DNA from: Minisyncoccota bacterium
Lineage (GTDB): Bacteria; Patescibacteriota; Minisyncoccia; Phycocordibacterales; JAGLPS01
Reading direction: 5' to 3'
Length of the DNA: 64,000 bases
Assembly: GCA_023137185.1 (NCBI GenBank)
Contig: JAGLPS010000006.1
Location: forward strand, 683-64,682
Shown: positions 1 through 64,000 of the stretch, piece by piece
How positions within the stretch are numbered: position 1 is the stretch's first letter
How the letters are laid out: each line of letters opens with the position of its first letter
Made by a program: the position numbers and the translations under genes
The notes under the pieces: generated by a model
Database searches by the model: none
What the model was told of the DNA's origin: nothing
The model's input: only the letters and a program-made list of their open reading frames with translations

Positions 1-71
1 TTGCTAAAGCTGTTAAGTAATCGACTCATAAAGTGATGTTGTAAAATGTGTTTCAAGTTCATAACACTGTA

Positions 72-195
72 ACCTGCCTACCGGCAGGCAGGCCTGTCTG
101 CGGTAGGCAGGCTTCTAACGGGATTTATCCTATTTATATTATACCCCCACACTCAGAATTGGTATAGTATTTTGTTGCCTAAACAATGCTACTTA
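72..195 (-). promoter_or_regulatory. Putative minus-strand promoter (TATAAT at ~137-142 in minus orientation) followed by a GC-rich leader hairpin (72-110); copy 1 of a duplicated element (second copy 39157-39300)
   Basis: Minus-strand reading gives ...gtgtgggggTATAATataaat... then a perfect 11-bp stem cctgcctaccg/cggtaggcagg. The same arrangement with a conserved ~45-nt block (cagaattggtatagtattttgttg) recurs upstream of the glycosidase gene at 39.2 kb. Confidence 0.35.
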
Positions 196-240
196 CAAAT
201 TTCAATAACGGTTGTAATTTTAATTTAAAACAACTTAATT

Positions 241-330
241 CTAAAAATACTGTCTCCCTTCGGTCGTCCCTACGGGAGATGTTCCGTAGGGACACAACAA
301 TACCAATCTGAGTGATGGAGGGGTTATAAA
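241..330 (-). terminator. Intrinsic terminator-like hairpins 3' of the nrdJ-to-DUF167 minus-strand operon
   Basis: Minus-strand RNA forms ccctacgg...ccgtaggg and tctccc..gggaga stems followed by a U-rich run; lies immediately after the DUF167 stop. Confidence 0.45.
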
Positions 331-331
331 A

Positions 332-559
332 TTATATATCCTCAATGCGAAGACGCTTGTTGGGACTTTTGTGTCCTGTAATAATACGTACCTGAAAAAC
401 AGGAATACGATACATTTTCGCAAAAATTTCCTGAACACGCCTATTAGCTTCATTTCGTTCGGCCTTTTCTTTAATTGAAACCGCAAACTTTCCTTTCGAC
501 AGTTTCTTTACCGTCTCTTTTCGAGCGCCGCTCTTTACCTGTACTCGTATTTCTGTCAT
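332..559 (-). CDS. DUF167/YggU-family small protein
   Basis: 75 aa; KSGARKETV...KGKFAVSIKEKAERNEANRRVQEIFAK pattern typical of UPF0235/DUF167. Confidence 0.55.
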   Translation of the reverse strand: MTEIRVQVKSGARKETVKKLSKGKFAVSIKEKAERNEANRRVQEIFAKMYRIPVFQVRIITGHKSPNKRLRIEDI

Positions 560-564
560 AAAAT

Positions 565-1032
565 TTAGTTTCTTTTGTATAATCCTATAAGTTGAGCTTT
601 TTCAAGAATATGTTCCCCCATCGCTTTCTCCACCTCCTTTTTAGAAGCCCCGGGAAGAAGATCCAACTTTGAATCAAGTGCGTATAGTTTAAACAGATAA
701 CGATGGACGCCGCTTGGCGGGCATGGTCCATGGTAATTCGTATTACCTGCTGTACCAGTGCCGGAAATTCCTTCGGGTTCTTTCCCTTCTTCAATCACAT
801 TTATATCTGGAGAAATATTCCATTTTATCCAGTGATCCCACACGCCGATAGGAGCATCAGGGTCGTCCATAATCAATACGAGAGATCGTGTGTCCGCCGG
901 AACGTGCTCAATCCGAAGAGGTGGATTTATATTACTTCCGTCGCATGTATGCAGAAAAGGCATCAATTCGTCATCCGCAAAAGCCGGACTCGTAATAGAA
1001 AGAGCAGATGTAAAACTTTTTTCTGTATTCAT
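565..1032 (-). CDS. YbhB/YbcL (PEBP/Raf-kinase-inhibitor-like) family protein
   Basis: 155 aa; VWDHW...GPCPP...HRYLFKLYALD motif characteristic of bacterial PEBP family. Confidence 0.75.
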   Translation of the reverse strand: MNTEKSFTSALSITSPAFADDELMPFLHTCDGSNINPPLRIEHVPADTRSLVLIMDDPDAPIGVWDHWIKWNISPDINVIEEGKEPEGISGTGTAGNTNYHGPCPPSGVHRYLFKLYALDSKLDLLPGASKKEVEKAMGEHILEKAQLIGLYKRN

Positions 1033-1068
1033 ATACGTATCCTATCATACAGGTAATTACGAACGTAA

Positions 1069-1647
1069 TTACCTGTATTCACTAGTTTTGTATGTCGGCG
1101 GGTATTCTTTAACGCCTTTTTGAAAAGTTATTACCCTCGCGCAAGCATACAAAAGACTTGAGAGACGATTGAGATATTGCCGTGTGGTATCGGAAACCGC
1201 TTTAGGATGAGCCTTTGCATGAATTAAAACTTTTCGTTCAGCGTGGCGAGTAACGGCGCGGGCATAGTCAAACCACGCGCTTTCTTTGCTTTCTCCGGAC
1301 AATTTGAAGCTTTTTATCGGAGGCATTTCTTTTTCCATATCATCAATGAGCTTTTCCGCCTCATCAAGCACAGATTTTTTTACGCGCTTTGGCGCGCCCG
1401 CAAGTTCTGCCTGAATAACAAAAAGAGTATCCTGCGCAGCGCGAACAATCTCTGCCACAGATATTTTCTTTTTTCCGATTTTTATATACGTACTCTTGTT
1501 GTAAGCTCGACATAAGCCGAGCAGAGAATTAAGTTGGTCAATCTCGCCAAGTGCTTCGAATACCGTGTCCGTTTTGGAAATATGTTCACTCGGACTTGAA
1601 CAAAAAAGCCCTGATGTCCCTTTATCCCCTTTTTTTGTATAGAGCAT
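1069..1647 (-). CDS. PduO-type ATP:cob(I)alamin adenosyltransferase
   Basis: 192 aa; N-terminal MLYTKKGDKGTSGLF motif and length typical of PduO-type ATR; in an operon with the B12-dependent RNR. Confidence 0.7.
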   Translation of the reverse strand: MLYTKKGDKGTSGLFCSSPSEHISKTDTVFEALGEIDQLNSLLGLCRAYNKSTYIKIGKKKISVAEIVRAAQDTLFVIQAELAGAPKRVKKSVLDEAEKLIDDMEKEMPPIKSFKLSGESKESAWFDYARAVTRHAERKVLIHAKAHPKAVSDTTRQYLNRLSSLLYACARVITFQKGVKEYPPTYKTSEYR

Positions 1648-3923
1648 TATGTGATTTCACAAAGTCCCGCAACGCAGGCAAGTTCTTTTTTAATGTCAGT
1701 CTCATCTTCTTTTTCATACGTAACTATCTTTGAAAAATCAAGATGAGCCACCTTTTTTGCAAACTCCTCGCACACTTCTTTGGATACCGCCTCATACGGC
1801 GCGAGTTTATAAACGTGATTGCTGCGAGGCAGAAAAGAAAGCCCCCCCGCCAAACTCCAGTTCTCATATACCCAGTTAGCTACCTCTATCCATTCATTAT
1901 CCCCGACAGAAATCGTTATTGACGGATTGTGTTCAGTAAAATGTTCTTTTACCATTTTCCAATGTTTTAACTGCTCAATCGCGCTTATGTCATCTTTGAA
2001 AACTCCCCCGCGAGGCGCCTTGACTGGAAATTCAAGCACGTAGGTTATGGCTGAATCCGCAGATTGTCCAACCTCCGGATGGTACGGAATACCCTGGTCG
2101 CGAAGCATTTTAAACAACGCATCGGTCGCCGAAATACGGACTCTTCTGATGTAATGGCGTGAATGCCGCGGATGCATACCTGAGGCCGAATCAACGAGCT
2201 GAGAAACTGTTCCTGATGGTTTGACGCACGTAATCGAAGCTGAAGCGGGAATTTTAAATTTCTTCGCATATTCTTTATTTACTTTCAGAGCTTCTTCCTT
2301 TATCTCCTTAAGAGCCTCCTCGTCGCGAATAGCAGGACAATCCCACTGACCAGTAATTGAAACTCCGAGAAGACGTTCTTCTTCGCAGTTTTTTTTCCAT
2401 TCCAGCGACAGATACGGGAAATTGGTAAGAGTTGACTGGTAGGTTCCAAGAATTACCGCAAGACGTGTTTTCCGCAAAAGTGATTCTTTCGTGTCATACG
2501 CTCTGGCAACCACTTCAGTAAGGTTGCAGAACTGCTTTGGTTTTAGAATAATTTCCCCGCACGGATTTGTCCCCCATTGGATATCTTTGTCTTTGTTTTT
2601 TTCCCAGCGCCGTTTCGGCATTGTTGTTTTTAAACTGCCCCGATTGAAAATCCCCCGCTCCCCTGAACCGCTTTTCGCAAGCGCAATCCATTCGTCCATA
2701 AAAACATCCGCTTCGGGTTTTTCGTTATACACCGCGGAATTGTTTGCCATTGAACGCTGCGGGTCGGTAAGATAAAATTGCCCTTTCTTTGCATCGCGCA
2801 TTTCAATATCATCAATATCGGAAAGCGAAATCAACGCGCTTCTTCGAACGCCGCCGGAAACAACGCATTCGCCAATTTTACAGATTATGTCGTGAGCATT
2901 GATGTTTGAGAGGCGGCGTCCTTGTTTTTTCAAAATTTTCTCACGGGTAAAGTCCAAAAGTTGACGCAAAGGTTCCGGTCCAGAACTTTTTCCTCCCATT
3001 GTTTTAAGCCTCGCGCCGGCAGGACGCAGTTGTGAGAGGTCAAAATCAACGTCCTCTCCTTCATACCACGCCTTCATTCCGTACGAGAGCGCGTCTGCCC
3101 ATCCCTCGCGGCTGTCATCTACAATAAACGTTTTTCTCTTGTTTTCTGTCTGCTTCTTAATCTGTGGAAGCGCTTGAACATTTTGGCTTTCGATTGAAAA
3201 ACCTACTCCTGCCCCGCACATCAAAAGATATACGATTTCAGCAAAATCTTGAATCGCTTTGGGTGCTGTATACGAACAATTGTACACGCAGACATTCGTT
3301 TTGCGCGCCGCGTTTCCCGCAAATTGCATCAAACGCATTGAGGGCATAATATCTTGTTTCAAAATCGCCTGTCGCACTTCCTCGTATTCTTCTTCTGAAA
3401 GTTTCGCGCCCAAATTCTCCTTCATAAAATCAATATACCTGCCAACTGTCTCAATCCATGTCTCCCGCCGTCCCTCTTTCTCTATCCAACGAGCATAAGT
3501 GCGAAAGAAAATGAATTCTGAAAGCGGGTTTTTGAAATATTTTTTGCTCGCGCTGACAAGTTTACGCACTTTTTCTGGCACAGCGCCAAATTCACGGCGG
3601 ATTTCAGCCCTTTTTTCACGATACAAAATATAAGCCTTTGCTGTCTTCGCGTATTCTTGGAAAATAAGTTCTTCCTCAACCAAATCCTGAATCATCTCAA
3701 CATTAGGGGTAAATTCTTTAAGTTTGTTGACTTTTTTTATTTTTACAAGGTCACGAAAGATGTTTTCAGAAATTTTTTTTGCCTCCTTCTCTCCTCCTTC
3801 ATTTGTGGCAGAAAACGCTCGCACTACGGCATTGTAAATTTTAGAGACATCAAATTTCACGACTTCTCCGTCTCGCTTACGGATAACGGGAACCTTTTTA
3901 AAATCTTCAGGGGGAAGAGTCAT
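1647..3923 (-). CDS. nrdJ: Adenosylcobalamin-dependent (class II) ribonucleotide reductase with N-terminal ATP-cone
   Basis: 758 aa; ATP-cone (VIRKRDGEVVKFDVSKIYNAV), RNR catalytic-core motifs (CGEIIL, NPCGE region), monomeric class II length. Confidence 0.85.
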   Translation of the reverse strand: MTLPPEDFKKVPVIRKRDGEVVKFDVSKIYNAVVRAFSATNEGGEKEAKKISENIFRDLVKIKKVNKLKEFTPNVEMIQDLVEEELIFQEYAKTAKAYILYREKRAEIRREFGAVPEKVRKLVSASKKYFKNPLSEFIFFRTYARWIEKEGRRETWIETVGRYIDFMKENLGAKLSEEEYEEVRQAILKQDIMPSMRLMQFAGNAARKTNVCVYNCSYTAPKAIQDFAEIVYLLMCGAGVGFSIESQNVQALPQIKKQTENKRKTFIVDDSREGWADALSYGMKAWYEGEDVDFDLSQLRPAGARLKTMGGKSSGPEPLRQLLDFTREKILKKQGRRLSNINAHDIICKIGECVVSGGVRRSALISLSDIDDIEMRDAKKGQFYLTDPQRSMANNSAVYNEKPEADVFMDEWIALAKSGSGERGIFNRGSLKTTMPKRRWEKNKDKDIQWGTNPCGEIILKPKQFCNLTEVVARAYDTKESLLRKTRLAVILGTYQSTLTNFPYLSLEWKKNCEEERLLGVSITGQWDCPAIRDEEALKEIKEEALKVNKEYAKKFKIPASASITCVKPSGTVSQLVDSASGMHPRHSRHYIRRVRISATDALFKMLRDQGIPYHPEVGQSADSAITYVLEFPVKAPRGGVFKDDISAIEQLKHWKMVKEHFTEHNPSITISVGDNEWIEVANWVYENWSLAGGLSFLPRSNHVYKLAPYEAVSKEVCEEFAKKVAHLDFSKIVTYEKEDETDIKKELACVAGLCEIT

Positions 3924-4131
3924 AGTATGAATATATTATATACTGATAATTTTTCTTTAAGTTGTTTTGAAAATTGTCTGACAAATTGACTGAATCTCAA
4001 ACCTGAAATTTACGGCTACCCCACGGCAAAGCATCGGAAGTAAGTACGCCAAATACAAACGCCACCCAAGAAAAAATTTAAAAAAGTTTTCTCTTGAGGG
4101 GGCATTTTTAAGGAGGTCTTTCATAGAGAAG

Positions 4132-4312
4132 TAATAAAGTTTAACCTCGTCCTATCCCAGCAGCACTTCGGCAAGCTCTCAGTGCAAACCACCTCGGCAG
4201 GATATATAGGCGAGGCATCAGGTAAACTTTGTTGTATATGTGTCGGCTCCGCCGACACATATCACTTTTGCGGATTCATCCTCGAGGCTCTGCCTCGGGG
4301 ATGAATCCGCAA
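4132..4312. repeat. Structured element A: one copy of an inverted ~180-nt conserved element (partner 12800-13092)
   Basis: Reverse complement aligns with 12800-13092 with ~75-80% identity. The outer 27 nt (taataaagtttaRcctcgtcctatYcc) are near identical. Nested hairpins gcggattcatcc..ggatgaatccgc and gtgtcggc-tcc-gccgacac. Contains ACCTGAT, CCTAtATAtCCT and GGGATgaaTCCGC motifs reminiscent of M-box/TPP/cobalamin riboswitch 3' halves. Confidence 0.5.
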
Positions 4313-4496
4313 TCACAATAAATAATTTTACTCCTTGTTAGCAATAAGAACAATCATTTTTCTGTGGAAAACTCATAAAAAAATCAGTTGTGCGTCATTT
4401 TTTAAAGCGCGTCCAGAATGTGGAAAAAAATAGCTTGATATAGTTTGATATTCTGAAAAAAAATTTTGCGACACTTAGAGTTTTGAATAAAATACC

Positions 4497-4523
4497 CCGC
4501 TAGCAGCTAGCGGGGGCATTTTA
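4497..4523. other. Perfect 10-bp palindromic hairpin ccccgctagc-a-gctagcgggg
   Basis: seen directly; flanked by A/T runs, between element A and the promoter-like repeat. Confidence 0.4.
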
Positions 4524-4544
4524 GAGTTCACGTGGAAGTAACCA

Positions 4545-4576
4545 CTTGGAAGCTCGGCTTCCAAGTGTGGTGTAAT
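4545..4576 (+). repeat. P1 repeat family copy 1: palindrome cttggaagctcggcttccaag followed by gtggtgtaat (possible -10-like element), upstream of the 4678 gene
   Basis: 8 loci in the window share the 8+3+8 palindrome ttggaagc-tcg-gcttccaa and the adjacent gtggtgtaat motif. Confidence 0.6.
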
Positions 4577-4677
4577 GTGCATACTATCCGCATCATTTGG
4601 CTTTTTGTAATGTTGTGATAAGGTTTGACTTATACAAGCAGTTCTTTGAAGTTAACAAATCAAAAAGGAGGTGAGAG

Positions 4678-5442
4678 ATGGAGAAAAAAAGGTTAAAAAT
4701 TTTTATTTCCTGCGCTTTAGGAGCAGGAATAGGAACAATCGTAGCATTGGGAGTTGACCAATATTTTTGCTGGATAGGATTTTTCGTGGGAGGGCTTGTA
4801 GGTTATTTATCCTATGAGTTCAATACTGTTATTGAAGCAAGCCAAAAAACTTGGCGTAAAGTAACTGAATGGAAACCGGACAAAGAATTATGGAGATTAA
4901 AATTTGAGCTTGCGTGGTGGCAATTTTGCATGATAATAACATTCGCCACATTAACAATGCTAATCTCTTTTATCGTTTTTTGTTTGGTTACACCTTTGGA
5001 GATGATAAAACTTTTTCTACTCACTATGATTATTTGGGGAATGATAATTTTAATGTTTACTGTTTTTATTATCATTCCAAACCTATTTGTAGAAAGCAAA
5101 AAATCTTATACTATTGATGAAATTAATAACATTAAAAAGCTTAATCCTTTTAACGTCTATTGTTGCTGTTTGCCTAAAAGATTTTGGTGGTACTTGAAAA
5201 AAACACCGACTGCCGCAATATGGATATGGTATTGTCGTATCGCCGCGGCAAAATTCGTCAAAACGGTTTTTGTTTTGATCCATTCTGACATCCGTTTACT
5301 GTGCGGAACTGACGCGGCAATTGGAGCCGTAATAGGATATTTCACAGGCAATGTTATTATAGGAATACTTGCCGGCGGAATAATCGGAGTTGTAAATTAC
5401 GAACTCATCTCCAAGCGTTTTTTACGTCTCGAGCGTACATAA
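4678..5442 (+). CDS. Multi-pass integral membrane protein, function unknown
   Basis: 254 aa, ~7 hydrophobic segments; strong SD aaaggaggtgagag 6 nt before ATG. Confidence 0.6.
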   Translation: MEKKRLKIFISCALGAGIGTIVALGVDQYFCWIGFFVGGLVGYLSYEFNTVIEASQKTWRKVTEWKPDKELWRLKFELAWWQFCMIITFATLTMLISFIVFCLVTPLEMIKLFLLTMIIWGMIILMFTVFIIIPNLFVESKKSYTIDEINNIKKLNPFNVYCCCLPKRFWWYLKKTPTAAIWIWYCRIAAAKFVKTVFVLIHSDIRLLCGTDAAIGAVIGYFTGNVIIGILAGGIIGVVNYELISKRFLRLERT

Positions 5443-5452
5443 CAAAAAAAAC

Positions 5453-5504
5453 AAAAGCCAGCGATTTATTTAGATAAAAAAATCTAAAGCTCGCTGGCTT
5501 TTTC
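5453..5504 (+). terminator. Intrinsic terminator for the membrane-protein gene
   Basis: Long hairpin agccagcga...tcgctggct followed by ttttt, 10 nt after the stop. Confidence 0.55.
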
Positions 5505-5507
5505 TTT

Positions 5508-5568
5508 AACTTGGAAGCTCTAACTTGGAAGCTCGGCTTCCAAGTGGGAGCCTTAAAACGTGGTGTAA
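5508..5568 (+). repeat. P1 repeat family copy 2 (tandem half-unit plus full unit, ...ccttaaaacgtggtgtaat)
   Basis: aacttggaagctctaacttggaagctcggcttccaag...gtggtgtaat. Confidence 0.6.
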
Positions 5569-5605
5569 TTTGTAATTTATAAAATTACTATTTTTTAATT
5601 ATATA

Positions 5606-5637
5606 CAAAAAAAAGACCCGTATAAATAACGGGTCTT
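5606..5637 (-). terminator. Minus-strand intrinsic terminator (gacccgt-ataaata-acgggtc + U8), 3' of pyrE and of the GC-rich structured region
   Basis: Stem-loop followed by 8 T on the minus strand. Confidence 0.45.
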
Positions 5638-5639
5638 CA

Positions 5640-5960
5640 AGATAATTAAGGAGCTAGCCATCCTATTTTTTTCATAAAAGAGCTGATTTCACAAGACGAC
5701 ATAAAACAGGCCACTCCGTCCATCCCTCGCCCCGTGCCCAAATTATTAAGGGCAAAAGGGCGAGGTATTGGCGGAGCGGCACCATGGCTGTTTTTTTGGA
5801 AGAAGAAGCAGCCTCCGCCGCTCCAAATCCATTTGTCTCTCATCCCGGCAGCAGAGCTGCGGGGATGAGAGACACCCAATAAAAAGAGGTGCCAATCCAC
5901 AGCGCGCGCACAACTCGCGCACATCCTCTTTTTTTCTTTTACCTTCAATGAGCTCAAGGA
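5640..5960. ncRNA. Candidate structured RNA (GC-rich, multi-hairpin) between pyrE stop and the terminator; class not recognisable by eye
   Basis: Locally GC-rich in an AT-rich genome. Nested long stems (tctctcatccc..gggatgagaga, ggagcggc..gccgctcc, cctcgccc..gggcgagg). Only low-complexity Cys-rich ORFs overlap it. Confidence 0.25.
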
Positions 5961-6010
5961 AGTCGCCCGCTTTTACATAACCGAAACATCGGTTTATTTC
6001 TGTACCACAC

Positions 6011-6658
6011 TTATAGCATTTTCTCACTTTTTTCTCCTCTCTGAGCAAGGTACTCGCGGCCATGACCAACTTCCGTGTTTATTGGAATACCTTTTTTGCA
6101 CATCGGGCACTCAAATTCAAGCCATACTTCCAAATTCATATTCACAAGAGAGAAAAGTGTGGGTACGTCAGCTAGCTTTTTCGCGGTAACTCCTCCGCGG
6201 TTGCACAGTGCGCCAACTCCAATAACTTCGCCTCCGGCAAAACGAGTCGCCACGACAACTTTCCGTGCTGATTCTCCCGTGGTTAGCACATCCTCGAGCA
6301 CAAGCACTCTGCTTCCTTCAACAAACCTGTCATAGCCTCTTTTAATGACAAAAAAATTATTTTCTTTTTCTGCATACACCGCAGAAACTTTCTTACCTGT
6401 AAAAGTAGTCAGGTAATATGCAACCCACTGTGAGAGAATTACGCCGCCAATAGCTGGAGCAATAACTGTCTTTACTTTCTCGTCTTGAAATTTTCTTGCA
6501 AGAATTCGGCACAATGTGGATATTCTTATGGTATCCGCATACAACATATCCTTGTTTATATATGAAGCGCTGTGTTTACCTCCTTTGCAAACAATGTGAC
6601 TGTCCGTGATAATTGCTCCAACCTGCCTGAGTATCTCCAGTATCTGATCTGCGTTCAT
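6011..6658 (-). CDS. pyrE: Orotate phosphoribosyltransferase-like type I PRTase with C-terminal CxxC tail
   Basis: 215 aa; PRPP-binding motif VLVLEDVLTTGES; C-terminal ECPMCKKG. Confidence 0.65.
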   Translation of the reverse strand: MNADQILEILRQVGAIITDSHIVCKGGKHSASYINKDMLYADTIRISTLCRILARKFQDEKVKTVIAPAIGGVILSQWVAYYLTTFTGKKVSAVYAEKENNFFVIKRGYDRFVEGSRVLVLEDVLTTGESARKVVVATRFAGGEVIGVGALCNRGGVTAKKLADVPTLFSLVNMNLEVWLEFECPMCKKGIPINTEVGHGREYLAQRGEKSEKML

Positions 6659-6772
6659 TTCAAATCTCCTTTCTGTCTAAAATATGTGTAAGGATTCAAA
6701 TTTTGAAGAACTTATTTGGTGGACAGTTTACCTGAAAGAGTAAATTTTAGCAAGATTTTTTGCAGTAATTAA

Positions 6773-7777
6773 CTAATCAAAAATAGAAACTAGATACTCG
6801 TCTATTTCCCGTTGTTCCAAATCATAAAAATGCTTCCCTGTACTGTGAATGTCTGTCGCTAACTTCACACCGACAAATCTCCAATGCCACGGCTCAAATA
6901 TGTAGTAGCTGTTGTTGTCAGGGTACGAAAGAATAAATCCGTAACGGTGAGCATTTTGAAGAAGCCATTGATAGGCAGACGTCTCATCAAAGCCATCAAG
7001 TGTACCTCCAATACCCGTGGTAATAATATCCACTGCTGTCCCAAGTTGATGTTCCGAATACCCTTGGTCTGCGGAAAACTGGTTCGCAGTCCCCTCCCCA
7101 TAGGTAACGGCATACTGCTCCTTGAGCGCCTCTTGTTCATCAAAAGAGCGGTATGCTGAAAAGATATAAAGCTCAACGCCGCTTTGTTTTGCCTGATTGA
7201 GCATTGTTTGCAAATATGGCCACACTTGAGAATGAATTTTGGAGTGTTTATTTTCGTAGTACTCGTATTCGTCGGGAATCTCTGTAAGGCGCTCTGGCGC
7301 GTAGTGCTCATTGAGAAAAAACACTTTTGAATATTTTTGCAAAAACTCGGGGTCAGTCTTGCTTAATTTTTCCAAAGTCGTTACTGTTCCAGAAATCGCC
7401 CCGACTTCCTGCTCAAAACTTCCGAGCTGTTGCTGTAACGCTCCGACATTCTGTTTCTCTTTATTAAGTTCGCTAGAAAGGGAACTGTGCGTTTCCGCGA
7501 TATTTCCTTTAAGAAGTTCGGTAGTTGACGCAAGTTTTGTCTCAAGAAAAGCAATTTGTCCAGAAAGCGAAGAAATCTGCTCGGAAAAAGCAGTGATATA
7601 TTTATGTCCGTACCAAAAACCAAAACCGACTAGCAAAACAACTAGCGTAAAGGCTCCTGCCACTACCCAATAGTGAGGCGGAACATCTTTTATTGGATGC
7701 CTCTCTGGGGTATGGGTAGACGAAGTGGCCTGTTTTATTGATTTCTCCTCCTTTGTCATCATATGAGTTTTGTTCAC
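6773..7777 (-). CDS. Membrane-anchored D-alanyl-D-alanine carboxypeptidase (peptidase M15B, VanY-like) with coiled-coil region
   Basis: 334 aa; N-terminal TM, SAYRS..Q...SEHQLGTAVDI zinc-peptidase M15 motifs. Confidence 0.75.
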   Translation of the reverse strand: MNKTHMMTKEEKSIKQATSSTHTPERHPIKDVPPHYWVVAGAFTLVVLLVGFGFWYGHKYITAFSEQISSLSGQIAFLETKLASTTELLKGNIAETHSSLSSELNKEKQNVGALQQQLGSFEQEVGAISGTVTTLEKLSKTDPEFLQKYSKVFFLNEHYAPERLTEIPDEYEYYENKHSKIHSQVWPYLQTMLNQAKQSGVELYIFSAYRSFDEQEALKEQYAVTYGEGTANQFSADQGYSEHQLGTAVDIITTGIGGTLDGFDETSAYQWLLQNAHRYGFILSYPDNNSYYIFEPWHWRFVGVKLATDIHSTGKHFYDLEQREIDEYLVSIFD

Positions 7778-7902
7778 TATATAAGAGTATTATACCCCTA
7801 ACTAGAGTTAAGTGAAAAAAGTTAAATCTGACTTTGAGAAACACCAACAGATATTGGAATCGCCCTCACCTCTTAACTATGCTAATTTGATAGAATATAT
7901 AT

Positions 7903-8994
7903 ATGCGCGCCGTATTAATATCTTTTTTATCTCTTGTTCTAATGTGCCCTATTTCGGCGCAAGGATTTTACCAAGATACTCAGATAGTATGGCGGGCTGA
8001 AGTAGTAAAGGTCACCGATATAAAGACGATCATCGTACCGGGCACAAATGTCAAAAATCCCGTACAAACATTAACGGCAAAGCTGCTCAACGGGGAACAA
8101 GAGGGGGAAACTGTCATCTTTGAAAATGATTACATTCAACTTGAAAAAGGAGACAAATTTTATCTCAACTACTCAACTACTATCAATGGCCAAGAATTAT
8201 ATTCGGTTCGTGAAGTGGACAGGCGTGGCTCAATAGCGCTCATTGCGGCTATCTTTGTGGCAACAATTCTACTATTTGGAGGTATGCAAGGGTTTCGATC
8301 ATTGCTTTCGCTTGCGGGAAGTCTCTTGGTAATTGTGTATGTGCTAGTGCCAACGTTGGTTAAAGGATACGCCCCTATTCCGATAAGTATCGCTGTCGCG
8401 TCAGCTGTTCTGTTCTGCGCCATTTTTTTTACTCACGGTTTTAATCGCAGGTCAGCTGTTGCGTTTCTCGGAACAATTATCGCCGTTGGAATCACAGGAC
8501 TGCTGGCATACGTTTCAATAGACTCAACAGGGTTGACCGGCTTTGCAAGCGATGAGAGCGTGTATCTAAATTTGAATACTGGCGGGCAATTGGATTTCGT
8601 AGGACTCTTACTCGCGGGAATTATCATCGGCGCTCTTGGAGTTCTGGATGACATCGCAATTACACAAGTCGCAGTTGTGCGCGAACTTTTTGAAGCCGGC
8701 AAACACTTCACAAAATGGGACGTATATAAAAAAGCAATCCGTGTCGGAAGGGAGCACGTAGGAGCGCTTGTAAACACGCTCGTGCTTGCTTACACAGGAG
8801 CGGCGCTTCCCCTTCTTCTCTTATTCTCGCTTTCAGATAGTGGAACACTATCAATTATAAATAGAGAGATATTCGCAACTGAAATTGTCCGCTCACTTGT
8901 CGGAAGCATCGGCCTTGTGCTTGCGGTACCGATTACCACACTGCTTGCCGTATTCTTATTACACAACCATTCTCACAAAGAAATGGGTTCTTAG
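7903..8994 (+). CDS. YibE/F-family integral membrane protein
   Basis: 363 aa; signal/TM N-terminus, soluble domain then ~8 TM with GVLDDIAITQ motif typical of YibE/F. Confidence 0.6.
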   Translation: MRAVLISFLSLVLMCPISAQGFYQDTQIVWRAEVVKVTDIKTIIVPGTNVKNPVQTLTAKLLNGEQEGETVIFENDYIQLEKGDKFYLNYSTTINGQELYSVREVDRRGSIALIAAIFVATILLFGGMQGFRSLLSLAGSLLVIVYVLVPTLVKGYAPIPISIAVASAVLFCAIFFTHGFNRRSAVAFLGTIIAVGITGLLAYVSIDSTGLTGFASDESVYLNLNTGGQLDFVGLLLAGIIIGALGVLDDIAITQVAVVRELFEAGKHFTKWDVYKKAIRVGREHVGALVNTLVLAYTGAALPLLLLFSLSDSGTLSIINREIFATEIVRSLVGSIGLVLAVPITTLLAVFLLHNHSHKEMGS

Positions 8995-9099
8995 AAATGC
9001 CTTCATTCATACGCGCGCTGCTAACTTTCACTTTATAGCAAGTAATCGAAACGCGCAGACTATTGTAGTTAGATGTTAAATTAAGAGCAAGGCTTGCTC

Positions 9100-9543
9100 T
9101 TAAAGCCCTAAAATTTGAATCTGAATTTTTCTTTTTCTCAACTGGTCCAACTCAACAAGTAAAACTCTCTGCCATTGACCCAATTGAAGCATTCCCTCAA
9201 TCAAATTCAAAGTGGTGTTCACTAATAAACGAATTGCCTTGCAATGCGAATGGCCGTTAACACATTCCCCCTCGCAAACATTGACTGTCCGTTTGGTAAA
9301 ATCATCGTGCCGATAATTCGCGGTTTTAGAAGCAACCGCCTCCAAATTATCTTTAATATCCTCAATAAGCAGAGGTTCGTTTTCATTTACAATAAGAGCA
9401 GCCGAAGTGTGCAAAATCTGAATATTTATAAGTCCATTTTTAATTTGGCTTTCTTTAACAAAAGTTTTTATTTTGTCGGTTATATCAATAAAATCAAACA
9501 GACCTTTAGTTTGAAATTCGATTGTTTTGTTTAAAATTTTCAT
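9100..9543 (-). CDS. YjbQ/UPF0047 family (secondary thiamine-phosphate synthase-like) protein
   Basis: 147 aa; ...HTSAALIVNENEP...YRHD...NGHSHCKA...LGQWQRVLLVELD conserved YjbQ pattern. Confidence 0.75.
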   Translation of the reverse strand: MKILNKTIEFQTKGLFDFIDITDKIKTFVKESQIKNGLINIQILHTSAALIVNENEPLLIEDIKDNLEAVASKTANYRHDDFTKRTVNVCEGECVNGHSHCKAIRLLVNTTLNLIEGMLQLGQWQRVLLVELDQLRKRKIQIQILGL

Positions 9544-9658
9544 AATTCAAATTCAGATTAGTTGTATTTTTTAAATAATAACACAATTTTTATGAATAGC
9601 GTTATTCAAACAACAAAATACTACGCGAAAACAGGCGCGGAGACAGATGGCACTTGTA

Positions 9659-9693
9659 AAAAAGACCCTCCTAAGGCGGAGGGTCTTTGTTTG
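9659..9693 (-). terminator. Intrinsic terminator (gaccctcc-taaggc-ggagggtc + U-run)
   Basis: hairpin + T-run just 3' of the WG-repeat gene. Confidence 0.5.
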
Positions 9694-9701
9694 ATTATAC
9701 A

Positions 9702-10028
9702 TTAAACACGTGATCCATCGGGGCGGATGTTAAACCATTCATCGTTTTTCTCAACTACTGCCAAACCATTGGAGAAGCAGCCGACAATCCCATATCGCTC
9801 TACATAAGCCGGTCTGCCATCTGGATGAATGTGGAAGCATTCACCATTCTTTTCGACCCACGCCAAGCCTCTAGTGAAATGGCCGACATCGTTATATCGT
9901 TCTTCGTAAGCCTGTTTGCCATCTGGATGAACGTGGAACCATTTGCCATTTTTCCTAACCCGCGCGAGACCTTCAAAGAAATGGTCAACGTAGTCATACA
10001 TTTTCAGTAGTTCTTTTTTGATTTTCAT
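9702..10028 (-). CDS. WG-repeat protein
   Basis: 108 aa; three ~30-aa repeats (KNGKWFHVHPDGKQAYEERY / KNGECFHIHPDGRPAYVERY / KNDEWFNIRPDG). Confidence 0.6.
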   Translation of the reverse strand: MKIKKELLKMYDYVDHFFEGLARVRKNGKWFHVHPDGKQAYEERYNDVGHFTRGLAWVEKNGECFHIHPDGRPAYVERYGIVGCFSNGLAVVEKNDEWFNIRPDGSRV

Positions 10029-10125
10029 TTAAAATCTTTCCTTTCGTTAGTTCCTGCCTATTTATGTAAACGAACTGTGATTCCTTTTAGGTAGTAACAT
10101 AAAAATAACAAAAAGCCAAATGGGT

Positions 10126-10185
10126 TTGGAAGCCGTAAACTTGGAAGCTCGGCTTCCAAATGAAAGTTCCAAAATGTGGTGTAAT
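10126..10185 (+). repeat. P1 repeat family copy 3
   Basis: ggaagccgtaaacttggaagctcggcttccaa...aaaatgtggtgtaat. Confidence 0.6.
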
Positions 10186-10210
10186 TTTTTCTGTACACAA
10201 ACCCATACAC

Positions 10211-10245
10211 AAAACACCCCCGCCAACTGTTGGCGGGGGTGTTTC
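10211..10245 (-). terminator. Intrinsic terminator of csp
   Basis: acacccccgcc-aactgtt-ggcgggggtgt followed by U-run in minus orientation. Confidence 0.55.
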
Positions 10246-10256
10246 TGCATTGCGAT

Positions 10257-10457
10257 TTACGCTTTGCTGACCTTGACTGCGTTCGGTCCCTTTGGACTGT
10301 CTGCAACTTCGAAAGTCACTTTGTCACCTTCGCGAAGTTCGTTGAACGTAACGTCAACGAGCTCATTTGAGTGGAAAAAGAGATCTTTTTCCTGTCCTTC
10401 GCATTTGATGAACCCGAAACCCTTATCGGTGAGTCGAGCAATTGTTCCTTCTGACAT
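10257..10457 (-). CDS. csp: Cold-shock protein (CspA family)
   Basis: 66 aa; KGFGFI, FFHSNEL, GDKVTFEV motifs; long AT-rich 5' leader typical of csp. Confidence 0.9.
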   Translation of the reverse strand: MSEGTIARLTDKGFGFIKCEGQEKDLFFHSNELVDVTFNELREGDKVTFEVADSPKGPNAVKVSKA

Positions 10458-10626
10458 TGTTGATATGTATGAAGAGCGAATAAAAAATCAAACAGTATGC
10501 CGAAGGTCGAGACTCGATCTTTTCTCTACTGGATCAGCACTGAATTGACAAAAGAGATCATATCATATCTCAATTAATTGTCAACGTTTTTTGTACACTA
10601 TCATAGGGTTAGTGACATTTCAGCCC

Positions 10627-12027
10627 TCAAAAAAATTTAGCCCCTATTACCATCACAGCAAAGTATATGAAAAAAATTGAAATCAAAACCATAGCCAGAT
10701 TAGTAAACCAGCTAGGCCTCAAGGCTTTCGGCAACTTCGTATTGTTTATATAAATAAGAAATGGAGTATAAATTGCCATAGTCATACCTCCAAGCACAGC
10801 CGAGATAACAAGCCACGTCAAAGGCTGTTTAGCTGGCAATAAAATAGCGCCAATGGCCACAATCAATATTATAGCGGTATAGTAAATTTTGCTAAGAGAA
10901 ATACCTTTGAACCATTTAAGTTTAGAAGCAAGTGGTCCTACACGCGAATTGGTGTAGAGAATATCCGAAATCATACGGGTCAAAGCATCTATGACAGTCC
11001 ACATAACAGAAAAGAGCATAAGCGAGGCCATAACCAAAAATAATTTATAGCCAAACACGCCCCATTGCTGGCCAAAAATATTAGCCTGCGCCACCGCCAC
11101 ATCCCAACCCTCTGGCACAATACCCAAAGGGGTCAAAACAGCGTGAGCATTCACGCTTAGCAAAAACAAAGTTATAAAACCAAGCAACAGGAAAATAAGC
11201 CCTTGGTCAATCCGTATATATTTCATCCAACCGCGCCATCTTTTAAGATTTTCTTCCGTCATTTCAAAAGTAAATCCTGTGGCAGCGACAGATTCTTCAC
11301 GACCTGTGATGGGATTAACCACGCGGCCAATATATTCACCCATACCGACCTGCTTGTCGCGGTACCACAAAGAAGTGCATAGATTCAACATACCGCCAGC
11401 TCCGGCAAAAACCACAGCTCCCAACAAAACATTTATATCCACACCTTCTGGAATAAAACCGAAACTAAATACCCCTTTAACACCTTCGGCTAGCTGCGCC
11501 CAACTTAAATTGAAAAAGCTAATAACAACGAGTAACGCGAAAAAAGTCGGCACAATTACCTTAAGCGTTTTTTCCAGTATGTTGTAGGCTATCTTGCCGG
11601 AAAAAGTCAATAACAAAACCAGTCCCAATACTGTCCAAGACCAGCCGAGATGCGTCCCGAAACCAAATAATTCAGCTAAAGCGGCGCCTATCGCGCTAGC
11701 CCAACCCGGCCAGATATAAAGAAGTAAAGCGGCAAAAAACCAAAAAACAGGCGACCATTTTATTACCCGCGCGCTTGTGGTAAAAAACCCCTCTCCCGTA
11801 GCGGCGGAATGCCTGGCGACTTCTTGATTGATAAAATACTGGGCGCTAATACCAAGCAAAGCCAGCCAAAGAAGCCCTAATCCGTGTTTAGCAATAAGAT
11901 GCGGCCACAAAATAAGCTCGCCGGTTCCGATAGCTAAACCCATAACCACTACCCCCACTCCCAAAGCCTTAGACCAATGTGGCGGCTTAGGCAAATCTCG
12001 AGTTTCAAGAGGTGGAAATTTATCCAT
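10627..12027 (-). CDS. Nramp-like (MntH-related) divalent metal transporter, ~11 TM
   Basis: 466 aa; polytopic; N-terminal GLAIGTGELILWPH..GLLWLALLG..QYFINQEVARHSAATGEG resembles Nramp family TM1-3. Confidence 0.45.
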   Translation of the reverse strand: MDKFPPLETRDLPKPPHWSKALGVGVVVMGLAIGTGELILWPHLIAKHGLGLLWLALLGISAQYFINQEVARHSAATGEGFFTTSARVIKWSPVFWFFAALLLYIWPGWASAIGAALAELFGFGTHLGWSWTVLGLVLLLTFSGKIAYNILEKTLKVIVPTFFALLVVISFFNLSWAQLAEGVKGVFSFGFIPEGVDINVLLGAVVFAGAGGMLNLCTSLWYRDKQVGMGEYIGRVVNPITGREESVAATGFTFEMTEENLKRWRGWMKYIRIDQGLIFLLLGFITLFLLSVNAHAVLTPLGIVPEGWDVAVAQANIFGQQWGVFGYKLFLVMASLMLFSVMWTVIDALTRMISDILYTNSRVGPLASKLKWFKGISLSKIYYTAIILIVAIGAILLPAKQPLTWLVISAVLGGMTMAIYTPFLIYINNTKLPKALRPSWFTNLAMVLISIFFIYFAVMVIGAKFF

Positions 12028-12057
12028 AATTCAATACAGTTATTTATACCAAGAAAA

Positions 12058-12579
12058 TTACTCCGGAAAAACACCCAAAGCGTCATTAAAACGGTTAATG
12101 TAATTGAAAAGTCCAATGACCGCGGTAAGCTCAACAAGTTCTTCGTCGTTAAAATACTTCTTTACATTTTCAATAACTTTCGGGTCTATCTCATACGCTT
12201 TTTTAGTTACAGCCCTCGCAAATTCCAGTGCCGCGTGTTCTCGCTCATCTGCTTTCTCAACTATTTTTGAAACATCTTCATCAGTAAGCCCGAACTGGCG
12301 AAGTTGTATATGTGTAACATCAAGGCAGAATTCGCATTTATTGAGACGCGACACCTCATCAGCCACTTTCCACTTAAGAATCGCCGGAAGCGGCGCATCA
12401 TCCATTGTCGCTTTAAACAGTGTAAAGAAACCAACAAGAATATCCTCGCAATTTGCCATTACTTTCATCCATTTAGGCACCTTTTTACCCGCCGATGTAA
12501 ATTGTTCGTAAAACTCCCTTGTCTCATCTTTTACTTCTTCAGCAGTAACTAAATGAACAATAGGTTTTGAGTCTGCCAT
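12058..12579 (-). CDS. Carboxymuconolactone decarboxylase (AhpD-like) family protein
   Basis: 173 aa; CMD-domain-like C-terminus; 30-nt gap to the downstream transporter suggests an operon. Confidence 0.5.
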   Translation of the reverse strand: MADSKPIVHLVTAEEVKDETREFYEQFTSAGKKVPKWMKVMANCEDILVGFFTLFKATMDDAPLPAILKWKVADEVSRLNKCEFCLDVTHIQLRQFGLTDEDVSKIVEKADEREHAALEFARAVTKKAYEIDPKVIENVKKYFNDEELVELTAVIGLFNYINRFNDALGVFPE

Positions 12580-12670
12580 AATTTTAATACGAATTAATCG
12601 TTTAACTTATTACTTCGCGACACATCTCTATTCTAACAAAAAAAGTCTGAACAAATAACCTATCTGCCGA

Positions 12671-12700
12671 GCCCCTGCGGGGCTCGGCAGACGGTTTACA
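12671..12700. repeat. GC hairpin tctgccgagcccc-tgc-ggggctcggcaga (copy 1; identical copy at 14108-14137)
   Basis: 13-bp perfect stem, two identical copies flanking element B plus the two permease-half genes. Confidence 0.6.
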
Positions 12701-12799
12701 ACATATATTTTGGTATCGACTTATAGTTTCTATCGCGAGGGACTACATTTATTGTAATTGTGGAGAATGCCCCGTCGGCTTGCCCTTAATAATCCGGGC

Positions 12800-13092
12800 A
12801 GGCAGCGGGGATGAATCCGCAAGTATAAAGAAGCGTCGGCGGAGCCGACACCTCTACAACAAAGTTTGCCCCGATGCCTCGCCTAATACCTCGCCGAGGT
12901 ACTCCGAGGGAACAGCTTGCCCCCACACCTGTTTTCCCGTGGTATTTTGTCACCTAAGCCGATGTATTCATAGTATCGGAAAGCACCAGCCATACTTTTT
13001 ACAATTACATTATCCTTGAAAATACTGTGACAACGGGAAAACAGGTGTGGGGGTTTGTTGCGGGAATAGGACGAGGCTAAACTTTATTAAGG
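12800..13092. repeat. Structured element B: inverted partner of element A, carrying an extra ~125-nt insertion with a 20-bp stem
   Basis: Plus strand here is approximately the reverse complement of 4132-4312. Shared blocks ggggatgaatccgcaa, gtcggcggagccgac, caacaaagttt, gatgcctcgcct, cctcgccgagg, gggaataggacgagg. Insertion cccccacacctgttttcccg...cgggaaaacaggtgtggggg. The terminal 27 nt overlap the stop of the 13077 gene. Confidence 0.5.
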
Positions 13093-13583
13093 AATTTATC
13101 AACTATTACTCCATTAATAACCGAAAATACTATTATGTATAGAGTGAGAACAAGCGTAAAAGATAAACCAAAATAATAAATCATTAAAGGTAAAAGAGGG
13201 ACTTTAATGGCGCGGCTGTACAAAAATGCGACAATGAATGAGTTTTTCATTCCCTTCTCTCTTAGATTACTCAATAGCGGGTACCATATGTATATTGGTC
13301 CCGAAGACATAATACCTCCAATAATCGAGGCTGCCCATCCTTTTATTCCCACATCTTTACCAACATATTTTACGATTTTTTTGGTATCAAGAAAGATATT
13401 TGATAAAAAAATGAGAGTAAATCCAAGTAAAAGGATTGGCAAAACTTGCAGACATAAAGCAAGAGAGGCTTCAAGCGCCCGTTTGGCTATTGAAACATCT
13501 ATTATTGACGTAACCGCGTATAAAACAGCAACAATTATAAGAAAAAAGTATCTTCCATTAATATTTCGCGGTGTTATTTTCAT
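13077..13583 (-). CDS. Putative permease half (DUF318/COG0701-like), C-terminal half
   Basis: 168 aa, 5 hydrophobic segments, GGIMSSGPIYIWYPLL motif; abuts the upstream half. Confidence 0.4.
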   Translation of the reverse strand: MKITPRNINGRYFFLIIVAVLYAVTSIIDVSIAKRALEASLALCLQVLPILLLGFTLIFLSNIFLDTKKIVKYVGKDVGIKGWAASIIGGIMSSGPIYIWYPLLSNLREKGMKNSFIVAFLYSRAIKVPLLPLMIYYFGLSFTLVLTLYIIVFSVINGVIVDKFLNKV

Positions 13584-14023
13584 TATATGAACGCAAGCGT
13601 AAGAGTGATAAATATAGCGACCATTAAAGCGGACACGAAACTGACAATATTTCTTGCAATGGCGAATTTTTTCCCGAGTATCAGTAATTCAGCGGGAAGT
13701 TGGATAACACCTACTGTAACCCACGTGAGAATAAAAGCGGTTACCGCCGTAAGACTTACACCTTGTTGCAAAAGCTCTCCGCCAATAATATAGCTTGTTA
13801 TAGGACTCCCGCCAGAAATACTCCCGAAGAGCGCTCCCGCCAGTGAATCTAAAATAGTATTACCTGAAAAAACGCGATAAAAAATGTCCTTAGACAGTAC
13901 CGCTTGTAACCAACTAACAAGAAAAAGTGTCCCAATGAGAATAGGAATTACCTGAATAAACGAACCTAATGTTTTTAAAAACGCTTTTTTATAAGAATGA
14001 GAAAAAAGCATACATTTAATCAT
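13583..14023 (-). CDS. Putative permease half (DUF318/COG0701-like), N-terminal half
   Basis: 146 aa, 4 TM, GSISGGSPITSYIIGGELL motif; stop/start overlap with the next gene. Confidence 0.4.
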   Translation of the reverse strand: MIKCMLFSHSYKKAFLKTLGSFIQVIPILIGTLFLVSWLQAVLSKDIFYRVFSGNTILDSLAGALFGSISGGSPITSYIIGGELLQQGVSLTAVTAFILTWVTVGVIQLPAELLILGKKFAIARNIVSFVSALMVAIFITLTLAFI

Positions 14024-14107
14024 ATCAGGGATTTAAACATTAGTTCATAAATATCAATTTATTAGAAACTTTAAGCTATGTTGAAAAGTTATTTTCGTCC
14101 GTGAATT

Positions 14108-14137
14108 GTCTGCCGAGCCCCTGCGGGGCTCGGCAGA
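14108..14137. repeat. GC hairpin tctgccgagcccc-tgc-ggggctcggcaga (copy 2)
   Basis: identical to 12671-12700. Confidence 0.6.
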
Positions 14138-14175
14138 CAATTCACAACACACAAAGGCCTCGCCTTTGTATTCTT

Positions 14176-14556
14176 CTAACTCATACAAATGAGGTAAACG
14201 CCCAAAAGTCCCACGATAACCATAACTATTCTAAAGCGCGCGATTTTATCTTTTAAAATAGCGGCAGTTATCTTTTGCGTTGCCTCCGGAAAAGCAATCC
14301 TTGTAATTCCTTTAAAGGTACAGACCCAGCCAGCAATAGTAATAACGATTCTCCAATCAGCAACCCAAAGGTTGTGCGATATTATCGTTGCCAAACCCAG
14401 AAACAACAAAACCCAGCCAGAAAGAAAAACAAAATTCTTGTCCTTGTGTATCTTAAGCAATTCATCCAAAAACGAATTTCCTCCCAATAGATAAACAACC
14501 GCCGTTATCACCGAAAACCACCCCCAAAATCGCGCCAAAAATATAGTAATTTCCAT
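14176..14556 (-). CDS. Small integral membrane protein (4 TM), unknown function
   Basis: 126 aa, four hydrophobic helices. Confidence 0.5.
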   Translation of the reverse strand: MEITIFLARFWGWFSVITAVVYLLGGNSFLDELLKIHKDKNFVFLSGWVLLFLGLATIISHNLWVADWRIVITIAGWVCTFKGITRIAFPEATQKITAAILKDKIARFRIVMVIVGLLGVYLICMS

Positions 14557-14658
14557 AATTAAAAATTAAAGTATTCAATGCTTATAAACAGTTTTTAGAA
14601 CTTTCTTATACCAAATTATACATAAATTATGGTTCTTGCTAAAAGTTAAAAACCGCTT

Positions 14659-14844
14659 TTAAGCGGTTTTTGTTTTGGAAGTGTTATCGTAAAATACTTT
14701 TCTTTGGTCTTCGTTTGCGCGCCTTGCCGCCTCTGTAATTATTTTCTTTTTTTCCTTACTTGACGCTTCAAGGAAAAAACGCGAAAACTTGCTTGAGAGT
14801 TTCCCTTTAACTTCTCTCTTGAATATAAAATTAAATAGTTTCAT
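14659..14844 (-). CDS. Small basic hypothetical protein, overlaps the zeta-like gene end by 14 nt
   Basis: 61 aa, lysine-rich; weak. Confidence 0.25.
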   Translation of the reverse strand: MKLFNFIFKREVKGKLSSKFSRFFLEASSKEKKKIITEAARRANEDQRKVFYDNTSKTKTA

Positions 14845-15562
14845 GACTTTTCAGCAACTCTTCTAATTGATTTTTAGTGTATTTGAATTTTATACAGTTG
14901 TCAATTTTATTGATATTTGCCTTAAACTGAATTGTCTGGTGTTTAAAATCTTTTTCCACAAGATAAATTGTAATATTTTTACCAAAATGCTCTTTTAGTT
15001 TGTTTACGACATCCCTTGCTGCGATAAACTGCTCGATGAAAGTCTCTTTTAGTATCCTACGACCATCTTTTTCTTCACGGCGTATGGTAAATTCCCATGC
15101 AATAACCGGATCTTGATAAATATAAAAAATAAAAATAGTTCGGTTTTTATCTAGGGAACGTTGAATATTATCTTTTGCTTTTTCCAAATTTGAAAGAGTA
15201 CCATCAAGAATGAAGTTTTGTTCGTTCGTTAGTACACTATCGTGAATTTTTTCCACAGCAATTGAAACTGCTCCTTGAAATAAATAAGCGTTGCCACCGG
15301 TATAGCCGGGTAATTTGTTTCTAATTTCATCAGCGTCAATACGTGCTACATGACTTTTGTTATCATCCCAGAGATTTTTAAGCAATCCTTTTGAAAATTC
15401 CGTCTTCCCCGCTCCGGGAGAACCCGCCATAAAAACAGATACTGGCGTGGTATCCGGAAATATTTTCTCGGGGTCGGCAAATTCTTGAACGATTTTTTTA
15501 AAGTTTTCCCTCTTTTTTACAAACTTAATTGCTGCTCTTTTAATATCTTCTTCAGATAACAT
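14831..15562 (-). CDS. Zeta-toxin-like P-loop kinase (PF06414-like)
   Basis: 243 aa; Walker A GSPGAGKT, DADEIR, overall zeta/UNAG-kinase-like layout; leaderless start 7 nt after a TAGAAT -10. Confidence 0.55.
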   Translation of the reverse strand: MLSEEDIKRAAIKFVKKRENFKKIVQEFADPEKIFPDTTPVSVFMAGSPGAGKTEFSKGLLKNLWDDNKSHVARIDADEIRNKLPGYTGGNAYLFQGAVSIAVEKIHDSVLTNEQNFILDGTLSNLEKAKDNIQRSLDKNRTIFIFYIYQDPVIAWEFTIRREEKDGRRILKETFIEQFIAARDVVNKLKEHFGKNITIYLVEKDFKHQTIQFKANINKIDNCIKFKYTKNQLEELLKSHETI

Positions 15563-15570
15563 AAACTTAA

Positions 15571-15665
15571 TTCTACACCACTTCCCCGCCTACGCGCACA
15601 CAAGTCTAAATTTTAGGGAATTAAGACAAATTATCGAGAAATTATCGAGGTTCAACCTCGATAAA
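15571..15665 (-). promoter_or_regulatory. Duplicated ~95-nt upstream region (copy 1) with -10-like gtggtgTAGAAT directly before a leaderless ATG, plus palindrome ttatcgag-N4-ttatcgaggttcaacctcgataa
   Basis: Near-identical to 16939-17045, which precedes the NYN gene. Palindromic core atcgaggtt-c-aacctcgat is also present at 47.8 kb and 54.6 kb. Confidence 0.5.
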
Positions 15666-15724
15666 CAGACCGTGAGCTTGTCGAATGTTTCCCTCTAATA
15701 TATATAAAATGATACACTACAATT

Positions 15725-16099
15725 ATGAGTTCAACTGATAAAAAGATTGAAGATTTGGGGTTAAAAATTACTGAATTAACTGAAGCACTCAAAATGATTT
15801 CTGAACGACAAAATTCTCAGTACACTGATATTATGTTAGCTCTTAAAGATATCAAGGACATCCAAAAAGAAATGTCTGAAGAATCCATTCCTCTTTCAGA
15901 TGATAAATTATATGATGAAGCAAAAGAGCTTGTGATTAAATATCAAATAGCTTCAGTTTCATTTCTCCAGCGTATACTACGGATTGGATATTCTCGCGTA
16001 GCTTTTGTTATGGATAAACTAGAAGAGAATGGTGTCATAGGTCATGCAAACGGTTCAGAACCGCACGCGGTTTTGATAAAAAATGAGGACGAAGATTAG
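15725..16099 (+). CDS. Stand-alone FtsK-gamma (winged-helix, KOPS-binding-like) domain protein with coiled-coil N-terminus
   Basis: 124 aa; C-terminal ELVIKYQIASVSFLQRILRIGYSRVAFVMDKLEENGVI matches FtsK gamma domain consensus. Confidence 0.65.
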   Translation: MSSTDKKIEDLGLKITELTEALKMISERQNSQYTDIMLALKDIKDIQKEMSEESIPLSDDKLYDEAKELVIKYQIASVSFLQRILRIGYSRVAFVMDKLEENGVIGHANGSEPHAVLIKNEDED

Positions 16100-16298
16100 T
16101 AAGAATTCTTCAAGGTCGAACCTTGAAATTCTTAACTCCCCCGCTAAACGCTTTGTGGAGGATGGCGGTTCGGAGGGTTTGGAGGTGGGATTTTTAAGTT
16201 ATGCACAAATTTATTGACTTTATTGACTTTTAGTACTCACTCGCTATACTAAGAGCGTCTTTTAGTTTTATCCATAAACTGAAAGGGTTTTACATCCA

Positions 16299-16335
16299 AG
16301 GGCAGCCTTCCTCGCGGAGGGCTGCTTTTTATTTT
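16299..16335. terminator. Hairpin ggcagcc..ggctgc + T-run between the convergent FtsK-gamma and NYN genes
   Basis: stem-loop followed by tttttatttt on the plus strand. Confidence 0.45.
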
Positions 16336-16931
16336 AATTTCTTGCCTTCCGTTTTACTCTTTTCTACTCTGTGCTTCAATTCACGACCCCAAATATCCTC
16401 TGATACTTGTAATATATCAGTATATCCATCCCCTCCCGTTCTTAATTCTTCAGATATATTGTTCTTGGAAGAGTAGATATATACATTTTTTCCGTCTCTC
16501 CTCAAATAAGTTACTAACGCGAGAAAATCTGAATCTCCGGAGAACAAAATAGCTGTTGTGTATTTGTCTTTATGGTGAATAGCATCAATGGTCATTTCCA
16601 CATCCATATTCCCTTTTTCTTCAGTGATGTCTCCGTTATCCGAATGTACAGTGATCCGCTTCAATTCCTTTTTACGAACGTTAATACCAAGACCCTTGCG
16701 AAGATATGTAAAAAACTTGTGTTTCCCGTCCAATAAATAGTCGCGTGTTCCTTCAGCCGGATACGCTGTATAATAAAAAATCTCAATAGCTTGAGCATCA
16801 TTATTCTTTTTGAGAAATTTTTTCAATTTTTCAAAATCAAAAAAATGTCCTCTAACTTTCTGCGCGCTCCAGAGATTTGAAGCGTCAATGAAAACATAAA
16901 CAATCTTTTGTTTTTCTTTATTATTTTTCAT
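16329..16931 (-). CDS. NYN-domain (LabA/PIN-like) putative ribonuclease
   Basis: 200 aa; VYVFIDASNL, DVEMTIDAI, ILFSGDSDF motifs of NYN domain. Confidence 0.7.
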   Translation of the reverse strand: MKNNKEKQKIVYVFIDASNLWSAQKVRGHFFDFEKLKKFLKKNNDAQAIEIFYYTAYPAEGTRDYLLDGKHKFFTYLRKGLGINVRKKELKRITVHSDNGDITEEKGNMDVEMTIDAIHHKDKYTTAILFSGDSDFLALVTYLRRDGKNVYIYSSKNNISEELRTGGDGYTDILQVSEDIWGRELKHRVEKSKTEGKKLK

Positions 16932-16938
16932 AATGCTA

Positions 16939-17045
16939 TTCTACACCACTTCCCCGCCTACGCGCGCACAAGTCTAAATTTTAGGGAATTAAGGCAAATT
17001 ATCGAGAAATTATCGAGGTTCAACCTCGATAATTTCTCGATAAAC
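16939..17045 (-). promoter_or_regulatory. Duplicated upstream region (copy 2) containing a perfect 45-nt palindrome ttatcgagaaattatcgaggtt-c-aacctcgataatttctcgataa (16999-17043) and the leaderless promoter of the NYN gene
   Basis: direct sequence comparison with 15571-15665. Confidence 0.5.
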
Positions 17046-17050
17046 ACAAA

Positions 17051-17089
17051 CACCAAACACCTCAAATACACCATTTGAGGTGTTTGGTG
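17051..17089 (-). terminator. 17-bp perfect hairpin caccaaacacctcaaat-acacc-atttgaggtgtttggtg, terminator of the 17107 gene
   Basis: followed by U-rich tract in minus orientation. Confidence 0.55.
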
Positions 17090-17106
17090 CAAAAGTGGTA
17101 ATTCTG

Positions 17107-17682
17107 CTAGATTTTGGTGTAAAAAACCGATTTCCCGGTGTTCCCGACCTGTTTTATGCGATTTTCTGCTTCAAGAATATCTAAATATCTTACCGCTGTG
17201 GCGCTTGATATTCTAAGTAGTTTTTGAATATCTTTGTTTGTTATTTGAGGCTTTGTCTCAAAAAGAGCTACAACCTTATCTAATTTTTTCCGTCTTCGTT
17301 CTTGAATTTTTGCCCGCGCTTTCACAAGTAATCTTTGAACAATATTCGGATCGGTTTTGTAGATAATTTGTGTTTGAACTTGAGATTGCTGTGGTTGTGG
17401 CTCTGATATTGGCATAGGTTCTTCTGAAACAGAAGAATGTGTGGGAGCAGGTTCTGACACAGTTTGTTCAACCACTTCTTCATCCGCAAGGACTGCTGTT
17501 TCTTGTGGTTGTTCTATTGGTGCTGTGGTTTGAACTTCAGAAATGGTCTCTGGTTGAATTTTCTCAGTTGCTTCTTCAATAGGGTCTGCCGACGGCTCAA
17601 CAATAGGTTCAGTAGCCACAGGTTCTACTGGTACAGTAGTTTCTTCTACTATGTCTTGAGTTTTATTTTCTTCTGGTGGCAT
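17107..17682 (-). CDS. Protein with disordered acidic Pro/Glu-rich N-terminus and C-terminal winged HTH
   Basis: 191 aa; C-terminal KDIQKLLRISSATAVRYLDILEAENRIKQVG is HTH-like; 11 nt after the hsdS stop. Confidence 0.45.
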   Translation of the reverse strand: MPPEENKTQDIVEETTVPVEPVATEPIVEPSADPIEEATEKIQPETISEVQTTAPIEQPQETAVLADEEVVEQTVSEPAPTHSSVSEEPMPISEPQPQQSQVQTQIIYKTDPNIVQRLLVKARAKIQERRRKKLDKVVALFETKPQITNKDIQKLLRISSATAVRYLDILEAENRIKQVGNTGKSVFYTKI

Positions 17683-17693
17683 ATTGTCTTGAA

Positions 17694-19136
17694 CTACAAT
17701 TTTAATTGATTATTTGATGAATTACGATTGTTTTTTTCAATCTCCTCCTCAACTCTCCTTTTCGCTTCTTCTAAAAGCTCTTTGCTTTCTTTTCTCAATT
17801 TATGGCTTTCCTGTATTTTTTCTGCAATCTGTTTTTGAATTTTTGGGTTGATAAGAGGAATTTTAAATTTTTCAAAATCTGATGGTTTTAGATGGGCGAT
17901 TATTGCTCCGCCTGATAATTTTTCAACTTGCGTTTTAGAAATAATGGAATTGAAAATCAGAGACAGGCATTCTTTTTCAAAAGTTTGATATTTGTCTTTT
18001 AGGCTCAATCTTAAAAACGCTCCGCTCAAAATTAGATCAAATTCTTCTTTGACGACATAACTTAAACCGATTGTTCCATCTTTGGTAAATAAAATATCGT
18101 CCCGTTTAGGCTGATAATCATTTTTTAATTCCTGATAAAGCCCTTTTGAAATTTTCTTGCCTGTGTCTTTAACTCCGTTTATTGAAAAATCCGAAACTCT
18201 CCCAAATGACATTCCGTCCTGCTGATATGTTTCGCTCCCAACCTCAACGCCTTTTTTCCAATTCACTATATTTTTAACAAAATTCCAGCCGTTTTTATAA
18301 TTTTCAATCTTTTTAATTATCTCATCATATTTCGGCTGAAAATATTCCGCGTCAAATCTCCCCGCCTCGTCTGTTTCTTTTTTTGTAGTTTGAAATGATA
18401 AAATATGCTCTAGCTTGTAATCCCCTCCTTTGCCAAGGCTTCGGCGGGCAGGCAACAAATCAACCTCTTTCAAAAGCGTTTCTTCGGCTTGTTTGTAAAG
18501 TTGTTTTGATTGGGTTTGTTTTTCGTAAGCGAACTTTACGATTTTTTCTATTTGGAGTTGGAAAGATTGAGGAAGGATTGGGATTTTTAAATCAGTAAAA
18601 TTAAAAACGTTTAATTTGGGTTGTGCGTTACCGCTTATTCTTCTTAATATTTGATTTTGACCATACTTTGAATTTAAAAAAGTTAAAATAAAATATTTTA
18701 TTTCTTCATTGTAATTCTCTAGTTTTATACCGATATTATTTTCAGAGACATTTGCTCTTTTCATTTCATTATCTATTCTTGCAATCAAGCCAATTGTATT
18801 TCCAACTTTTGAGACAACTAAATCGCCTTGTTTTAATTCAGAATTTTTAATCTTATTATTACTATCCTCAGAAATACAAACCATATTTTCTTTTTCTAAA
18901 AAAAATCTTTGTCTTATGTCTTGAACTCTTACAAAATAAACACCTTCATTAAGATATTCTTCACTTTTTAAAGTTGACCCAAAGGGACCTGATACAACCT
19001 CATTTTTTGATAAATAAAAATGTTTTAAATTGTCCAATTTCTCTTCAATCTCCAAATATTCCAGTTTAAAAAACTCCGCGTCAAACCTGCGCGCTTCTTG
19101 AACATCTGATTTTTTGATAATTGAGATTTGTGGCAT
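17694..19136 (-). CDS. hsdS: Type I restriction-modification specificity subunit
   Basis: 480 aa; two target-recognition domains separated by conserved coiled-coil repeats; N-terminus MPQISIIKKSDVQEARRFDAEFF. Confidence 0.85.
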   Translation of the reverse strand: MPQISIIKKSDVQEARRFDAEFFKLEYLEIEEKLDNLKHFYLSKNEVVSGPFGSTLKSEEYLNEGVYFVRVQDIRQRFFLEKENMVCISEDSNNKIKNSELKQGDLVVSKVGNTIGLIARIDNEMKRANVSENNIGIKLENYNEEIKYFILTFLNSKYGQNQILRRISGNAQPKLNVFNFTDLKIPILPQSFQLQIEKIVKFAYEKQTQSKQLYKQAEETLLKEVDLLPARRSLGKGGDYKLEHILSFQTTKKETDEAGRFDAEYFQPKYDEIIKKIENYKNGWNFVKNIVNWKKGVEVGSETYQQDGMSFGRVSDFSINGVKDTGKKISKGLYQELKNDYQPKRDDILFTKDGTIGLSYVVKEEFDLILSGAFLRLSLKDKYQTFEKECLSLIFNSIISKTQVEKLSGGAIIAHLKPSDFEKFKIPLINPKIQKQIAEKIQESHKLRKESKELLEEAKRRVEEEIEKNNRNSSNNQLKL

Positions 19137-19142
19137 ATTATT

Positions 19143-20948
19143 TTAACTTTCCAATTTATCTTTTATGAAATTAAAAATTTCCTTAAAATTTTTCTTTGTT
19201 GTGTTTAACAAATTAAAACTTTCGCCCTTAATGAAAAGTTCTTGAATGGCTGTATTAAATTTACTTTTTTCATATTCCACGCTATCAGGAAAAGATAATT
19301 TTTGAATCCTCAATCTCTCCGCAGAAGTATGAAATAGTTTTTCAGTTTGAAAATTGCTAAAATTTTCTTTTATTTCTTTCAGGGTAAATATGTGCTTTTT
19401 TAATTCTTCACTTACATTATTTAAATAATTTTTTTTCGCTCTTTTTCCCGGAATGTCATCATCAAAAATTGCAATAAATTTTTTGTTATTTGCTAAATAT
19501 TCGCGAAAAATATTCTCGTGCTTATCAACTCCTGCCCCAGGATAAAAGTTAAAATCATAATCATCATTAAAAAATTGCTCTTTTACCCATTTAAACGTGT
19601 AGTAATCAAATTTACCTTCAGTGAAAACAATGTTTTTAGTCTGCTCAAAAGGATTTTTAATATATTCTAAACAATCTAAAATTGGCTGAAAGTGTGTTTC
19701 CTCGTTTTCATTGTTTGCAACAAAATTCCTATATAGTTCTGCGTCAATATTCTGGCTGTAGTTTTCCATATCAATCACTCCGCTACTGTCTTCTTTTCTG
19801 CCTTTGTCTTTCACAACAAATGAAGTAAGTAAAAATTTTGGATTTAATAAATAGTGGCTATGTGTTGAATAAATTATTTTTGATCTGTCAATTAACTTTT
19901 CAAAAAGTTTTAGCAATTTTTGCTGGGATCCTTGATGTAAATTACTTGCTGGTTCATCAAATAAAAATAAATATTCTCCTTTTTCAGTTTGTCTTGCCTT
20001 TCTAAATTCAGTAAAAAGCAAAAAGCCAAAATACCATCTAAAACCCAAACTCATTTCATTGATGTAAAAACTGCTTGCCCCCTCTTTAATTTTAAATTGC
20101 AAAAAATAACCATTGGTATCTTTATTATGTTCAATTTCAATATTCTTTCTTGTTGAATTAGAAAAAATTTGTTGCCAAGACTGCACTATGACAGAATTTA
20201 ATTTTTGACTCATTTCATTTAATATTTGTTTTGCGGATTCTTCATCATCCTCGCTTGTACTTTTTAATCTATCTAGAATATGTTTATTTAAATTATAAGA
20301 CTCATCAATGCTACTTAAAATGTCTTGTAAAATTTTTCTATATTCTTTTTGAGTGTCCGTTTTTGTTAATTCCGAATTTTCAATATTTTCAAGATAAATT
20401 TTGTCAGGAAAATCAAATAGAAAATTTTCAAAATACAAAATTTTTGGAATTAACTTTTCTTTAATTTCTGTTGTTAACGCATCCCAATGTTCGTTGTATC
20501 TATCGTACATATCAACAAAATTTTTTGCTTGTTTTGTCTTTACTTTTAAATCAATGTTCCACAAAACACTAAAACCTCTATCAATAAATTTAGAATCTTT
20601 GAATTTATATTTTTTAGTAATTGATATTTCATCTATTTCTTTTTCTAATTCTAATTTTTTCTTTAGTAAAAAAGATTCAATAAATTTTTTGTCATCATTA
20701 CCCAATTTTAAAGTTGCTTTAATTGTTACTACATCGTTAAAATTTGCTTTTTTATTCTTATGTATCATCTCGTGCTCGCTGCCCTCAATTTTATTTTGAA
20801 ATAAATCTATTGCTTCTAAAATTGTAGTTTTTCCGCTCTCGTTTAACCCAACTAATGGAAAAATTTCTCCATTCGGTTGTTTTGTTAAATCTAAAACAAG
20901 ACTATTTATCCCTTTAAAATTTTTTATTTTGAATTTAATGTATTTCAT
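19143..20948 (-). CDS. OLD-family nuclease: N-terminal ABC ATPase fused to C-terminal Toprim domain (Gabija GajA / class-1 OLD-like)
   Basis: 601 aa; Walker A GLNESGKTT, Walker B LFLFDEPASNLH, H-loop YSTHSH; Toprim glutamate (VFTEGKFD) and DxD (IFDDD); stop is 6 nt before the hsdS ATG. Confidence 0.75.
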   Translation of the reverse strand: MKYIKFKIKNFKGINSLVLDLTKQPNGEIFPLVGLNESGKTTILEAIDLFQNKIEGSEHEMIHKNKKANFNDVVTIKATLKLGNDDKKFIESFLLKKKLELEKEIDEISITKKYKFKDSKFIDRGFSVLWNIDLKVKTKQAKNFVDMYDRYNEHWDALTTEIKEKLIPKILYFENFLFDFPDKIYLENIENSELTKTDTQKEYRKILQDILSSIDESYNLNKHILDRLKSTSEDDEESAKQILNEMSQKLNSVIVQSWQQIFSNSTRKNIEIEHNKDTNGYFLQFKIKEGASSFYINEMSLGFRWYFGFLLFTEFRKARQTEKGEYLFLFDEPASNLHQGSQQKLLKLFEKLIDRSKIIYSTHSHYLLNPKFLLTSFVVKDKGRKEDSSGVIDMENYSQNIDAELYRNFVANNENEETHFQPILDCLEYIKNPFEQTKNIVFTEGKFDYYTFKWVKEQFFNDDYDFNFYPGAGVDKHENIFREYLANNKKFIAIFDDDIPGKRAKKNYLNNVSEELKKHIFTLKEIKENFSNFQTEKLFHTSAERLRIQKLSFPDSVEYEKSKFNTAIQELFIKGESFNLLNTTKKNFKEIFNFIKDKLES

Positions 20949-20970
20949 GAGTGATTAAATTAAAATTAAA

Positions 20971-21096
20971 TTATCTCCAAAACCCCAACCCATTCTCCCT
21001 CCCCCACTTCTCAAAAGCAAAAGCGATCTCGTCTAAGTCGTCAAACTTGCGCGCTTCTTGAACATCTGATTTTTTTATAATTGAAATTTGAGGCAT
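20971..21096 (-). other. Junction repeat 2 with chimeric 41-aa mini-ORF MPQISIIKKSDVQEARKFDDLDEIAFAFEKWGRENGLGFWR (hsdS N-terminus fused to hsdM C-terminus)
   Basis: Start 2 nt after the stop of the upstream cassette gene. Its stop lies 22 nt before the OLD ATG, reproducing the native hsdM-stop/hsdS-start spacing. Confidence 0.6.
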
Positions 21097-21098
21097 AG

Positions 21099-22025
21099 TT
21101 AATTTTTAATTTTAGAAACCTCTGATGGCTCAATTTCTTTCCCTTCTGGTTTAGGGTTAAATTCTATACTTTTATAATTTTTACATTGAAATAATTGATA
21201 TTTAATAAGTTCATCAAACTTCAAATTTCCTTTTTTTAGATCTGATGGATGAATTACAATAATTAATTTTTCGCAAATCGCTTTATATTTAGATGTATCT
21301 ATAAAAGTATCTATAATTTGCTTAATAATAATTTCTCTGGTTAGCTCAGGATTTCTTCCATGTTGTGCATTTATTAGAGGAATCACAATAGATTCATCTT
21401 TACTTGAATCAGAGGAAAGAAATTCCCATAATCCATTTAAGCTAAGCATAAAATCATCTATAGAGGATTTGACTCTATCATTTTTTTGTTTCTTTGAATT
21501 TACAAGTAAATAAAACCTTTTTATTTTATTTTTAAACAATTTCTTTTTTTGCTTTTCTATTTCAATAACCTTTCCTATCTCAAAAGGAGTATCCCTAATA
21601 TTTATTTTTTCCTTTATTTTATCGTCTAGTTGTTTTGAATCATTATTAAAATAATCTTTAATTAATTTATTCTGAATACTTTTTGCTTCTTTAACATTTC
21701 CATTCAGGGATGTATCAAAATAATTATTAAACGGAACTATTTGTGAACCTTTAACATTAAAAGCATCTCCAATTTTCAACTCAATGCAAGAGTCTCTATC
21801 TCTAATTTTTATAGAATGAGATGATTTCGGATAATTTTTAAAAATTGCATATAAAAAACTTGAACCTAAAATGCACCAAAATATTAAAGGAAGATTTAAT
21901 CTTTCACTTACAGAAGAGAAAAAATATGAAATAATTTCTGTGATTAGCCACAAAAAACCAAGACAAGAAAGAAAGTCTTTAATAGCAAAACGCCAATTTT
22001 GTATCCATCTTTTTATTAAGATCAT
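21099..22025 (-). CDS. Two-TM membrane protein with ~230-aa cytoplasmic C-terminal domain of unknown family (candidate effector/sensor of the TIR cassette)
   Basis: 308 aa; two N-terminal hydrophobic helices; start overlaps the TIR gene stop (ATGA). Confidence 0.45.
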   Translation of the reverse strand: MILIKRWIQNWRFAIKDFLSCLGFLWLITEIISYFFSSVSERLNLPLIFWCILGSSFLYAIFKNYPKSSHSIKIRDRDSCIELKIGDAFNVKGSQIVPFNNYFDTSLNGNVKEAKSIQNKLIKDYFNNDSKQLDDKIKEKINIRDTPFEIGKVIEIEKQKKKLFKNKIKRFYLLVNSKKQKNDRVKSSIDDFMLSLNGLWEFLSSDSSKDESIVIPLINAQHGRNPELTREIIIKQIIDTFIDTSKYKAICEKLIIVIHPSDLKKGNLKFDELIKYQLFQCKNYKSIEFNPKPEGKEIEPSEVSKIKN

Positions 22026-22528
22026 AATCCTAGTTGCTGGTAAACTGTATCTTTGTAATGATAAGCTCCTGTTTTATCATTATTTCTAAAAGAAGAATCT
22101 GAATCAAACCAATCATCAATAGCATGTTCAATTATCTTTTGTTTAAAATTCACATGAACAGCTAATTCGTCTTTTAGTATTGTTGGACATAAATCAGAAT
22201 CCATACTTGTTTTCCCATTTAAATTTACTACAATAATCGGAATATTTCTTTTTATTGCCTGCTCAATTTCCCAACGAACAAATTTATAAAGATGTTTCGT
22301 ATTATCTCCCACAAGAAGAATAAAAACTTTCGTGTTTCTTAATCGTTCAGCAAGTTTTGCCTTAATAGTTTCTTCTGTAGAATCTGACATAAGATTATTT
22401 AAATCATGAGCATCATAAAAATTAAATGAAGTATTATCACTTTTTTTCCAAGCTTGCATTAAACGATAATAATGAATGTCATTATCTGCATCAAAAGCAA
22501 CATATGTTTTGTTTGTATAAATTGTCAT
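22022..22528 (-). CDS. TIR-like domain protein (DUF1863/ThsB-like)
   Basis: 168 aa; YVAFDADNDIHYY N-terminal strand and KVFILLVGDNTKH..WEIEQAIKRNIPIIVV pattern of bacterial TIR-like (ThsB) domains. Confidence 0.6.
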   Translation of the reverse strand: MTIYTNKTYVAFDADNDIHYYRLMQAWKKSDNTSFNFYDAHDLNNLMSDSTEETIKAKLAERLRNTKVFILLVGDNTKHLYKFVRWEIEQAIKRNIPIIVVNLNGKTSMDSDLCPTILKDELAVHVNFKQKIIEHAIDDWFDSDSSFRNNDKTGAYHYKDTVYQQLGL

Positions 22529-22567
22529 AAAAATATTTTAGATTAATAAATTAATTTTTCCAAAAAT

Positions 22568-22879
22568 TCAACTCTTCCTTTTCACAAGAGTTTTTCCTGT
22601 TTTACCTCTTCGTAATTGGACTTTCGGCATATTCTTTTTTGCGTGATCCAAAGCCTCATCATTAAAACCTTTTGTTGAAACAATTACATCTGCATGGTTT
22701 TGTTGATACGCTTTTTGTAATTGAAATTTCGTAAGAGGCTTTTTGTAATCTTTCACTTCAACTTTATCTCCTCCCTTTTTAATATCTGGATTATTTGGTC
22801 CAGCTTTTCTTGTGCCATCAATTCCTTTGGCGACTTTTTTCTCTGCTCGTTTTCCTTTTTTTGCATTGTTATCTGTCAT
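22568..22879 (-). CDS. Small basic protein with possible minimal PD-(D/E)xK motif
   Basis: 103 aa; NNPDIKKGGDKVEVKDYKKP could be PD...ExK; weak. Confidence 0.3.
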   Translation of the reverse strand: MTDNNAKKGKRAEKKVAKGIDGTRKAGPNNPDIKKGGDKVEVKDYKKPLTKFQLQKAYQQNHADVIVSTKGFNDEALDHAKKNMPKVQLRRGKTGKTLVKRKS

Positions 22880-22907
22880 ATTATTTTAAATTAAAAAATT
22901 AATAAAT

Positions 22908-23039
22908 TTATTTCCAAAAACTCAACCCATTCTCCTTCCCCCACTTCTCAAAAGCAAAAGCGATCTCGTCTAAGTCGTCAAACTTGCGTGCTTCATTGAA
23001 TATCTGTTTTTTTATAATTGAAATTTGCGGCATAGCCAT
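22908..23039 (-). other. Junction repeat 1 with chimeric 43-aa mini-ORF MAMPQISIIKKQIFNEARKFDDLDEIAFAFEKWGKENGLSFWK
   Basis: Nucleotide-level copy of the hsdM 3' end joined to the hsdS 5' start; start 1 nt after the stop of the 379-aa gene. Confidence 0.6.
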
Positions 23040-23040
23040 T

Positions 23041-24180
23041 TTAATTTATATGATAATGCTTAATTGCATTATTTCGAATAACTAAAAGATAACTTTCTGT
23101 TTTCCAGCATTGTTGATTATCACATATCTCACTAACATATTCTTTTTCATTAAAAATAACGAAGTTTATCTCTTTTAAAAATGTATTTCCACAAACAAAA
23201 TTCTTAATAAAATCTTTATTTTTTATATTTCCAATTAAATATAAAGTTTCCAAATTTGATTTTGTAAATTCCTCTATATATCTTTTGTAAGGAGCACTAC
23301 CTTGCTCATAAATTTTGTCTGTTTTCCCGATTATAATCATTCCAAATTTACAATAATTACCTAAAAATCTATTATCGGTTTCTTCATTGATTTTTCGCCT
23401 TGAATAATTATTTAAAAATTTTATTAAATTTGTAACCTCTGTAATAATTAAATCGTCTTTTCTATTATTAAAAACTTTTTCTCCTAAAAAAATCATCTCT
23501 TGAATAAAGACAGGAAAAAATAATCCTTTTTTATCAATACTTTGATATTTAACAAATAAATCATCAACTATTTTTTCTTCTATTTTTGGATGTAAAAAAT
23601 CTTCAATAAATTCTTTTACGACATCTTCTTTCTCCTCTTCAAATATTTTCTTGCCAACAAATAAATCTATAGATTCTTTTTGTTTTTCACTTATATATCT
23701 TTTTGCTTTAATTAATAAATTTTCTGCTATAAAAATCATAGTTGCATTAACAAAGTTTTTATTTTCATTATCATTTTTCCTTATTCTAACAATCATTTTT
23801 CCATTCTCTAAAAAAGATTTTGGTATTTCACTATCACTTACCCATTCCACTTTTAGTTTTATTGGCATAAAACCTTTAATTTCTCTTTTTAAAAAACCGT
23901 TAACAAAAGAATTAGTTCTACTTTGAAAATCATGCTGGATATATTTTTTCCTGATTACGGGAACTGTTTTAAAAATTTTTGATAATGCTTTATAAAATAA
24001 TGCAATAAATTTTTCAAATCTATCGGGATAAAATACAGCACAAACAAAAACTATGAAAAATAAAAACCAACCGCCGTATGCGAACATACAGTCAAAAAAA
24101 ACTTTCGCGCTTTCCCCGTCATTAAAATTTATATTAATTGGCATATTTATTTTAAATATACTAATAGTTTTTTTATACAC
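23041..24180 (-). CDS. Hypothetical protein with one N-terminal TM helix (cassette 1)
   Basis: 379 aa, Lys/Glu/Phe-rich, no recognisable motif. Confidence 0.4.
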   Translation of the reverse strand: MYKKTISIFKINMPININFNDGESAKVFFDCMFAYGGWFLFFIVFVCAVFYPDRFEKFIALFYKALSKIFKTVPVIRKKYIQHDFQSRTNSFVNGFLKREIKGFMPIKLKVEWVSDSEIPKSFLENGKMIVRIRKNDNENKNFVNATMIFIAENLLIKAKRYISEKQKESIDLFVGKKIFEEEKEDVVKEFIEDFLHPKIEEKIVDDLFVKYQSIDKKGLFFPVFIQEMIFLGEKVFNNRKDDLIITEVTNLIKFLNNYSRRKINEETDNRFLGNYCKFGMIIIGKTDKIYEQGSAPYKRYIEEFTKSNLETLYLIGNIKNKDFIKNFVCGNTFLKEINFVIFNEKEYVSEICDNQQCWKTESYLLVIRNNAIKHYHIN

Positions 24181-24380
24181 TCAGGCGAATCGCACACAAA
24201 TTTTATATCTTCTGATTTTTTAAATAAAGAATGCAAGTTTTCAACATTAATTATATTTTTGCAAAATTCACATTTTTTTCTTCCTTGTACAAAATCATCT
24301 AAAATGCCAAGCCTTTTCAGCATTCCTTTTAAATCATCATCGTATACTAGATTGATTTTCTTTTTTTCTTTTTTGAACAT
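24147..24380 (-). CDS. Small protein with C-terminal CxxC...C..C zinc-ribbon-like motif
   Basis: 77 aa; CEFCKN...CDSPEC. Confidence 0.3.
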   Translation of the reverse strand: MFKKEKKKINLVYDDDLKGMLKRLGILDDFVQGRKKCEFCKNIINVENLHSLFKKSEDIKFVCDSPECIKKLLVYLK

Positions 24381-24404
24381 ATTAATTTATTTATTTTCAA
24401 AAAA

Positions 24405-25070
24405 TTATTTTTCATCTCTCTTTTCAATAGCTTCTTTGGAATTTTCTGGTAAATCGTTATAAAAACTGTCAATTTCTTTTTGTTCTGTAATCATTTTTTC
24501 TGCTATAAAATTTAGCAATTCAAAAAGTTTCAAGACTTTTTCTGTCTCTTCTTCAAGATTTATTTCTCCTGGGTGAACCGCACCATTTCCTGTTATTCTA
24601 AGTATATCCAAAGATTTTTGAATTTGAGGATTCAACCCTTTTTTAACTAACTCCTTTATGTCATCATTTATATTTTTTCCTTTTTCACCAAGCTGTTTGC
24701 AAAGTTTTTGTAACGCTAATCTTAAAAGTGCAGCAGATGCTCGCGGAGAATCACTAAAAATATTTGCCGCTTCTAAATAATCCTTTTTAATGTCACCAGA
24801 CAAATCATCGTTAGGCAGATCAACAATCATTTTTTTAGGATATATAATTTCATTTTCAAGCCAAATTATTTTTTCGCTACAATGTTTGCATCGTGACATT
24901 TTCCATTCACTTGATAAATTCTCGTTAAACTTGCTAACACCGTAAAAATCATCTCCATAAACATGATGACCTGTAATATGTCCCCATTGTTGCTCTGCAA
25001 ATACTCCACAGTGCGGACAATGGAATTCGCCGTAATTCAATATTGGTGGATAATGTTTTTCTTTTGTCAT
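24405..25070 (-). CDS. Zinc-finger + DUF4145 domain protein
   Basis: 221 aa; CPHCG...CKHCSEK N-terminal Zn finger; C-terminal LRLALQKL...ILRITGNGAVH pattern of DUF4145; starts 21 nt after the hsdM stop. Confidence 0.55.
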   Translation of the reverse strand: MTKEKHYPPILNYGEFHCPHCGVFAEQQWGHITGHHVYGDDFYGVSKFNENLSSEWKMSRCKHCSEKIIWLENEIIYPKKMIVDLPNDDLSGDIKKDYLEAANIFSDSPRASAALLRLALQKLCKQLGEKGKNINDDIKELVKKGLNPQIQKSLDILRITGNGAVHPGEINLEEETEKVLKLFELLNFIAEKMITEQKEIDSFYNDLPENSKEAIEKRDEK

Positions 25071-25091
25071 ATTTTTATTCTTAAATTTATA

Positions 25092-27119
25092 TTATCTCCA
25101 AAAATTCAACCCATTCTCCTTCCCCCATTTCTCAAAAGCAAAAGCAATATCGTCTAAATCGTGTTTTTGTTTTAGGTGGTTATGCTCATCAAGTTTTCTT
25201 TCTCCATTTTTATCAACTTCGTAAATCTCATCCCCCGAATTATCTTTGCCTGAATTTTCACTCACCGCCATAAATATTTTATAATCATCAACCTTTGGAT
25301 TGATTTTTTCATCCCATTTCTGCACAAACAAGACAGAAGTTTTTGTTCCCGTATGCGGTTTGAAAGTATTGCCGTCAAGCCCGACCACCGCTAAAAGGCG
25401 CGCCCGCTCCATTATAAAATCCCTGATCCTTTCATCGCTCGTATTATTAAACCTTCCCTGCGGCAAGACAATCGCCATTCTTCCGCCCGGTTTTAGAAAA
25501 TCCAGATTCCTTTCAATAAACAAAATGTCTCTTGAAATATTATCAATCTGCTTGTCTTTTTTATAAGCCACTTCATAGCAAGCCGTCATCCTTTTATCTT
25601 TAATATCTCCGGCAAAAGGCGGATTCGCCATTACCAAATCAAAATTAAATTCTTTTGGATTTTTTCTGTCTTTCGCCAAATCCAGCAATCTGTAAAAACC
25701 CTCTAAATAAGTTCTGCTCCATTCCCGGTCTTTCAGTTTTTCTTCCCACCTTGTGTAATCAAGCGAATTCAAATGCAAGACATTTGTCCTGCCGTCGCCC
25801 GCAATCATATTTAAAGTCCGCGCGACACGAACCGATTTTTCGTCAAAATCAATCCCGAAAACTTTTAAGACATATTCCTTTTGCTCTTTGGTCGGTTTCT
25901 GATTTGAAAAATTGCTGAATTGCGCCTTGCCGTTGCCTTTTAATTTTTCCCAAACATTAAAAAGCGTATGTACTGTAAATCCGCAAGACCCGCAAGCCGT
26001 ATCTATCATATACTCGCTTGGCTTTGGATTAAGCATATAAACGCACATATCAATTACATTTCTTGGCGTAAAATACTGTCCTTTTTCTCCTTTGGCGGAT
26101 TTGTTGACCAGATATTCAAACGCTTCGTCAATCACCTGCAGATTGGAATTGAAGAGTTTTACATTCTGCAAAAATCCGACGCAGATTTGCAGATGGTTTT
26201 CATCCGTAATGCGAAGCGGTTCGCCTTTTTCAAAAATTCCCGGCCATTTTTCTTTGGCTTTCTGAAAAAGATTATTGATGACTTCTTTCGTATGATGCGC
26301 ATCGCCGCGACTTCTGAATTCCAGTTGCGTTAATCCTTTTATTTTAACTTTAGCCAAAATTTCTTTATCAGATAAATCAGGATTTTCTTCTCTTAGTTCT
26401 TTAAATTTCCACTCTATTTTTTGCCTATCTTCCGAGCTTTCCATTTCATCATAAAGCTTGATAAAAATCAGTTTAAAAACTTCTTCAAAAACATCCACGC
26501 CGGCATTTGCCAGAACTTCGTCCTCCATTTCCTGAATTAAAGTTTTCAAAGATTTTCTTTCTTCCTGAAGCTTGTCTTTTTGCATCAGTTCCAAATAAGT
26601 AAAAATTTCGTTTTTTACATCGTCTATTGTTTCATTCGCTTTTGGAATATCAGAAAGCGGTTCAAAATAATTAGGATCCAATCGCTCGTAATAATTTATT
26701 TCTGTTCCGTTCGTCCAAACCGCCAAAGGTGCGCCTGTCGCGTTTGTGTAGCTTTTCAACTGGTCTTTCCCATCTTTCGCTTTGTGCTTTTTAATTTCCA
26801 AAACACAATAAACGCTCGTTTTATCTTTTTTATTTAAAATAATAATATCCGCTAGCTTCTTTTCCCTGCCAAAAGAAATAGAAAATTCAACCCTTATCAA
26901 ATCAACGGGATAATTATATTCATTAAGAAGTTTATCAAGCGTTAATTGCCTCACAATCTCCTCCGGCTTTGCTTGAATGTCTTTTTCTCTTTTCAAACAT
27001 TTAATAAAATGCTTTCCTTTTTTCTCAAAAATGCTTTTCTCAACTCTGTCTATGCTTTCCGCGGAAAAAGTCGTCAAATCATATTTCCCGCCTGATTTTA
27101 TAAGTTGCGATAGATTCAT
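25092..27119 (-). CDS. hsdM: Type I restriction-modification DNA methyltransferase subunit
   Basis: 675 aa; N6-adenine MTase motifs DTACGSCGF (motif I) and NPPF (motif IV); HsdM N-terminal domain. Confidence 0.9.
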   Translation of the reverse strand: MNLSQLIKSGGKYDLTTFSAESIDRVEKSIFEKKGKHFIKCLKREKDIQAKPEEIVRQLTLDKLLNEYNYPVDLIRVEFSISFGREKKLADIIILNKKDKTSVYCVLEIKKHKAKDGKDQLKSYTNATGAPLAVWTNGTEINYYERLDPNYFEPLSDIPKANETIDDVKNEIFTYLELMQKDKLQEERKSLKTLIQEMEDEVLANAGVDVFEEVFKLIFIKLYDEMESSEDRQKIEWKFKELREENPDLSDKEILAKVKIKGLTQLEFRSRGDAHHTKEVINNLFQKAKEKWPGIFEKGEPLRITDENHLQICVGFLQNVKLFNSNLQVIDEAFEYLVNKSAKGEKGQYFTPRNVIDMCVYMLNPKPSEYMIDTACGSCGFTVHTLFNVWEKLKGNGKAQFSNFSNQKPTKEQKEYVLKVFGIDFDEKSVRVARTLNMIAGDGRTNVLHLNSLDYTRWEEKLKDREWSRTYLEGFYRLLDLAKDRKNPKEFNFDLVMANPPFAGDIKDKRMTACYEVAYKKDKQIDNISRDILFIERNLDFLKPGGRMAIVLPQGRFNNTSDERIRDFIMERARLLAVVGLDGNTFKPHTGTKTSVLFVQKWDEKINPKVDDYKIFMAVSENSGKDNSGDEIYEVDKNGERKLDEHNHLKQKHDLDDIAFAFEKWGKENGLNFWR

Positions 27120-27200
27120 AATTTTTTGTTAAAAGTTTCGTAATAAATTTATTTTGATTGATACTTTTGTTTCTTTGAAATTTGCTATATTTTTATTTAA

Positions 27201-27710
27201 TTAAATCATCCCTCCAGAGGCGGGCAGGCAGGCGAAATACCGAGAGCGTCCGCGATTTTTTAACTGTGTCAATGGTGGGGTTTGGCGTTGCGCGTCGCCG
27301 ACCGCTTTCATAAACTCATCGTAGTTTTTGGCAATGCGTTTGCGATTTATTGTATACCCTTGAACAAGATATTCTTTTAATATCTTGTTCGCCCACTTCC
27401 TAAATTCAACAGCTTGAGCGGAATTTGTTCTATATCCTACGGATAAAATAACATCAAGAGAATAAAAAGAAACCGGCTTATCTGAATTTGCAATGTGCAT
27501 TTTTTGCACATTGCTTTTTTCACTTATTTCTCCAGATTTAATGATCGTTCTAATATGCTTTGTGATCACAGATCGTTCTACACTAAAAACTTCAGCAATC
27601 TGTGCCTGTGTCGCCCATATATTTTCATGCTCAAAATCGCCTCGAAGTTCAATCGCTCCGTTTTTTGCTTGATAAATAATTATATTGTTTGCTGTTTTTT
27701 TCTTTTTCAT
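27201..27710 (-). CDS. RhuM-family (virulence protein RhuM / DNA-binding) protein
   Basis: 169 aa; IYQAKNGAIELRGDFEHENIWATQAQIAEVFSVERSVITKHIR matches the RhuM family commonly found beside hsdM. Confidence 0.7.
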   Translation of the reverse strand: MKKKKTANNIIIYQAKNGAIELRGDFEHENIWATQAQIAEVFSVERSVITKHIRTIIKSGEISEKSNVQKMHIANSDKPVSFYSLDVILSVGYRTNSAQAVEFRKWANKILKEYLVQGYTINRKRIAKNYDEFMKAVGDAQRQTPPLTQLKNRGRSRYFACLPASGGMI

Positions 27711-27889
27711 AATTTATATTTCGCTTTAAACATCCCTCCAAAGGCGGGCAGGCAGGCGAAACGCCGAGCGCGTCCGCAATTTTTTAACTGTGTCAATAGT
27801 GGGGTTTGGCGTTGCGCGTCGCCGACTACTTCGGCGTCTTTGCGCATAATGTTTTGGATATTTTTGATGATGTTTTGTATTTCGGACAT
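27707..27889 (-). pseudogene. Duplicated 3' fragment of the RhuM gene (~100 nt) fused to unrelated N-terminal sequence
   Basis: 27722-27820 is ~90% identical to 27208-27305; encodes ...VGDAQRQTPLLTQLKNCGRARRFACLPAFGGM. Confidence 0.5.
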
Positions 27890-27890
27890 A

Positions 27891-28985
27891 TTATTTCCCT
27901 CTTTGAGCTTCTGTTATCGCGCGATCAACCATAAATCGCACGGCTTCATTCATATGAAGATTTTCAATCTTTATAGATGGATGTTTTTTCTGAAAAACCC
28001 GATATATTTCATCCGCAAATGCCTGACCAACCATAGGAACATTTTCATAATCCAACGCAACAACCTTGAACTTTTCAAGACCGGAAAGAACACGCCGCGC
28101 TTGCGAGCGCGATATATGCACTCCCCCCGCAATATATAGACGTACATACACTTCAGTCTTATCAAAACCGTACTCACCACCAACACCCGTGTCAGTATAT
28201 TTACGAAAAATATCATTGAGATGATGCCTGTCGTCTATGTTGATACGAAATGTAACTTTTGTCCCCTGTTTTTGACCTTTAACTTTTTTTACAAATATAT
28301 CGTCTATTTTATTGTTTGCAATAAATTGGTACCCGTAACTATCGAGAATAAATTCATCACCAACTTTTGACGTAAAGAAAATACCTTCACCGGAATGAAG
28401 TTTTGGCTCAGTTGTCATCTTGCCCTTGAGAAGGTCTTGTATTGCTTCCATTTCCGATTTAAGATGTCGTTTTTTCATAATATTACGATATACTCCTACA
28501 CCAAAATCATCGACGGCAAACGACAACTCATCGTCATTTAATGAAACCGAAACATTAATTTTCTTTGAACCGGAGTGTTCAATTGCATTGTTCAGCATCT
28601 CAGAAAAAGCGTATGTAAAAATACTTTTTATATTTTCCGAAAATCGACTAAATGGAAGAAATCTGTGTTCTATGTCATCAAGAACGATATGTTCTTCAAG
28701 ACCTTTGTTAACAAGTTGTCTGGTATATATATTTGGAGTAACATCCGGATGCTCTTGAATGTATTCCACCGTCGCATACCTCGCCGAACGCGTTGAACCA
28801 AGTTTTATAAGCTTTTTTTCTTCAACAAGATTAGATATGAGCTTGTTCGCATATTGCCGAGAAACTCCAAAAGAACCCGCGATATTACGGCTTTTAATTA
28901 TCCCTTTTTCCTGCGCTATTTTAAGAATGTGTTCCGTGTTTATCATATGTAAACTGATTGTAAACAATCGGTTTACAATTGTCAA
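27891..28985 (-). CDS. wHTH + GHKL-type ATPase (HATPase_c) + STAS-like (DUF4325) protein
   Basis: 364 aa; N-terminal HTH, N-box EMLNNAIEHSG, C-terminal STAS-like region. Confidence 0.5.
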   Translation of the reverse strand: MTIVNRLFTISLHMINTEHILKIAQEKGIIKSRNIAGSFGVSRQYANKLISNLVEEKKLIKLGSTRSARYATVEYIQEHPDVTPNIYTRQLVNKGLEEHIVLDDIEHRFLPFSRFSENIKSIFTYAFSEMLNNAIEHSGSKKINVSVSLNDDELSFAVDDFGVGVYRNIMKKRHLKSEMEAIQDLLKGKMTTEPKLHSGEGIFFTSKVGDEFILDSYGYQFIANNKIDDIFVKKVKGQKQGTKVTFRINIDDRHHLNDIFRKYTDTGVGGEYGFDKTEVYVRLYIAGGVHISRSQARRVLSGLEKFKVVALDYENVPMVGQAFADEIYRVFQKKHPSIKIENLHMNEAVRFMVDRAITEAQRGK

Positions 28986-29005
28986 CTAATTGTAAGCAAC
29001 TTCTG

Positions 29006-29194
29006 CTATGCAGTATACAACTGCCTCTCAATCTCCTCCGGCTTCGCCTGAATATCGCTCTTTCTTTTCAGGCATTTAACAAAAAACTTTTTGTTTTTCT
29101 CAAAAATCTTTTTTTCAACCCTGTCTATACTTTCCTCGGAAAAAGTCGTCAAATCATATTTCCCGCCTGATTTTATAAGTTGTGATAAATTCAT
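29006..29194 (-). pseudogene. Duplicated 5' fragment of hsdM (first 57 codons, ~235-nt repeat including the upstream region)
   Basis: MNLSQLIKSGGKYDLTTFSEESIDRVEKKIFEKNKKFFVKCLKRKSDIQAKPEEIERQL vs the hsdM N-terminus; 29000-29233 approx equals 26925-27158. Confidence 0.7.
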
Positions 29195-29238
29195 AATTTT
29201 TTGTTAAAAGTTTCGTAATAAATTTATATTGCCTATAA

Positions 29239-30678
29239 TCACATCAAAAGAAAATATTTTAATGGAATTTTCAACGCGTTTGCTTCTGCATTATATTCTA
29301 AAACATCAGTTCCTTCTGAAACAACAATGCCACAAGTCGCTTTTACTTTTTCTGCTGTCTGCGTTACCTGCTTATATTCCTTTTTATTCATTCCGACCTC
29401 AAGCACGATTTTGTTTTCTCCACTGCTTAATATAAAATCAGCCCCGCCTTTCGCGCTGTCATAAGTAAGAGAAAAAGACGGCTTTTTGTCGCACAAACGA
29501 TAAAGATACATTCCAATCAGATCTTCCAGAAGTTTTCCGCGCGCGTTTTGTTCCGTTATGACATTGCCAATTGTTTTGTAATACATCGCGCGAAATGCCG
29601 GCGAAGAAAAGAGATATTTTGACGGTTTTTGCGTTACCTGTTTAAAATGAGAGCCGTGCGGATATACGCGGTGTAAAATTTCCGTTTGTTCAAGGACGGA
29701 AAAAATTTCTGCTATTTTGGGACGAGAAATGCCGAATTTTTCTGCTAGTGTCGTAAAATTCAAAACATCCATATCCGCCACGGCATACAAAATCGCCGAA
29801 ATTCTTCCGATAATATCAGACGAAAGCCCTCGCATTTGCGGAATATCTTTATTGATTACTCGCTCAAGAGATTTATTTATTTGGTCATAAACCAAAGCTT
29901 CATTTTGAAGCGCAATCATAAACGGCAATGAACCGTAATGAAGATAATTTTCAAAATCTAACCGGCTGATGCCATGATAATACTCGTTTATTTTCTGTTC
30001 CGATTTTTTTAGCGCGTTAAATACTTCTCCGGCATTTCGTCCGCTAAGAATAATCTCTCTTAACTTTTGCGATAACCCCTTAATTTCGTATTTGTTTCTT
30101 TTGATTTTAATAAATTCCGTGAATGAAAGCGGATAAATTCTTTCATAAATGGCGCGTCTGGCAATGTCGGAATTGCTGTTTATAAGAGCGGCTGCCGATC
30201 CTGTTGAAAATATAAAGACATTATCCGCACGGTCGTAAATTGTTTTAAGAATCGCTCCCCATTTTTCGTCATACTGCACTTCGTCTAAAAACAAAAACAA
30301 AGGTTTATCCAAGTTTGTGATTGACCGACCGATTATTTCTTCGAAAATATTTATAACTTCATTAATATTACTTCCAAGAGTTTGCGTGATTTCATCAACA
30401 GAAAGAATTAAAAAGTACCCGTCAATATTTTTCTTGGCGTAATACAGCTGATACATAATTGTTGTCTTGCCGGCTCCGCGCAAACCGGTAAGTGCCACCC
30501 AGCGATAAGATTTATTGCCGCCGAGGAATTGGTCAAAATGAGACTGTATCCGTATAAAAATATTTCTGTTTGGCCTTTTTTTGTTTTGCGTGTCAAAAAC
30601 ATACGCCCGCCCGCGAAAATCGGCTTGAGCAATTTGGTCGTTTATAAATTCTTTGATTTTTTCTTTATTTACAGGCAT
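29239..30678 (-). CDS. AAA+ ATPase with C-terminal DUF4143
   Basis: 479 aa; Walker A GLRGAGKTT, Walker B FLFLDEVQ, typical COG1373 architecture. Confidence 0.75.
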   Translation of the reverse strand: MPVNKEKIKEFINDQIAQADFRGRAYVFDTQNKKRPNRNIFIRIQSHFDQFLGGNKSYRWVALTGLRGAGKTTIMYQLYYAKKNIDGYFLILSVDEITQTLGSNINEVINIFEEIIGRSITNLDKPLFLFLDEVQYDEKWGAILKTIYDRADNVFIFSTGSAAALINSNSDIARRAIYERIYPLSFTEFIKIKRNKYEIKGLSQKLREIILSGRNAGEVFNALKKSEQKINEYYHGISRLDFENYLHYGSLPFMIALQNEALVYDQINKSLERVINKDIPQMRGLSSDIIGRISAILYAVADMDVLNFTTLAEKFGISRPKIAEIFSVLEQTEILHRVYPHGSHFKQVTQKPSKYLFSSPAFRAMYYKTIGNVITEQNARGKLLEDLIGMYLYRLCDKKPSFSLTYDSAKGGADFILSSGENKIVLEVGMNKKEYKQVTQTAEKVKATCGIVVSEGTDVLEYNAEANALKIPLKYFLLM

Positions 30679-30885
30679 TTTATTTATTTTTCTGTCTTTT
30701 TTAGTGCTAAGTATAGCTTACACTAAACCCTATTTCAGTGTCAAGTCTATTTTACACTAATTTTTAATTCCATTTTTCCCCTTTGTTTAAGCCGTTTTTA
30801 TGGCAATTTTGTAGATTAAGATTCATTGATTTTAGTATTGCTTTACTACAATAATCAGTATCTAAAATTTCCGTTATCTAGTCAA

Positions 30886-30985
30886 ACACCCCCCAAGCCG
30901 CCCCCTAGGGGGCGGCTTTGGGTTTTTTGCAAGGCCATGAGCTTGTTGAATGGCTCCCCTCTTGGACAAGTTCAGAACTTCAGAA
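30886..30985. repeat. Repeat R-beta copy 1: terminator hairpin (aagccgcccc-ctag-ggggcggctt + T-run) followed by ttgcaaggccatgagcttgttgaatggctcccc...gttcagaact
   Basis: Similar to 32810-32922 and partially 35795-35842. Confidence 0.6.
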
Positions 30986-31112
30986 TTTTTCAAGGTTTCT
31001 TTTAAGGTCAAACCTTGAAGTTGTTGAAGATAGCTATTCCGCCTAATCAATGATATATCTAATATAGTTAGTACCTTGAAGTCCTTAATTGAAAAAACTA
31101 AAGGAGGTAAAA

Positions 31113-32651
31113 ATGAAACTAAAACTGTCAGACGGCAACACTTGGCCGCTTGCGCGTTTTATCGCGCCTGTCTATCCAGAAGTCAATATCTTTACTGGAA
31201 GCAGAATCACTCCACTTGGGTTAGTAAATATCGCCACAGCCGCAAGCAAAATTTGGGGCTGGAGAATAGAAATCATTGATGAAAACAATTATCGCGGACC
31301 ATGCGATAAAAAAGGCTTGCCAGACCACGAAAAACTACAAAAAGAAAACCCTGCATCAATAGTTAGTTTCTACTGTGGACTTACTTCCACAATGGATCGA
31401 GTTTTCGCACTATCCAAGTTTTATCGTAAACAAGGCGCGTTTAATATCGCCGGTGGATGGCACGTTCATTTTTGCCCAGATGAAGCTTTGAACAATGACT
31501 TTGATGTAGTTGTTCACGGCGAAGGGGAAATGGTTGTTCGCGACATTCTCAAAGTTTTAAAAAGCGGAAATAACCTCTCCAATATTCCTGGAATTTCTTT
31601 CTGGGATAATGGGATGCAAAAAACTAATCCTCCAACAAGGCTTGAACTGCAGAATCTAAGTGATTTACCTTATCCAGACTTCGGCATAATACGGTACGCA
31701 CGAAAGATTAAAGTTTATCCGATTGGCCGCGTTCGTGGCTGCGGAATGAACTGTGAGTTTTGCAGCGTTAAAGGGAAACCCCGCTGGGCGGACACTGCTT
31801 ATGTCTTCAATGTTGTGAAGTGGCTAGTTGATACGAGAAGGGCGCGACGCTTTTTTATTGTTGATGACCGACTTGAAGAAAATCGCGAGGGCATCCTTTC
31901 CTTTTTCAAAATGATTAGCGACAAATACAACAGTAGATTGGAATTCACAGTCCAAATCAGATTGGAAACAGCGAAAGATACCGAGCTTTTGGAATCAATG
32001 AGAAAGGCTGGTGTTAGAGTAGTATGCGTTGGCTATGAATCACCGATTGCCGAAGATCTAAAAGCTATGCATAAAGGGTTGTCAACCAAAAAAATGGTTG
32101 AGTGGACATTAATCCTACGCCGTTACTTCTGGGTGCACGGAATGTTCATTTTCGGATACCCAAACAAGGAGTCTTCAACGCTTAGTGTTCTTGAAATGGT
32201 AAAGCGCTATAAGACATTCATTCACACGGCAAAAATCAGCAGTATTCAAATCCTTCACCCAGTACCGCTTGTAGGAACAGAGCTTAGAGCAAGACTGAAA
32301 AAAACCGGCAGAATCTTCCCTCTAAATCTGGTGCCGTGGAGCAAGTACGACGGCAACTATGCCTGCTTTCCGCCAGACAATATGAGTCTGTCGGAACTCC
32401 AAGACACACCTATTAAGTTGATGAATTGGTTTTACAGTAAGTGGAGTTTTTGGAGAATTCCATACAGGACTCTGATTTTCCCGATCCATTATCTCATCAC
32501 TGGCTGGCATCACTGGTATGATAGTTGGTTAAGAGATATTGTGAAATACGGAGGTCGTCGCATCCTCACTAAATGGTTGAGAAAACACAAGAGAGATGAT
32601 TTTGTTCCAAAGTTGAAGGATTATGCTAAAAACCAGTTGAATATTCAATAG
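31113..32651 (+). CDS. B12-binding domain radical SAM protein (class B rSAM-like)
   Basis: 512 aa from the ATG with a perfect SD (aaaggaggt); N-terminal B12-binding Rossmann-like region; radical SAM CxxxCxxC (GCGMNCEFCS). Confidence 0.7.
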   Translation: MKLKLSDGNTWPLARFIAPVYPEVNIFTGSRITPLGLVNIATAASKIWGWRIEIIDENNYRGPCDKKGLPDHEKLQKENPASIVSFYCGLTSTMDRVFALSKFYRKQGAFNIAGGWHVHFCPDEALNNDFDVVVHGEGEMVVRDILKVLKSGNNLSNIPGISFWDNGMQKTNPPTRLELQNLSDLPYPDFGIIRYARKIKVYPIGRVRGCGMNCEFCSVKGKPRWADTAYVFNVVKWLVDTRRARRFFIVDDRLEENREGILSFFKMISDKYNSRLEFTVQIRLETAKDTELLESMRKAGVRVVCVGYESPIAEDLKAMHKGLSTKKMVEWTLILRRYFWVHGMFIFGYPNKESSTLSVLEMVKRYKTFIHTAKISSIQILHPVPLVGTELRARLKKTGRIFPLNLVPWSKYDGNYACFPPDNMSLSELQDTPIKLMNWFYSKWSFWRIPYRTLIFPIHYLITGWHHWYDSWLRDIVKYGGRRILTKWLRKHKRDDFVPKLKDYAKNQLNIQ

Positions 32652-32739
32652 GACTTTTTTAATTTGTGTTTAAAAGCCGTCCCGAGCTTTATCGAGGGAC
32701 GGCTTTTATTTTTTCTTTATATGAAAAAGCGCGTTATGC

Positions 32740-32922
32740 AACAAACGCCGAACATACAATTTGGCTCCGCAATCAAAACATCAACAAACTTTTGAAATTA
32801 TTTTGCCGAACCCCAAAGCCGCCCCTTAAGGGGCGGCTTTGGGGAATTTGTTTTTGCAAGGCCATGAGCTTGTCGAATGGCTCCCCCAACTGGATGCGTT
32901 CAGAACTCTGGATTGGGTAGAA
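32740..32922. repeat. Repeat R-alpha (caacaaacgccgaacatacaatttggctcc) plus R-beta copy 2 (terminator 32812-32856 then ggccatgagcttgtcgaatggctcccccaactggatgcgttcagaactctggattggg)
   Basis: R-alpha recurs at 35917-35947; R-beta at 30886-30985 and 35795-35842. Confidence 0.6.
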
Positions 32923-33286
32923 ATAAAGAACGATTTACAGTTTAGCAATATATTAGACCTATCCCCCAAACTAGCATTTCAACACTAATTTTTATTTTTC
33001 AACAACTCATCAATATCGTAACCTATGTATTTTCTTTTACTTACAGAGCTTAGTCCCAAAAGCTTTAGTGTTTCAACTTTCAGTTTATATCCACTCCACT
33101 CACCGAATTTTTTTATTATTTTATGATATTATAAAAAATAAATGAGTCGTACTCAACCAATTAATAACCACAAAAAACGATAAACAATTCAAAATTTACA
33201 CCCAAAACTATTATAGTAATTTTAATTATTGTGATTGCTGTTGTGTTTCTAGGTATTAAACTTTTTAAAACATCTGAGACCACTGA

Positions 33287-33688
33287 TTGGGAAACCTCTA
33301 CGCAAATGATAAATTTGAGCTTGGATACCCCCAAGACTTTACCATCACCATGGAAAGTAGCGCCGGATTCCGCGCCTGTTCTTCTGATAGTAATACTTGT
33401 GTAGAGATTAGTCCCATGGACTCCCAGTGGAATTCATTTGACGACATGGTAAAAGAATGGAAAGAAACAAACCCCGAAACAGCTGATGACACAAAAGTTT
33501 TTAGAGTTTCTAGAAAAGAAGCTTTTTCTATCAAACAAGCTGAAGGAAATGATGTTGTCATAAACACCATTATAAATTCTTCTCACCCAGACATGGTTTT
33601 TATCACAATAACTAAACAAGGTGATAGCGAAATAGATTTAGATAATTTTAACAAACAAGTACTTTCTACTTTCAAGGCTGTAAAATAG
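33287..33688 (+). CDS. Hypothetical secreted or membrane-anchored protein; the N-terminal TM segment appears to lie in a different frame (possible frameshift near 33285)
   Basis: Frame-2 ORF 133 aa; an upstream frame-0 segment encodes ...KTIIVILIIVIAVVFLGIKLFKTSETTDWE with no in-frame ATG. Confidence 0.3.
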   Translation: MGNLYANDKFELGYPQDFTITMESSAGFRACSSDSNTCVEISPMDSQWNSFDDMVKEWKETNPETADDTKVFRVSRKEAFSIKQAEGNDVVINTIINSSHPDMVFITITKQGDSEIDLDNFNKQVLSTFKAVK

Positions 33689-33825
33689 ATTACTTTTCGT
33701 AAACTAACGAAGGTGCTCACATTTATTGCCACAACCCTTTTGGCAAGACGTGTATTCTTCTTTTAATCCACAGCCACTGTCCCAAATAACTAACTAACTA
33801 TTAACACTAAGTGTTGATAGTTGAA

Positions 33826-33852
33826 AAAGCCCCCCTAGGGGGGCTTTTTTTA
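33826..33852. terminator. Bidirectional intrinsic terminator aaaagcccccc-tagg-ggggcttttttt
   Basis: perfect hairpin flanked by A/T runs between convergent genes. Confidence 0.65.
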
Positions 33853-35148
33853 TTACTTAATCCGGCCTATGAAGCTCTTAAGAATTGACATGTGCTGACC
33901 TGGAATCTCTCCACCAGTACAAGCTTCTGCTGGATTAGCATCATTCGTTGTCTCCACAATAAACTGATGTCCACCATAAAAAAATCTACTTCCAATAATT
34001 ACCTTCCCATAAGGACCCGATGAGCAATCCTCGCTACATTCAACTCGCTGCTTAAAGTAAAGAGTATTTTGACAAACCTTAATATCATTTATAGTTGAGC
34101 TATATCGTGTCTTTTTAATAACAGATCTACTTCCCACATAATAATCCACACATCCATCACTTTCATTCCAGTCATTTAATCCGAACGGTATCATCTCTAA
34201 AATTTTAATTTCGGTAGAAATTACTCTCTTACTGTCAGTTTCATATCCTGAAGCACCTTTGCATCTACCTTCAACAACCTCATTAACAGCATCCCATCCT
34301 GTTTCCAACTTCATAATTCCAGCACCAGTTCCACCACTATTTTTATAATCAGACAAAACTGCTTTTATCACTCCGCGATAACCTCCTTGGGATGCTACTG
34401 AAGGCTGTTTCGGAGTTTGCGTTTGTGTTTTCGCCTGTACTGGTGGTTCGTCAGGTTCTTCAAGTTCTTTCTGTACTTCTTGGTTTTTTAAAGCTTCCAA
34501 TCTATCAAGCCTTCTTTGTTCTGCCCTGGCTTTTAATTGCTCCCGATATGCATTAGCTTGTTCTTGTCTAGCAATCAAAGCGTCAATTTCACTACCAGCA
34601 TCTTTTAGTTCTCCTCTCATTCGAGCAATCTCATCAATCTCAGCTTTGTGTCTGGCAAGTTCAAATAAATCTACATTATCTCTAGACCCCTTCAGCATCT
34701 CCCAAAATTTCAAGTCTGATTCAGACATACCATCACCCGAAGCCGCGCCTACAACATTGTCTTTTACTCCAAGAATGTTCATGACATGCCCGATGCCTTC
34801 TCCAATCTTACCAGCAGTTCCAAGCACTGTTCCCAAAGAAAGACCCACTCCTTCTTTCAAAAGATCTGATGAATAGGACCGCAGACCTTCTCTTTCAATA
34901 TCTTTTGACACTTGAAGTAATCTTAATGACTCTTGCACAGCAAGATCTCCTGATTTGCCTAAATTTGGAGCTTGTTTTGTGAGATACTGAACTTGTTCTT
35001 GAATCCCGTCAACTATTCTATTTGTCTGAACTTTGTCATATATAACTTCTCCTCCTTTAGCAACAGAAAGTGCGAGTGCAAGCCAGCTAATTGCCAACAA
35101 AGTTCCCGCCACAACCGCTCCACTTTGATTAGATTTGTTTCTTTTCAT
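33853..35148 (-). CDS. Secreted/membrane-anchored protein with coiled-coil centre and Cys-rich C-terminal domain
   Basis: 431 aa; N-terminal hydrophobic helix, Q/E/R-rich coiled coil, about 9 Cys in the C-terminal 170 aa. Confidence 0.5.
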   Translation of the reverse strand: MKRNKSNQSGAVVAGTLLAISWLALALSVAKGGEVIYDKVQTNRIVDGIQEQVQYLTKQAPNLGKSGDLAVQESLRLLQVSKDIEREGLRSYSSDLLKEGVGLSLGTVLGTAGKIGEGIGHVMNILGVKDNVVGAASGDGMSESDLKFWEMLKGSRDNVDLFELARHKAEIDEIARMRGELKDAGSEIDALIARQEQANAYREQLKARAEQRRLDRLEALKNQEVQKELEEPDEPPVQAKTQTQTPKQPSVASQGGYRGVIKAVLSDYKNSGGTGAGIMKLETGWDAVNEVVEGRCKGASGYETDSKRVISTEIKILEMIPFGLNDWNESDGCVDYYVGSRSVIKKTRYSSTINDIKVCQNTLYFKQRVECSEDCSSGPYGKVIIGSRFFYGGHQFIVETTNDANPAEACTGGEIPGQHMSILKSFIGRIK

Positions 35149-35150
35149 AT

Positions 35151-35678
35151 TTATTGAACTTTTATTGGAAAGGTTTGTATATATATAACTTCATCGCCTT
35201 CTACGGCAACTTTTATTTGCTCGTTGAAATCATAGACTTTGGCATTTTCCATGAGAAGTTCCGGTACAGAAACAACTGTACTTGGATCCGCTCCAATTAC
35301 TTTTTTAACTTGTTCAAAAGTCATTCCTTCTTTAAATTTATCTGGAGAAATTGGAAAAGGATCGGCTTCGTCAATAAATGAGATGTCCTGATCATTGGAA
35401 AATTCACCATCTATAAAAGAGAAAGACCGTCCATGTCTCTCATAACTCAATGCCTCATATCTTGCTGTTTTGTATTCTTCATCAACAATCATCTCTCCGA
35501 AGACAATGGTGTAACTCGTAGGGTTACCAAAATCTTTAATCAACACATCTGTGTCGTTAGAAAAAAGAAAAGATAAGAAATAAGAAGACCAGTTAAATGT
35601 CATGTAGACAAGCAATGCCAGTAAAAAAAGCTTCCATTTTTTCGTTTCTTTTATTTTGTTTAAAATATACATAAGCAA
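35151..35678 (-). CDS. Membrane-anchored small protein (N-terminal TM, extracytoplasmic domain)
   Basis: 175 aa; stop 3 nt upstream of the next gene's start. Confidence 0.45.
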   Translation of the reverse strand: MLMYILNKIKETKKWKLFLLALLVYMTFNWSSYFLSFLFSNDTDVLIKDFGNPTSYTIVFGEMIVDEEYKTARYEALSYERHGRSFSFIDGEFSNDQDISFIDEADPFPISPDKFKEGMTFEQVKKVIGADPSTVVSVPELLMENAKVYDFNEQIKVAVEGDEVIYIQTFPIKVQ

Positions 35679-35794
35679 ATCAAAATTAACTTATTAAAAC
35701 TACTAATATTATACCAAAACTTAAGAGGTTCGAACACGAGGAAAAGTCCTGTTCGGGGTAAAACAAAATACCGCTAGTTATAGCGATATTTTAG

Positions 35795-35842
35795 GTTGGC
35801 TCCCCCAACTGGATGAGTTCAGAACTTTGGATTGGGGGAAGA
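35795..35842. repeat. Repeat R-beta copy 3 (ggttggctcccccaactggatgagttcagaactttggattggggg)
   Basis: matches 32868-32918. Confidence 0.55.
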
Positions 35843-35916
35843 TAAAATTGGAAATGAGGAGATTAGATTTTGTTTTATCAAACCTGTTTTGAGCAAACTC
35901 TTCTTGTAACAAACTC

Positions 35917-35960
35917 GCAACATACAATTTGGCTCCCCCGGTAGGATTCGGCTACAAGTT
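35917..35960 (-). repeat. R-alpha copy 2 fused to a 23-nt remnant of the tRNA-Asn 3' end including CCA (cgaatcctaccgggggagccaaa in minus orientation): att-like scar
   Basis: 18 nt identical to the T-arm/acceptor 3' strand of the tRNA at 36097-36168. Confidence 0.55.
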
Positions 35961-36096
35961 TTTGCTCGCCGTCGCTCGCAAAACTTTCAGCCCACCCCTC
36001 GCGGTTTTGTCTGCTGACAAAACATCGCTGCGGTCTTCAAATCTTCCCCGCGCGCAAAGTAGTTTGCGCGCTCGGACTCGCACTCGCAGACTCGTG

Positions 36097-36168
36097 CTCC
36101 CCCGGTAGGATTCGAACCTACGACCAATCGCTTAACAGGCGAGTGCTCTACCACTGAGCTACAGGGGA
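36097..36168 (-). tRNA. tRNA-Asn (anticodon GTT)
   Basis: 72 nt; acceptor tcccctg/cggggga (one GU), D-arm gctc-agtggta-gagc, anticodon loop ctGTTaa, T-arm gtagg-ttcgaat-cctac; CCA not encoded. Confidence 0.85.
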
Positions 36169-36343
36169 ATGTATTTTTTACAAACACATTTATCCAAAAA
36201 TGTCCTACCTACAAACAAGCAAGCAAACAGGCAAGTTGGATAATAACGATATATTAGCAAAAAATAGTTTATCCGCAATCTTTACTCCTAAACTCCCCTC
36301 TCCCAACAAAGCAAAATGTGTTAATAAAACAGATCACTCTGCC

Positions 36344-36373
36344 AATACCCCGCGGCGAAGCCGCGGGGTATTT
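36344..36373. terminator. Hairpin aataccccgcggc-gaa-gccgcggggtatt, 3' of the protease gene
   Basis: 13-bp stem; a closely related 20-bp version occurs at 47700-47745. Confidence 0.5.
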
Positions 36374-36412
36374 CGGCCACCCAATAATCTAGAAATTTGT
36401 CCAGAGGAACCT

Positions 36413-37624
36413 TTACTGTGTTGCCGCGTACGCGTTTACCAAGCCCCATCCAAAGAGATTGTCAAAACCGCTCGCGCCCAAATCAGTAGCGGTGTCTTGA
36501 AGTTTGTTTTTTACTTCCTCGGGATCCCACTTAGAGTTTCCATTTGTGTCATAAGCACCCGGGGCAGTCTCCAAAACAAGAGCGGCGGCGCCCGCAACAT
36601 GCGGAGCTGCCATAGATGTGCCACTTAACGTTTTGTACCCCTTTCTTTTATAGGTGGAGTAGATACTTACACCGGGCGCGGCAATATCAATTTCGGGTCC
36701 GCGGGAAGAAAATGAGGCAATGTTGTTGTTTGAGTCTGTTGCTGAAACAGCTATCGCTTCGGAATAAGCGGCAGGATAAAGAACTGCTCCTCCCGAATTT
36801 CCAGCCGCAGCCACAACGACAATTCCGGCATCATACGCGCGGATAACGGCATCGTGGAAAGACTGCACGTTTGACCCCGTGCCAAGACTCATATTTATTA
36901 CGTCAAGATTGCTGTTGATGGCAAAATCTATACCCTCAATGATGTCAGAGAGATATCCAGAACCGCGCGAGTTAAGCACTTTGATAGCGTAAAGGTCAAT
37001 ATCCGGACCTACACCAACAACACCGATATTATTTTGCAAAGCGGCAATGGTGCCCGCGACGTGAGATCCGTGCCCGTTGTCATCTTCAGCGCTTTTTCTC
37101 GTCCTGATGGCGTTGTATTGCCCCTTTATATTTTCTTTAAGGTCAGGATGATAAAGATTTATACCAGTATCAATAACACCCACTTTGATAGGATTTCCTG
37201 TATTGCCTTCTGGCCAGACAAGCTCGGCGTCAACACGGTCAATTCCCCACGGCAGTATTTGTGATTGAACAGGAGCAGATGGAAGGATAGGCCTTCTGCG
37301 GGTATATCGTTCTAATTGAGAAGGAAGGTCAAGCGCGTAGACAATAACATCATCGTCTATTCGTTTGACACGGATGTCTCTTTCAAGTGTCCGTAGTTCC
37401 GCGGATGTTAAATTCTCCACAACGTCTGCTTGAAAAACACCTCGCAACCGCTTTATCCTATTTGACCGCAAGGTCTCGCTTAATGCCTCGCGTTCCGCGA
37501 CAGACACGCTTTCAGTGTAAACAATGATTTTTCTTCCCGACTCATACGAAGCGGAAGAAATAATCGGTAAAAGCCCGACAGAAACAAGGGCGATAACAAA
37601 AAGTGAAAGATAATTTATTTTCAT
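36413..37624 (-). CDS. Secreted subtilisin-like serine protease (peptidase S8)
   Basis: 403 aa; signal peptide; catalytic D (VIDTGI), H (HGSHVAGTIAA) and S (GTSMAAPHVAGAAAL) motifs. Confidence 0.85.
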   Translation of the reverse strand: MKINYLSLFVIALVSVGLLPIISSASYESGRKIIVYTESVSVAEREALSETLRSNRIKRLRGVFQADVVENLTSAELRTLERDIRVKRIDDDVIVYALDLPSQLERYTRRRPILPSAPVQSQILPWGIDRVDAELVWPEGNTGNPIKVGVIDTGINLYHPDLKENIKGQYNAIRTRKSAEDDNGHGSHVAGTIAALQNNIGVVGVGPDIDLYAIKVLNSRGSGYLSDIIEGIDFAINSNLDVINMSLGTGSNVQSFHDAVIRAYDAGIVVVAAAGNSGGAVLYPAAYSEAIAVSATDSNNNIASFSSRGPEIDIAAPGVSIYSTYKRKGYKTLSGTSMAAPHVAGAAALVLETAPGAYDTNGNSKWDPEEVKNKLQDTATDLGASGFDNLFGWGLVNAYAATQ

Positions 37625-37730
37625 ATAATTTTATTTTTTAACTTTTTGGATAAGAGATATAGACCTAATTCTCTATAATAGCAGATTCTAAAAAATATAT
37701 CTCTCTCCCACAGCAGAAACCGCAGTCATT

Positions 37731-37779
37731 AACTTGGGAGCTCCAACTTGGAAGCCGAGCTTCCAAGTGTGGTGTAATT
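37731..37779 (+). repeat. P1 repeat family copy 4
   Basis: aacttgggagctccaacttggaagccgagcttccaagtgtggtgtaat. Confidence 0.6.
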
Positions 37780-37909
37780 TAGGTTTTTGGACAAATAGTG
37801 AAATTAAATTCTTGTGTAATCTATGGGCGAAGACCTTTAAATATAAAGTTTACCGTCCGCGAACACCCCGCCGTAAGCGGACGGGGTGTTCTGGTTGCTT
37901 GCAATAAAT

Positions 37910-39214
37910 TCAGTATAACCACTCCTTTTGGTTAGGGTCGCGGGCAAACATATCTACAATAAGCGCGCCCCACGTAAAATTCTGGGCGCCTTGGCCAGCT
38001 CCCGTCTCGGGATTGAAATGCTCGCGGAAACCAGATTCCATAAGCAATTTTGCAGTGTCTTCACGCACCTGTTCTGCTTCTTCGGCAAATTCGTAATCAC
38101 AAAGACCATGATATATAAACCAGTTTGTAGCAACCCACACTGGACCTCTCCAGAACCCGTCAGGATTGTAAACTTTTTCTTCCTTGGCAACCGTGGGCAC
38201 GCTGTATTTTGTTTTAAATTCAGAAGGGTCATTCAAGTGGCGTTCAACAAGTTCCTTCGCTTCCTCTCCTGAAAGGAGCTTCGCAAACAATGGAGAGAAA
38301 ATCGCCCACGTTTTAATGTATATCTTTTTATACTCTTCACCCATTACTGACCAGAACACGCCATCTTCATACATATGGTCCCGCATCGCATCAGCAACAC
38401 GAAGTTCTCGTCCTCGAAAATATAACGCTTCTTCCATTCTATTCAACTCTTCAGCTATCATTCCCATCAAACTTAGATTTTTGACAAAAATCGCGTTAAA
38501 CGGAACATCTTTGACCCAGAAAAACTCTTTCATACAAAATGGCGCGTCAAAATTGCAGGTTTTGTTTTTTTCCACAAGCTCTTTACGTTTCCCGAAATTT
38601 TCCTCCGAAGTCTGGTCTTCTGAAAGACCAAGCGGAATATCAAAACGAGGCGAATCATCCTCTCCTGATTCGTCGGGATTGATAATACCTACAAGGTGAT
38701 TATGACGAGGGTCTCGTTCATTAAGAAGGTAATTATAAAAATGATACAAGTAAGTATACATTTCCTCTAGAAATTTTTTATCTCCATCTTTTTTGTAAAT
38801 ATTCCAAACAGCATAGGCAAGCATTGGGGGTTGTGTAATGCTTGAAATTCCTTCTCTTCCCCACTTAATATCGATTACACCGGGAACCTTCTTCCAGTAG
38901 ATAATGTGAGGGATCAAGCCACTACTATCTTGTTTTGAAACAAGCGCCCTCATTTCCTTTTTGGCGTCTTCAGGAGAGAAATGGGATAGCGCGATAGCAT
39001 GAAAACAAGAATCCCAGAGCCATTGGTACGGATACGAATCCGGTGAAGGAACCGTATATTGATGTCCGTCGGTCGTACGACGATTTTCGGTAAGAATTTT
39101 TAAAGATTGGTCTTTGAGAGTCTTTATATCTTTTTCTGTCATAATATCTTTAGTATACCCCGTTAGTGAGTTTTGGCGAAGGGGTATTGTCCCGTTCCTT
39201 CGGAACATCGCCAA
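37910..39214 (-). CDS. Six-hairpin glycoside hydrolase (GH63/GH37/GH15-like)
   Basis: 434 aa; YPYQWLWDSCFHA motif and (alpha/alpha)6 glycosidase-like length. An alternative start at 39139 (MTEKDIK) is possible because 39157-39240 forms a stable leader hairpin. Confidence 0.5.
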   Translation of the reverse strand: MAMFRRNGTIPLRQNSLTGYTKDIMTEKDIKTLKDQSLKILTENRRTTDGHQYTVPSPDSYPYQWLWDSCFHAIALSHFSPEDAKKEMRALVSKQDSSGLIPHIIYWKKVPGVIDIKWGREGISSITQPPMLAYAVWNIYKKDGDKKFLEEMYTYLYHFYNYLLNERDPRHNHLVGIINPDESGEDDSPRFDIPLGLSEDQTSEENFGKRKELVEKNKTCNFDAPFCMKEFFWVKDVPFNAIFVKNLSLMGMIAEELNRMEEALYFRGRELRVADAMRDHMYEDGVFWSVMGEEYKKIYIKTWAIFSPLFAKLLSGEEAKELVERHLNDPSEFKTKYSVPTVAKEEKVYNPDGFWRGPVWVATNWFIYHGLCDYEFAEEAEQVREDTAKLLMESGFREHFNPETGAGQGAQNFTWGALIVDMFARDPNQKEWLY

Positions 39215-39300
39215 AATCTACTACGGGGTATACCCACCCACCCACACCCAGATTGGCATAGTATTTTGTTGACTAAATAACGCTATTCATAAAAAAAGCA
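39157..39300 (-). promoter_or_regulatory. Copy 2 of the promoter + leader-hairpin element (see 72-195), 5' of the glycosidase gene
   Basis: gtataccccgt...acggggtatac long-range stem; conserved block cagattggcatagtattttgttgactaaa. Confidence 0.35.
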
Positions 39301-39427
39301 AATACTGAATGATATGGGTAAACAGCCAAATACGCGGAGAAAAGCGCTCAAAATACGGCAAACCAAACTGCCCATCCACTCCATCTCAAAAGACATTGAA
39401 ATGACTGCCTGTTTTCTTTACCAACAA

Positions 39428-39463
39428 TAACCCTATTTTCAGCTTGCTATATACTCCACTTAG
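39428..39463 (+). promoter_or_regulatory. Sigma70-like promoter TTGCTA-16nt-TATAAT
   Basis: ttgctatatactccacttagggtataat, upstream of the small acidic ORF. Confidence 0.4.
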
Positions 39464-39519
39464 GGTATAATAGCTTCTGTCGGTTTGATTTATCAGTTAA
39501 GCAAAATTGACTTACATGG

Positions 39520-39633
39520 AAGAAGAAAACACAACACCTCAAAACGAGGGAGCAGAAAATCAGCCTGCGGAACAGCCTGCAGCACCTGCAGAACAGCCTG
39601 CAACAGAAGCAGAACAACCTGCAGCCTAGCCTA
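39520..39633 (+). CDS. Small acidic repeat peptide MEEENTTPQNEGAENQPAEQPAAPAEQPATEAEQPAA (37 aa)
   Basis: three gaacagcctgca repeats; promoter upstream and a terminator hairpin immediately downstream; speculative. Confidence 0.25.
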
Positions 39634-39642
39634 ATATATGAA

Positions 39643-39684
39643 AAACCCCGCATCCGCCAATTGGCGAATGCGGGGTTTTTCATA
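39643..39684. terminator. Bidirectional terminator aaaaaccccgcatccgccaattggcgaatgcggggttttt
   Basis: 15-bp stem with A/T runs on both sides; follows the yvcK stop on the minus strand. Confidence 0.65.
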
Positions 39685-39685
39685 T

Positions 39686-40774
39686 TCATAAACCGGCAAC
39701 AATCGCCCCGAGTTTGTCTGAATCATGACGGAGAATTGAAGCATCATCATACACATCTTTTGCTATGAGTTTTCGGCCATATTTTTTCAATTTCTCATCA
39801 ATTATGATGGGGTGTTTTTTTTCAACAAAATACGCGTCTACGAGCTGCGTAGGGAACGATTTTGTATTATAAATAATGTAATCAAAAGAAAGGACACCCA
39901 TATAAGAAAGCGCGGTACGAGAAAAGTCTGACGCCTTAAAACCGTGCGTTTCACCCCATTTCGTCATCAAATTTAACACGTATACGGTTATGCCTTTGTT
40001 TGCTTTTATTGCTTCCGGAACCCCTTCTACAAGAAGGTTTGGAATAATTGAAGTATAGAGATCGCCTGGAGCAATAACAATCATATCCGCTTCCCGTATT
40101 GCTTTCGCGGTCTCTTCAAATACAAACGCTCGTGGTCTAAGAAAGACTTTTTTAATTTTTAATTCTCCATTATGCGCGGGAATATCAATATTGGTCTCAC
40201 CCTCTATAATAGTTCCATCCTCAAGTTCAGCGCACAATTGAGCTTTATTAAGGCTTACTGGCAATACTTTCCCCTCTATATTCAATAGCTCGCCAGCTTC
40301 TTTTATTGCTTCCGCTTCATTAGTTTTGATATGTGTCAGAGCGGTAAGTAAAAGATTCCCAAAATTGTGGCCGTGAAGAGAGCTTTCTTTGTTATTAAAA
40401 CGAAAATTAAAAAGATTTCGAAGGGTTGCTTCTTTTTCTCCCTCGGAGAGCGCGACTAAACAGCGTCGGGCATCCCCCGGAGGTAAAACGCCAAATTCAT
40501 CTCGCAATACGCCGCTACTGCCACCAGAGTCAAACATCGTCACAACCGCGGTTATATCAAAAGGGTATTTTTTGAGTCCTCGGAGAACTACGAAACTCCC
40601 AGTCCCTCCGCCGATTACTACTATTTTCTTTTTTGTGTTTCTAGGCAAGTAAACTTTTTTTCTGAACAATTTTCGAAAGGTCTTCAAACCGCAATGGAAT
40701 AGTTTCGCCCAAGAAGTCATCTTGTTCTTTGCCTCGGTAGTCAGCCACTTCTTTCCAGAGAGCCCGCCCAACAA
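39686..40774 (-). CDS. yvcK: YvcK/CofD-family (gluconeogenesis factor / 2-phospho-L-lactate transferase-like) protein
   Basis: 362 aa; VVIGGGTGSFVVLRGLK...MFDSGGSSGVLR motifs. Confidence 0.7.
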   Translation of the reverse strand: MLGGLSGKKWLTTEAKNKMTSWAKLFHCGLKTFRKLFRKKVYLPRNTKKKIVVIGGGTGSFVVLRGLKKYPFDITAVVTMFDSGGSSGVLRDEFGVLPPGDARRCLVALSEGEKEATLRNLFNFRFNNKESSLHGHNFGNLLLTALTHIKTNEAEAIKEAGELLNIEGKVLPVSLNKAQLCAELEDGTIIEGETNIDIPAHNGELKIKKVFLRPRAFVFEETAKAIREADMIVIAPGDLYTSIIPNLLVEGVPEAIKANKGITVYVLNLMTKWGETHGFKASDFSRTALSYMGVLSFDYIIYNTKSFPTQLVDAYFVEKKHPIIIDEKLKKYGRKLIAKDVYDDASILRHDSDKLGAIVAGL

Positions 40775-41495
40775 GAAAACCTCGCGCGCCTCCTTCTACC
40801 GCTTTTTCAAGCTGATCTTCAAACACACCAAATGATACTCCCCGACTCAAGAGAATCCAGGGCGTACTTTTTACCAATTGTGTCATTTGAAAGCAGACCT
40901 GCTGGTCATCCTCAGGAAACTCAAGTTTCCACACATCAGGAACCACCCCTTCCTTTATAAATCTTTCAACAGAAGAAAGAATGAGCTCTGAACGTCTGGC
41001 GGTAAATCCCGGGACATTGTACGTTACAATTTCGATGAAAAGCGGCATTCCTTCCTTACGGGCATCCGCAAGAACTGTTCGGGCAACATCAATTTGATTA
41101 AGAGCCGCGGAAGAATAGGGGTTAAAGTATATAAGAAGTTTTACTCCGCTCGCTCCCTGTTTTTTAAGCTGAGCGGCAGTGTATACAATTTTATTAAGGC
41201 GCGCCGTTTCCTCCCCTTCATACCCACTCGCTTCAGCCCGCAAAACAAATGGCGGATGAGACTTCAGATGGCTCTCTGTTGCTTGTTTATAAGCAGGCAA
41301 GCCGTGTTCGGAATCAATTAAAACCCCGCTGGCTCTTGATAAAAGTGGAGCAATGATACGTTTTTTTAGATTGATGATATCCTCGGATAAAACCGCATCC
41401 GGACTATGTGGACTGATTATTTTTCGGAAACTTTCATCGTGGTCAAGAGCAAGCATTAAAAAACCGTCATTTTTTGAAAAGATATCGGTATTCAT
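40641..41495 (-). CDS. Class I aldolase (DeoC/LacD/DhnA-like TIM barrel)
   Basis: 284 aa; LALDHD near the N-terminus and GARGFLVGRALW near the C-terminus; 134-nt overlap with yvcK. Confidence 0.45.
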   Translation of the reverse strand: MNTDIFSKNDGFLMLALDHDESFRKIISPHSPDAVLSEDIINLKKRIIAPLLSRASGVLIDSEHGLPAYKQATESHLKSHPPFVLRAEASGYEGEETARLNKIVYTAAQLKKQGASGVKLLIYFNPYSSAALNQIDVARTVLADARKEGMPLFIEIVTYNVPGFTARRSELILSSVERFIKEGVVPDVWKLEFPEDDQQVCFQMTQLVKSTPWILLSRGVSFGVFEDQLEKAVEGGARGFLVGRALWKEVADYRGKEQDDFLGETIPLRFEDLSKIVQKKSLLA

Positions 41496-41528
41496 TGCAT
41501 ATTATTATACCAAAAACAAAAAGAGAGG

Positions 41529-41699
41529 TTATTTCCCCTCTTTGTACACGGTGTGTTTTCGAGCAATAGGATTATGTTTTTTTAAGGAAAGTTTTCCAGG
41601 ATGCCCTTTTTTATTCTTGAATGTGTAATACACGTGGCCTTTCCCCACCTTTTTCTCGTCTCCTTGCGATATTAGTTTTACAAGATTGTCTTGTGACAT
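41529..41699 (-). CDS. rpmG: 50S ribosomal protein L33
   Basis: MSQDNLVKLISQG..GHVYYTFKNKK..PGKLSLKKHNPIARKHTVYKE parallels the L33 consensus. Confidence 0.8.
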   Translation of the reverse strand: MSQDNLVKLISQGDEKKVGKGHVYYTFKNKKGHPGKLSLKKHNPIARKHTVYKEGK

Positions 41700-41773
41700 A
41701 GTGGAATAGTATACCAGAAAAGAGAAAAAGCGCAAAGCGCGCAAATACCCCATAACACTGCGGACACAATATC

Positions 41774-41922
41774 ACTTGGAAGCCGTAACTTGGAAGCTAA
41801 CTTGGAAGCTCGGCTTCCAAATAACGGCTTCCAAATAAGAGCCTTAAAATGTGGTGTAATATGTTTTTAACTTGGAAGCCGAGCTTCCAAGTCTGGTGTA
41901 GAGCTTCCAAGTGTGGTGTAAT
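41774..41922 (+). repeat. P1 repeat family copies 5a/5b (two tandem units, about 150 nt)
   Basis: cacttggaagccgtaacttggaagctaacttggaagctcggcttccaa...aaaatgtggtgtaat...cttggaagccgagcttccaag...agcttccaagtgtggtgtaat. Confidence 0.6.
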
Positions 41923-42056
41923 TTGTTACAAGGTCAAACCTTGTAACGTTGTGAGGATTCTCACCTCGTTTTTCCTCGTAAGGATATCTTAAATATGATT
42001 CCGCTAACAAAAAAAGGGCGTTCGCTGTTTGCGAAAGCCCTTTATCATACATACTT

Positions 42057-42617
42057 CTACACACCAATTGTTGCAAGCGGTTTGGAAAATTCTTTCTCCA
42101 AAAATTGAGACGCCTTTTTGTAGACCTCTTTGTTAGACAACGATGACGCCTGCAAAGAAAAAGAGGTAACAGAGTGTTTCAAGAAATCAATTGCCGGTTT
42201 TATATATCGCACATACTCATCCCATTGTCTGACAAATTTGTCTTTCTTGTCACCCTCTTCCTCCTGTAAATCAGCAGAACCGCCAAGAAACCGAGCCTCA
42301 GCGATTTTCCACTTTGTTTTTAGTGATATAAAGGCAATAGGATATTTACCCCATACATTTAGAAGGTGTCGAGCTTGAGAAATCGTACAGGGGAATCCAA
42401 CAAAGACACCCCGTACCACACGGTCATCGGACATTTGTTCAAGAATTCTTGAAACATTGTTATCAAAGATTTCAGACGCGGCTTCCCTCGTCGGCAGATA
42501 TCCTTTTCTCATATCAAAAACAGGACATTTGTATTTTTCCGCAATCTTTTCAGCAAGCGCGTTTTTTTCTGACGTTGGCGCGCCATTTACAACAATTAAG
42601 TTACCTCTTTGGCTCAT
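42057..42617 (-). CDS. Hypothetical protein, possibly nucleotide-kinase-like with degenerate P-loop
   Basis: 186 aa; LIVVNGAPTSEKNALAEKIAEKY; weak. Confidence 0.3.
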   Translation of the reverse strand: MSQRGNLIVVNGAPTSEKNALAEKIAEKYKCPVFDMRKGYLPTREAASEIFDNNVSRILEQMSDDRVVRGVFVGFPCTISQARHLLNVWGKYPIAFISLKTKWKIAEARFLGGSADLQEEEGDKKDKFVRQWDEYVRYIKPAIDFLKHSVTSFSLQASSLSNKEVYKKASQFLEKEFSKPLATIGV

Positions 42618-42713
42618 TCATAGCCTCCTTTTTTTGGTGTGTTATAGGTTTATTATAGAACTGCTAAATAGCAAAATAGCCTTAAAAATGTAATCTGTCA
42701 ATAGGGCGCAATC

Positions 42714-44027
<1,314 letters not shown>

Positions 44028-44078
44028 TCAATTTTTTTATATGTAAACCATCACACTTTTAAATGTATAGGGGTTTAC

Positions 44079-44107
44079 AAAAACCCGCCTCTTCGGCGGG
44101 TTTTTGA
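44079..44107 (-). terminator. Terminator aaacccgcc-tcttc-ggcgggttt + U-run
   Basis: 3' of the RRM gene. Confidence 0.6.
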
Positions 44108-44119
44108 ATCATCAACTTT

Positions 44120-44377
44120 TTATTGGTTTTCCCGAGGACGAGCTTCGTTTACCGTCAAGTGGCGTCCGCCGAGATCAGAACCGTCAAGCATTTCGACAGC
44201 CTTTGACCCATCAGCATCCTCCACCATAGTAACAAAACCAAAACCTCGTGATCGTCCCGTCATTTTGTCCGTTATGATATCGGCTGACTCAACTGCTCCA
44301 GCTTTTGAAAAAGCTTCTTTGAGTTCGTCAGTTGTTGTGGAATACGGGAGACCTCCAACGTATAAACGTTTTCCCAT
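44120..44377 (-). CDS. RRM-domain RNA-binding protein
   Basis: 85 aa; RNP2 LYVGGL and RNP1 RGFGFVTM. Confidence 0.85.
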   Translation of the reverse strand: MGKRLYVGGLPYSTTTDELKEAFSKAGAVESADIITDKMTGRSRGFGFVTMVEDADGSKAVEMLDGSDLGGRHLTVNEARPRENQ

Positions 44378-44562
44378 TGTAAGAAATCTCTATTCTGCTA
44401 ACACGTATCGTCAAGCGACCTTCTCACAATGGCGCCAAACTTGCTTCCACAGGAGAACCTTACGATAACAAGGCTGATTATATATCAAACTAACAAAAAT
44501 GCAACGCGGTTTGAAGAGATTTTCCTTGTTTCAGTAAGCTCTTTCGGATAGAATGGTTAAAT

Positions 44563-45795
44563 ATGGGAAAAAAGAGCCTTTCAACAGAAAGCTACAAAGG
44601 AGTTCGGGATTTTTATCCGGAAGATATGTTTATAGAAAAATACATCTTTGGAAAAATACGGGAAACCGTGGAGAATTTTGGCTATGTTGAATATGGCGCT
44701 TCCCCTCTTGAAGAAAGTGAGTTGTACCGCCAAAAATCCGGGGAAGAAATTGTTAATGAGCAGACATATTCCTTTAAGGACCGCGGGGACAGAGACGTAA
44801 CCTTGCGACCCGAAATGACCCCTACAACCGCCCGTATGGTCGCAAAAAAAAGACGAGAGCTTGCCTTCCCTTTGCGATGGTATTCAATCACGAATATGTT
44901 CCGCTACGAGAGGCCTCAACGGGGGCGGCTTCGTGAACATTTTCAGCTTAATGTTGACCTATTCGGCGTTGAAGGAATAGAGGCGGAAATAGAAACAATA
45001 ACGCTTGCCTCAAAAATTCTAAAAGATTTTGGTTTAAAAGAAGAAAATTTTGAGATTCAAATTAATTCAAGAAAGCTTCTTGAAAAAGCTTACGAACCTA
45101 TATTGAAGAACAAGGAGCTATTTCCTGTAATGCTTCGCCTTTTGGATAAAAAAGAAAAAATGGGAGTTGATAAATTTGAGTTGGAATGGAAAAAACTCTT
45201 TAAAGAGCCATTTGAAGAAACAAAAAACTATGAATGTCCAGAGCTAAAAAGAATTTTGGAAATTCTCGACAAGCGAGGCATTAAGACAAAACTTAATCCC
45301 TATTTAGTGCGAGGTTTTGACTACTATACTGATATTGTTTTTGAGGTGTTTGACACTAACCCAGAAAATCGCCGTTCTCTTTTCGGCGGAGGCCGTTATG
45401 ACGAGCTGCTTTCTCTTTTCGGTGAGGAAAATATCCCTGCGGTTGGGTTTGGAATGGGAGACGTTACCCTTAAAAACACGCTGGAAACATATGACCTCCT
45501 ACCGCAATATGCTTCTTCTGTTGATATATATCTCTGCATTGTAGAAAAAGAATACACAGAAGCCGCGGACACGCTTGCCTCATCTCTTCGTGAAAAAGGG
45601 CTTAACGTGGCCGTCAATTATACATATCGCAAAATCGGAGACCAGATAAAAAATGCGAACAAAGAGGGAGCTCCTTATGTTGTATGCGTCGGGAAAAAAG
45701 AAGCGGAAACTCTCCGTTTTGAACTAAAGGAACTCTCCACCGGAAAAATAGAGGAACTCTCCACGGAAAAAATTCCCGATGCGATACAAAAATGA
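44563..45795 (+). CDS. hisS: Histidine--tRNA ligase
   Basis: 410 aa; class II aaRS motifs, GVRDFYPED, RPEMTPTTARMV, anticodon-binding C-terminal domain. Confidence 0.9.
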   Translation: MGKKSLSTESYKGVRDFYPEDMFIEKYIFGKIRETVENFGYVEYGASPLEESELYRQKSGEEIVNEQTYSFKDRGDRDVTLRPEMTPTTARMVAKKRRELAFPLRWYSITNMFRYERPQRGRLREHFQLNVDLFGVEGIEAEIETITLASKILKDFGLKEENFEIQINSRKLLEKAYEPILKNKELFPVMLRLLDKKEKMGVDKFELEWKKLFKEPFEETKNYECPELKRILEILDKRGIKTKLNPYLVRGFDYYTDIVFEVFDTNPENRRSLFGGGRYDELLSLFGEENIPAVGFGMGDVTLKNTLETYDLLPQYASSVDIYLCIVEKEYTEAADTLASSLREKGLNVAVNYTYRKIGDQIKNANKEGAPYVVCVGKKEAETLRFELKELSTGKIEELSTEKIPDAIQK

Positions 45796-45822
45796 GTCCC
45801 GTAGTAGAATTTTAGCTCGATT

Positions 45823-46101
45823 ATGTTCTACATTTATGTGTTAAAGAGTATGGAAAGTAATGAACTCTATGTGGGTTACACTTCCAACTTAAAACAAAGA
45901 TTGGTAGAACATAATCAAGGATTAAATCTTTCAACCAAACGATATATGCCTTGGGAAATCATTTACTACGAGGCGTGTTTAAACAAAAAAGATGCGATCG
46001 GACGAGAAAATTATTTAAAAACAACACAAGGTGGCAGGATGTTGAAACGTAGGTTGAAAGAATTTTTTTATGAAGAAAAGTCGAAAGATTTAATAAGCTA
46101 A
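45823..46101 (+). CDS. GIY-YIG nuclease family protein
   Basis: 92 aa; YIYVLKS...LYVGYTSNLKQRLVEHN. Confidence 0.7.
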   Translation: MFYIYVLKSMESNELYVGYTSNLKQRLVEHNQGLNLSTKRYMPWEIIYYEACLNKKDAIGRENYLKTTQGGRMLKRRLKEFFYEEKSKDLIS

Positions 46102-46115
46102 AATTTCACTACAGG

Positions 46116-46691
46116 ATGAGAAAAATAGTCTTTGATATCGAAACCAGTAATATATTTCAGGATGTCGGAACAAATAACCCGGCGGATTTGTCTTTGTCTC
46201 TCCTTGCCATACACGATTCAGAGACAGACACTTACTCATCATTTGTTGAAGAAGAACTTTCAGAATTGTGGCCAATTTTAGAAAAAGCCGATGTGCTTAT
46301 CGGATACAATTCCGACCATTTTGATATCCCTCTTTTGAATAAATATTATTCAGGCGATCTAACAAAAATAAAAAGCCTCGACATTTTGGGAGAAATTAGA
46401 AAATCAATTGGAAAAAGAGTGCGGCTAGACCAAGTTGCTCAAGGAACATTAGGTACGCGAAAAAGCGGAAACGGATTGGAAGCGCTTGAATGGTGGAAAA
46501 AAGGAGAAATTGATAAAGTCCGCTCGTATTGTGTTAACGACGTAAAAATAACTAAGGAGTTACACGAATACGCCTTAAAAAACGGGAAGCTCCTGTACAA
46601 GGAAGGTCCCGCGCTTGTGGAAATCAAGCTTGACACATCCAATTGGGAAGAAAAAAAAGAGGGTTCTCTCCCCCAAAGTCTCCCGTTCTAG
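46116..46691 (+). CDS. DEDDh 3'-5' exonuclease (DnaQ/RNase T-like)
   Basis: 191 aa; Exo I VFDIETS, Exo II YNSDHFDIPLL, Exo III YCVNDV. Confidence 0.65.
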   Translation: MRKIVFDIETSNIFQDVGTNNPADLSLSLLAIHDSETDTYSSFVEEELSELWPILEKADVLIGYNSDHFDIPLLNKYYSGDLTKIKSLDILGEIRKSIGKRVRLDQVAQGTLGTRKSGNGLEALEWWKKGEIDKVRSYCVNDVKITKELHEYALKNGKLLYKEGPALVEIKLDTSNWEEKKEGSLPQSLPF

Positions 46692-46754
46692 AATACTAAC
46701 CTTACAACAAACACCCATACCTGTTTTGACATAGAGTATTTTATCGTTTATATA

Positions 46755-46862
46755 CTCGGAAGCTCTTGGAAGCGGAGCTTCCAAGAGCTTCCGAGTAACA
46801 AGTAAAAACATATTACACCACATTTTGAGGCTCCCATTTGGAAGCCGAGCTTCCAAGTTGGC
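46755..46862 (-). repeat. P1 repeat family copy 6, including a perfect 19+3+19 palindrome ctcggaagctcttggaagc-gga-gcttccaagagcttccgag
   Basis: attacaccacatttt...tttggaagccgagcttccaag. Confidence 0.6.
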
Positions 46863-46974
46863 GAAGATTGTTAAACTCGCGTAAAAAAATTTGACAAAAA
46901 AGAATACCTATGCCAATCTTGTGGAAGATAAAAGATAATCTGGCTCTTTAAAACCATTAAAAAGGAGAGTTGCG

Positions 46975-47421
46975 ATGGATACTGTAATTGATAATTTGGA
47001 TACTTTAAATCTGGATTTAAAAGATGAGAAAACGGTAAAATACCTGATTGGACGCTGTAAGTCAGTGGAAGATTTCAAGAAGCTGAATGATCAAACTTTA
47101 CCTGGTTCAGAGGCCAAGAAAAAGGTCAGGAAGGCGTGGGGTGAGTTCATTCTGCCTGAAATTGAAAAACGAATCTCAAATTGCAAGTCAGTGGAGAGCC
47201 TTGAGAGGCTAGAAAGCCAAACTCCATCTGGTTCAGAAGCCCAGAAAAAAATCAGGGAGGCGCGGGAAAAGTTCATTACCATGCAAATCTCAAATTGCAA
47301 GTTGGTGGAGAATTTTAAGAGGCTGATTGATCAAACTTCACCTGGTTCAGAAGCCTGGAGAAAAGTCAGGGAGGCGTGGCAAACATTCGTAAAATCTGAA
47401 ATTCAGGAAACTATCGTTTAG
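46975..47421 (+). CDS. Repeat protein paralog A (three ~37-aa repeats ISNCKSVEDFKKL-DQT-PGSEA-KKVR-AW-EFI-PEIEKR)
   Basis: 148 aa; conserved ~90-nt upstream region with TTGACA and aaaaggagag SD; conserved terminator 47441-47477. Confidence 0.5.
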   Translation: MDTVIDNLDTLNLDLKDEKTVKYLIGRCKSVEDFKKLNDQTLPGSEAKKKVRKAWGEFILPEIEKRISNCKSVESLERLESQTPSGSEAQKKIREAREKFITMQISNCKLVENFKRLIDQTSPGSEAWRKVREAWQTFVKSEIQETIV

Positions 47422-47523
47422 ACTCTTAATTAAAACTTGAAAGCGGGCAAGGATGTAATTCTGCCCGCTTTTTTTGACGAAAAGATTTGATGAAAAGACC
47501 TCTCCCCACCTAAATCTTTCCCA

Positions 47524-47571
47524 TCCTTTCTTTCTCTAACCTAATCTCTAATTCGCGCGAATTAGAGATTA
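47524..47571. repeat. Near-perfect 48-nt palindrome ctaatctctaattcgcgcgaattagagattag with flanks, tail of the paralog cassette (copy also at 54468-54505)
   Basis: seen directly. Confidence 0.6.
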
Positions 47572-47699
47572 GATTAGAGAGTTGCTATCAATGTTTTTTG
47601 TTATTGGAAGCGGCCAGAATACCCCGTCCGCTTGCGGCGGGGATGAATGGTCGCGCAGTAATCTGGGCGAGCGAAGCTCGCTCCTATCTAACAAAGTTT

Positions 47700-47745
47700 C
47701 CCCGATACCGTCCACGAATACCCCGCGGCAAGCCGCGGGGTATTC
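47700..47745. repeat. 20-bp-stem hairpin cgtccacgaataccccgcggc-aa-gccgcggggtattcgtggacg
   Basis: related to 36344-36373. Confidence 0.55.
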
Positions 47746-47760
47746 GTGGACGGCAAACTT

Positions 47761-47798
47761 TTATATCGAGGTTTATATCGAGGTTGAACCTCGATAAT
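47761..47798. repeat. P2 palindrome family copy c (tatatcgaggtt x2 - g - aacctcgata)
   Basis: core atcgaggtt-N-aacctcgat shared with 15630-15664, 16999-17043 and 54553-54599. Confidence 0.55.
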
Positions 47799-47868
47799 AG
47801 GACAGCTCCCTCTTCCGCATAGGTCTATATTTTGACAAATAGGATATATCCGCGAATTGGTTTGCTTG

Positions 47869-48696
47869 TCAAAATAATGTAACAATAATCACTAGCGCCG
47901 CGAGCATAATTCGGTAAACGATAAAAGGTATCAGAGAGTGCGTTTTTAGAAAACGAATTAGAAAACGAATCGCGCACAAACCGCTCACAAGCGCGACAAA
48001 AAATCCGACAAGACTGGGAACAAACGCTGAAGTGGCAAATAATACGTCCGAAAATTTAATTACTTTGTACAAACCGGCAGCGGTAATTATCGGAAAAGAA
48101 AGAAGGAAGCTAAAACGAACCGCTTCTTCTCGTGAGAGTCCCGTAATGAGCCCACCAGAAATCGTTGAACCTGAACGAGAAACACCGGGAATAAGAGCAA
48201 GCGCCTGATAGAAACCGATGACAAACCCTTTTTTGTTTGAGAGAGATTCTTTTTCGGTACTTTTTTTCTCGGCATACCCAAAAAGCACACTTCCTAAAAT
48301 CAAAGCAGTGGCAACCAAAAGCGGGTTGCGAAAAGAAGTTTCAATAACCGAATTAAACGCAAACCCAAGCACTGCCGCCGGAATAGTACCGATAGCTATG
48401 GCGGTTATAAGAGTCTTTTCTTGAGGTACAACTGACTCTGGACGTGTAATAAGGCGAAAAGCTGAAGCTGCCATACGAATAATATCTTTTCTGAAATATA
48501 AAAATACAGCAAGAACGGTCGCGAGATGTAAAAAAATGTCGTATGTAAGGCCATTTGGAATATTCATACCTAACACATCGCGCACAAGTATAAGATGCCC
48601 TGTTGAAGAGACAGGGAGAAATTCCGTAAATCCTTGAATAACGCCAAGAAAAGCCGCTTGTAGTATCTCCATACAAATTTTAGCATACCATATCAA
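47869..48696 (-). CDS. uppP: Undecaprenyl-diphosphate phosphatase
   Basis: 275 aa; QGFTEFLPVSSTGHLIL and PGVSRSGSTI motifs. Confidence 0.9.
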   Translation of the reverse strand: MIWYAKICMEILQAAFLGVIQGFTEFLPVSSTGHLILVRDVLGMNIPNGLTYDIFLHLATVLAVFLYFRKDIIRMAASAFRLITRPESVVPQEKTLITAIAIGTIPAAVLGFAFNSVIETSFRNPLLVATALILGSVLFGYAEKKSTEKESLSNKKGFVIGFYQALALIPGVSRSGSTISGGLITGLSREEAVRFSFLLSFPIITAAGLYKVIKFSDVLFATSAFVPSLVGFFVALVSGLCAIRFLIRFLKTHSLIPFIVYRIMLAALVIIVTLF

Positions 48697-48781
48697 AGGC
48701 TAGCGAGGGTCTTTTGGCTATGCTAAAATGGGAAACCTGACGTATTGTTCAAAATTATTATTAACATAAATTTCTAACAGA

Positions 48782-49558
48782 ATGGATAATAAATTCACTA
48801 TACCTGGCGCAATAGTAATCGCGGGAGTATTGATTGCCGGAGCTATTTTACTCACTACCAATAAGGGCACTGAAAGTTCTTCAATTACTACGACAAAAGA
48901 AACAGACGAGACTGCCATTGCTGTTCGCGAGGTAAATTCACAGGACCACATATTGGGAAACCCCTCCGCAGACGCGATAGTTATTGAATTTTCTGATACG
49001 GAATGTCCATTCTGTGTGCAATTCCACACTACAATGCATACCGTAATGGATAATCTCGGAAAAGATGGAAAAGTTGCATGGGTATACCGTCATTTTCCTA
49101 TTCCACAATTGCATCCAAACGCGCCGAAAGAAGCAGAAGCGCTTGAGTGCGCCGCAGAACTTGGAGGAAATGAAAAATTCTGGGAATATACCGACACAAT
49201 TTATCGCATTACTCCGTCAAACAACGGACTCGACCTCGCGGAACTTCCCAAAATTGCCAAGACGATTGGTTTAGATACCACTCAATTTCAAGACTGCCTT
49301 GAAAGCGGAAAACACGCCGAAAGAGTACAGAGGGATTATCAGGATGCTATGACTGCGGGCGGAACAGGAAGTCCATTTTCAGTAATCATCTTGAAACAAA
49401 AACTCTCCCCCGCGTCCAAAAACACACTTGACTCAGTCGCCTCACAGCTTCCGAACAAGCTTCTTATCATCTCCTCCGACCAAAAGAGAATCTCAATAAG
49501 CGGCGCGCTTCCATACGAAATTTTTAGTGAGATTCTTAATGTAGCGCTCACTCGTTAG
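48782..49558 (+). CDS. Membrane-anchored DsbA-like thiol-disulfide oxidoreductase
   Basis: 258 aa; N-terminal TM; thioredoxin CPFC active site in DTECPFCVQFH. Confidence 0.7.
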   Translation: MDNKFTIPGAIVIAGVLIAGAILLTTNKGTESSSITTTKETDETAIAVREVNSQDHILGNPSADAIVIEFSDTECPFCVQFHTTMHTVMDNLGKDGKVAWVYRHFPIPQLHPNAPKEAEALECAAELGGNEKFWEYTDTIYRITPSNNGLDLAELPKIAKTIGLDTTQFQDCLESGKHAERVQRDYQDAMTAGGTGSPFSVIILKQKLSPASKNTLDSVASQLPNKLLIISSDQKRISISGALPYEIFSEILNVALTR

Positions 49559-52500
49559 TATTCTTTAAGAATATCCTCTTCAAAATCAATTATTCCTTGC
49601 AGGTTCTTTTTGTAGTGGCTTATGTCAGGAAATTCAAGACACATAATTTTTTTGTATACCGCGCTGATAAGCGCTTTTGTCCTTTGGAACAATTCATCAT
49701 CTATTTCAAGAGAAAGTTCTTGAAACGTATTGCGTGACGGTTCCAAAAATTCAATAACTCCATTCCGCACTGAATAGTTGTGAAAATCCCGCGATTTCTC
49801 AACAAGAATTTTATAGAACGCAAGCTGGCGAGCGTATCCTCGTAGACGCAATTTTTCATAAACCGTTGTTCCTTTCCAATCGGAGTAGACCCGCCCTGTT
49901 TTAAAGTCGTGCACAATTATTTCTTTATTGGAAACAATCATTTTGTCTATTTTTCCGGAAAGCGGCACGTCATTTTCAACTACTCCTTGCCGTCTGAAAT
50001 TCACTTCTATAAGATGGTCGGAGTGAAATTTTTCTTTTTTGCGCGCGTAAAAAAGTGTAAGCGCTTTTTCGCCTCGTTGCTGTTCAATTCTAAAATCACG
50101 CGCGGAGAGACGTTCAGCAGAAAGAGCTTTCGTAAAAAAAGTGATGAATTTTTTAAGAGTGGGAATTTTTCCGTTTTTCCTTAAACTCCGATACAGTATT
50201 TCAACAGCTTTATGCATCGCCGTACCAAAAGCATTAGATGGAGTTTTCGCCTGCGGGAAACGCAACAGGTTTTGTTCAAGGAAAAATTGAGGGCCGCCAT
50301 GAAAGATATTAAGATAGTTATTCAAATGAGTGACACTCATCGTGTAATTTTCCAAAAGCGGCTTCAAAAGAGCTTTCTCGTCTTTGACAAAGACAGGCTG
50401 ATAAAATCTTTCTGGAGGACTAATTTGCCCTCCTTGTATCGCGCGTATGGAGGAGACGGAAAATGAAGAAGAAAGGAAACCAAGCGGAAACGTTTCTCTT
50501 CCGCGACTGTCGAAAGTGTGAGAGCAGAGATAGAGCATTCTTTTCGCGCGCGTCATCGCGACATAAAACAGGCGGATATAATCGTCATCGCTATCGGGAG
50601 ACGGAACTATTGAGAGATTTTTAGGAAAAGAAATCTTAAGTGCTCTTTCTTTTCCCGCCCATACCGACTCAAGGCAGTGAAGAACAAATACCGCTTCAAA
50701 CTCAAGCCCCTTTGCCTTGTGAGCAGTAAGAAGGGTAACCGCGTCTTTTCCCGTTACAAAAGGACTCTTGTCAGTAAGAATAATTCCGTTTTTCTGATGA
50801 AGGTCAACAAAAGAAATCAGGTCGTCAATTTTCAAAGGCAGTCCTTTTTTGTGTTCTCGCAGGGCGTCAATAAATACTCGGAGGCTTGAAAGGAAGACAA
50901 GATATTCAGCCCGATGTTCGGAAAACTTTTGAGAAGAAAAATAGTATTCTCTGAAAGGACTTGTAAATTTTTTTGTTTTTTTAGCCCGTAGGGGTTTTTC
51001 ATCGGCAGATTTTGGCAAAAGGGAGATATGAGAGCCAATTAGATCGTCGAGAATATATTCGAGCGGTTCTGAAAGAGAACGAACTGCGATATTAAGAAGA
51101 AACCGCGCGACTTCCTGAACTTTCGCGTTACGCGAGGCACGCATCACTTCAAGCCAGCGTTTCTCCTCTTTGTAAGCAGTAAGTGAAATTTCCCATATAG
51201 TTTCCCTTTGAATCCCCCAGAATGGGAAACTTAAAATTTCCGGAAGCAAATTATCCGCTTCTTGTATATTATTGCGTCCCACTGATGAAAGAAAGCGGGC
51301 AATGGTTATGAGCTCTTTAATATGGCGTTCCTTCAAGACATCTTGTTGGCGTTCATAGCTAACAGGAATTTTTCGGGCATATAGATACGGAGCAAGACGT
51401 TCAAGAAAAACGTGCTTCCGCCCGATAACAGCTATATTTTTAAAGGGCGTTCCTTTTGCGGAAAGACGCTGTATTTCTTCGGCAACAAATGTATACTCCT
51501 CCGCGCTTCCTTCAAATGCGGAGTACGCGATTTTTCCTTTTGCGGACGTAGAAGAAATAAGTGCTTTACTAATTGACGGAATTATATTTTCGAGCCGTTC
51601 TTCCCCTTTCTTGATAACAGAAAGGGACGCGTCAAGAATATCCGGAGTTGAACGATAATTGAGCATTAACGTAATAATACGGGGGTCGCGGACACTCCCA
51701 ATAAAACGAACAAAATTTCCCATTTCCGCTCCTTGAAATTTAAAAATTGCCTGGTCATCATCTCCTACCACCATCACATTAGGTCTTCCTTCGTTAACCG
51801 GCGCGTCAATCAAAAGAGAAAGAAGCCTCATTTGGGCATCGTTCGTATCTTGAAATTCATCTACAAGAATATACTGATATGTTTCCTGCAATTCAGAAAG
51901 AAGCGACTGATTTTTTGTAAACGCCGAGATCGTCTGGAGAAGCATATCATCAAAGTCATAGTAACCATTACAGTACATCTTTTCATTGTAATCGCGATAT
52001 ACCTCCTGCAAAGCGTAGAGTATGGGTAATGAGAGAAAGTTTTTTAGCACTCGTTTTTCCTCTTTATCCTTGCTTGTCCATGAACTTTTCCACGCGGATA
52101 GCGCTTGCGTACCGCTATGTTCCGCTTCGGCTAACGCTTTTGCAAGTGAGTGAAAAAACACATATTCATACAGAGGAACTTTTCCAAGCCCGAAATCGCG
52201 TGTCTTTTTAAAAGGAGGGATGTGTTTTTTAAGATAACTGATGTCTTTCTTAGTAATACGAGCAGAAAGATGTTTTGTTAAAAAATTATTGATTTTTTTA
52301 AAAGACTTCTCATTTTCCGAAAGTAAAACTTTAAAATCTTCCGGGGTCAAGCCTGCTTTTTTTAAATAACCAATGGCCGAATGTACCGCTGGAAGATAAA
52401 TATAACCCTGTTCGGGGTGTTCTTTTTTAATGGGGTTGTCGCGAGAAAGATTATCAAAAAGAGTTTGAAGAACTTCGCGCTGAACAATTACATCTGCCGG

Positions 52501-52980
52501 AGAAAGGTTCGCGCCATCATAAAAATATTCAGGGAAACGCTCAATTATATCCACACTAAAATTATGGAACGTATGAATCGGCACGCGATACGCGCTGTCT
52601 CCGATAAGCCCATATAAACGCTTGCGCATCGCAACAGCTCCAGAATCAGTAAAGGTAAGACAAAGCACATTTTGCGGTCGCGCGTCAGTGGAGCAAATAA
52701 TATTCGCAACCCGTAGACTTAAAAGCTCCGTCTTTCCGCTTCCAGGTCCCGCAATCACAACGACAGGTCCTTCTATTGCGTTGACTGCCTCTTTTTGAGC
52801 TTTGTTGAGAGCTAAAAATCGCTTTTTAAATTTGGTCTCAAAGGAAGAGGGCATTTGAGAGTGATTATACCTTTCGTAGACAGATTGGCATACCCCCACA
52901 CCTGTCTTGACACAGTATCTTGTCGTTTCTGTACTTGGAATCGCCAACTTGGAAGCTCGGCTTCCAAGTTGGCGATTCAA
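49555..52980 (-). CDS. UvrD/PcrA-family helicase with C-terminal PD-(D/E)xK (RecB/AddA-like) nuclease domain; true start probably about 52860 (MPSSFETKF...)
   Basis: 1141 aa; helicase motif I AGPGSGKTE, motif II VDEFQDT, and a C-terminal ...VHDFKTG...Y..QLAFYKIL nuclease-like region. Confidence 0.75.
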   Translation of the reverse strand: MNRQLGSRASKLAIPSTETTRYCVKTGVGVCQSVYERYNHSQMPSSFETKFKKRFLALNKAQKEAVNAIEGPVVVIAGPGSGKTELLSLRVANIICSTDARPQNVLCLTFTDSGAVAMRKRLYGLIGDSAYRVPIHTFHNFSVDIIERFPEYFYDGANLSPADVIVQREVLQTLFDNLSRDNPIKKEHPEQGYIYLPAVHSAIGYLKKAGLTPEDFKVLLSENEKSFKKINNFLTKHLSARITKKDISYLKKHIPPFKKTRDFGLGKVPLYEYVFFHSLAKALAEAEHSGTQALSAWKSSWTSKDKEEKRVLKNFLSLPILYALQEVYRDYNEKMYCNGYYDFDDMLLQTISAFTKNQSLLSELQETYQYILVDEFQDTNDAQMRLLSLLIDAPVNEGRPNVMVVGDDDQAIFKFQGAEMGNFVRFIGSVRDPRIITLMLNYRSTPDILDASLSVIKKGEERLENIIPSISKALISSTSAKGKIAYSAFEGSAEEYTFVAEEIQRLSAKGTPFKNIAVIGRKHVFLERLAPYLYARKIPVSYERQQDVLKERHIKELITIARFLSSVGRNNIQEADNLLPEILSFPFWGIQRETIWEISLTAYKEEKRWLEVMRASRNAKVQEVARFLLNIAVRSLSEPLEYILDDLIGSHISLLPKSADEKPLRAKKTKKFTSPFREYYFSSQKFSEHRAEYLVFLSSLRVFIDALREHKKGLPLKIDDLISFVDLHQKNGIILTDKSPFVTGKDAVTLLTAHKAKGLEFEAVFVLHCLESVWAGKERALKISFPKNLSIVPSPDSDDDYIRLFYVAMTRAKRMLYLCSHTFDSRGRETFPLGFLSSSFSVSSIRAIQGGQISPPERFYQPVFVKDEKALLKPLLENYTMSVTHLNNYLNIFHGGPQFFLEQNLLRFPQAKTPSNAFGTAMHKAVEILYRSLRKNGKIPTLKKFITFFTKALSAERLSARDFRIEQQRGEKALTLFYARKKEKFHSDHLIEVNFRRQGVVENDVPLSGKIDKMIVSNKEIIVHDFKTGRVYSDWKGTTVYEKLRLRGYARQLAFYKILVEKSRDFHNYSVRNGVIEFLEPSRNTFQELSLEIDDELFQRTKALISAVYKKIMCLEFPDISHYKKNLQGIIDFEEDILKEY
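52933..52978. repeat. P1 repeat family copy 7 (extended perfect palindrome gaatcgccaacttggaagctcggcttccaagttggcgattc)
   Basis: seen directly. Confidence 0.6.
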
Positions 52981-53055
52981 GTTAAAAATTTGACAAAAAG
53001 GATATCTATGCTATTTTTGTGGAAGATAAATAATAATCAAGTCCTTTAAAAACCA

Positions 53056-53540
53056 TTGAAAAGGAGAGTCGCGATGGATACTGTAATTGGTAATTTGGAT
53101 ACTTTGAATCTGGATTTAGAAGATGAGAAAACGATAAAATACCTGATTGGACGTTGTAAGTCAGAGGAGGATTTTAGGAGACTGGATGGGCAAACTCCGT
53201 CTGGTTCAGAAGCCGAGAAAAAAGTCAGGGAGGCGTGGGATGAGTTCATTCTGCCTGAAATTGAGGAGCGAATCTCAAATTGTAAGTCAGTAGAGGATTT
53301 CAAGGAGCTAGATAGACAAACTCCATCTGGTTTAGAAGCTGAGAGAAAAGTAAGGGAGGCAAGGGAAAAGTTCTTTCTGCTTGAAATTGAAAACTGCTTG
53401 AACTTGAAAAGAAAATCTCAAATTGCAAGTCAGTGGAGGACTTTGAGAGGCTAGAAAGCCAAACTCCGCTTAATCCAGAAGCCAGGAAAAAGGTCAGGGA
53501 GGCGTGGCAAGCATTCGTAAAATCTGAAATTCAGAAAACC
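53056..53540 (+). pseudogene. Repeat protein paralog B, disrupted by a 17-nt insertion/duplication (ctgcttgaacttgaaaa) near 53394 causing a frameshift
   Basis: ORF 53056-53454 terminates early; the downstream frame encodes the conserved C-terminus ...KISNCKSVEDFERLESQTPLNPEARKKVREAWQAFVKSEIQKTIV. Confidence 0.5.
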
Positions 53541-53670
53541 ATCGTTTAGACTCTTAATTAAAACTCAAAAGCGGGCAAGGATATAATCCTGCCCGCTTTT
53601 TATAATCAGAAAACTTTGCAGGTCAAGACAAGAAAGCACTTCGTTTTGGACACTGAGTGTCCAAAAACCC

Positions 53671-53720
53671 AAATTACACCACACTTGGAAGTTGAGCTTC
53701 CAAGTTGGTCGCTTCCAAGA
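53671..53720 (-). repeat. P1 repeat family copy 8
   Basis: attacaccacacttggaagttgagcttccaagttgg. Confidence 0.55.
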
Positions 53721-53832
53721 GCGTAATTGATTTCATAAGAAATGCTTAATTGAAACACAATTTAACTAAATATAAATTGAAATTGAACTCACGGAAAAAA
53801 GGTTTGACAAAAAGGATATCTATGCTATTTTT

Positions 53833-54351
53833 GTGGAAGATAAAGAACACTCAAGCTCTTTAAAACTACTAAAAAGGAGAGTCGCGATGGATATTGTAGT
53901 TGGGAATTTGGATACTTTGAATCTGGATTTAAAAGATGAGAAAACGATAAAATACCTGATTGGGCGTTGCAAGTCAGTAGAAGATTTCAAGAGGCTGGAT
54001 AGTCAAATTCCGCTTTGGTCAGAAGCCAGAAAAAAAGTCAGGGAGGCGCGGGATGAGTTTGTTAGCAAATTGCCTGAAATTGAAGAACGAATCTCAAATT
54101 GCAAGTCAGTGGAGGACTTTGAGAGACTAGAAAGCCAAACTCAATTTGGTTCAGAAGCTGAGAAAAAGGTCAGGGAGGCGTGGAATAAGTTCATTCTGCC
54201 TGAAATTGAAAAGAAAATCTTAAATTGCAAGTCAGTGGAAGATTTCAGGAGGCTGGATAGCCAAACTCCACTTTGGTTAGAAGCTTGGAGAAAAGTCAGG
54301 GAGGCGTGGCGAACATTCGTAAAATCTGAAATTCAGAAAACCATCGTTTAG
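53833..54351 (+). CDS. Repeat protein paralog C (four repeats)
   Basis: 172 aa; the same promoter/RBS, terminator (54371-54407) and palindromic tail as paralog A. Confidence 0.5.
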   Translation: MEDKEHSSSLKLLKRRVAMDIVVGNLDTLNLDLKDEKTIKYLIGRCKSVEDFKRLDSQIPLWSEARKKVREARDEFVSKLPEIEERISNCKSVEDFERLESQTQFGSEAEKKVREAWNKFILPEIEKKILNCKSVEDFRRLDSQTPLWLEAWRKVREAWRTFVKSEIQKTIV

Positions 54352-54552
54352 ACTCTTAACTAAAACTTGAAAGCGGGCAAGGATGTAATCCTGCCCGCTT
54401 TTTTTTGACGAAAAGATTTGATGAAAAGACCTCTCCGTCCAAATCTTTTCTACCCTTTCTTTCTCTAATCTCTAATTCGCGCGAATAGGAGAATAGATTA
54501 GAGAGTTGCTATCAATGTTTTTTTGTTGTTAGTTAAGTGTTATAAGTTTTTT

Positions 54553-54599
54553 TATTATCGAGTATTATCGAGGTTCAACCTCGATAATACTCGATAATA
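54553..54599. repeat. P2 palindrome family copy d (47-nt near-perfect palindrome tattatcgagtattatcgaggtt-c-aacctcgataatactcgataata)
   Basis: seen directly, between convergent genes. Confidence 0.55.
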
Positions 54600-54652
54600 C
54601 AATAATTAGTTAGATGGATAAGGTTTTTGCATTCCTAATTTCTTTCTAATTT

Positions 54653-55876
54653 CTAATAATAATTTCGCAAACGGTTGATTTTTTTGTGCTGGCGGATTTT
54701 TTCGTGTGCTTTTGCTTCGATTTGTCTAATACGCTCTCTAGTAACGCCAAACTCCTTTCCAACTTCTTCTAGTGTGTGCGTTACGCCATCTGAAAGTCCG
54801 TGCCGCATTTCAAGAATTCTGCGTTCTTTTTGCGGAAGTTGGTCTAAAATTTCTTGTACCTGATCGGCAACAATGCGACGGGAAGTTTCTTCTTCCGGAG
54901 AAAGGAGGTGGTCATCAGCCACAAAGTCTCCGAGAACGGATTTCCCTTCGTCCCCTTCGTCCCCTACCGGACTTTCAAGAGAAACAGTATTCTGGTCAAT
55001 TTTTTCAATATTATAAATTTTTTCAACGTCAAGGTTCATTTCAGTCGCAATTTCTTCCGGAAGCGGGTCGCGTCCCAACTCCTGTGAGAGTCTCCGTACC
55101 ACCTGTTTATACTTGGCGATAGTCTCAACCATATGAACCGGTACGCGAATTGTCCGCGATTGGTCGGCAAGCGCTCGTGTAATCGCCTGTCGAATCCACC
55201 ATGTCGCGTAAGTGCTAAATTTATATCCTTTTGTCCAGTCAAACTTGTCTACCGCTTTAAAAAGGCCGAGGTTTCCTTCCTGAATCAAATCAAGGAGTGT
55301 CAGGTCAGGACTGCGTCCGACATATTTTTTCGCGATTGAAACGACAAGACGAAGATTTGAACGCGCGAGCAAATTTTTCGCTTCTTCATCTCCTGCCTCA
55401 ATACGTTTCGCAAGTTCCTTCTCCTCGGAACCGGAAATGAGCGGATATTGCCCGATTTCTTTTAGATACATTTGAATAGAGTCAAAATTTCCACTGTCTT
55501 GTCCCGCCCCGTACTTTTTTGATTCAGTCTCCTTTTCAGAATCAAGAAGATTTCCCCCTTCAAGCACGTCAATACCAGTTGTATTGAGCTTGTCGTACAA
55601 TTCGTCGAGAAGACTAACATTATTCTCAACAGTCGGAAATTCTTTGAGAATTTCATCGTATGTTACAAAACCTCGCGCTCGCCCTTTAGCAATAATTAAA
55701 TTTACCTTCTCATCAAGAGAAAGTTTTTTTTCAAGAGTTTTAGCAGAAATTCGCACTACTTTTTTGCGTTTAATCACAGGACGAGTTTTTGTCCTCGACT
55801 GTTTTGATACGACGCTCTTTTTCACCTTTGAAGACTTACGCGCGATTTTTTTCTTTTTTTTCTTCTGTGTTGACAT
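54653..55876 (-). CDS. rpoD: RNA polymerase sigma factor (sigma-70 family, primary)
   Basis: 407 aa; regions 2.x ([22 protein letters not shown]), 3 and 4.2 HTH; basic N-terminus. Confidence 0.9.
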
Positions 55877-55921
55877 AATAAAAATTTATTTATACATAAT
55901 TAAATACTGCCTGCAAGCGAG

Positions 55922-57637
55922 TTACAATTCTCGTCCGAGAGCATCAATTGTCTTTCGGGTTTCAAAACATTTTTTAAGAATTTCTTGAAATACTTCCTCA
56001 TCATCCCCTTTTTCAGCTTCCTTGAGAAGACGTCCCAGATTTTCGTACTCGTTTTTTAAGAAATCATACAAAACGCGTGTCACGAGACAGTCAGCATCAC
56101 TCTTTTTTATTTTCCCTCCATCATATAACTCTGCGGTCTTGATAAGAAGTATCTCTTTCTTCTTGAGAGCTGTATCGTAAAGTTCTTCCCATTTTTTCTC
56201 TCCAAGGCTAGCAACAATTTTATCACGAATCTCTTCTGAAAGTTTTTTTGATGTTTCTTCTTCAAGAAGAAAATATGCGCCCATCAAAAAATCAGATGGG
56301 GAAAGGCGCAATTCTTTTACTGAAGGTTTTGTTTTCATTGAAAGCTCGTGGACTTTTGCTTTCTTTAAATCCTCCCACAACGCACTTTCTTTAATTCCAG
56401 TCTTATCGGAAATCTTTTGTATGAAATGTGACTGTTCAATCGCGCTGTGCAAAAGGCGAATGTACGGAAGCAGCTTGTTTTTAATGTCATTTCCGAGCGA
56501 GCGGGGTGAAGAAGAAGCCGCGACAATTTTCTCTAGATAAAAATCAATTAGGTGCTGCGAGTTTTTAAGCGCTTCAATCCATTCTTGAGAATTCTTTCGG
56601 ATAAGGTCAGCGGGATCGTTTCCGCTTGGAAGAGAAGCCACTTTTATTTCCATCCCGAGAGAGAGCGCAAGGTCAGCACCGCGAAGTGAAGCAGACACGC
56701 CAGCATTATCAGGGTCAAATGCCATAATAATCCGATTCGAAACCTTCTGAAGAATTTTGAGGTGATTGGTAGTAAGCGCTGTCCCCGATGTCGCGACCGT
56801 GTTTGTTACCCCTACCTGATGTGATAAACAAAGATCCATTTGCCCTTCTACAAGAACAGCGAAATTCATTTTCCGAATAGCTGTTTTGGCAATGTTAAGA
56901 CCATAAAGAGTTTCTGATTTGTTGAAAAACAAACTGTCTGGACTGTTAAGATACTTGGGTCCCTTATTATCTGTATGTAACACCCTTCCAGAAAAGGCAA
57001 TTATTCTTCCGGCGGTATCTTTAATCGGAAAGATTATTCTATCGCGAAATGTATCATAGAAGTTTTCTTCCCCACTTCGCTGAACTGAGACAGACTCCCC
57101 TTTTTTTATGAGCCCCACTCGCGCGATTTCCGCAGTCGTATATTTCTTTGCAAGAAGAAATTCATAGAGATTTCGCCACGCATCTGGCGCATATCCAATA
57201 CGAAAAAGACGAACTGTTCCCATCTGTACTCCTCTGTTTTCAATATACTTCTGCGCTTCCGTGGATGAGTTAAAGTTTTTTTCAAAAAATCGCACCGCTT
57301 CTTCAAGCACAACATATAAACGGTCGCGCTCAGAGCGTTTCTCCTGTGATTCATACACAAGCGGCACACCAGCGCGCTCCGCGAGAATCTTCAACGCTCC
57401 TTCAAAATCCACACCGTCCATTTCCTGCACAAAAGTAAAAATGTCACCACCCCTTCCTGATGAGAAACAGTAGAAAAGACCTTTTTCGGGAGAAACAAAA
57501 AACGACGGAGTTTTTTCACTCGTAAAAGGCGAGATCCCTTTGTAGTGCCGTCCCGCTTTTTGCAGTTTGACGTAGGAGCCAATAACCTCCACGATATCAA
57601 GCCGCTCTTTTATTTTGTCTACTGTGGAAGAGGGCAT
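55922..57637 (-). CDS. dnaG: DNA primase
   Basis: 571 aa; zinc-binding-domain remnant (SPFTSEKTPSF...FYCFSSGRGGD), Toprim (EGQMD, DPDNAG); dnaG-rpoD gene order. Confidence 0.85.
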   Translation of the reverse strand: MPSSTVDKIKERLDIVEVIGSYVKLQKAGRHYKGISPFTSEKTPSFFVSPEKGLFYCFSSGRGGDIFTFVQEMDGVDFEGALKILAERAGVPLVYESQEKRSERDRLYVVLEEAVRFFEKNFNSSTEAQKYIENRGVQMGTVRLFRIGYAPDAWRNLYEFLLAKKYTTAEIARVGLIKKGESVSVQRSGEENFYDTFRDRIIFPIKDTAGRIIAFSGRVLHTDNKGPKYLNSPDSLFFNKSETLYGLNIAKTAIRKMNFAVLVEGQMDLCLSHQVGVTNTVATSGTALTTNHLKILQKVSNRIIMAFDPDNAGVSASLRGADLALSLGMEIKVASLPSGNDPADLIRKNSQEWIEALKNSQHLIDFYLEKIVAASSSPRSLGNDIKNKLLPYIRLLHSAIEQSHFIQKISDKTGIKESALWEDLKKAKVHELSMKTKPSVKELRLSPSDFLMGAYFLLEEETSKKLSEEIRDKIVASLGEKKWEELYDTALKKKEILLIKTAELYDGGKIKKSDADCLVTRVLYDFLKNEYENLGRLLKEAEKGDDEEVFQEILKKCFETRKTIDALGREL

Positions 57638-57796
57638 TTTATCCGCTTACCCGCCAAAATTTTTAAGAAAGGATTTAAACGGGCAAGAATTTTTAGGATT
57701 CAGGAAACTATATAGCGTCCTTTGTGATTAATTTCGACTCTATCTTGTTTTTAGCCGTTGCTCTTAAGCAAACAGACTGGTTCTCTTCTTGGAAAA

Positions 57797-60700
57797 TTAT
57801 TTCTCTTCGGCAAAGGGTTTTGCGTTAAAATTACTCTGCAATTGATGAATCTTTTCAGCCTTCGGACTTCCTTCTATACCAGTTCCGGCTGGAATAAGCC
57901 GCCCAATAATGACATTTTCCATAAGACCCACAAGTTCATCCTCTTTCCCTCGTATTGCCGAATCAATAAGCACCCGTGTTGTATGCTGAAATGAAGCCGC
58001 CGCGAGAAAACTTTTCTTTGAAAGCGAAACTTCAGTAATTCCCATTACCACAGGTACAGTTTTTGCCTCTGGTTCTCCCACCTCTTTGGCTTTTTCGTTT
58101 TCTCGAAAAAGCACAAATGTATCTACAATGTCCCCCGCTGAAAGCGCAGTGCCCCCCGCGTTCTTTACTTTGCGCCGCGAAAACATTTGACGAATAATCA
58201 CTTCGATATGCTTTCGGGACACGCTTTCTCCCTGTAATTCATACGGTTTGTTGATTTCGCGAATAATATAGCGTTCCGCTGCTTCCCTTCCGCCATAACG
58301 GAACAACTCCTCTATCATAGCTGAACCGTCGGTGAGCAATTCTCCTTTTTTCACAACTTGCCCTGATTTTACTAAAATCATTCGGTGACGGTTAACTAAA
58401 TATTCGACTTCGCTTTCTTTCTTCCCCTTGCTTCCACCTTCAGGCAATATGACAATTATTCTGTCTTTACCAGTTTCTTTGATTTCAGACACAACTCCGT
58501 CAAGACGGCATATAACAGCAGGATTTTTCGGTTTGCGTTTTTCAAATACCTCTTCAACACGCGGGAGACCAGCGGTAATATCTCCGCCAACTGACGCGGT
58601 ACCCCCCGCATGGAATGTTCTCATAGTAAGCTGTGTTCCTGGTTCACCAATAGCTTGAGCTGCAATTGTCCCAATCGCTTCACCAATTGCAATCGGTTTG
58701 TTATTCCCAAGGTCAGCTCCATAACATTTAACGCAGACGCCCTGAAGACTCTTGCAAGTCAGAGGCGAGCGAACACGCACAGATGTAATTCCGGCAGTTT
58801 CAATCGTCTGGGCTTCGTTTTTTGTTAAGTAGTGATCGCATTTGAAAAGTATTTCTCCTTTTTCACTTTTCACGTCTTCGGCAAGAAAACGCCCTTTAAT
58901 ACTTCCAACAATTGAAAGATCCATTCCCGATGCCGTTTCTTTTTCAACCAAAACTCCTTCTTTGGTACCACAATTTTCCTCCGTTACAATAACGTCTTGG
59001 GCAACAACAAAGAGTTTACGTGTTAAATATCCAGCTTTTGCGGTGTTGAGCGCGGTATCGGTCAAACCTTTTCGTGAACCGTGCGTCGTAATGAAATATT
59101 CAATTGAAGTAAGACCTTCCAAAATTGAAGAGACAATCGGGAAATCAATCGTTTCCCCCGCGGTATTCTGAATAAGACCTTTCATACCCGCCATTTGGGT
59201 AAAGTTTCCAAGTGAACCACGAGCGCCAGATTTCCACATATCGTAAACCGAGCTTCCTTTTTCAAGTGTTTCGGGAATAAGATTCTCAATTTCATTTTTT
59301 GTTCCGTGCCAAATTTCAATGTCTTTGCGAAAACGCTCGTCTTTTGAAATAAGACCCATTTTGTACTGCCCAAGTATTTCTTCTGTTTTTATTTTGGCTT
59401 TAGCGACAATTTCTTTTTTTTGTTCTGGGACACGGATATCATCAATTCCCCATGTAAAACCGGCATAGGTCGCATACTTAAATCCAAAAGATTTAATCTT
59501 GTCCATTATGGATGGAATGTTTTCAATACCACAATGTTCAATAAGGCTATCTACAAGCGCAGCCATTTTCTTTCTTTCGATCTCCTCGTTGATATATTGA
59601 TAATCAGATGGCAATACGGTATTAAAGAGAAGCCGTCCAACAGTAGTTTCGAATATCTTTCCCTCAAAAGCTTTGTACTTAGCTTTTTCAGTCGGAAGCA
59701 CTTTTATCGGGGTACGGAAACCTATTTCACCAAAGTTATAAGCTGTAATAGCGCTATTTGGACTTGAGAAATATTTGCCTTCTCCTTTTTCGCCAGAAAT
59801 TTTTGTTGTCATCCAATAACAGCCGAGTACAATATCAAGCATTTTTGCCGAAACAATCGGATTTCCGCTTCCAGGTTTCAGAATGTTTTTGTTGGACGCC
59901 ATAATTTCACGCGCCTCCATTTGGGCTTCTTCCGAGAGGGGCACATGAACCGCCATCTGGTCTCCATCGAAGTCGGCGTTGAAGGCGGTACAAACAAGCG
60001 GGTGAACCTGAATAGCGTTACCTTCAATCAAAACCGGTCTAAACGCCTGAATTGAAAGGCGATGAAGAGTCGGCGCGCGGTTCAAAAGCACATGTCTGTC
60101 TTTTATAACATCTTCAAGAATTGCCCACACTTCCGGAATTCCTTCTTCAATAAGACGATTTGCCCCACGAATGTTATATGCGAGTTCCTGGTCAAGAAGC
60201 TTTGAGATTACAAATGGCTTGAACAATTCAAGCGCCATATGCTTGGGTAAACCGCACTCATCCATTTTAAGTTCTGGTCCGACAACAATTACTGAACGCC
60301 CAGAGTAATCCACGCGCTTACCTAAAAGATTTTGTCGAAACAAACCACGTTTACTTTTGAGATTGTCGGCAAGCGATTTGAGAGGGCGGCGTTGTGCTTG
60401 ATTAACCGCGGAAGATGTAGAGCCATGACGAATCGAGTTATCTAAAAGCGCGTCAACTGCTTCCTGTAGAATTCTTTTTTCGTTTCGAAGGATAACGTCC
60501 GGCGCGTTAATGTCCTTGAGTTTTTTCAGGCGATTGTTCCGGTTAATGACACGTCGATAGAGATCGTTCACGTCAGAGGTCGCGTATCGTCCCCCATCCA
60601 ATGGAACCATTGGACGAAGTGCTGGAGGAATAACAGGAATCGTCGTCAAAAACATCCATTCCGGACGCACACAAGCTTTTATCATCGAATGAATGAGAGA

Positions 60701-61465
60701 GAGACGTCTGTTGAGGCGGTCTATCTCTCCTGGCCCTGTTTTTGCGAGAACTTGTTCAAGTTTCTCAGCAAGTATTTCAAGATTAAGATTTTTAAAAATA
60801 TTATAAATTGCCTCGGCTCCGATTCCCGCCTCAAACAATGTTCCATAACGAAGCGAGTACGCGTGATAGGCGACTTCATCCAAAACCTTTCCTTCCTTAA
60901 TCCCCTCTATCTCTTTCTTCGCATTCACAAGACGTTCTTTAAGCTGCTCTTTTGCCTTTGCGTCGGGAAGCGTCTTTATTTTTGCCTTGTATTCCGAATC
61001 GAGGTCCCTAAGAATTCGCTCTTTCTCATCAGGAAACATCTTCGTCACAATATAACCAGCAAAGTAAACCACTTTTTCAATATCAGGAGCTGAAATACCA
61101 AGCAAGAGAGAAATGCGCGAAGGTATGCCTTTGAGAAACCAAACGTGGGAAACAGGACTTGCAAGCTCAATATGTCCCATTCGCTCACGACGAACAATTG
61201 AGCGCGTAATTTCAACACCACATTTCTCGCACACTATTCCTTTGTAGCGAATACCTCGATATTTTCCACAGTAACACTCATAATCTTTATCTGGACCAAA
61301 AATACGCTCATCAAAGAGACCGTTCTTTTCACTCCGCTGTGTACGGTAGTTGATAGTCTCCGGTTTTGTGATTTCTCCGTGAGACCATTCGCGAATTTTG
61401 TCGGGTGAGGCAAGGGCTAGTGTGATAGTGTCAAAATTATTCAAGTTTATTGATGATTTTTTCAT
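57797..61465 (-). CDS. rpoC: DNA-directed RNA polymerase subunit beta'
   Basis: 1222 aa; zinc finger CGKYRG..C..CGVE, NADFDGD catalytic motif. Confidence 0.95.
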   Translation of the reverse strand: MKKSSINLNNFDTITLALASPDKIREWSHGEITKPETINYRTQRSEKNGLFDERIFGPDKDYECYCGKYRGIRYKGIVCEKCGVEITRSIVRRERMGHIELASPVSHVWFLKGIPSRISLLLGISAPDIEKVVYFAGYIVTKMFPDEKERILRDLDSEYKAKIKTLPDAKAKEQLKERLVNAKKEIEGIKEGKVLDEVAYHAYSLRYGTLFEAGIGAEAIYNIFKNLNLEILAEKLEQVLAKTGPGEIDRLNRRLSLIHSMIKACVRPEWMFLTTIPVIPPALRPMVPLDGGRYATSDVNDLYRRVINRNNRLKKLKDINAPDVILRNEKRILQEAVDALLDNSIRHGSTSSAVNQAQRRPLKSLADNLKSKRGLFRQNLLGKRVDYSGRSVIVVGPELKMDECGLPKHMALELFKPFVISKLLDQELAYNIRGANRLIEEGIPEVWAILEDVIKDRHVLLNRAPTLHRLSIQAFRPVLIEGNAIQVHPLVCTAFNADFDGDQMAVHVPLSEEAQMEAREIMASNKNILKPGSGNPIVSAKMLDIVLGCYWMTTKISGEKGEGKYFSSPNSAITAYNFGEIGFRTPIKVLPTEKAKYKAFEGKIFETTVGRLLFNTVLPSDYQYINEEIERKKMAALVDSLIEHCGIENIPSIMDKIKSFGFKYATYAGFTWGIDDIRVPEQKKEIVAKAKIKTEEILGQYKMGLISKDERFRKDIEIWHGTKNEIENLIPETLEKGSSVYDMWKSGARGSLGNFTQMAGMKGLIQNTAGETIDFPIVSSILEGLTSIEYFITTHGSRKGLTDTALNTAKAGYLTRKLFVVAQDVIVTEENCGTKEGVLVEKETASGMDLSIVGSIKGRFLAEDVKSEKGEILFKCDHYLTKNEAQTIETAGITSVRVRSPLTCKSLQGVCVKCYGADLGNNKPIAIGEAIGTIAAQAIGEPGTQLTMRTFHAGGTASVGGDITAGLPRVEEVFEKRKPKNPAVICRLDGVVSEIKETGKDRIIVILPEGGSKGKKESEVEYLVNRHRMILVKSGQVVKKGELLTDGSAMIEELFRYGGREAAERYIIREINKPYELQGESVSRKHIEVIIRQMFSRRKVKNAGGTALSAGDIVDTFVLFRENEKAKEVGEPEAKTVPVVMGITEVSLSKKSFLAAASFQHTTRVLIDSAIRGKEDELVGLMENVIIGRLIPAGTGIEGSPKAEKIHQLQSNFNAKPFAEEK

Positions 61466-61487
61466 AGTAGTGTGGTAGTGATGTTAT

Positions 61488-64000
61488 TTATTTGCTTTCT
61501 CCTTCTTCTTCTCTCTCGACCTTTTTCTGCTCAAGACGAACATCAAGCGCAAGACCTCGTAAATTATGGAGAAGCACATTAAATGATGCTGGTGTATTTA
61601 AGGACGTAATTCGCTCCCCCTTCACAATTGCGTCAAACGCTGCGGCTCTACCCACAATATCGTCAGACTTGATGGTGAGCATTTCCCGCAGAGTATATGA
61701 GGCGCCATAACCAAGAAGCGCCCAAACCTCCATTTCTCCAAAACGCTGCCCTCCTCCTTGCGCTTTTCCACCCAAAGGCTGTTGAGTAATAAGAGAATAT
61801 GGTCCAATCGAGCGCATATGAATTTTGTCTTCTACCATATGGTGGAGTTTCAGTATATACATATACCCGATGGCAATTTTCTGCTCAAACGGCATTCCAG
61901 TCTGTCCGTCAAAGAGTGTTGTTTTTCCGTTTTCTTGATACCCCGCTTTCTGTAACTCTTCTTTAATCTCGTCTACCGATGCGCCAGCAAAAGGAGGAAC
62001 AATTGCCTGATAGTTAAGTGTGTTTGCGGCAAGTCCGAGGTGCATTTCAAGAATCTGACCCAAGTTCATACGCGACGGCACTCCAAGAGGAGTCAAAATC
62101 ACATCAATCGGCGTTCCATCCGGCATATACGGCATATCTTCTTCTGGAAGAATTTTTGAAATAACACCTTTGTTTCCGTGTCGTCCAGCAAGTTTGTCTC
62201 CTACTGACACATTACGCAACTGAGCAACCTCAATATGAATTCTTTTTATGATTCCTGACTCCAACTTATCGCCATTTTCTCGGGAAAATACCTGCACACG
62301 AATAACACGTCCTTGTTTTCCCCCTTCCATTCTCATTGAGGTGTCTTTAACATCGCGAGCTTTTTCTCCAAAGAGTGATCGAAGAAGCCTTTCTTCAGGT
62401 GTAAGCTGTGTTTCACCTTTCGGCGTAATTTTTCCAACAAGGATGTCTCCCGGCCTGACTTCAGCTCCAACACGAATAACTCCATCTTCCGACAGATTTT
62501 TAAGTTTTCCTTCACCAACATTTGGAATATCACAAGTCGTAACCTCTGGTCCAAGTTTAGTGTCGCGAACATTCACCACAAACTCCTCAAGATGGACACT
62601 TGCGAATTTGTTGTTTCGTACAAGCCGTTCTGAAATAATTACGGCGTCTTCGTAGTTTGCTCCAGACCATGACATAAAGGCAACCAGAACATTCTGTCCC
62701 AACGCAAGCTGTCCGCGGTCTGACGTAGAGGTGTCCGCAATCACATCTCCTTTCTTCACCTTCTGTCTTAGAGCAACACTCGGGCGTTGGTGGAACGCAG
62801 TAAAGCCGTTTGTTCGGGAGAAATGAACCAATTTGTGTTCTTTTTCTTTTCCTTTTGCATTTTTGACAACTATCCTGCACCCGTCAACATATTCGACTGT
62901 ACCATCTTCTTCCGCTGTAATAATTCGTCCAGTATCAATTACTGCCCGCTCTTCCACTCCAGTAGCAACAAGCGGCGCTTCAGGGATGATGCAGGGCGTT
63001 GCCTGCTTCTGCATATTTGAACCCATAAGCGCCCGGTTCGCGTCATCATGTTCCAAGAATGGAATACAAGATGTTGCGACAGAAAAAGCTTGGTTAGTGG
63101 CAACATCAACAAAGGCAACCTTGTCGCGAGGCGAAATGTCGGGACGTCCTTTATATCGTACCTCTACATTCTCTTCAATCAGTCTGTCGTTTTCATCAAA
63201 CTTGGCAGCAGCGTGAACAATCGGATATTGCTCTTCTTCTAATGCATTCAAATAAACTATTTCTCCAGTAATTCTTCCTTTTTCCACTTTTACGTATGGT
63301 GTTTCAATCATTCCAAATTGGTCAATCCGCGCATACATAGAAAGACGTAAGATAAGGCCAATGTTTGGACCTTCTGGCGTGTGAATCGGACAAAGTCTCC
63401 CGTAGTGAGAAGGGTGTACGTCACGAACTTCAAAACCAGCGCGAGCTCGAGAGAGCCCCCCAGGTCCCAAGGCAGAGAGTGTTCGTAAGTGTTCAATTTC
63501 AGTCAGTGCGTTTTCCTGTTGCATAAACTGCGAGAGCTGGTTTGTAGTGAAAAATTCTTTAATTCTCGCCTGCAAAGGTTTCGGGCTGATAAACTGCACT
63601 GGAAGTGTTACGTCCGTTTCAATCGTGGACATTCTGTTCTGGATATTTCGCTTTATCTGCGACATACCTACACGAATCTTCTGCTGCATCAACTCCCCAA
63701 CATATCGCACACGACGACTTCCAAGGTGGTCAATATCGTCAGACTGGCTCCCTGGAGTTTGATTTAATGTTGCAATGTGATTGATGATAGTCACGAGGTC
63801 ATTTGAAGAAATCGTTTTATTATTCATTGCCTTTTCGTCAACAGACCTATCGAATCTTTTGTTGAATCTAAATCTTCCGACACGGGAAAGGTCATATCGC
63901 TCCGCGGAAAAAATTCCATTAATGAATTCCCTTGCGTTATCGGCAGTCGCCAAGTCCCCGTCACGAAGACGTTTATGCATATCAATATATGCTTCCTGCA
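61488..64000 (-). CDS. rpoB: DNA-directed RNA polymerase subunit beta (5'-truncated by the window edge)
   Basis: 830+ aa C-terminal portion with conserved rpoB blocks; the ORF continues past position 64000. Confidence 0.95.
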   Translation of the reverse strand, partial: QEAYIDMHKRLRDGDLATADNAREFINGIFSAERYDLSRVGRFRFNKRFDRSVDEKAMNNKTISSNDLVTIINHIATLNQTPGSQSDDIDHLGSRRVRYVGELMQQKIRVGMSQIKRNIQNRMSTIETDVTLPVQFISPKPLQARIKEFFTTNQLSQFMQQENALTEIEHLRTLSALGPGGLSRARAGFEVRDVHPSHYGRLCPIHTPEGPNIGLILRLSMYARIDQFGMIETPYVKVEKGRITGEIVYLNALEEEQYPIVHAAAKFDENDRLIEENVEVRYKGRPDISPRDKVAFVDVATNQAFSVATSCIPFLEHDDANRALMGSNMQKQATPCIIPEAPLVATGVEERAVIDTGRIITAEEDGTVEYVDGCRIVVKNAKGKEKEHKLVHFSRTNGFTAFHQRPSVALRQKVKKGDVIADTSTSDRGQLALGQNVLVAFMSWSGANYEDAVIISERLVRNNKFASVHLEEFVVNVRDTKLGPEVTTCDIPNVGEGKLKNLSEDGVIRVGAEVRPGDILVGKITPKGETQLTPEERLLRSLFGEKARDVKDTSMRMEGGKQGRVIRVQVFSRENGDKLESGIIKRIHIEVAQLRNVSVGDKLAGRHGNKGVISKILPEEDMPYMPDGTPIDVILTPLGVPSRMNLGQILEMHLGLAANTLNYQAIVPPFAGASVDEIKEELQKAGYQENGKTTLFDGQTGMPFEQKIAIGYMYILKLHHMVEDKIHMRSIGPYSLITQQPLGGKAQGGGQRFGEMEVWALLGYGASYTLREMLTIKSDDIVGRAAAFDAIVKGERITSLNTPASFNVLLHNLRGLALDVRLEQKKVEREEEGESK

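Follow-up and report, generated by a model that had tools for sequence, protein, structure and literature searches.

Abortive-infection genes of the PrrC/RloC type are accessory genes carried within the hsd operon and co-transcribed with the hsd genes, prrC being located immediately upstream of hsdR. The TM-Macro protein ThsA of type II Thoeris combines an N-terminal membrane helix with a sensing domain in the cytoplasm. Short cassettes that sit within defence systems based on DNA modification have been catalogued as the HEC and PDC candidates (Payne et al., bioRxiv 10.1101/2024.01.29.577857; PADLOC-DB v2), the record of such "guilt by embedding" being seven defending candidates of the nine tested (bioRxiv 10.1101/2024.01.29.577857). 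The fusions of DUF4145 to a zinc ribbon have been on record in restriction-modification (R-M) operons since 2013 (PMC3710099), and the PD-T7-4 protein has since been renamed RAZR, ring-activated zinc-finger RNase (Vassallo et al. 2022, PMC9519451; Zhang et al. 2026, PMC13017515). As characterised, RAZR is an anti-phage HEPN RNase made of a single protein, with a zinc ribbon ahead of the HEPN domain, whose catalytic residues are R146/H154 in E. coli; there, it defends without other partners (PMC13017515).

In the window, i.e., the whole stretch of 64,000 nucleotides that was analysed, a three-gene cassette (cassette 1) in an hsdM-hsdS array had been assigned a defence or addiction role by a sequence-only reading. 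The cassette was found to be a genuine mobile insert between hsdM and hsdS that holds two separate modules, a RAZR homologue and a pair of genes here called ZN and CORE, the three genes being one mobility unit and not one functional system. With somewhat better than even confidence, the insert is read as an independent RAZR module together with an autonomous ZN-CORE module directed against phages or mobile elements.

Layout and boundaries of the cassette

The three predicted open reading frames were recovered on the minus strand at 24405-25070 (221 aa), 24147-24380 (77 aa) and 23041-24180 (379 aa). The 34-nt overlap claimed for the last two holds only if GTG at 24180 is the start of CORE; the aligned homologues all begin at the ATG at 24144-24142, so that CORE probably starts there and the overlap is a start-codon artefact. 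From this ATG, CORE (23041-24144) comprises 367 aa, and 2 nt separate the ZN stop codon (24149-24147) from the CORE start.

The view of the locus as a discrete cassette was strengthened by its ends. Upstream lies the 3' end of hsdM (25092-25178, minus strand), the master copy of the repeated flank sequence, which belongs to the hsdM ORF at 25092-27119 with the Pfam domains N6_Mtase and HSDR_N_2. Downstream, the boundary is set by a chimeric repeat of 140 nt (22901-23040, minus strand), read directly from the sequence, in which ~62 nt from the start of hsdS run in frame into the final ~75 nt of hsdM and which encodes a 43-aa remnant ORF. A second copy of the chimera is present at 20964-21103 (repeat families D2, D3 and D6), and the copies of the family D2 are found at 25085-25178, 22901-22994 and 20964-21057. 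The window segment 25152-22976, including the flank remnants, is 86% identical in DNA to positions 8990-11169 of a Parcubacteria contig (L037), and the hsdS-5' part is retained past the cassette in L037 as well as in L034. The sharing of the hsdM-3' and hsdS-5' remnants by different genomes points to simple recombination as the way in which R-M loci exchange their defence cassettes. The island that carries the window copy has a GC content of 22-29%, against ~41% across the window.

An integron gene cassette was considered and rejected, as the ends are hsdM and hsdS fragments and not attC-like imperfect palindromes; no integrase was detected with Pfam among the 20 island ORFs scanned. In a promoter and terminator scan of 17.5-27.4 kb, no minus-strand intergenic terminator was found within the cassette, so that it is probably co-transcribed with hsdM, the terminator scan being weakly consistent with read-through from hsdM. 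The same region gave 49 promoters versus 43 expected in shuffled sequence, which is no excess.

The RAZR homologue

The gene at 24405-25070 (minus strand) is assigned from its sequence as a full-length PD-T7-4/RAZR homologue. Its product matched the PADLOC model PD-T7-4 (PDLC04109) at E=1.8e-87 and 290 bits over residues 5-220 and the profile positions 3-208 of 211, and Pfam PF13643 (DUF4145) at E=1.1e-17 over residues 100-184. The N-terminal Cys4 zinc ribbon (C18-x2-C21 and C61-x2-C64) is intact, as is the HEPN motif R158-ITGNGAV-H166 (R-x7-H), whose spacing is that of R146/H154 in E. coli RAZR. Thus, the DUF4145 protein with an N-terminal C4 zinc finger, as had been described from the letters, is present; the fusion is not novel, being the canonical RAZR architecture.

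The length class, the domain order (Cys4 zinc ribbon, then DUF4145/HEPN), the R-x7-H spacing and the full-length HMM match are shared with RAZR. The window gene differs in lying between hsdM and hsdS, whereas known RAZR is located beside an integrase, and in coming probably from a low-GC, Patescibacteria-type genome; phage specificity depends in E. coli and Klebsiella on the zinc-finger domain, and that of the window protein should differ. In E. coli, the zinc finger senses ring-shaped phage proteins (portal, recombinase), RAZR then builds a large ring (a 24-mer), and the HEPN domain cuts RNA non-specifically, with the infection aborted; the window copy, if active, would act likewise. In itself, this copy adds one more ordinary protein to a family already characterised.

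The ZN and CORE proteins

ZN (24147-24380, minus strand), which the sequence-only reading had called a small zinc-ribbon protein, is the conserved upstream partner of CORE and contains the cysteine pairs CxxC (C37, C40) and Cx4C (C63, C68). These four residues are invariant in 61 database homologues and are partly lost in ~12 loci, mainly of Flavobacteriia; in a group of Flavobacteriia loci, two or three of the four have been exchanged. In the AF2 model (pLDDT 77), a helical hairpin is followed by beta strands bearing the cysteine pairs, which are predicted to sit on beta-hairpin knuckles, as in zinc ribbon or treble-clef small proteins. The best Foldseek matches of the model, such as the Rim2 zinc finger, ribosomal eL24-like chains and the ClpX zinc-binding domain, were non-significant (E >= 0.25). 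Neither ZN nor CORE matched any Pfam, PADLOC, NCBIfam or PHROGs family, and permissive Pfam scans of 61 ZN and 65 CORE homologues gave no recurring weak family. With the HEC and PDC models included, no PADLOC v2.0.0 model was matched by either protein at E<=0.1, and therefore ZN-CORE is not among the catalogued candidates; a RefSeq-based catalogue may have missed the pair since its homologues are mostly of metagenome-assembled genomes (MAGs) and metagenomes.

CORE (23041-24144, minus strand) begins with an N-terminal transmembrane (TM) helix, continues with basic juxtamembrane helices and a helical middle domain, and ends in an Alba-like domain at the C-terminus; its family forms 1,243 clusters at 50% identity. 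The single TM segment attributed to the protein was upheld, one N-terminal hydrophobic helix being conserved in 58 of 65 members (19-residue window, Kyte-Doolittle >1.6, first 60 residues). The helix is preceded by acidic residues and followed by a basic stretch with a mean net charge of +5, positive in 100% of the members. The residues N130, K148, Q155, E216, Y302 and R357 of CORE are invariant. The long members of the family add cold-shock, NusA-KH or OB domains.

In the AF2 model of CORE (pLDDT 85.5, pTM 0.80), the C-terminal elements are E266-272, H275-295, E300-306, H307-325, E328-341 and E346-358, with the block-mean pLDDT of the domain mostly 91-96 and of 86 for residues 271-280. The predicted topology is beta-alpha-beta-alpha-beta-beta with a long beta3-beta4 hairpin, as in Alba. 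Foldseek returned Alba matches over ~95 residues with a probability of 1.0, marginal E values (5e-3 to 5e-2) and target TM-scores of 0.56-0.74. The C-terminal ~100 residues superpose on chains of the Alba superfamily (Sso10b/Alba, Rpp20/Rpp25, SpoVS-like) at a target TM-score of ~0.7; however, CORE is without sequence-profile similarity to the superfamily and the match is statistically marginal, and its domain is joined to a membrane anchor and to a conserved domain of ~160 residues with unknown fold. The mean net charge of the Alba-like domain is +4 in the family and 0 in the window's own copy. CORE is thus read as a bitopic protein of the inner membrane, with a cytoplasmic domain (residues ~45-367) ending in an Alba-like segment that probably binds nucleic acid. 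The anchoring is supported by the conserved TM helix with its positive-inside charge, and the binding by the Alba match, the mean charge of the domain in the family and the domains added in long members.

The family profile of CORE had zero matches among the PDB sequences at E<=10, and the full model had no whole-protein match in the PDB by Foldseek, giving only the C-terminal Alba-like segment and scattered Rossmann/methyltransferase fragments with high rmsd. The fold search of the BFVD revealed one full-length relative, the uncharacterised A0A8S5TTG3 from a gut "Siphoviridae sp." contig (TM 0.77-0.81). No catalytic motif was recognised in CORE; the assignment to PD-(D/E)xK nucleases was inspected on its three-strand sheet and the conserved E216...K223 segment and was rejected, the strands being without acidic residues. 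The arrangement of an N-terminal membrane helix before a cytoplasmic domain is shared with the TM-Macro ThsA of the next cassette, but the cytoplasmic domain of CORE is unrelated, and ZN-CORE is without a linked signalling partner (TIR, cyclase).

Pairing and distribution of ZN-CORE

A ZN gene immediately precedes CORE in 29 of 30 genome loci and in 62 of 64 metagenome loci; as called, the two genes share 1-11 nt or are separated by 2-3 nt. ZN and CORE are a conserved, translationally coupled two-gene unit. The pair spans the CPR phyla, Bacteroidota, Acidobacteriota, Actinomycetota, Nitrospinota and Chloroflexota, with a patchy distribution over at least eight phyla. Few of its homologues belong to cultured hosts, almost all being from MAGs and metagenomes. 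Searches of plasmid and phage records by tblastn and of IMG/VR by a pattern scan gave no relatives, so the link of ZN-CORE to mobile elements is indirect.

RAZR was absent beside ZN-CORE in 35 of 36 genome loci and in 77 of 77 metagenome loci with a callable 367-aa ORF. It adjoins the pair only in the window, in the 86-89% identical relatives of the window and in one Saccharibacteria locus (L030), where the order is RAZR-ZN-CORE, the RAZR-ZN gap is 3 nt, the ORFs of ZN and CORE overlap and CORE is 30% identical.

Genomic contexts of ZN-CORE

The pair is embedded in R-M operons of three types. For type III, the order is Mod-ZN-CORE-Res in L002 and L048 and Mod-ZN-CORE in L001; for type II, it is methylase-ZN-CORE-TdeIII in L003; and type I embedding was found in the window, L005, L129/L130, L124 and L034. 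In L048, L002 and L003 (types III and II), the methylase gene precedes the pair and the nuclease gene follows it, the stop codons overlapping the start codons. ZN-CORE also lies beside Vsr-Dcm-BglII in L047 and L123, and beside type I R-M and Mob_Pre in the Alistipes locus L041. Among the 141 immediate neighbours in 88 non-redundant loci (raw counts), the commonest Pfam families were N6_N4_Mtase, ResIII, T1RH-like_C, SWI2_SNF2 and T1R_D3-like, all of which are R-M components. The further neighbour families included BsobI, NgoPII, TdeIII, Type_ISP_C, BrxL and DUF4145, the latter accounting for 2 of the 141. Transposases, a conjugative element, integrases and resolvases were found near the loci.

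In many loci there were no R-M genes within the available flank, and many complete loci had none within 7-10 kb. Some contexts look ordinary, such as that of L051 by clpX and a sigma factor or of L050 by an acetyltransferase and transposases, and some neighbours are ordinary metabolic genes. Rather than predominantly in housekeeping contexts, the homologues of ZN and CORE are often within or beside R-M operons and mobile elements.

A placement like that of prrC is seen in L129/L130, where ZN-CORE is directly upstream of an hsdR homologue and downstream of hsdM. However, ZN-CORE is without an ABC ATPase or anticodon-nuclease domain in Pfam and PADLOC, and it occurs also in type II and III operons and away from R-M, so that a specific guard of one enzyme is unlikely.

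Possible functions of ZN-CORE

Most likely, ZN-CORE is an autonomous anti-phage or anti-mobile-element module riding in R-M operons. The membrane-tethered CORE would bind nucleic acid at the membrane, either invading DNA or RNA, with ZN as its regulator or specificity partner, and the outcome would be that the incoming element is blocked or that abortive infection occurs at the membrane level. The defence half of the earlier assignment held up on the hsdM-hsdS position, the demonstrated anti-phage family of RAZR and the R-M contexts. For ZN-CORE itself, this role is well supported by genomic context, with the guilt-by-embedding record as a precedent, and is an unproven candidate role. Points against it are the absence of a match to any known defence family, the marginal Alba similarity over ~95 residues, the lack of a recognised catalytic motif, the net charge of 0 in the window's own Alba-like domain, the loci with no R-M gene in the flank or with ordinary neighbours, and the indirect link to mobile elements.

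The addiction half has a small probability for the pair, as a toxin-antitoxin module stabilising the R-M locus or a mobile element, with CORE as the toxin and ZN as the antitoxin. A layout in which a small gene is translationally coupled to a larger one behind it, the single TM helix typical of membrane toxins and the association with transposases, the conjugative element, integrases and resolvases would fit this. On the other hand, neither protein resembles any toxin or antitoxin family in Pfam, NCBIfam or PADLOC, and, at 367 aa and with a conserved and structured cytoplasmic region, the presumed toxin would be a large one. Type II antitoxins usually carry a DNA-binding domain for autoregulation, and no such domain was detected in ZN. 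Moreover, the addiction reading overlaps abortive-infection defence and does not exclude it.

A lower probability is given to ZN-CORE as an R-M accessory, which would, e.g., hold incoming DNA at the membrane for restriction or tune restriction versus methylation. It draws on the stop/start-overlapped placement of the pair in the methylase/nuclease interval of type III and II operons (L048, L002, L003), on its occurrence with three mechanistically different R-M types and on the membrane anchor of CORE with its probable binding of nucleic acid. However, the many complete loci free of R-M genes within 7-10 kb speak against it, it is unlikely that the pair would be a specific partner to three R-M architectures unrelated to one another, and known embedded genes mostly work independently. 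A little less probable again is a general helper of restriction, in which the Alba-like tethered binder would catch or slow entering DNA, so that the restriction enzyme encoded alongside, be it of type I, II or III, can act ahead of methylation or replication of that DNA; this would account for the recurring insertion of the pair in the methylase/nuclease interval of three unrelated R-M types.

The chance is slight that the CORE family is a housekeeping membrane-associated RNA-binding factor hitch-hiking incidentally in defence loci; distant members with three cold-shock domains or a KH domain, one member by tig-clpP-clpX and a sigma factor, and the ordinary metabolic neighbours of some loci are in favour of this, but the patchy distribution in at least eight phyla, the low-GC island of the window copy (22-29% vs ~41%), the repeated operonic insertion into R-M systems and the carriage of the genes on a cassette common to different genomes are not. 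Slimmest is the chance of one obligate three-gene system with RAZR as the RNase effector and ZN and CORE as its sensor/regulator, since the conservation of the whole block with its flanks at 86% DNA identity in another genome (L037) and the RAZR-ZN-CORE order in L030, despite a CORE only 30% identical, are outweighed by the sufficiency of RAZR for defence in E. coli (PMC13017515) and by a distribution (no RAZR by the pair in 35/36 genome and 77/77 metagenome loci; DUF4145 in 2/141 neighbours) that has already largely refuted it.

ZN-CORE makes a good candidate for a defence module not described before. It is conserved in many phyla with ~1,240 clusters, has no name in any library searched and is repeatedly inserted mid-operon in type I, II and III restriction systems. 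If it defends, a new membrane-anchored and probably nucleic-acid-binding part would be added to the immune repertoire; if it assists restriction, it would represent a new class of R-M accessory factor. The pair is also present in cultured human-gut Alistipes (WP_302164717.1 of Alistipes ihumii, and WP_349911659.1) and is therefore testable.

The RAZR homologue and the limits of the ZN-CORE pair

The cassette at 23041-25070 of the minus strand, lying between hsdM and hsdS, carries two modules: a homologue of RAZR (module A) and a pair of the genes ZN and CORE (module B). The ORF of the first gene (24405-25070, minus strand, 221 aa) matches the PADLOC model PD-T7-4 end to end (E=1.8e-87) and the Pfam family DUF4145 (E=1.1e-17), with the cysteines C18, C21, C61 and C64 and the R158-x7-H166 pattern being present; its family assignment is secure, and this copy is presumably active. 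PD-T7-4 was originally recovered by functional selection in E. coli (PMC9519451). Zhang et al. (Nature 2026, PMC13017515) gave it the name RAZR; in their work the Cys4 zinc ribbon is the recogniser of ring-shaped phage proteins, the DUF4145 domain belongs to the HEPN RNases as a divergent member whose catalytic residues are R146 and H154, and abortive infection is performed by the single protein with no partner. The DUF4145 zinc-ribbon fusions and their occurrence in R-M operons had been listed already by Anantharaman et al. 2013 (PMC3710099), and RAZR is an already known system. The zinc finger joined to DUF4145, which the sequence-only reading had pointed out as a fusion, is indeed there; it is the canonical RAZR architecture.

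The ORFs of ZN (24147-24380, 77 aa) and CORE (23041-24180, 379 aa if started at GTG), both of the minus strand, had been reported to overlap by 34 nt. This overlap vanishes when CORE is started at the ATG at 24144, to which the first Met corresponds in all 23 aligned homologues; CORE then has 367 aa, and the sequence from the ZN stop to the CORE start reads TAA-AT-ATG.

Distribution and genomic context of the pair

A word-based search yielded 117 CORE homologues, all of about 350-380 aa, with no Pfam domain and named 'hypothetical', while an exhaustive profile search with a cut-off of E<=1e-3 extended the family to 1,243 clusters at 50% identity, 526 of them with E<=1e-30. In 29 of the 36 loci of species-representative genomes a ZN homologue directly precedes CORE on the same strand, the remaining seven being contig-edge cases or fragments, and it is located upstream of CORE in 62 of the 64 metagenome loci having enough upstream sequence (80 loci in all), with the called genes overlapping by 1-11 nt or standing 2-3 nt apart. 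Judged by these gene orders, ZN and CORE are a conserved pair, uncharacterised and without a match in any library searched. Its familiar aspects are the discovery by embedding and a general layout in which a small partner accompanies a membrane-anchored protein.

The neighbourhoods of homologues, whose analysis had been proposed together with the sequence-only reading of a defence or addiction role, place the pair recurrently within or beside R-M operons. It is found in the type III order Mod-ZN-CORE-Res in a Saccharibacteria locus (L002) and on a conjugative element with all four genes overlapping (L048), and as Mod-ZN-CORE in L001; in the type II order methylase-ZN-CORE-TdeIII in a Gracilibacteria locus (L003); and in the type I orders hsdM-hsdS-x-ZN-CORE (L005), hsdM...ZN-CORE-hsdR (L129/L130) and ZN-CORE-hsdR (L124). 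The pair adjoins Vsr-Dcm-BglII in L047 and L123, and HTH-hsdM-hsdS-hsdR with a Mob_Pre relaxase in the Alistipes ihumii loci L041-46. By raw counts over 141 immediate neighbours of 88 non-redundant loci, annotated at many loci from single-sequence searches and summary counts, the top five Pfam families are all R-M components, and BsobI, NgoPII, TdeIII, Type_ISP_C, BrxL, DUF4145, AAA_21 and integrases also occur. That new defences nest in modification-based systems has been documented, and following this signal has proved fruitful in experiments (Payne et al., bioRxiv 10.1101/2024.01.29.577857); neither ZN nor CORE matches any model of that catalogue in the PADLOC scan.

The likeliest reading of module B is an anti-phage or anti-MGE module that acts autonomously, and a defence-related role is somewhat favoured. 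Among the rival explanations, a toxin-antitoxin or addiction module overlaps with abortive infection and shares the two-gene layout, and an accessory factor of restriction itself would be met in the same R-M operons.

The pair is common in the human-gut Alistipes (L041-L046, A. ihumii / A. shahii; WP_302164717.1, WP_349911659.1), a convenient cultured source. The cluster has 146 members, the two with RefSeq accessions being seen on 224 and 378 contigs. On one side of the pair stands a type I R-M system together with a relaxase gene, on the other stand aromatic amino-acid biosynthesis genes.

Predicted structure of CORE and ZN

The AF2 model of CORE (65 sequences, pLDDT 85.5, pTM 0.80) opens with a long hydrophobic helix at the N-terminus, continues through two basic helices, a sheet of three strands and six helices, and closes with a C-terminal beta-alpha-beta-alpha-beta-beta domain. 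In 58 of the 65 members the hydrophobic helix is kept as a feature, and the segment behind it has a mean net charge of +5 and is positive in all members; this succession implies an N-out, C-in topology, most of the protein being predicted to lie in the cytoplasm. Foldseek gave no whole-protein match to the model in the PDB; about 20 Alba/Sso10b-type chains were aligned over some 95 CORE residues (probability 0.99-1.0, E 5e-3 to 5e-2, target TM-score 0.52-0.74), an alignment placed on the C-terminal domain by topology, as the output came without query coordinates. The Alba-like nature of this domain, which is basic on average (+4), is marginal. Family members of 500-640 aa append C-terminal cold-shock domains, NusA-type KH, OB or TPRs, and, the TPRs excepted, these modules bind RNA or ssDNA, in keeping with a nucleic-acid ligand. 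The invariant polar residues N130, K148, Q155, E216 and Y302 correspond to no recognised catalytic motif.

ZN is modelled (AF2, pLDDT 77) as a helical hairpin followed by strands bearing two Cys pairs, and its Foldseek matches were zinc fingers, all non-significant. The metal site is probably structural, because in a mostly Flavobacteriia group (L004, L005, L006, L007, L009, L011, L013, L014, L016, L024, L049) two or three of the four Cys are replaced, CKFT...PEA standing in place of CKFC...PEC with the remaining sequence retained. As a tentative and rather doubtful mechanism, CORE, tethered in the membrane, would bind nucleic acid there, and ZN would regulate it or confer specificity on it.

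A further rival, CORE as a housekeeping RNA-binding membrane protein, draws on the same appended domains. Some settings are not defensive: L050 (acetyltransferase and transposases), L004 (terminase) and L051 (clpX and a sigma factor). The cold-shock/KH subfamily may have a non-defence role. Cold-shock or KH domains end the distant relatives P0291, P0273, P0285, P0270 and P0322; P0291 (L051/L052, 5702-7839) has three CSD-like repeats and adjoins tig-clpP-clpX and a sigma factor, and its subfamily retains a ZN-like upstream partner (E=3.6e-9; one locus looked at).

Mobility of the cassette and other genes of the island

The minus-strand array is ordered as hsdM (25092-27119; Pfam N6_Mtase with an N-terminal, nuclease-like HSDR_N_2 domain), the three cassette genes, a 140-nt junction, a 103-aa ORF with ThsB and ThsA-Macro, a second junction, a 601-aa OLD/AriA-like ATPase and hsdS (17694-19136, minus strand), with GC falling to 22-29% across the region versus about 41% for the window. 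The internal junctions, 22901-23040 and 20964-21103, each join the initial ~62 nt of hsdS in frame to the last ~75 nt of hsdM as a chimera that encodes a 43-aa remnant ORF, and the crossover point is identical in both junctions; related end sequences also lie at 25085-25178 and 19079-19143. The window segment 25152-22976 aligns by blastn at 86% identity with 8990-11169 of L037 (Parcubacteria contig JAGLIN010000012), the aligned block taking in a ~60-nt hsdM 3' remnant upstream and a ~65-nt hsdS 5' remnant downstream. L037 lacks hsdM itself, further hsdM-3' remnants flank a RhuM gene there, and cassettes are flanked by the junction-type remnants at 7187-7356, 8382-8451, 9001-9047 and 11101-11183; in the Patescibacteria contig L034 the hsdS 5' end directly follows CORE (86% identity).

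Since the block with its hsdM/hsdS remnants recurs in L037, and the CORE-hsdS 5' end in L034, the three genes are, by these alignments, a true mobility unit with the conserved hsdM and hsdS ends as its limits, which bears out the earlier view of a discrete cassette in the array. The matching junction design and the L037 remnants suggest that cassettes are gained and exchanged through recombination at conserved gene ends, presumably those of hsdM and hsdS. An obligate three-gene system of the pair and RAZR is largely excluded, being contradicted by the distribution, as a RAZR homologue adjoins the pair only in the window, in its 86-89% identical relatives L037-L040 and in the Saccharibacteria locus L030, whose CORE is only 30% identical; RAZR is evidently not part of the pair.

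The second cassette (21099-22879, minus strand) is, by its PADLOC matches, a type II Thoeris with TIR-like ThsB (E=7.7e-75) and TM-Macro ThsA (E=2.1e-40), preceded by the 103-aa protein, whose match to Mrr_cat is weak (E=0.004). The third (19143-20948, minus strand) is the 601-aa ABC ATPase, in which Toprim gives a weak signal, and its homologue (E=2.4e-14) stands directly downstream of ZN-CORE at 11205-13106 of L016, an unrelated Flavipsychrobacter contig. A Pfam scan of 20 island ORFs (about 13-35 kb of the window) gave no hsdR-type match. The N-terminus of hsdM recurs 2 kb upstream as a copy of 62 aa (29006-29194; 213 nt, 88% identical), which indicates past rearrangement.

The RhuM-family gene (27201-27889), which matches the PADLOC candidates PDC-S05 and PDC-S23, is split or truncated in the window into ORFs of 169 aa and 60 aa and has a direct repeat of 107 nt (91% identity); in L037 a full-length RhuM adjoins the same cassette. 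At its upstream edge (27891-28985 and 29239-30678) the island encodes an HATPase_c and DUF4325 (STAS-like) protein together with an AAA_14/DUF4143 ATPase. Two 95-nt direct repeats (15570-15664 and 16938-17032, 98% identical) enclose a small FtsK-gamma-domain gene and an NYN-domain gene, adjoined by a zeta-toxin gene (14831-15562); the second repeat holds a perfect 22-nt palindrome (16999-17043) and is tied to the first by a 34-nt, 97% inverted match.

Follow-up and report, generated by a model that had tools for sequence, protein, structure and literature searches.

A probable lineage-specific recombination scar at a defence-gene hotspot upstream of hsdM

The window analysed here, a stretch of 64 kb, holds an intact hsdM gene (25092..27119, minus strand) whose 675-residue product, labelled Candidatus Pacebacteria by NCBI, combines HSDR_N_2 and N6_Mtase domains recognized by both Pfam (methyltransferase domain PF02384, E = 1e-32) and PADLOC (MTase_I PDLC03034, 862 bits). 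It is paired with an hsdS gene (19136..17694, PF01420), and this hsdM...hsdS pairing is kept in about 35 related loci. A tblastn search of the 64 kb with an HsdR query returned no match, so that the locus does not amount to a complete type I system; HsdM carries its N-terminal HSDR_N_2 domain in place of a separate hsdR, and its match to MADS MAD2 (309 bits) lies under the 720-bit cut-off. Inside or beside this type I-like M/S pair, all on the same strand, lie defence or candidate-defence genes, for instance PD-T7-4/DUF4145, a ThsB/ThsA-macro pair, an AriA/OLD-like AAA_15, RhuM (PDC-S05/S23) and AAA_14 (PDC-S01); in relatives, this slot holds other cargo. Members of the hsdM family share 78-93% identity even between Patescibacteria, Bacteroidales, Endomicrobia, Gammaproteobacteria and one archaeon, which makes the gene a good homologous anchor.

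Self-comparison of the region upstream of hsdM recovered two pairs of direct repeats with a significance far above chance. D1 pairs 26944-27156 with 29019-29231 (213 nt without gaps, 88% identical, blastn E = 2.8e-73), and D2 pairs 27201-27307 with 27725-27831 (107 nt, 91% identical, E = 7e-38), and the nested repeats around an HTH-GHKL-STAS gene that the original prediction described are thus real. Along the direction of transcription, on the minus strand, the order is D1b, the GHKL gene, D2b, a truncated RhuM gene (RhuM′), D2a and D1a-hsdM, and because of this order the D1 and D2 pairs are nested around the HTH-GHKL-DUF4325 gene. The stop codon of an AAA_14/DUF4143 ATPase gene (29239..30678, minus strand; Pfam, and PADLOC candidate PDC-S01) falls 8 nt before D1b, and this gene therefore forms the left flank of the scar. 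At the other end, D2a and D1a are separated by a 44-nt AT-rich spacer (27157..27200, minus strand) without a detectable relative.

The D1a copy (26944..27156, minus strand), delimited by self-comparison, contains the resident leader and codons 1-59 of the intact hsdM, and its upstream counterpart D1b (29019..29231, minus strand) contains the 37-nt hsdM leader and codons 1-59 of a different hsdM allele. D1b is read through by a 62-aa pseudo-ORF (29006..29194, minus strand; predicted as a gene in the L002 and L003 contigs) in which hsdM′ codons 1-59 are followed by YTA and a stop from the left edge of the GHKL module. This product had been described as an exact match to the start of HsdM, but the two agree at 49 of 58 residues, with complete identity over the first 19 only. 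At the nucleotide level D1 is a mosaic, with perfect runs of 43 and 46 nt. Its 5′ part, the leader plus codons 1-19, is 98% identical between the copies (92/94 nt), whereas codons 20-59 are 80% identical (96/120 nt, dN/dS 0.17), and the mismatches are accordingly uneven (2 in the first 94 nt versus 24 in the next 120; Fisher p = 3e-5). The 37-nt leader is common to the two D1 copies and occurs in no other compared allele. Across codons 20-58, dS is 0.86 and dN 0.147, and six of the nine amino-acid replacements in D1b are states present in other natural hsdM alleles. Over codons 20-59, D1b lies no nearer to D1a (96/120) than to the foreign alleles L006 and L046 (99/120), and D1a is closer to them (104-107/120). 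Given the 80% identity of codons 20-59, their dN/dS and the natural-allele residues, D1b reads as the relic of a different functional hsdM allele; the 20% difference over these codons, together with the dN/dS of 0.17, likewise argues against a recent origin of the 5′ duplication by copying of the resident gene end.

Downstream of D1b lies an intact gene for a wHTH-GHKL ATPase-DUF4325 (STAS-like) protein (27891..28946, minus strand; Pfam), which matches no PADLOC defence model. This gene is a stand-alone mobile module: its homologues, more than 6,600 and mostly from Patescibacteria, occur in varied genomic contexts, and the module has sharp conserved edges and retains its own promoter and palindromes in unrelated contexts. 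The left edge (28947..29018, minus strand) contains a predicted promoter, TTGACA-17-TACAAT, at 28985..28957 (score 11/12), overlapped by palindromes that may serve as an operator, and this segment is conserved upstream of the GHKL homologues in L051-L054. In L051, the homologue sits directly upstream of another hsdM, and homology to it extends to about 29018, abutting D1b, where the two segments join at the microhomology GCA(A/G)TT.

The second repeat pair ties together two truncated genes. A 60-aa ORF (27707..27889, minus strand) starts 1 nt past the GHKL stop and fuses an hsdM″ N-terminus (residues 3-30) to a GC-rich tail; these residues match the N-terminus of a second type I methyltransferase family (PADLOC PDLC03025, E = 2.6e-5) over profile positions 2-29 of 569, an N-terminal fragment from which the methyltransferase body is absent, and a protein search with the ORF returned only itself. 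Its stop overlaps the start of RhuM′ (27201..27710, minus strand; Pfam, PADLOC) in an ATGA, and here the N-terminal ~136 residues of a RhuM-family gene are fused to D2a. The 169-aa RhuM ORF matches its family through the N-terminus only (Pfam PF13310, profile positions 8-69 of 252; PADLOC PDC-S23, positions 4-146 of 327; family PDC-S05/S23). The full-length relative in L026, at 327 aa, diverges from RhuM′ after ‘...FMNAV’, and the join to D2a reads ‘KAV|GD’ against the native ‘...NAVDD’. A full-length member of the family would span ~300-330 aa and the whole profile, and RhuM′ is a truncated fragment. In relatives, RhuM sits between hsdM and hsdS.

The tail of the 60-aa ORF is one D2 copy and the last ~33 codons of the RhuM ORF are the other. 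D2b (27725..27831, minus strand) comprises hsdM″ codons ~22-30, about 25 GC-rich codons and a stop, and D2a (27201..27307, minus strand; 91% identical to D2b) forms the 3′ end of the truncated RhuM ORF. What had been proposed as a duplicated RhuM 3′ end is thus D2 itself, a unit of hsdM″ and GC-rich codons, beside a single RhuM fragment that is N-terminal and cut at ~136 of ~327 residues. D2 contains one perfect run of 28 nt, each of its core patterns occurs exactly twice in 64 kb against none expected from shuffles, and similarity extending past the core is not significant. The GC-rich part has no relative anywhere we searched, and folding of D2 gave no significant structure (z-scores from +0.1 to +1.9).

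Between hsdM and hsdS, repeated gene-end units punctuate the cassettes. J1 (20964..21103, minus strand) and J2 (22901..23040, minus strand; 19 hsdS and 22 hsdM codons) each fuse an hsdS 5′ end in frame to an hsdM 3′ end, are 93% identical and share an identical fusion point, which is also found in a MAG contig labelled Andersenbacteria. A 12-mer, ATAAATTTATTA, occurs three times in the window against 0.04 expected, at both D1 heads and directly past the J2 stop codon. This array is a more notable feature than the 5′ scar.

Comparison with related loci separates the two sides of hsdM. In 27 related loci the sequence reaches 2.5 kb or more upstream, and none of these has a second hsdM 5′ copy, so that the 5′ duplication cannot be generalized; extra hsdM 3′-end copies downstream occur in 10 of 41, and 3′-side scars of the same kind in about seven lineages of relatives. 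Among about 66 loci examined we found neither a donor locus nor an empty-site relative, which is why the order and direction of events are what we infer. Other samples of the same study yielded independent assemblies (L001-L004, L063-L066) in which this arrangement recurs, which argues that it is not an assembly artefact. The L003 contig covers the AAA_14 gene through 21 nt beyond D2a, L001 covers RhuM′-D2a-D1a-hsdM, and L064 covers AAA_14-D1b-GHKL with one SNP. Several sister contigs terminate at or close to the repeats. Four assemblies are one SNP apart with the structure unchanged and no rearranged variant, and ongoing shuffling is therefore not shown. Of the earlier reading of repeat-mediated cassette shuffling, recombination at restriction-modification gene ends and the gene-end units between hsdM and hsdS stand; its extension to the 5′ side does not, as the upstream structure is a one-off event whose inner junctions are illegitimate joins, GCA(A/G)TT between D1b and GHKL and ‘KAV|GD’ between RhuM′ and D2a.

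We consider it probable, at roughly 60%, that additive recombination at a defence-gene hotspot produced the 2.3 kb upstream of hsdM, and that this stretch is a static patchwork and not a functioning device. The stretch joins fragments of at least three restriction-modification-associated loci: D1b, which is the start (leader plus codons 1-59) of another functional hsdM allele; the HTH-GHKL-DUF4325 module, which has its own predicted promoter and arrived together with the 5′ end, ~30 codons, of a neighbouring hsdM from a different family; and the 5′ part of a RhuM gene, ~136 codons long. Two copies of the GC-rich tail (D2) come in addition. The inner junctions sit in microhomologies of 3-6 nt. 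Incoming DNA with its own intact hsdM would have been joined illegitimately at codon 59 inside the previous resident hsdM, while homologous recombination within the highly conserved hsdM/hsdS region secured its other end. Such a process, homology-facilitated illegitimate recombination, would leave the start of the old gene behind, as a relic on the upstream side of the insert, and an analogous event may have truncated RhuM and given rise to the second D2 copy. Gene conversion acting later between the two D1 copies, or a sibling-strain donor, could explain why the leader and codons 1-19 are nearly identical.

Besides the missing donor and empty-site relative, the lack of any relative for the GC-rich part of D2 and the absence of a 5′ duplication in the 27 related loci, two further observations count against this patchwork reading: the 98% identity of the leader and codons 1-19 demands the extra step of gene conversion or a sibling donor, and the 12-mer shared by the D1 heads and the end of J2 hints at a boundary logic more regular than that of a random scar. 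As for consequences, hsdM remains intact, transcription of the GHKL gene probably starts at its own predicted promoter, and both short ORFs (62 aa and 60 aa) are probably by-products without a function. RecA-type deletion between the direct repeats could still take place; if the crossover fell within the first 94 nt of D1, GHKL and RhuM′ would be lost and HsdM would stay unchanged.

Direct repeats flanking each insert are also the signature of single-crossover integration, and a Campbell-type insertion is a less likely alternative. Here, a circle with an hsdM 5′ fragment, GHKL, D2b, RhuM′, D2a and the 44-nt spacer would have entered through one homologous crossover within the 5′ region of hsdM, which would leave a copy of this region on either side, after a similar D2 event had inserted RhuM′. 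D2 indeed flanks a truncated gene whose junction resembles a microhomology circularization join, and the hsdS5′::hsdM3′ fusion units bounding the hsdM-hsdS cassettes would be junctions of such circles. However, the lineage-specific 37-nt leader is unexpected on a foreign circle, a crossover alone cannot give 98% identity 5′ of the crossover point, and both a circular or excised form and an empty site are absent in the four assemblies. The same genome-specific, 98% identical leader and codons 1-19 would follow naturally if the resident hsdM 5′ end (and D2) had been tandemly duplicated in situ, by slippage or unequal crossing-over, and had then decayed neutrally. This we regard as improbable and largely refuted already by the divergence of codons 20-58, where dS is 0.86 and dN/dS is 0.17, and where other natural alleles share the D1b residue at six of the nine replacements; the strong heterogeneity of divergence along D1 (p = 3e-5) and the foreign patchwork between the repeats tell against it as well. 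Tandem duplication followed by allelic exchange of resident codons 20-675 would merge into the patchwork explanation.

That D1 and D2 are recombination sites through which modules are toggled, be it by a programmed switch (shufflon or phase variation) or by a site-specific integrative element, is very improbable. Recombinase-driven hsdS variation is described for type I systems (PMC7672463), the repeats lie at gene ends and contigs of other assemblies break near them, but the repeats are direct and not inverted, and they are long and 9-12% diverged where short identical cores would be expected. No integrase, recombinase, invertase or transposase was found among the scanned ORFs of the 64-kb window, and neither an alternative arrangement in the four samples nor a recurrence in related loci was seen. 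The breaks, together with the origin of the contig in a metagenome-assembled genome, could evoke a chimeric contig merging strain variants; we give this almost no weight, since one or more independent contigs from other samples (L003, L001, L064) run across every junction and copies that differ by 9-12% can be resolved by assemblers.

The 5′ structure alone is thus a single lineage-specific historical event, a recombination scar at a defence hotspot that is of modest interest. Its value lies in preserving a dated fossil of an earlier hsdM allele and in pointing to the more regular cassette array downstream. More broadly, the junctions of the locus are still readable: gene starts survive as relics, joins lie in microhomologies and gene-end fusion units are reusable. 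Together these features point to accretion through recombination anchored on highly conserved methylase and specificity genes in small-genome uncultured bacteria.

Defence genes embedded in type I RM, BREX and DISARM loci have been described by Payne et al. (2024, bioRxiv 10.1101/2024.01.29.577857), whose main text, on a word search, holds nothing on recombination or hsdS, nor on the route by which such genes arrive; TgvAB inside the VPI-2 type I operon (PMC11411939) and PrrC are further examples. The present locus is alike in that defence and candidate genes lie on the same strand inside or beside a type I-like M/S pair. The hsdM-hsdS cassettes indeed lie between genes of one intact system on the same strand, whereas GHKL and RhuM′ are found upstream of the live hsdM, with a dead hsdM fragment on their far side. 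Repeated hsd fragments near a type I locus also recall the phase-variable hsdS invertons and shufflons, which, as described in PMC7672463, use inverted repeats inside hsdS and a dedicated recombinase and give mixed populations; here the repeats are direct, no recombinase accompanies them and four assemblies share one structure, which sets the locus apart from that class.

Gene-end genomic islands, which bring along a replacement copy of the gene end they enter and make att duplications at tRNA genes or gene ends, share the duplicated gene end flanking an insert and the intact target gene, but here there is no integrase, the repeat is 213 nt long and 12% diverged, and the insert consists of 2 kb of gene fragments and one gene. 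Integron arrays resemble the locus in their same-strand cassettes split by a repeated boundary unit (here the hsdS5′::hsdM3′ fusion). They differ in that the locus has no IntI integrase and no attC hairpins, and so is not an integron, and in that its boundaries are fragments of flanking genes and the inner junctions of the 5′ scar are irregular. A speculative extension, to which we give only limited credence, is that the conserved ends of the hsdM/hsdS pair, which has been transferred very widely, act in Patescibacteria as a recombinase-free, integron-like capture platform. Defence cassettes would move together with portable boundary units (the hsdS5′::hsdM3′ mini-ORF and the post-stop linker ATAAATTTATTA), and recombination, homologous or illegitimate, would stack them. 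A further docking site would be the 5′ end of hsdM with its leader, the head of which carries the same linker, and the D1/D2 scar would be its first recorded use.

The preferred patchwork reading has its parallel in homology-facilitated illegitimate recombination, which de Vries and Wackernagel (2002) reportedly described as one homologous anchor combined with a microhomology join. The donor, the anchor crossover and natural competence are what we infer in our case, and in this it differs. It is alike in the placing of foreign DNA beside a conserved anchor gene, in the truncated start of the recipient gene and in microhomologies of 3-6 nt, with GCA(A/G)TT and ‘AV|GD’ both lying next to an anchor that is 78-93% conserved.

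Direct repeats do lie upstream of hsdM, and the original prediction that they nest around a GHKL gene is borne out by repeat positions and gene order. The outer pair, D1, is an ungapped direct repeat of 213 nt at 88% identity (26944-27156 against 29019-29231; blastn E 2.8e-73), one copy of which (D1a) is the leader and first 59 codons of the resident hsdM, and the other (D1b) its upstream counterpart. The inner pair, D2, extends over 107 nt at 91% identity (27201-27307 against 27725-27831; blastn E 7e-38), and its two conserved cores each occur exactly twice in the 64 kb, as opposed to zero times in shuffled sequences. Every gene of the region is on the minus strand. In order of transcription, an AAA_14/DUF4143 ATPase gene (30678..29239) is followed by D1b with its 62-aa ORF (29194..29006), the HTH-GHKL-DUF4325 gene (28946..27891), a 60-aa ORF containing one D2 copy, D2b (27889..27707), a 169-aa RhuM-like ORF ending in the other, D2a (27710..27201), a 44-nt spacer and, finally, D1a with an intact hsdM of 675 aa (27119..25092). 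HsdM itself (25092-27119) has an N-terminal HSDR_N_2 nuclease-like domain and is related to MADS MAD2, with a score below the cut-off.

The repeats are thus real, but two parts of their description had to be revised. The 62-aa ORF, described as identical to the HsdM N terminus, matches it at 49 of 58 residues, with complete identity only over the first 19. D1 is a mosaic, in which the 37 nt upstream of the ATG together with codons 1-19 are identical at 92/94 nt, against 96/120 over codons 20-59 (Fisher p = 3e-5). Across codons 20-58, dS is 0.86, dN 0.147 and dN/dS 0.17, and of the nine residues at which the upstream copy differs, six (E20, N34, K35, F37, V39 and K45) are states of other natural alleles. 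Over codons 20-59, where the upstream copy shares 96 of 120 nt with the resident gene and 99 with foreign alleles (L006 and L046), these alleles are nearer to the resident gene than to the upstream copy (104-107/120). Together, the dN/dS, the natural-allele residues and these distances argue that the divergence arose mostly under purifying selection, and D1b is the beginning of another hsdM allele, functional in the past, rather than a recent copy that has decayed. The two D1 copies share a 37-nt leader present in no other allele compared, so that the 5' part would either have been homogenised within this lineage or come from a sibling strain.

The second revision concerns D2, which had been taken for the RhuM 3' end. 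The RhuM ORF spans just the N-terminal part of its family (8-69 of 252 in the Pfam profile; 4-146 of 327 in PADLOC PDC-S23) and then runs into D2. Where the window has '...KNYDEFMKAVGDAQRQTPP...', a 327-aa relative (L026) has '...KNYQAFMNAVDDIKLL...', and because the two part there, RhuM is cut at about residue 136, continuing into D2a at the join 'KAV|GD'. The 60-aa ORF has the other D2 copy as its tail, and its residues 3-30 match positions 2-29 of a PADLOC type I methyltransferase model, PDLC03025 (E 2.6e-5); the resident hsdM matches another model, PDLC03034. From the PDLC03025 match, D2 begins with codons ~22-30 of a second, different methyltransferase gene, hsdM'', followed by about 25 GC-rich codons and a stop.

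Other identities considered for D2 were set aside. Fold z-scores of +0.1 to +1.9 on both strands, with no terminator predicted in D2, disfavour a structured RNA or terminator, and Rfam returned nothing but a meaningless scaRNA match (E 0.059). A dispersed, MITE-like mobile element is not indicated by just two copies in the window and no matches outside; exact D2 patterns had zero matches in metagenome and viral scans, blastn against plasmids and phages found nothing, and the sole protein-search match of the 60-aa ORF was itself. A weak match of the D2 tail to alphaRep designs (E 0.0097) makes a single HEAT-like repeat speculation at most. Apparent extensions of D2, whether into the start of RhuM or into the 44-nt spacer, were not significant once the core was excluded, and a 47-aa ORF after RhuM in a related locus (L052) proved unrelated.

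Between the repeats, the HTH-GHKL-DUF4325 gene belongs to a family that has over 6,600 members (E below 1e-10), most of them from Patescibacteria, and the protein matched none of the PADLOC defence models. Its promoter is near consensus (TTGACA-17-TACAAT, 28985..28957, 11/12 matches) and is overlapped by palindromes. Homologues with unrelated surroundings conserve this leader upstream: one lies between rplE and another hsdM (L051), one follows hsdR-YgjP-HTH-RhuM (L052), one adjoins a retroelement reverse transcriptase (L053) and one is among DUF559, RelB, NYN and PemK genes (L061). Many homologues are on contigs of about gene length, as expected for a mobile module found in multiple contexts. 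From comparison with five loci (L051-L054 and L061), the gene moves as a roughly 1.1-kb unit (27891-29018) with its conserved promoter and palindromic, operator-like leader. Homology to L051 begins at about 29018, immediately next to where D1b ends (29019), and the two join within the microhomology GCA(A/G)TT. At the other end, homology stops within the last four GHKL codons and hsdM'' starts 1 nt past the stop codon, which suggests that the GHKL gene came in together with the start of hsdM''.

Additive recombination accounts most economically for this 5' scar. A donor fragment with an hsdM of its own would have joined illegitimately, through microhomology, inside the former resident hsdM at codon 59, while homologous recombination within the conserved hsdM/hsdS region anchored the fragment's opposite end; the start of the old hsdM would have been left behind as a relic. 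An analogous join could have truncated RhuM and duplicated D2, and the 98% identity over the first 94 nt may reflect a sibling donor or gene conversion at a later stage. We infer how the events were ordered, in which direction transfer went and the conversion step; the data themselves show the foreign-allele signature, junctions lying in microhomology, the edges of the modules and a lack of recombinases and variants. Campbell-type insertion of a circle is possible, but leaves the shared leader without explanation, and duplication in situ followed by decay is contradicted by the dS of 0.86 and dN/dS of 0.17 beyond codon 19.

Against a site-specific element or programmed switch, there is no integrase, invertase or transposase in the 64-kb window, and the region has neither inverted repeats nor variants: exact-protein look-ups of HsdM, GHKL and AAA_14 for excision variants returned the same arrangement each time. 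Integration linked to a tRNA was likewise rejected, the 3' end of the lone tRNA, tRNA-Asn (36096-36168), being unlike the nearby 'TGGCTCCCC...' repeats. Four assemblies contradict an assembly artefact, which is very unlikely since contigs obtained independently from further samples of this study cover every junction with a one-SNP difference (L001-L004 and L063-L066). Because D1 keeps perfect runs of 43 and 46 nt and D2 one of 28 nt, RecA-type deletion between the direct repeats could drop the insert with HsdM unchanged. The repeat structure serves no obvious need. We regard the 5' feature as a lineage-specific recombination scar at a defence hotspot.

The wider family puts this scar into context. 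Across Patescibacteria, Bacteroidales, Endomicrobia, Gammaproteobacteria and an archaeon, hsdM is 78-93% identical; such identity over very distant phyla points to very frequent transfer and makes hsdM a good homologous anchor. About 35 related loci follow the order hsdM, variable cargo, hsdS, the cargo often being an AAA_15 ATPase, in what looks like a frequent hsdM-AAA_15-hsdS core layout, and sometimes RhuM, always downstream of hsdM; upstream neighbours vary (Fic, Phd-ParE or an HTH gene). No hsdR was found in the 64-kb window. Its cargo comprises three cassettes (DUF4145/PD-T7-4 with one gene without an assigned function; a Mrr-like gene with ThsB and ThsA-macro; an AAA_15/AriA-like gene) separated by two units, J2 (22901-23040) and J1 (20964-21103), of 134 nt each, in which the hsdS ribosome-binding site and 19 codons run in-frame into the last 22 hsdM codons. 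Units of this type encode 41-aa mini-ORFs. Extra hsdM 3'-end copies downstream of hsdM occur in 10/41 related loci from about seven lineages (for example, L046 3494-3544 and 5351-5411; L025 2902-2961), and an Andersenbacteria-labelled MAG contig (L043) contains one unit with the exact J1/J2 fusion point and another with a different one (15041-15177 and 17561-17710); the J1/J2 fusion point is thus common to L043 and the window contig, whose HsdM is labelled Candidatus Pacebacteria at NCBI.

The proposal that the same shuffling operates on the 5' side is only partly supported, as a second hsdM 5' copy was found in 0/27 related loci with at least 2.5 kb upstream, against those 10/41 for 3' ends. 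The 12-mer ATAAATTTATTA, which has just three sites in 64 kb (22900-22911, 27141-27152 and 29216-29227; 0.04 expected), stands at the heads of both D1 copies and directly after the J2 stop codon, and links the hsdM leader to the inter-cassette linker. Contigs with close hsdM alleles (L005, L008, L025 and L036; 87-92% identical) often start or stop at codons 47-64 of hsdM or at its final codons, suggesting that assemblies of other genomes, too, break at repeated or variable gene ends. More noteworthy than the 5' scar are the regular, transferable gene-end units that lie between hsdM and hsdS.

The island at 19143-25070 encodes a homologue of PD-T7-4 (DUF4145; E 1.8e-87), a small Mrr-like protein ahead of a pair formed by ThsB-TIR and ThsA-macro, and an AAA_15 ATPase of AriA/OLD-like type, with GC down to 22-30% against about 41% in the flanks. 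At its far edge, a 95-nt direct repeat of 98% identity (15570-15664 and 16938-17032) flanks an FtsK-gamma-domain gene and an NYN-domain gene, another repeat-bracketed module. Repeated 36-50-nt segments (30890-30959, 32722-32927 and 35797-35936) surround a radical-SAM gene near the tRNA-Asn. Among them are GC-rich hairpins and 'TGGCTCCCCCAACTGGA...', a sequence similar to the reverse complement of a tRNA 3' end; the segments do not match the 3' end of tRNA-Asn. The remainder of the window consists of housekeeping genes.

Exchange at conserved hotspot flanks is a familiar idea. In the literature searched, we found no description of duplicated gene-end scars, and truncated or duplicated hsdM fragments are mentioned only incidentally. 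That type I RM, BREX and DISARM loci can have defence genes embedded in them is established (Payne et al. 2024, bioRxiv 10.1101/2024.01.29.577857; TgvAB, PMC11411939), but the 5' scar, being outside the intact system, differs from such embedded genes. Integrons, shufflons and integrase-borne islands have defining features that it lacks as well, and the sequence hallmarks that it does fit are those of homology-facilitated illegitimate recombination, a process that may have produced it.

Follow-up and report, generated by a model that had tools for sequence, protein, structure and literature searches.

[quoted passage not shown] MgmA (QCMT), the methyl-coenzyme M reductase glutamine C-methyltransferase, has a macromolecule as its substrate, and its gene stands alone. 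CysS, TsrM, TokK and OxsB are encoded within biosynthetic gene clusters, and the large BchE-like group, with BchE and HpnJ, includes non-methylating enzymes with hydrophobic substrates. The window analysed here, a stretch of 64,000 nucleotides from a Minisyncoccota (CPR/Patescibacteria) bacterium, carries an intact ORF (31113..32651, plus strand) for a class-B rSAM protein of 512 aa, which adds a new member to this known enzyme class. It is probable that this is a native gene of housekeeping type, unlinked to the defence island that lies beside it and placed between recombination scars linked to a tRNA-Asn gene.

The assignment of the protein by the first-pass annotation as a B12-binding rSAM protein was confirmed. 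Pfam B12-binding (35.8 bits, cut-off 32.1, residues 29-144) and Radical_SAM (35.1 bits, cut-off 29.5) domains were identified, and the CxxxCxxC motif is formed by C210-x3-C214-x2-C217, with all three cysteines invariant in 29 homologues. Thus, both hallmarks of the class-B superfamily, the CxxxCxxC/TIM-barrel feature and the N-terminal Rossmann B12 domain, are present. The protein consists of the Rossmann-type B12 domain (residues ~29-150), the radical SAM core (residues ~200-400, holding C210/C214/C217) and a basic, Trp-rich, helical C-terminal domain (residues 426-511). Its AF2 model (pLDDT 87.5) matched CysS, TsrM, MgmA, AprD4, OxsB and TokK in Foldseek at E 1e-16 to 4e-19, with alignments to TsrM, TokK, OxsB, MgmA and CysS over ~450 or more columns. 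MgmA was among the top Foldseek matches (TM 0.73, target-normalised, 20% identity) and was also the closest PDB entry by sequence (9CCB, E 1.8e-14). The overall fold is also common to CysS, TsrM, TokK and OxsB (E 4e-19 to 3e-16, TMq 0.60-0.65), although the identity is just 13-18%, and, unlike these enzymes, the family studied here is always solitary in the loci examined. Cobalamin binding is putative and is predicted from the fold alone; AprD4 has the same B12 domain, yet binds no cobalamin. The cofactor is available to the organism, since a nrdJ-type ribonucleotide reductase (1647-3923) and a PduO-type adenosyltransferase (1069-1647) are encoded in the window, as the first-pass annotation had also stated.

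None of the curated NCBIfam families includes the protein, all scores being 5-10 times under the cut-offs; in the comparison with radical SAM subfamilies that the first-pass annotation had proposed, it fell far short of each curated RiPP or cofactor rSAM threshold. The highest scores were those of the BchE-like group, 6-8 times below the cut-offs: BchE (TIGR02026, 76.5 bits against 481, with an alignment over residues 31-462, nearly the full protein) and HpnJ (TIGR03471, 74.4 against 578). Lower scores were found for MgmA (TIGR04014, 59.9 against 360), HpnR (TIGR04367, 58.0 against 650) and the ladderane rSAM family (TIGR04072, 55.8 against 360). The two-domain layout and the stand-alone gene are shared with MgmA, and action on a macromolecule may be counted as a further likeness, the substrate class of the window protein being a prediction. 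Unlike in the MgmA setting, the host is no methanogen but a CPR bacterium, MCR is absent, and mcr genes were not found in any homologue locus examined; the basic C-terminal domain of ~85 residues is likewise extra in comparison with MgmA. By analogy with TsrM, TokK, MgmA and CysS, the [4Fe-4S] cluster held by C210, C214 and C217 would reductively cleave SAM, the 5'-deoxyadenosyl radical would remove a hydrogen atom from a substrate carbon that is not activated, and base-off cobalamin in the N-terminal Rossmann domain would hand over a methyl group. Alternatively, the chemistry might be a non-methylating radical rearrangement, as in BchE or HpnJ.

Patescibacteria/CPR share this conserved subfamily, with more distant members in Omnitrophota, Planctomycetota, Thermodesulfobacteriota and Lentisphaerota. 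The homologues number 1,684; the best 120 of them are all 57-78% identical over the full length, as are the CPR homologues, and identity is 42-46% for those of Omnitrophota, Planctomycetota and Thermodesulfobacteriota. Relatives are encoded by at least 580 GTDB species genomes, and 447 clusters at 50% identity had E<=1e-30. The family is conserved at least as well as the adjacent core S8 protease, the best non-self matches of which do not exceed 69%. It is large, tightly conserved and uncharacterised, with members in bacteria of candidate phyla and in further anaerobes; nothing relevant on it in CPR or Omnitrophota was found in the literature.

Neighbourhoods were compared at 85 homologue loci, the window's own included. 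The homologues were monocistronic wherever examined and lay mostly amid housekeeping genes, with no neighbour recurring in more than 15 of the 85 loci. In one CPR clade the order holA-rpsT(-)-X-ruvA-murE-like, where X is the rSAM gene, was found in 11-13 loci; further contexts were holB/L21, pth/topA and OTCase. The position of the gene differs even among the closest relatives.

The translation and termination signals of the window gene are its own. A perfect Shine-Dalgarno sequence, reported by the first-pass annotation, is read directly as AGGAGG at 31102..31107 (+), 5 nt before the ATG, and an intrinsic terminator at 32671..32714 (+) consists of a 13-bp stem followed by UUUUAUUUUUU. Its stem and U tract (32671-32708) are canonical, with a folding energy of -22.5 kcal/mol and z -4.5. 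This terminator is separate from the downstream repeat, with which it had earlier been merged. The gene had also been described as the only plus-strand one of a ~20-kb minus-strand island, which is nearly correct: between ~16.1 and 44 kb, the plus-strand calls are the rSAM gene and a 90-aa ORF (33416-33688).

To the left, and not including the rSAM gene, lies a low-GC defence island (14831..30678, minus strand) that encodes a zeta toxin, NYN, a type I S subunit, an AriA/OLD-like ATPase, Thoeris ThsA/ThsB, PD-T7-4, a type I/MAD2-like MTase, RhuM, HATPase-DUF4325 and PDC-S01 (AAA_14-DUF4143). Given that the gene directly adjoins this dense cluster, and that a RhuM gene is located ~1 kb from the homologue in locus L001, one may suppose that the protein belongs to anti-phage defence, for example as a producer of modified nucleotides or an effector. 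This explanation is largely refuted and has very little probability left. The rSAM protein matched 0 families in PADLOC-DB v2, whereas 7 of 9 other island proteins did so in the same test; the rSAM gene runs opposite to the island and has a Shine-Dalgarno sequence and a terminator of its own. Defence-type genes (a RhuM-like cluster) were found in just 4 of the 85 loci, counting the window and L001/L005 (one genome), against housekeeping contexts as the rule, and identities of 57-78% across CPR are unusual for defence genes. The composition of the gene also differs from that of the island. Its GC and GC3 (0.424/0.431) are native, like those of core genes (0.41-0.47/0.35-0.42) and unlike those of both flanks, the left island (0.25-0.38/0.14-0.37) and the right-hand genes (0.33-0.40/0.27-0.29); deviation is present at 14.8-30.7 kb and 32.9-35.8 kb and absent from the rSAM segment between them.

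The modification of RiPPs was the other role that had been suggested for the gene, and it fared little better. A RiPP maturase, performing C-methylation or cross-linking of a small precursor peptide whose gene lies close by or elsewhere, could be seen in the weak similarity to ApyD (NF050148, 50.6 bits) and to TIGR03975 (47.3 bits), both RiPP-maturing class-B rSAM families, as well as in four Omnitrophota loci where a conserved small protein ending in VFVF adjoins the homologue. This protein has 83-85 aa in three of the loci and is located 11-23 nt upstream in L050, L054 and L072, and downstream in L053. The scores, however, fall far short of the cut-offs (750 bits for ApyD, 282 bits for TIGR03975). 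In the window no partner genes were found around the rSAM gene, as originally noted, and the precursor-peptide ORFs proposed for a search were not recovered: no flanking small-ORF candidate is credible, all of them overlapping the hairpin repeats, and the CPR homologues have no conserved adjoining peptide ORF. A protease, transporter or RRE partner was not present in any locus. A maturase function is thus highly improbable. The broad and tight conservation, the housekeeping contexts, the lack of a PADLOC match and of a conserved peptide, and the native composition together speak against both a defence and a RiPP role. A clear housekeeping class-B methyltransferase in a conserved non-defence context had been named as the outcome that would contradict these roles; such a context was found, but the protein could not be placed clearly with any known housekeeping function.

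A cellular molecule of the housekeeping kind is the most likely substrate. Weak hints from context favour RNA or a ribonucleoprotein, with a lipid in second place. RNA is suggested by genes near the homologues in non-CPR loci, which encode RRM (4), CSD (2) and DEAD-box helicase (5) proteins, 10 of the 11 being no more than two genes away and some separated by gaps of 18-33 nt, by a MiaB-like methylthiotransferase near the homologue in 3 loci, and by the mean pI of the family (9.3). These RNA-related neighbours are confined to the 42-46%-identical non-CPR branch and are phylogenetically clustered. They could also reflect co-regulation, for example in a cold-shock regulon, instead of a common pathway. 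A lipid is hinted at by PlsC-like acyltransferases near the homologue in 6-7 loci and by the top NCBIfam similarities to BchE, HpnJ, HpnR and the ladderane rSAM family; genes of (bacterio)chlorophyll or hopanoid pathways were absent from the CPR loci examined. The bacterial membrane-spanning-lipid synthase Mss was considered as an identity and rejected. Mss is a homologue of Tes, and Tes-type enzymes are not known to be of the B12 class. A bolder reading, for which the chances seem slim, is that the family represents the first cobalamin-dependent rSAM enzyme modifying a housekeeping macromolecule outside methanogens, with rRNA, tRNA or a ribosome-associated protein as the most plausible target. 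It is hinted at by the RRM, CSD and DEAD-box genes that directly adjoin homologues of Omnitrophota, Planctomycetota and Thermodesulfobacteriota, by the rpsT synteny in one CPR clade, and by the basic pI and very strong conservation.

The gene is flanked by two copies of a repeat, R-beta. R-beta-1 (30890..30985, +) consists of a GC hairpin (30895-30918) and a T run, then GCAAGGCCATGAGCTTGTTGAA, the core TGGCTCCCC and a diverged tail resembling a tRNA 3' end; R-beta-2 (32811..32927, +) consists of a 15-bp GC hairpin (32811-32844), the core and a tRNA-3'-end-like tail. Both copies had been described as carrying terminators, and a hairpin followed by Ts is indeed present in each, although the T run of the second is weak and the gene's own terminator is distinct. 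Positions 30890-30959 and 32811-32886 are 85.5% identical over 76 columns, and the similarity extends to ~97 columns at 81%. A 36-nt core of the repeat occurs in two copies only in the 64-kb window, with 0 expected. The core TGGCTCCCC, which itself resembles a tRNA 3' end, is found at 30951-30959, 32878-32886 and 35930-35938 and within a partial copy at 35797-35846, that is, in 4 copies against 0.19 expected, all on the plus strand and no more than 5.2 kb downstream of the 3' end of tRNA-Asn(GTT) (36096..36168, minus strand), in its orientation.

The partial copy (35797..35846, +), with the core and tRNA-like tail, is 95% identical to 32878-32917. Together they form a 40-nt, 95% direct repeat (32878-32917 and 35797-35836) that bounds a 2.9-kb low-GC3 segment (32928..35796, minus strand). 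The genes of this segment (33853-35148 and 35151-35678 on the minus strand, 33416-33688 on the plus strand) have no family match, and searches of PHROGs and IMG/VR with them gave nothing. An 18-nt segment, AACATACAATTTGGCTCC (32751..32768, +), holds a truncated core and is identical to 35919-35936, the left arm of a hybrid junction (35919..35950, +) that continues into the core at 35930-35938. In this junction, the 19 nt at 35932-35950 are identical to the 3' end of the tRNA-Asn gene (36096-36114). The left and right arms of the repeat copies form a mosaic. The partial copies at 35797-35846 and 35919-35950, beside the tRNA-Asn gene, had been missed in the first-pass annotation.

The locus resembles tRNA-targeting genomic islands (attL/attR) in the exact 19-nt tRNA-Asn 3' duplicate, in the same-orientation direct repeats that bound low-GC segments, and in the defence-gene cargo. 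It is unlike them in that the repeat tails have diverged from the tRNA and the rSAM segment is compositionally native. Of the features that define such islands, one is present, namely a direct repeat that stems from the target tRNA's 3' end, and another, an integrase or recombinase at one end, is absent, no integrase domain being detected in the 50 scanned window ORFs. The evidence that the R-beta repeats are recombination scars of a tRNA-linked variable region, separate from the rSAM gene, is circumstantial because of this missing integrase.

R-beta could instead be a genome-specific REP/MITE-like family of terminator hairpins that landed on both sides by chance, with no tRNA link. Other repeated hairpin families do occur in the window, AACTTGGAAGC..GCTTCCAAGT at no fewer than 8 intergenic sites and also TCTGCCGAGCCCC..GGGGCTCGGCAGA, and both R-beta copies fold into two plus-strand hairpins each (z -4.6 and -5.9). 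Such an origin is rather unlikely, considering that there are two full copies only in 64 kb, that the partial copies all share one orientation within 5.2 kb downstream of tRNA-Asn, and that an exact fragment of the tRNA 3' end is found at one junction. Moreover, exact-pattern scans of metagenome contigs gave no match for R-beta, and no Rfam family was found at gathering or permissive thresholds, with sub-threshold, hairpin-driven matches only.

Another possibility is that the 1.9-kb unit between the repeats is a small integrative cassette, captured site-specifically at tRNA-Asn-like att cores as one module of a tandem island array, probably from another CPR genome. Same-orientation repeats with the core bracket both the rSAM gene and the next 2.9-kb segment, and the core is also found beside the exact tRNA-Asn 3' duplicate; the variable position of the gene among the closest relatives would fit as well, as would the contigs from other samples that end at 32656, 32840 and 35889, inside the repeat zone. 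The location of the rSAM gene inside an array of tRNA-like cores likewise fits acquisition as cargo. We regard the cassette as unlikely. The GC and GC3 of the gene are core-like, the window ORFs tested encode no integrase, the core-gene synteny in one CPR clade is stable, and the two repeat copies are just 81-86% identical. No member of the family was found in IMG/VR viral contigs, and the homologue had no flanking repeats in 8 other genomes. R-beta was absent from 84 homologue loci, and the sequence downstream of tRNA-Asn in the relative L052 showed no similarity to it. A point against the scar reading is that strain variants lacking these segments were not found; the only other contigs (L086, L087, L089 and L090) are 99.8-100% identical with the same layout.

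In the preferred explanation, ORF 31113-32651 would be a native, vertically inherited, stand-alone member of an uncharacterised class-B subfamily. It would sit in a tRNA-Asn-associated variable region with no functional tie to the defence island. The R-beta copies, each a tRNA-3'-end-like core with a hairpin, would be junction scars from the insertion of foreign DNA on either side of the gene, the defence island on the left and the 2.9-kb segment on the right.

CPR/Patescibacteria have tiny genomes and few cofactor-dependent enzymes, so a strongly conserved enzyme of the B12/SAM/Fe-S type stands out in their core biology. With its clear limits and its confident structural model, the family offers a concrete target for study. 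For annotation, the locus teaches that an adjoining defence island is not evidence for a defence role. The tRNA-Asn-linked repeat mosaic suggests how variable DNA may build up around the native genes of a CPR bacterium; no integrase was found in the window. If the housekeeping-macromolecule reading is true, genome-reduced CPR bacteria that are unable to make B12 would be essentially dependent on scavenged cobalamin, a dependence previously unrecognised.

The gene at 31113-32651 (+) encodes a protein of 512 aa, and its ATG starts 5 nt after a Shine-Dalgarno AGGAGG (31102-31107, +). The radical SAM motif is present as C210-x3-C214-x2-C217, and both the B12-binding (35.8 bits, cut-off 32.1) and the Radical_SAM (35.1 bits, cut-off 29.5) Pfam domains score above cut-off, which confirms the B12-binding radical SAM (rSAM) gene reported in the first-pass annotation. 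Its statement that the organism uses cobalamin is also correct, as the nrdJ-type reductase (1647-3923) and the PduO-type adenosyltransferase (1069-1647) are both real. The gene had been called the only plus-strand gene of its surroundings, and this is nearly so, but one other plus-strand call, a 90-aa ORF at 33416-33688, was made between ~16 and 44 kb.

Comparison with rSAM subfamilies, as proposed earlier, gave only weak NCBIfam matches, 5-10 times under every curated cut-off: BchE (76.5 vs 481), HpnJ (74.4 vs 578), MgmA (59.9 vs 360), HpnR (58 vs 650), the ladderane rSAM (55.8 vs 360) and the RiPP enzymes ApyD (50.6 vs 750) and TIGR03975 (47.3 vs 282). The AlphaFold2 model, built with 29 homologues as input, is confident (pLDDT 87.5, pTM 0.86) and matches the solved class-B enzymes CysS, TsrM, MgmA, AprD4, OxsB and TokK with E-values of 1e-16 to 4e-19 at 13-20% identity; the top PDB match by sequence is MgmA (9CCB, E 1.8e-14). 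From these fold matches and the NCBIfam scores below cut-offs, the enzyme class is secure, whereas the substrate is not. The [4Fe-4S] cluster would cleave SAM, and the 5'-deoxyadenosyl radical would take a hydrogen from an unactivated carbon of the substrate; a methyl group might then be transferred by base-off cobalamin or, alternatively, the last step may be a non-methylating reaction of the BchE/HpnJ type. According to a 2026 review, methylating and non-methylating outcomes are not yet distinguishable from sequence.

The protein database contains 1,684 homologues, the best 120 of which are all full-length (about 510 aa), 57-78% identical and, where a source is named, nearly all from Patescibacteria (Pacebacteria, Falkowbacteria, Nealsonbacteria, Staskawiczbacteria). 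When each GTDB species is represented by a single genome, a relative is encoded in at least 580 stretches, and full-length members at 42-46% identity occur in Omnitrophota, Planctomycetota, Thermodesulfobacteriota and Lentisphaerales of the same species set. In a library of 50%-identity representatives, the closest members from candidate-phyla bacteria (CPR) form one cluster (864 bits, a cluster that takes in sequences used as query), below which full-length relatives follow in a graded series, with 447 clusters at E<=1e-30. An alignment of 29 members has 94 invariant columns. Judged from sequence identities, the rSAM gene is constrained at least as much as a core gene, since the best non-self matches of the neighbouring core S8 protease are only 69%, 66% and 63% identical. 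In some Omnitrophota and Planctomycetota genomes, two paralogues of the family lie in tandem or nearly so (loci L044, L056, L068 and L077).

ORFs were called and clustered in 85 homologue loci. One CPR clade keeps the order holA-rpsT(-)-X-ruvA-murE-like in 11-13 loci, and none of the neighbour families is present at more than 15 of the 85. Among the other surroundings are holB/L21, pth/topA/dprA, OTCase and an IS200 transposase. In the closest relative with DNA available (L088, 78% identity), the rSAM gene is again the lone plus-strand gene amid minus-strand genes. Thus, the solitary, monocistronic state belongs to the family and not to this locus. No flanking repeats were found around homologues in eight other genomes, and IMG/VR has no family member, its best match being 27% identical.

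The proposed role in defence or RiPP modification is not supported. PADLOC gave no match for the rSAM protein, while to its left it matched PDC-S01, RhuM-type PDC-S05/S23, type I MTase/mad2, PD-T7-4, ThsA/ThsB and AriA/Old; the RiPP enzyme scores are under cut-off. The search for precursor peptides returned only small adjoining ORFs that all overlap hairpin repeats, and no conserved short ORF lies beside the CPR members.

The substrate might tentatively be sought in RNA or RNP. Near non-CPR homologues, RRM proteins (L042, L045, L083, L065), cold-shock-domain proteins (L068, L078) and DEAD-box helicases (L069, L078, L048, L077, L044) are encoded, 10 of 11 such genes at most two genes away and some across gaps of 18-33 nt. 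A MiaB-like methylthiotransferase is found near the homologue in three loci, rpsT adjoins the gene in one CPR clade and the proteins are basic (mean pI across the family 9.3); all these are hints of RNA or RNP. A lipid substrate is only slightly less likely, hinted at by PlsC-type acyltransferases in 6-7 loci, the similarity to BchE, HpnJ, HpnR and the ladderane rSAM, and the Trp-rich C-terminus, a helical domain of the model (residues 426-511) that is also basic (pI about 10). The remaining probability, a little under half, goes to something other than these two. In four Omnitrophota loci, a conserved small protein with a VFVF terminus and without a Pfam match is encoded near the rSAM gene: it has 83-85 aa and ends KV[VI]FVF in L050 (3055-3306), L054 (7693-7944) and L072 (7693-7950), where it lies 11-23 nt upstream, and is a shorter, downstream ORF in L053. 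Within that subclade, it might serve as partner or substrate.

The rSAM gene has GC/GC3 values of 0.424/0.431, the core genes nrdJ, S8 and enolase 0.44/0.42, 0.47/0.42 and 0.42/0.35, the defence genes on its left 0.25-0.38/0.14-0.37 and two unknown genes on its right 0.33-0.40/0.27-0.29. It is a native-looking islet with foreign-looking segments on either side. The two-copy repeat said to bound it (R-beta) is present at 30890-30959 and 32811-32886 (85.5% over 76 columns, extending to about 97 columns at 81%), and a 36-nt part has exactly two copies in the window and none in 100 shuffles. Each copy opens with a GC-rich hairpin that leads into Ts, in line with the terminators described, but the gene has its own canonical terminator (32671-32708, +; 13-bp stem and U tract, -22.5 kcal/mol, z -4.5), so the downstream repeat is not required for ending its transcription.

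R-beta is a portion of a larger repeat pattern. Its 9-nt core, TGGCTCCCC, occurs four times (0.19 expected), at 30951, 32878, 35797 and 35930, always on the plus strand, downstream of tRNA-Asn(GTT) (36096-36168, -) and in the orientation of the tRNA; its reverse complement, GGGGAGCCA, has the form of an acceptor 3' strand plus CCA, and 19 nt of the tRNA 3' end are duplicated exactly at 35932-35950. The flanking arms are mosaic: copies 30951 and 32878 share the left arm, 32878 and 35797 the right arm (95% over 40 nt), and copy 35930 joins a left arm found at 32751-32768 (exact over 18 nt) to the tRNA-Asn fragment. Such re-assortment about a common core is probably the trace of site-specific recombination at tRNA-derived att sites. 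The junctions match compositional breaks, the 40-nt repeat encloses a 2.9-kb low-GC3 segment (32928-35796), and a degenerate copy, exact over 15 nt, is found at 15659-15694, close to the low-GC island's left edge. Counting against recombination, no integrase was found in any window ORF tested, and R-beta has no match in Rfam and metagenome contigs. R-beta might also have a REP-like origin, since further families of repeated hairpins resembling terminators occur in the window. Same-species contigs from other samples of the study have the same layout and end inside the repeat zone, at 32656 (L089), 32840 (L087) and 35889 (L090), consistent with repeat-induced assembly breaks or strain heterogeneity near tRNA-Asn. 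Between the tRNA and the copy of its 3' end is a GC-rich stretch of 143 nt (35953-36095) without an ORF, in which several short inverted repeats occur.

Other repeats were observed in the window. A dense low-GC defence island of this CPR genome (14831-30678) encodes a zeta toxin (14831-15562), NYN (16329-16931), a type I S subunit (17694-19136), an AriA/OLD-like AAA_15 ATPase (19143-20948), Thoeris ThsA-Macro (21099-22025) and ThsB-TIR (22022-22528), PD-T7-4/DUF4145 (24405-25070), a type I/MAD2-like MTase (25092-27119), RhuM (27201-27710), HTH-HATPase-DUF4325 (27891-28985) and PDC-S01 AAA_14-DUF4143 (29239-30678). Copies of a ~95-130-nt module, 74-93% identical (19079-19137, 20964-21097, 22901-23034, 25085-25178), lie between its minus-strand genes or at their ends; one is a 41-aa CDS in the NCBI annotation, one makes up the 5' end of the S-subunit gene, and the MTase gene shares its 3' end with another. 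The module may be a recombination linker or shuffling module. Direct repeats of 95-213 nt (88-98%; 26944-27156 and 29019-29231, 27201-27307 and 27725-27831, 15570-15664 and 16938-17032) enclose one gene or two (RhuM/HATPase, FtsK-gamma/NYN), and the island appears to be made of repeat-bounded modules. Palindromic hairpins of the form AACTTGGAAGC(N3)GCTTCCAAGT, in many cases with GTGGTGTAAT after them, are present on both strands at eight or more positions between genes (4527-4576, 5506-5584, 10138-10200, 37729-37800, 41796-41922, 46803-46868, 52920-52996, 53651-53718); they make up a genome-specific family and have the look of REP-like or terminator-like elements. Three paralogous ~600-nt blocks (46886-47490, 52984-53618, 53798-54420; 66-90% identity) each contain one small plus-strand gene (46975-47421, 53056-53454, 53833-54351) with internal periodic repeats of ~130 nt.

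The rSAM gene is a member of a large, conserved, uncharacterised class-B radical SAM subfamily, native to this genome and stranded in a variable region linked to tRNA-Asn. There is a modest chance that the family conceals a new housekeeping modification.
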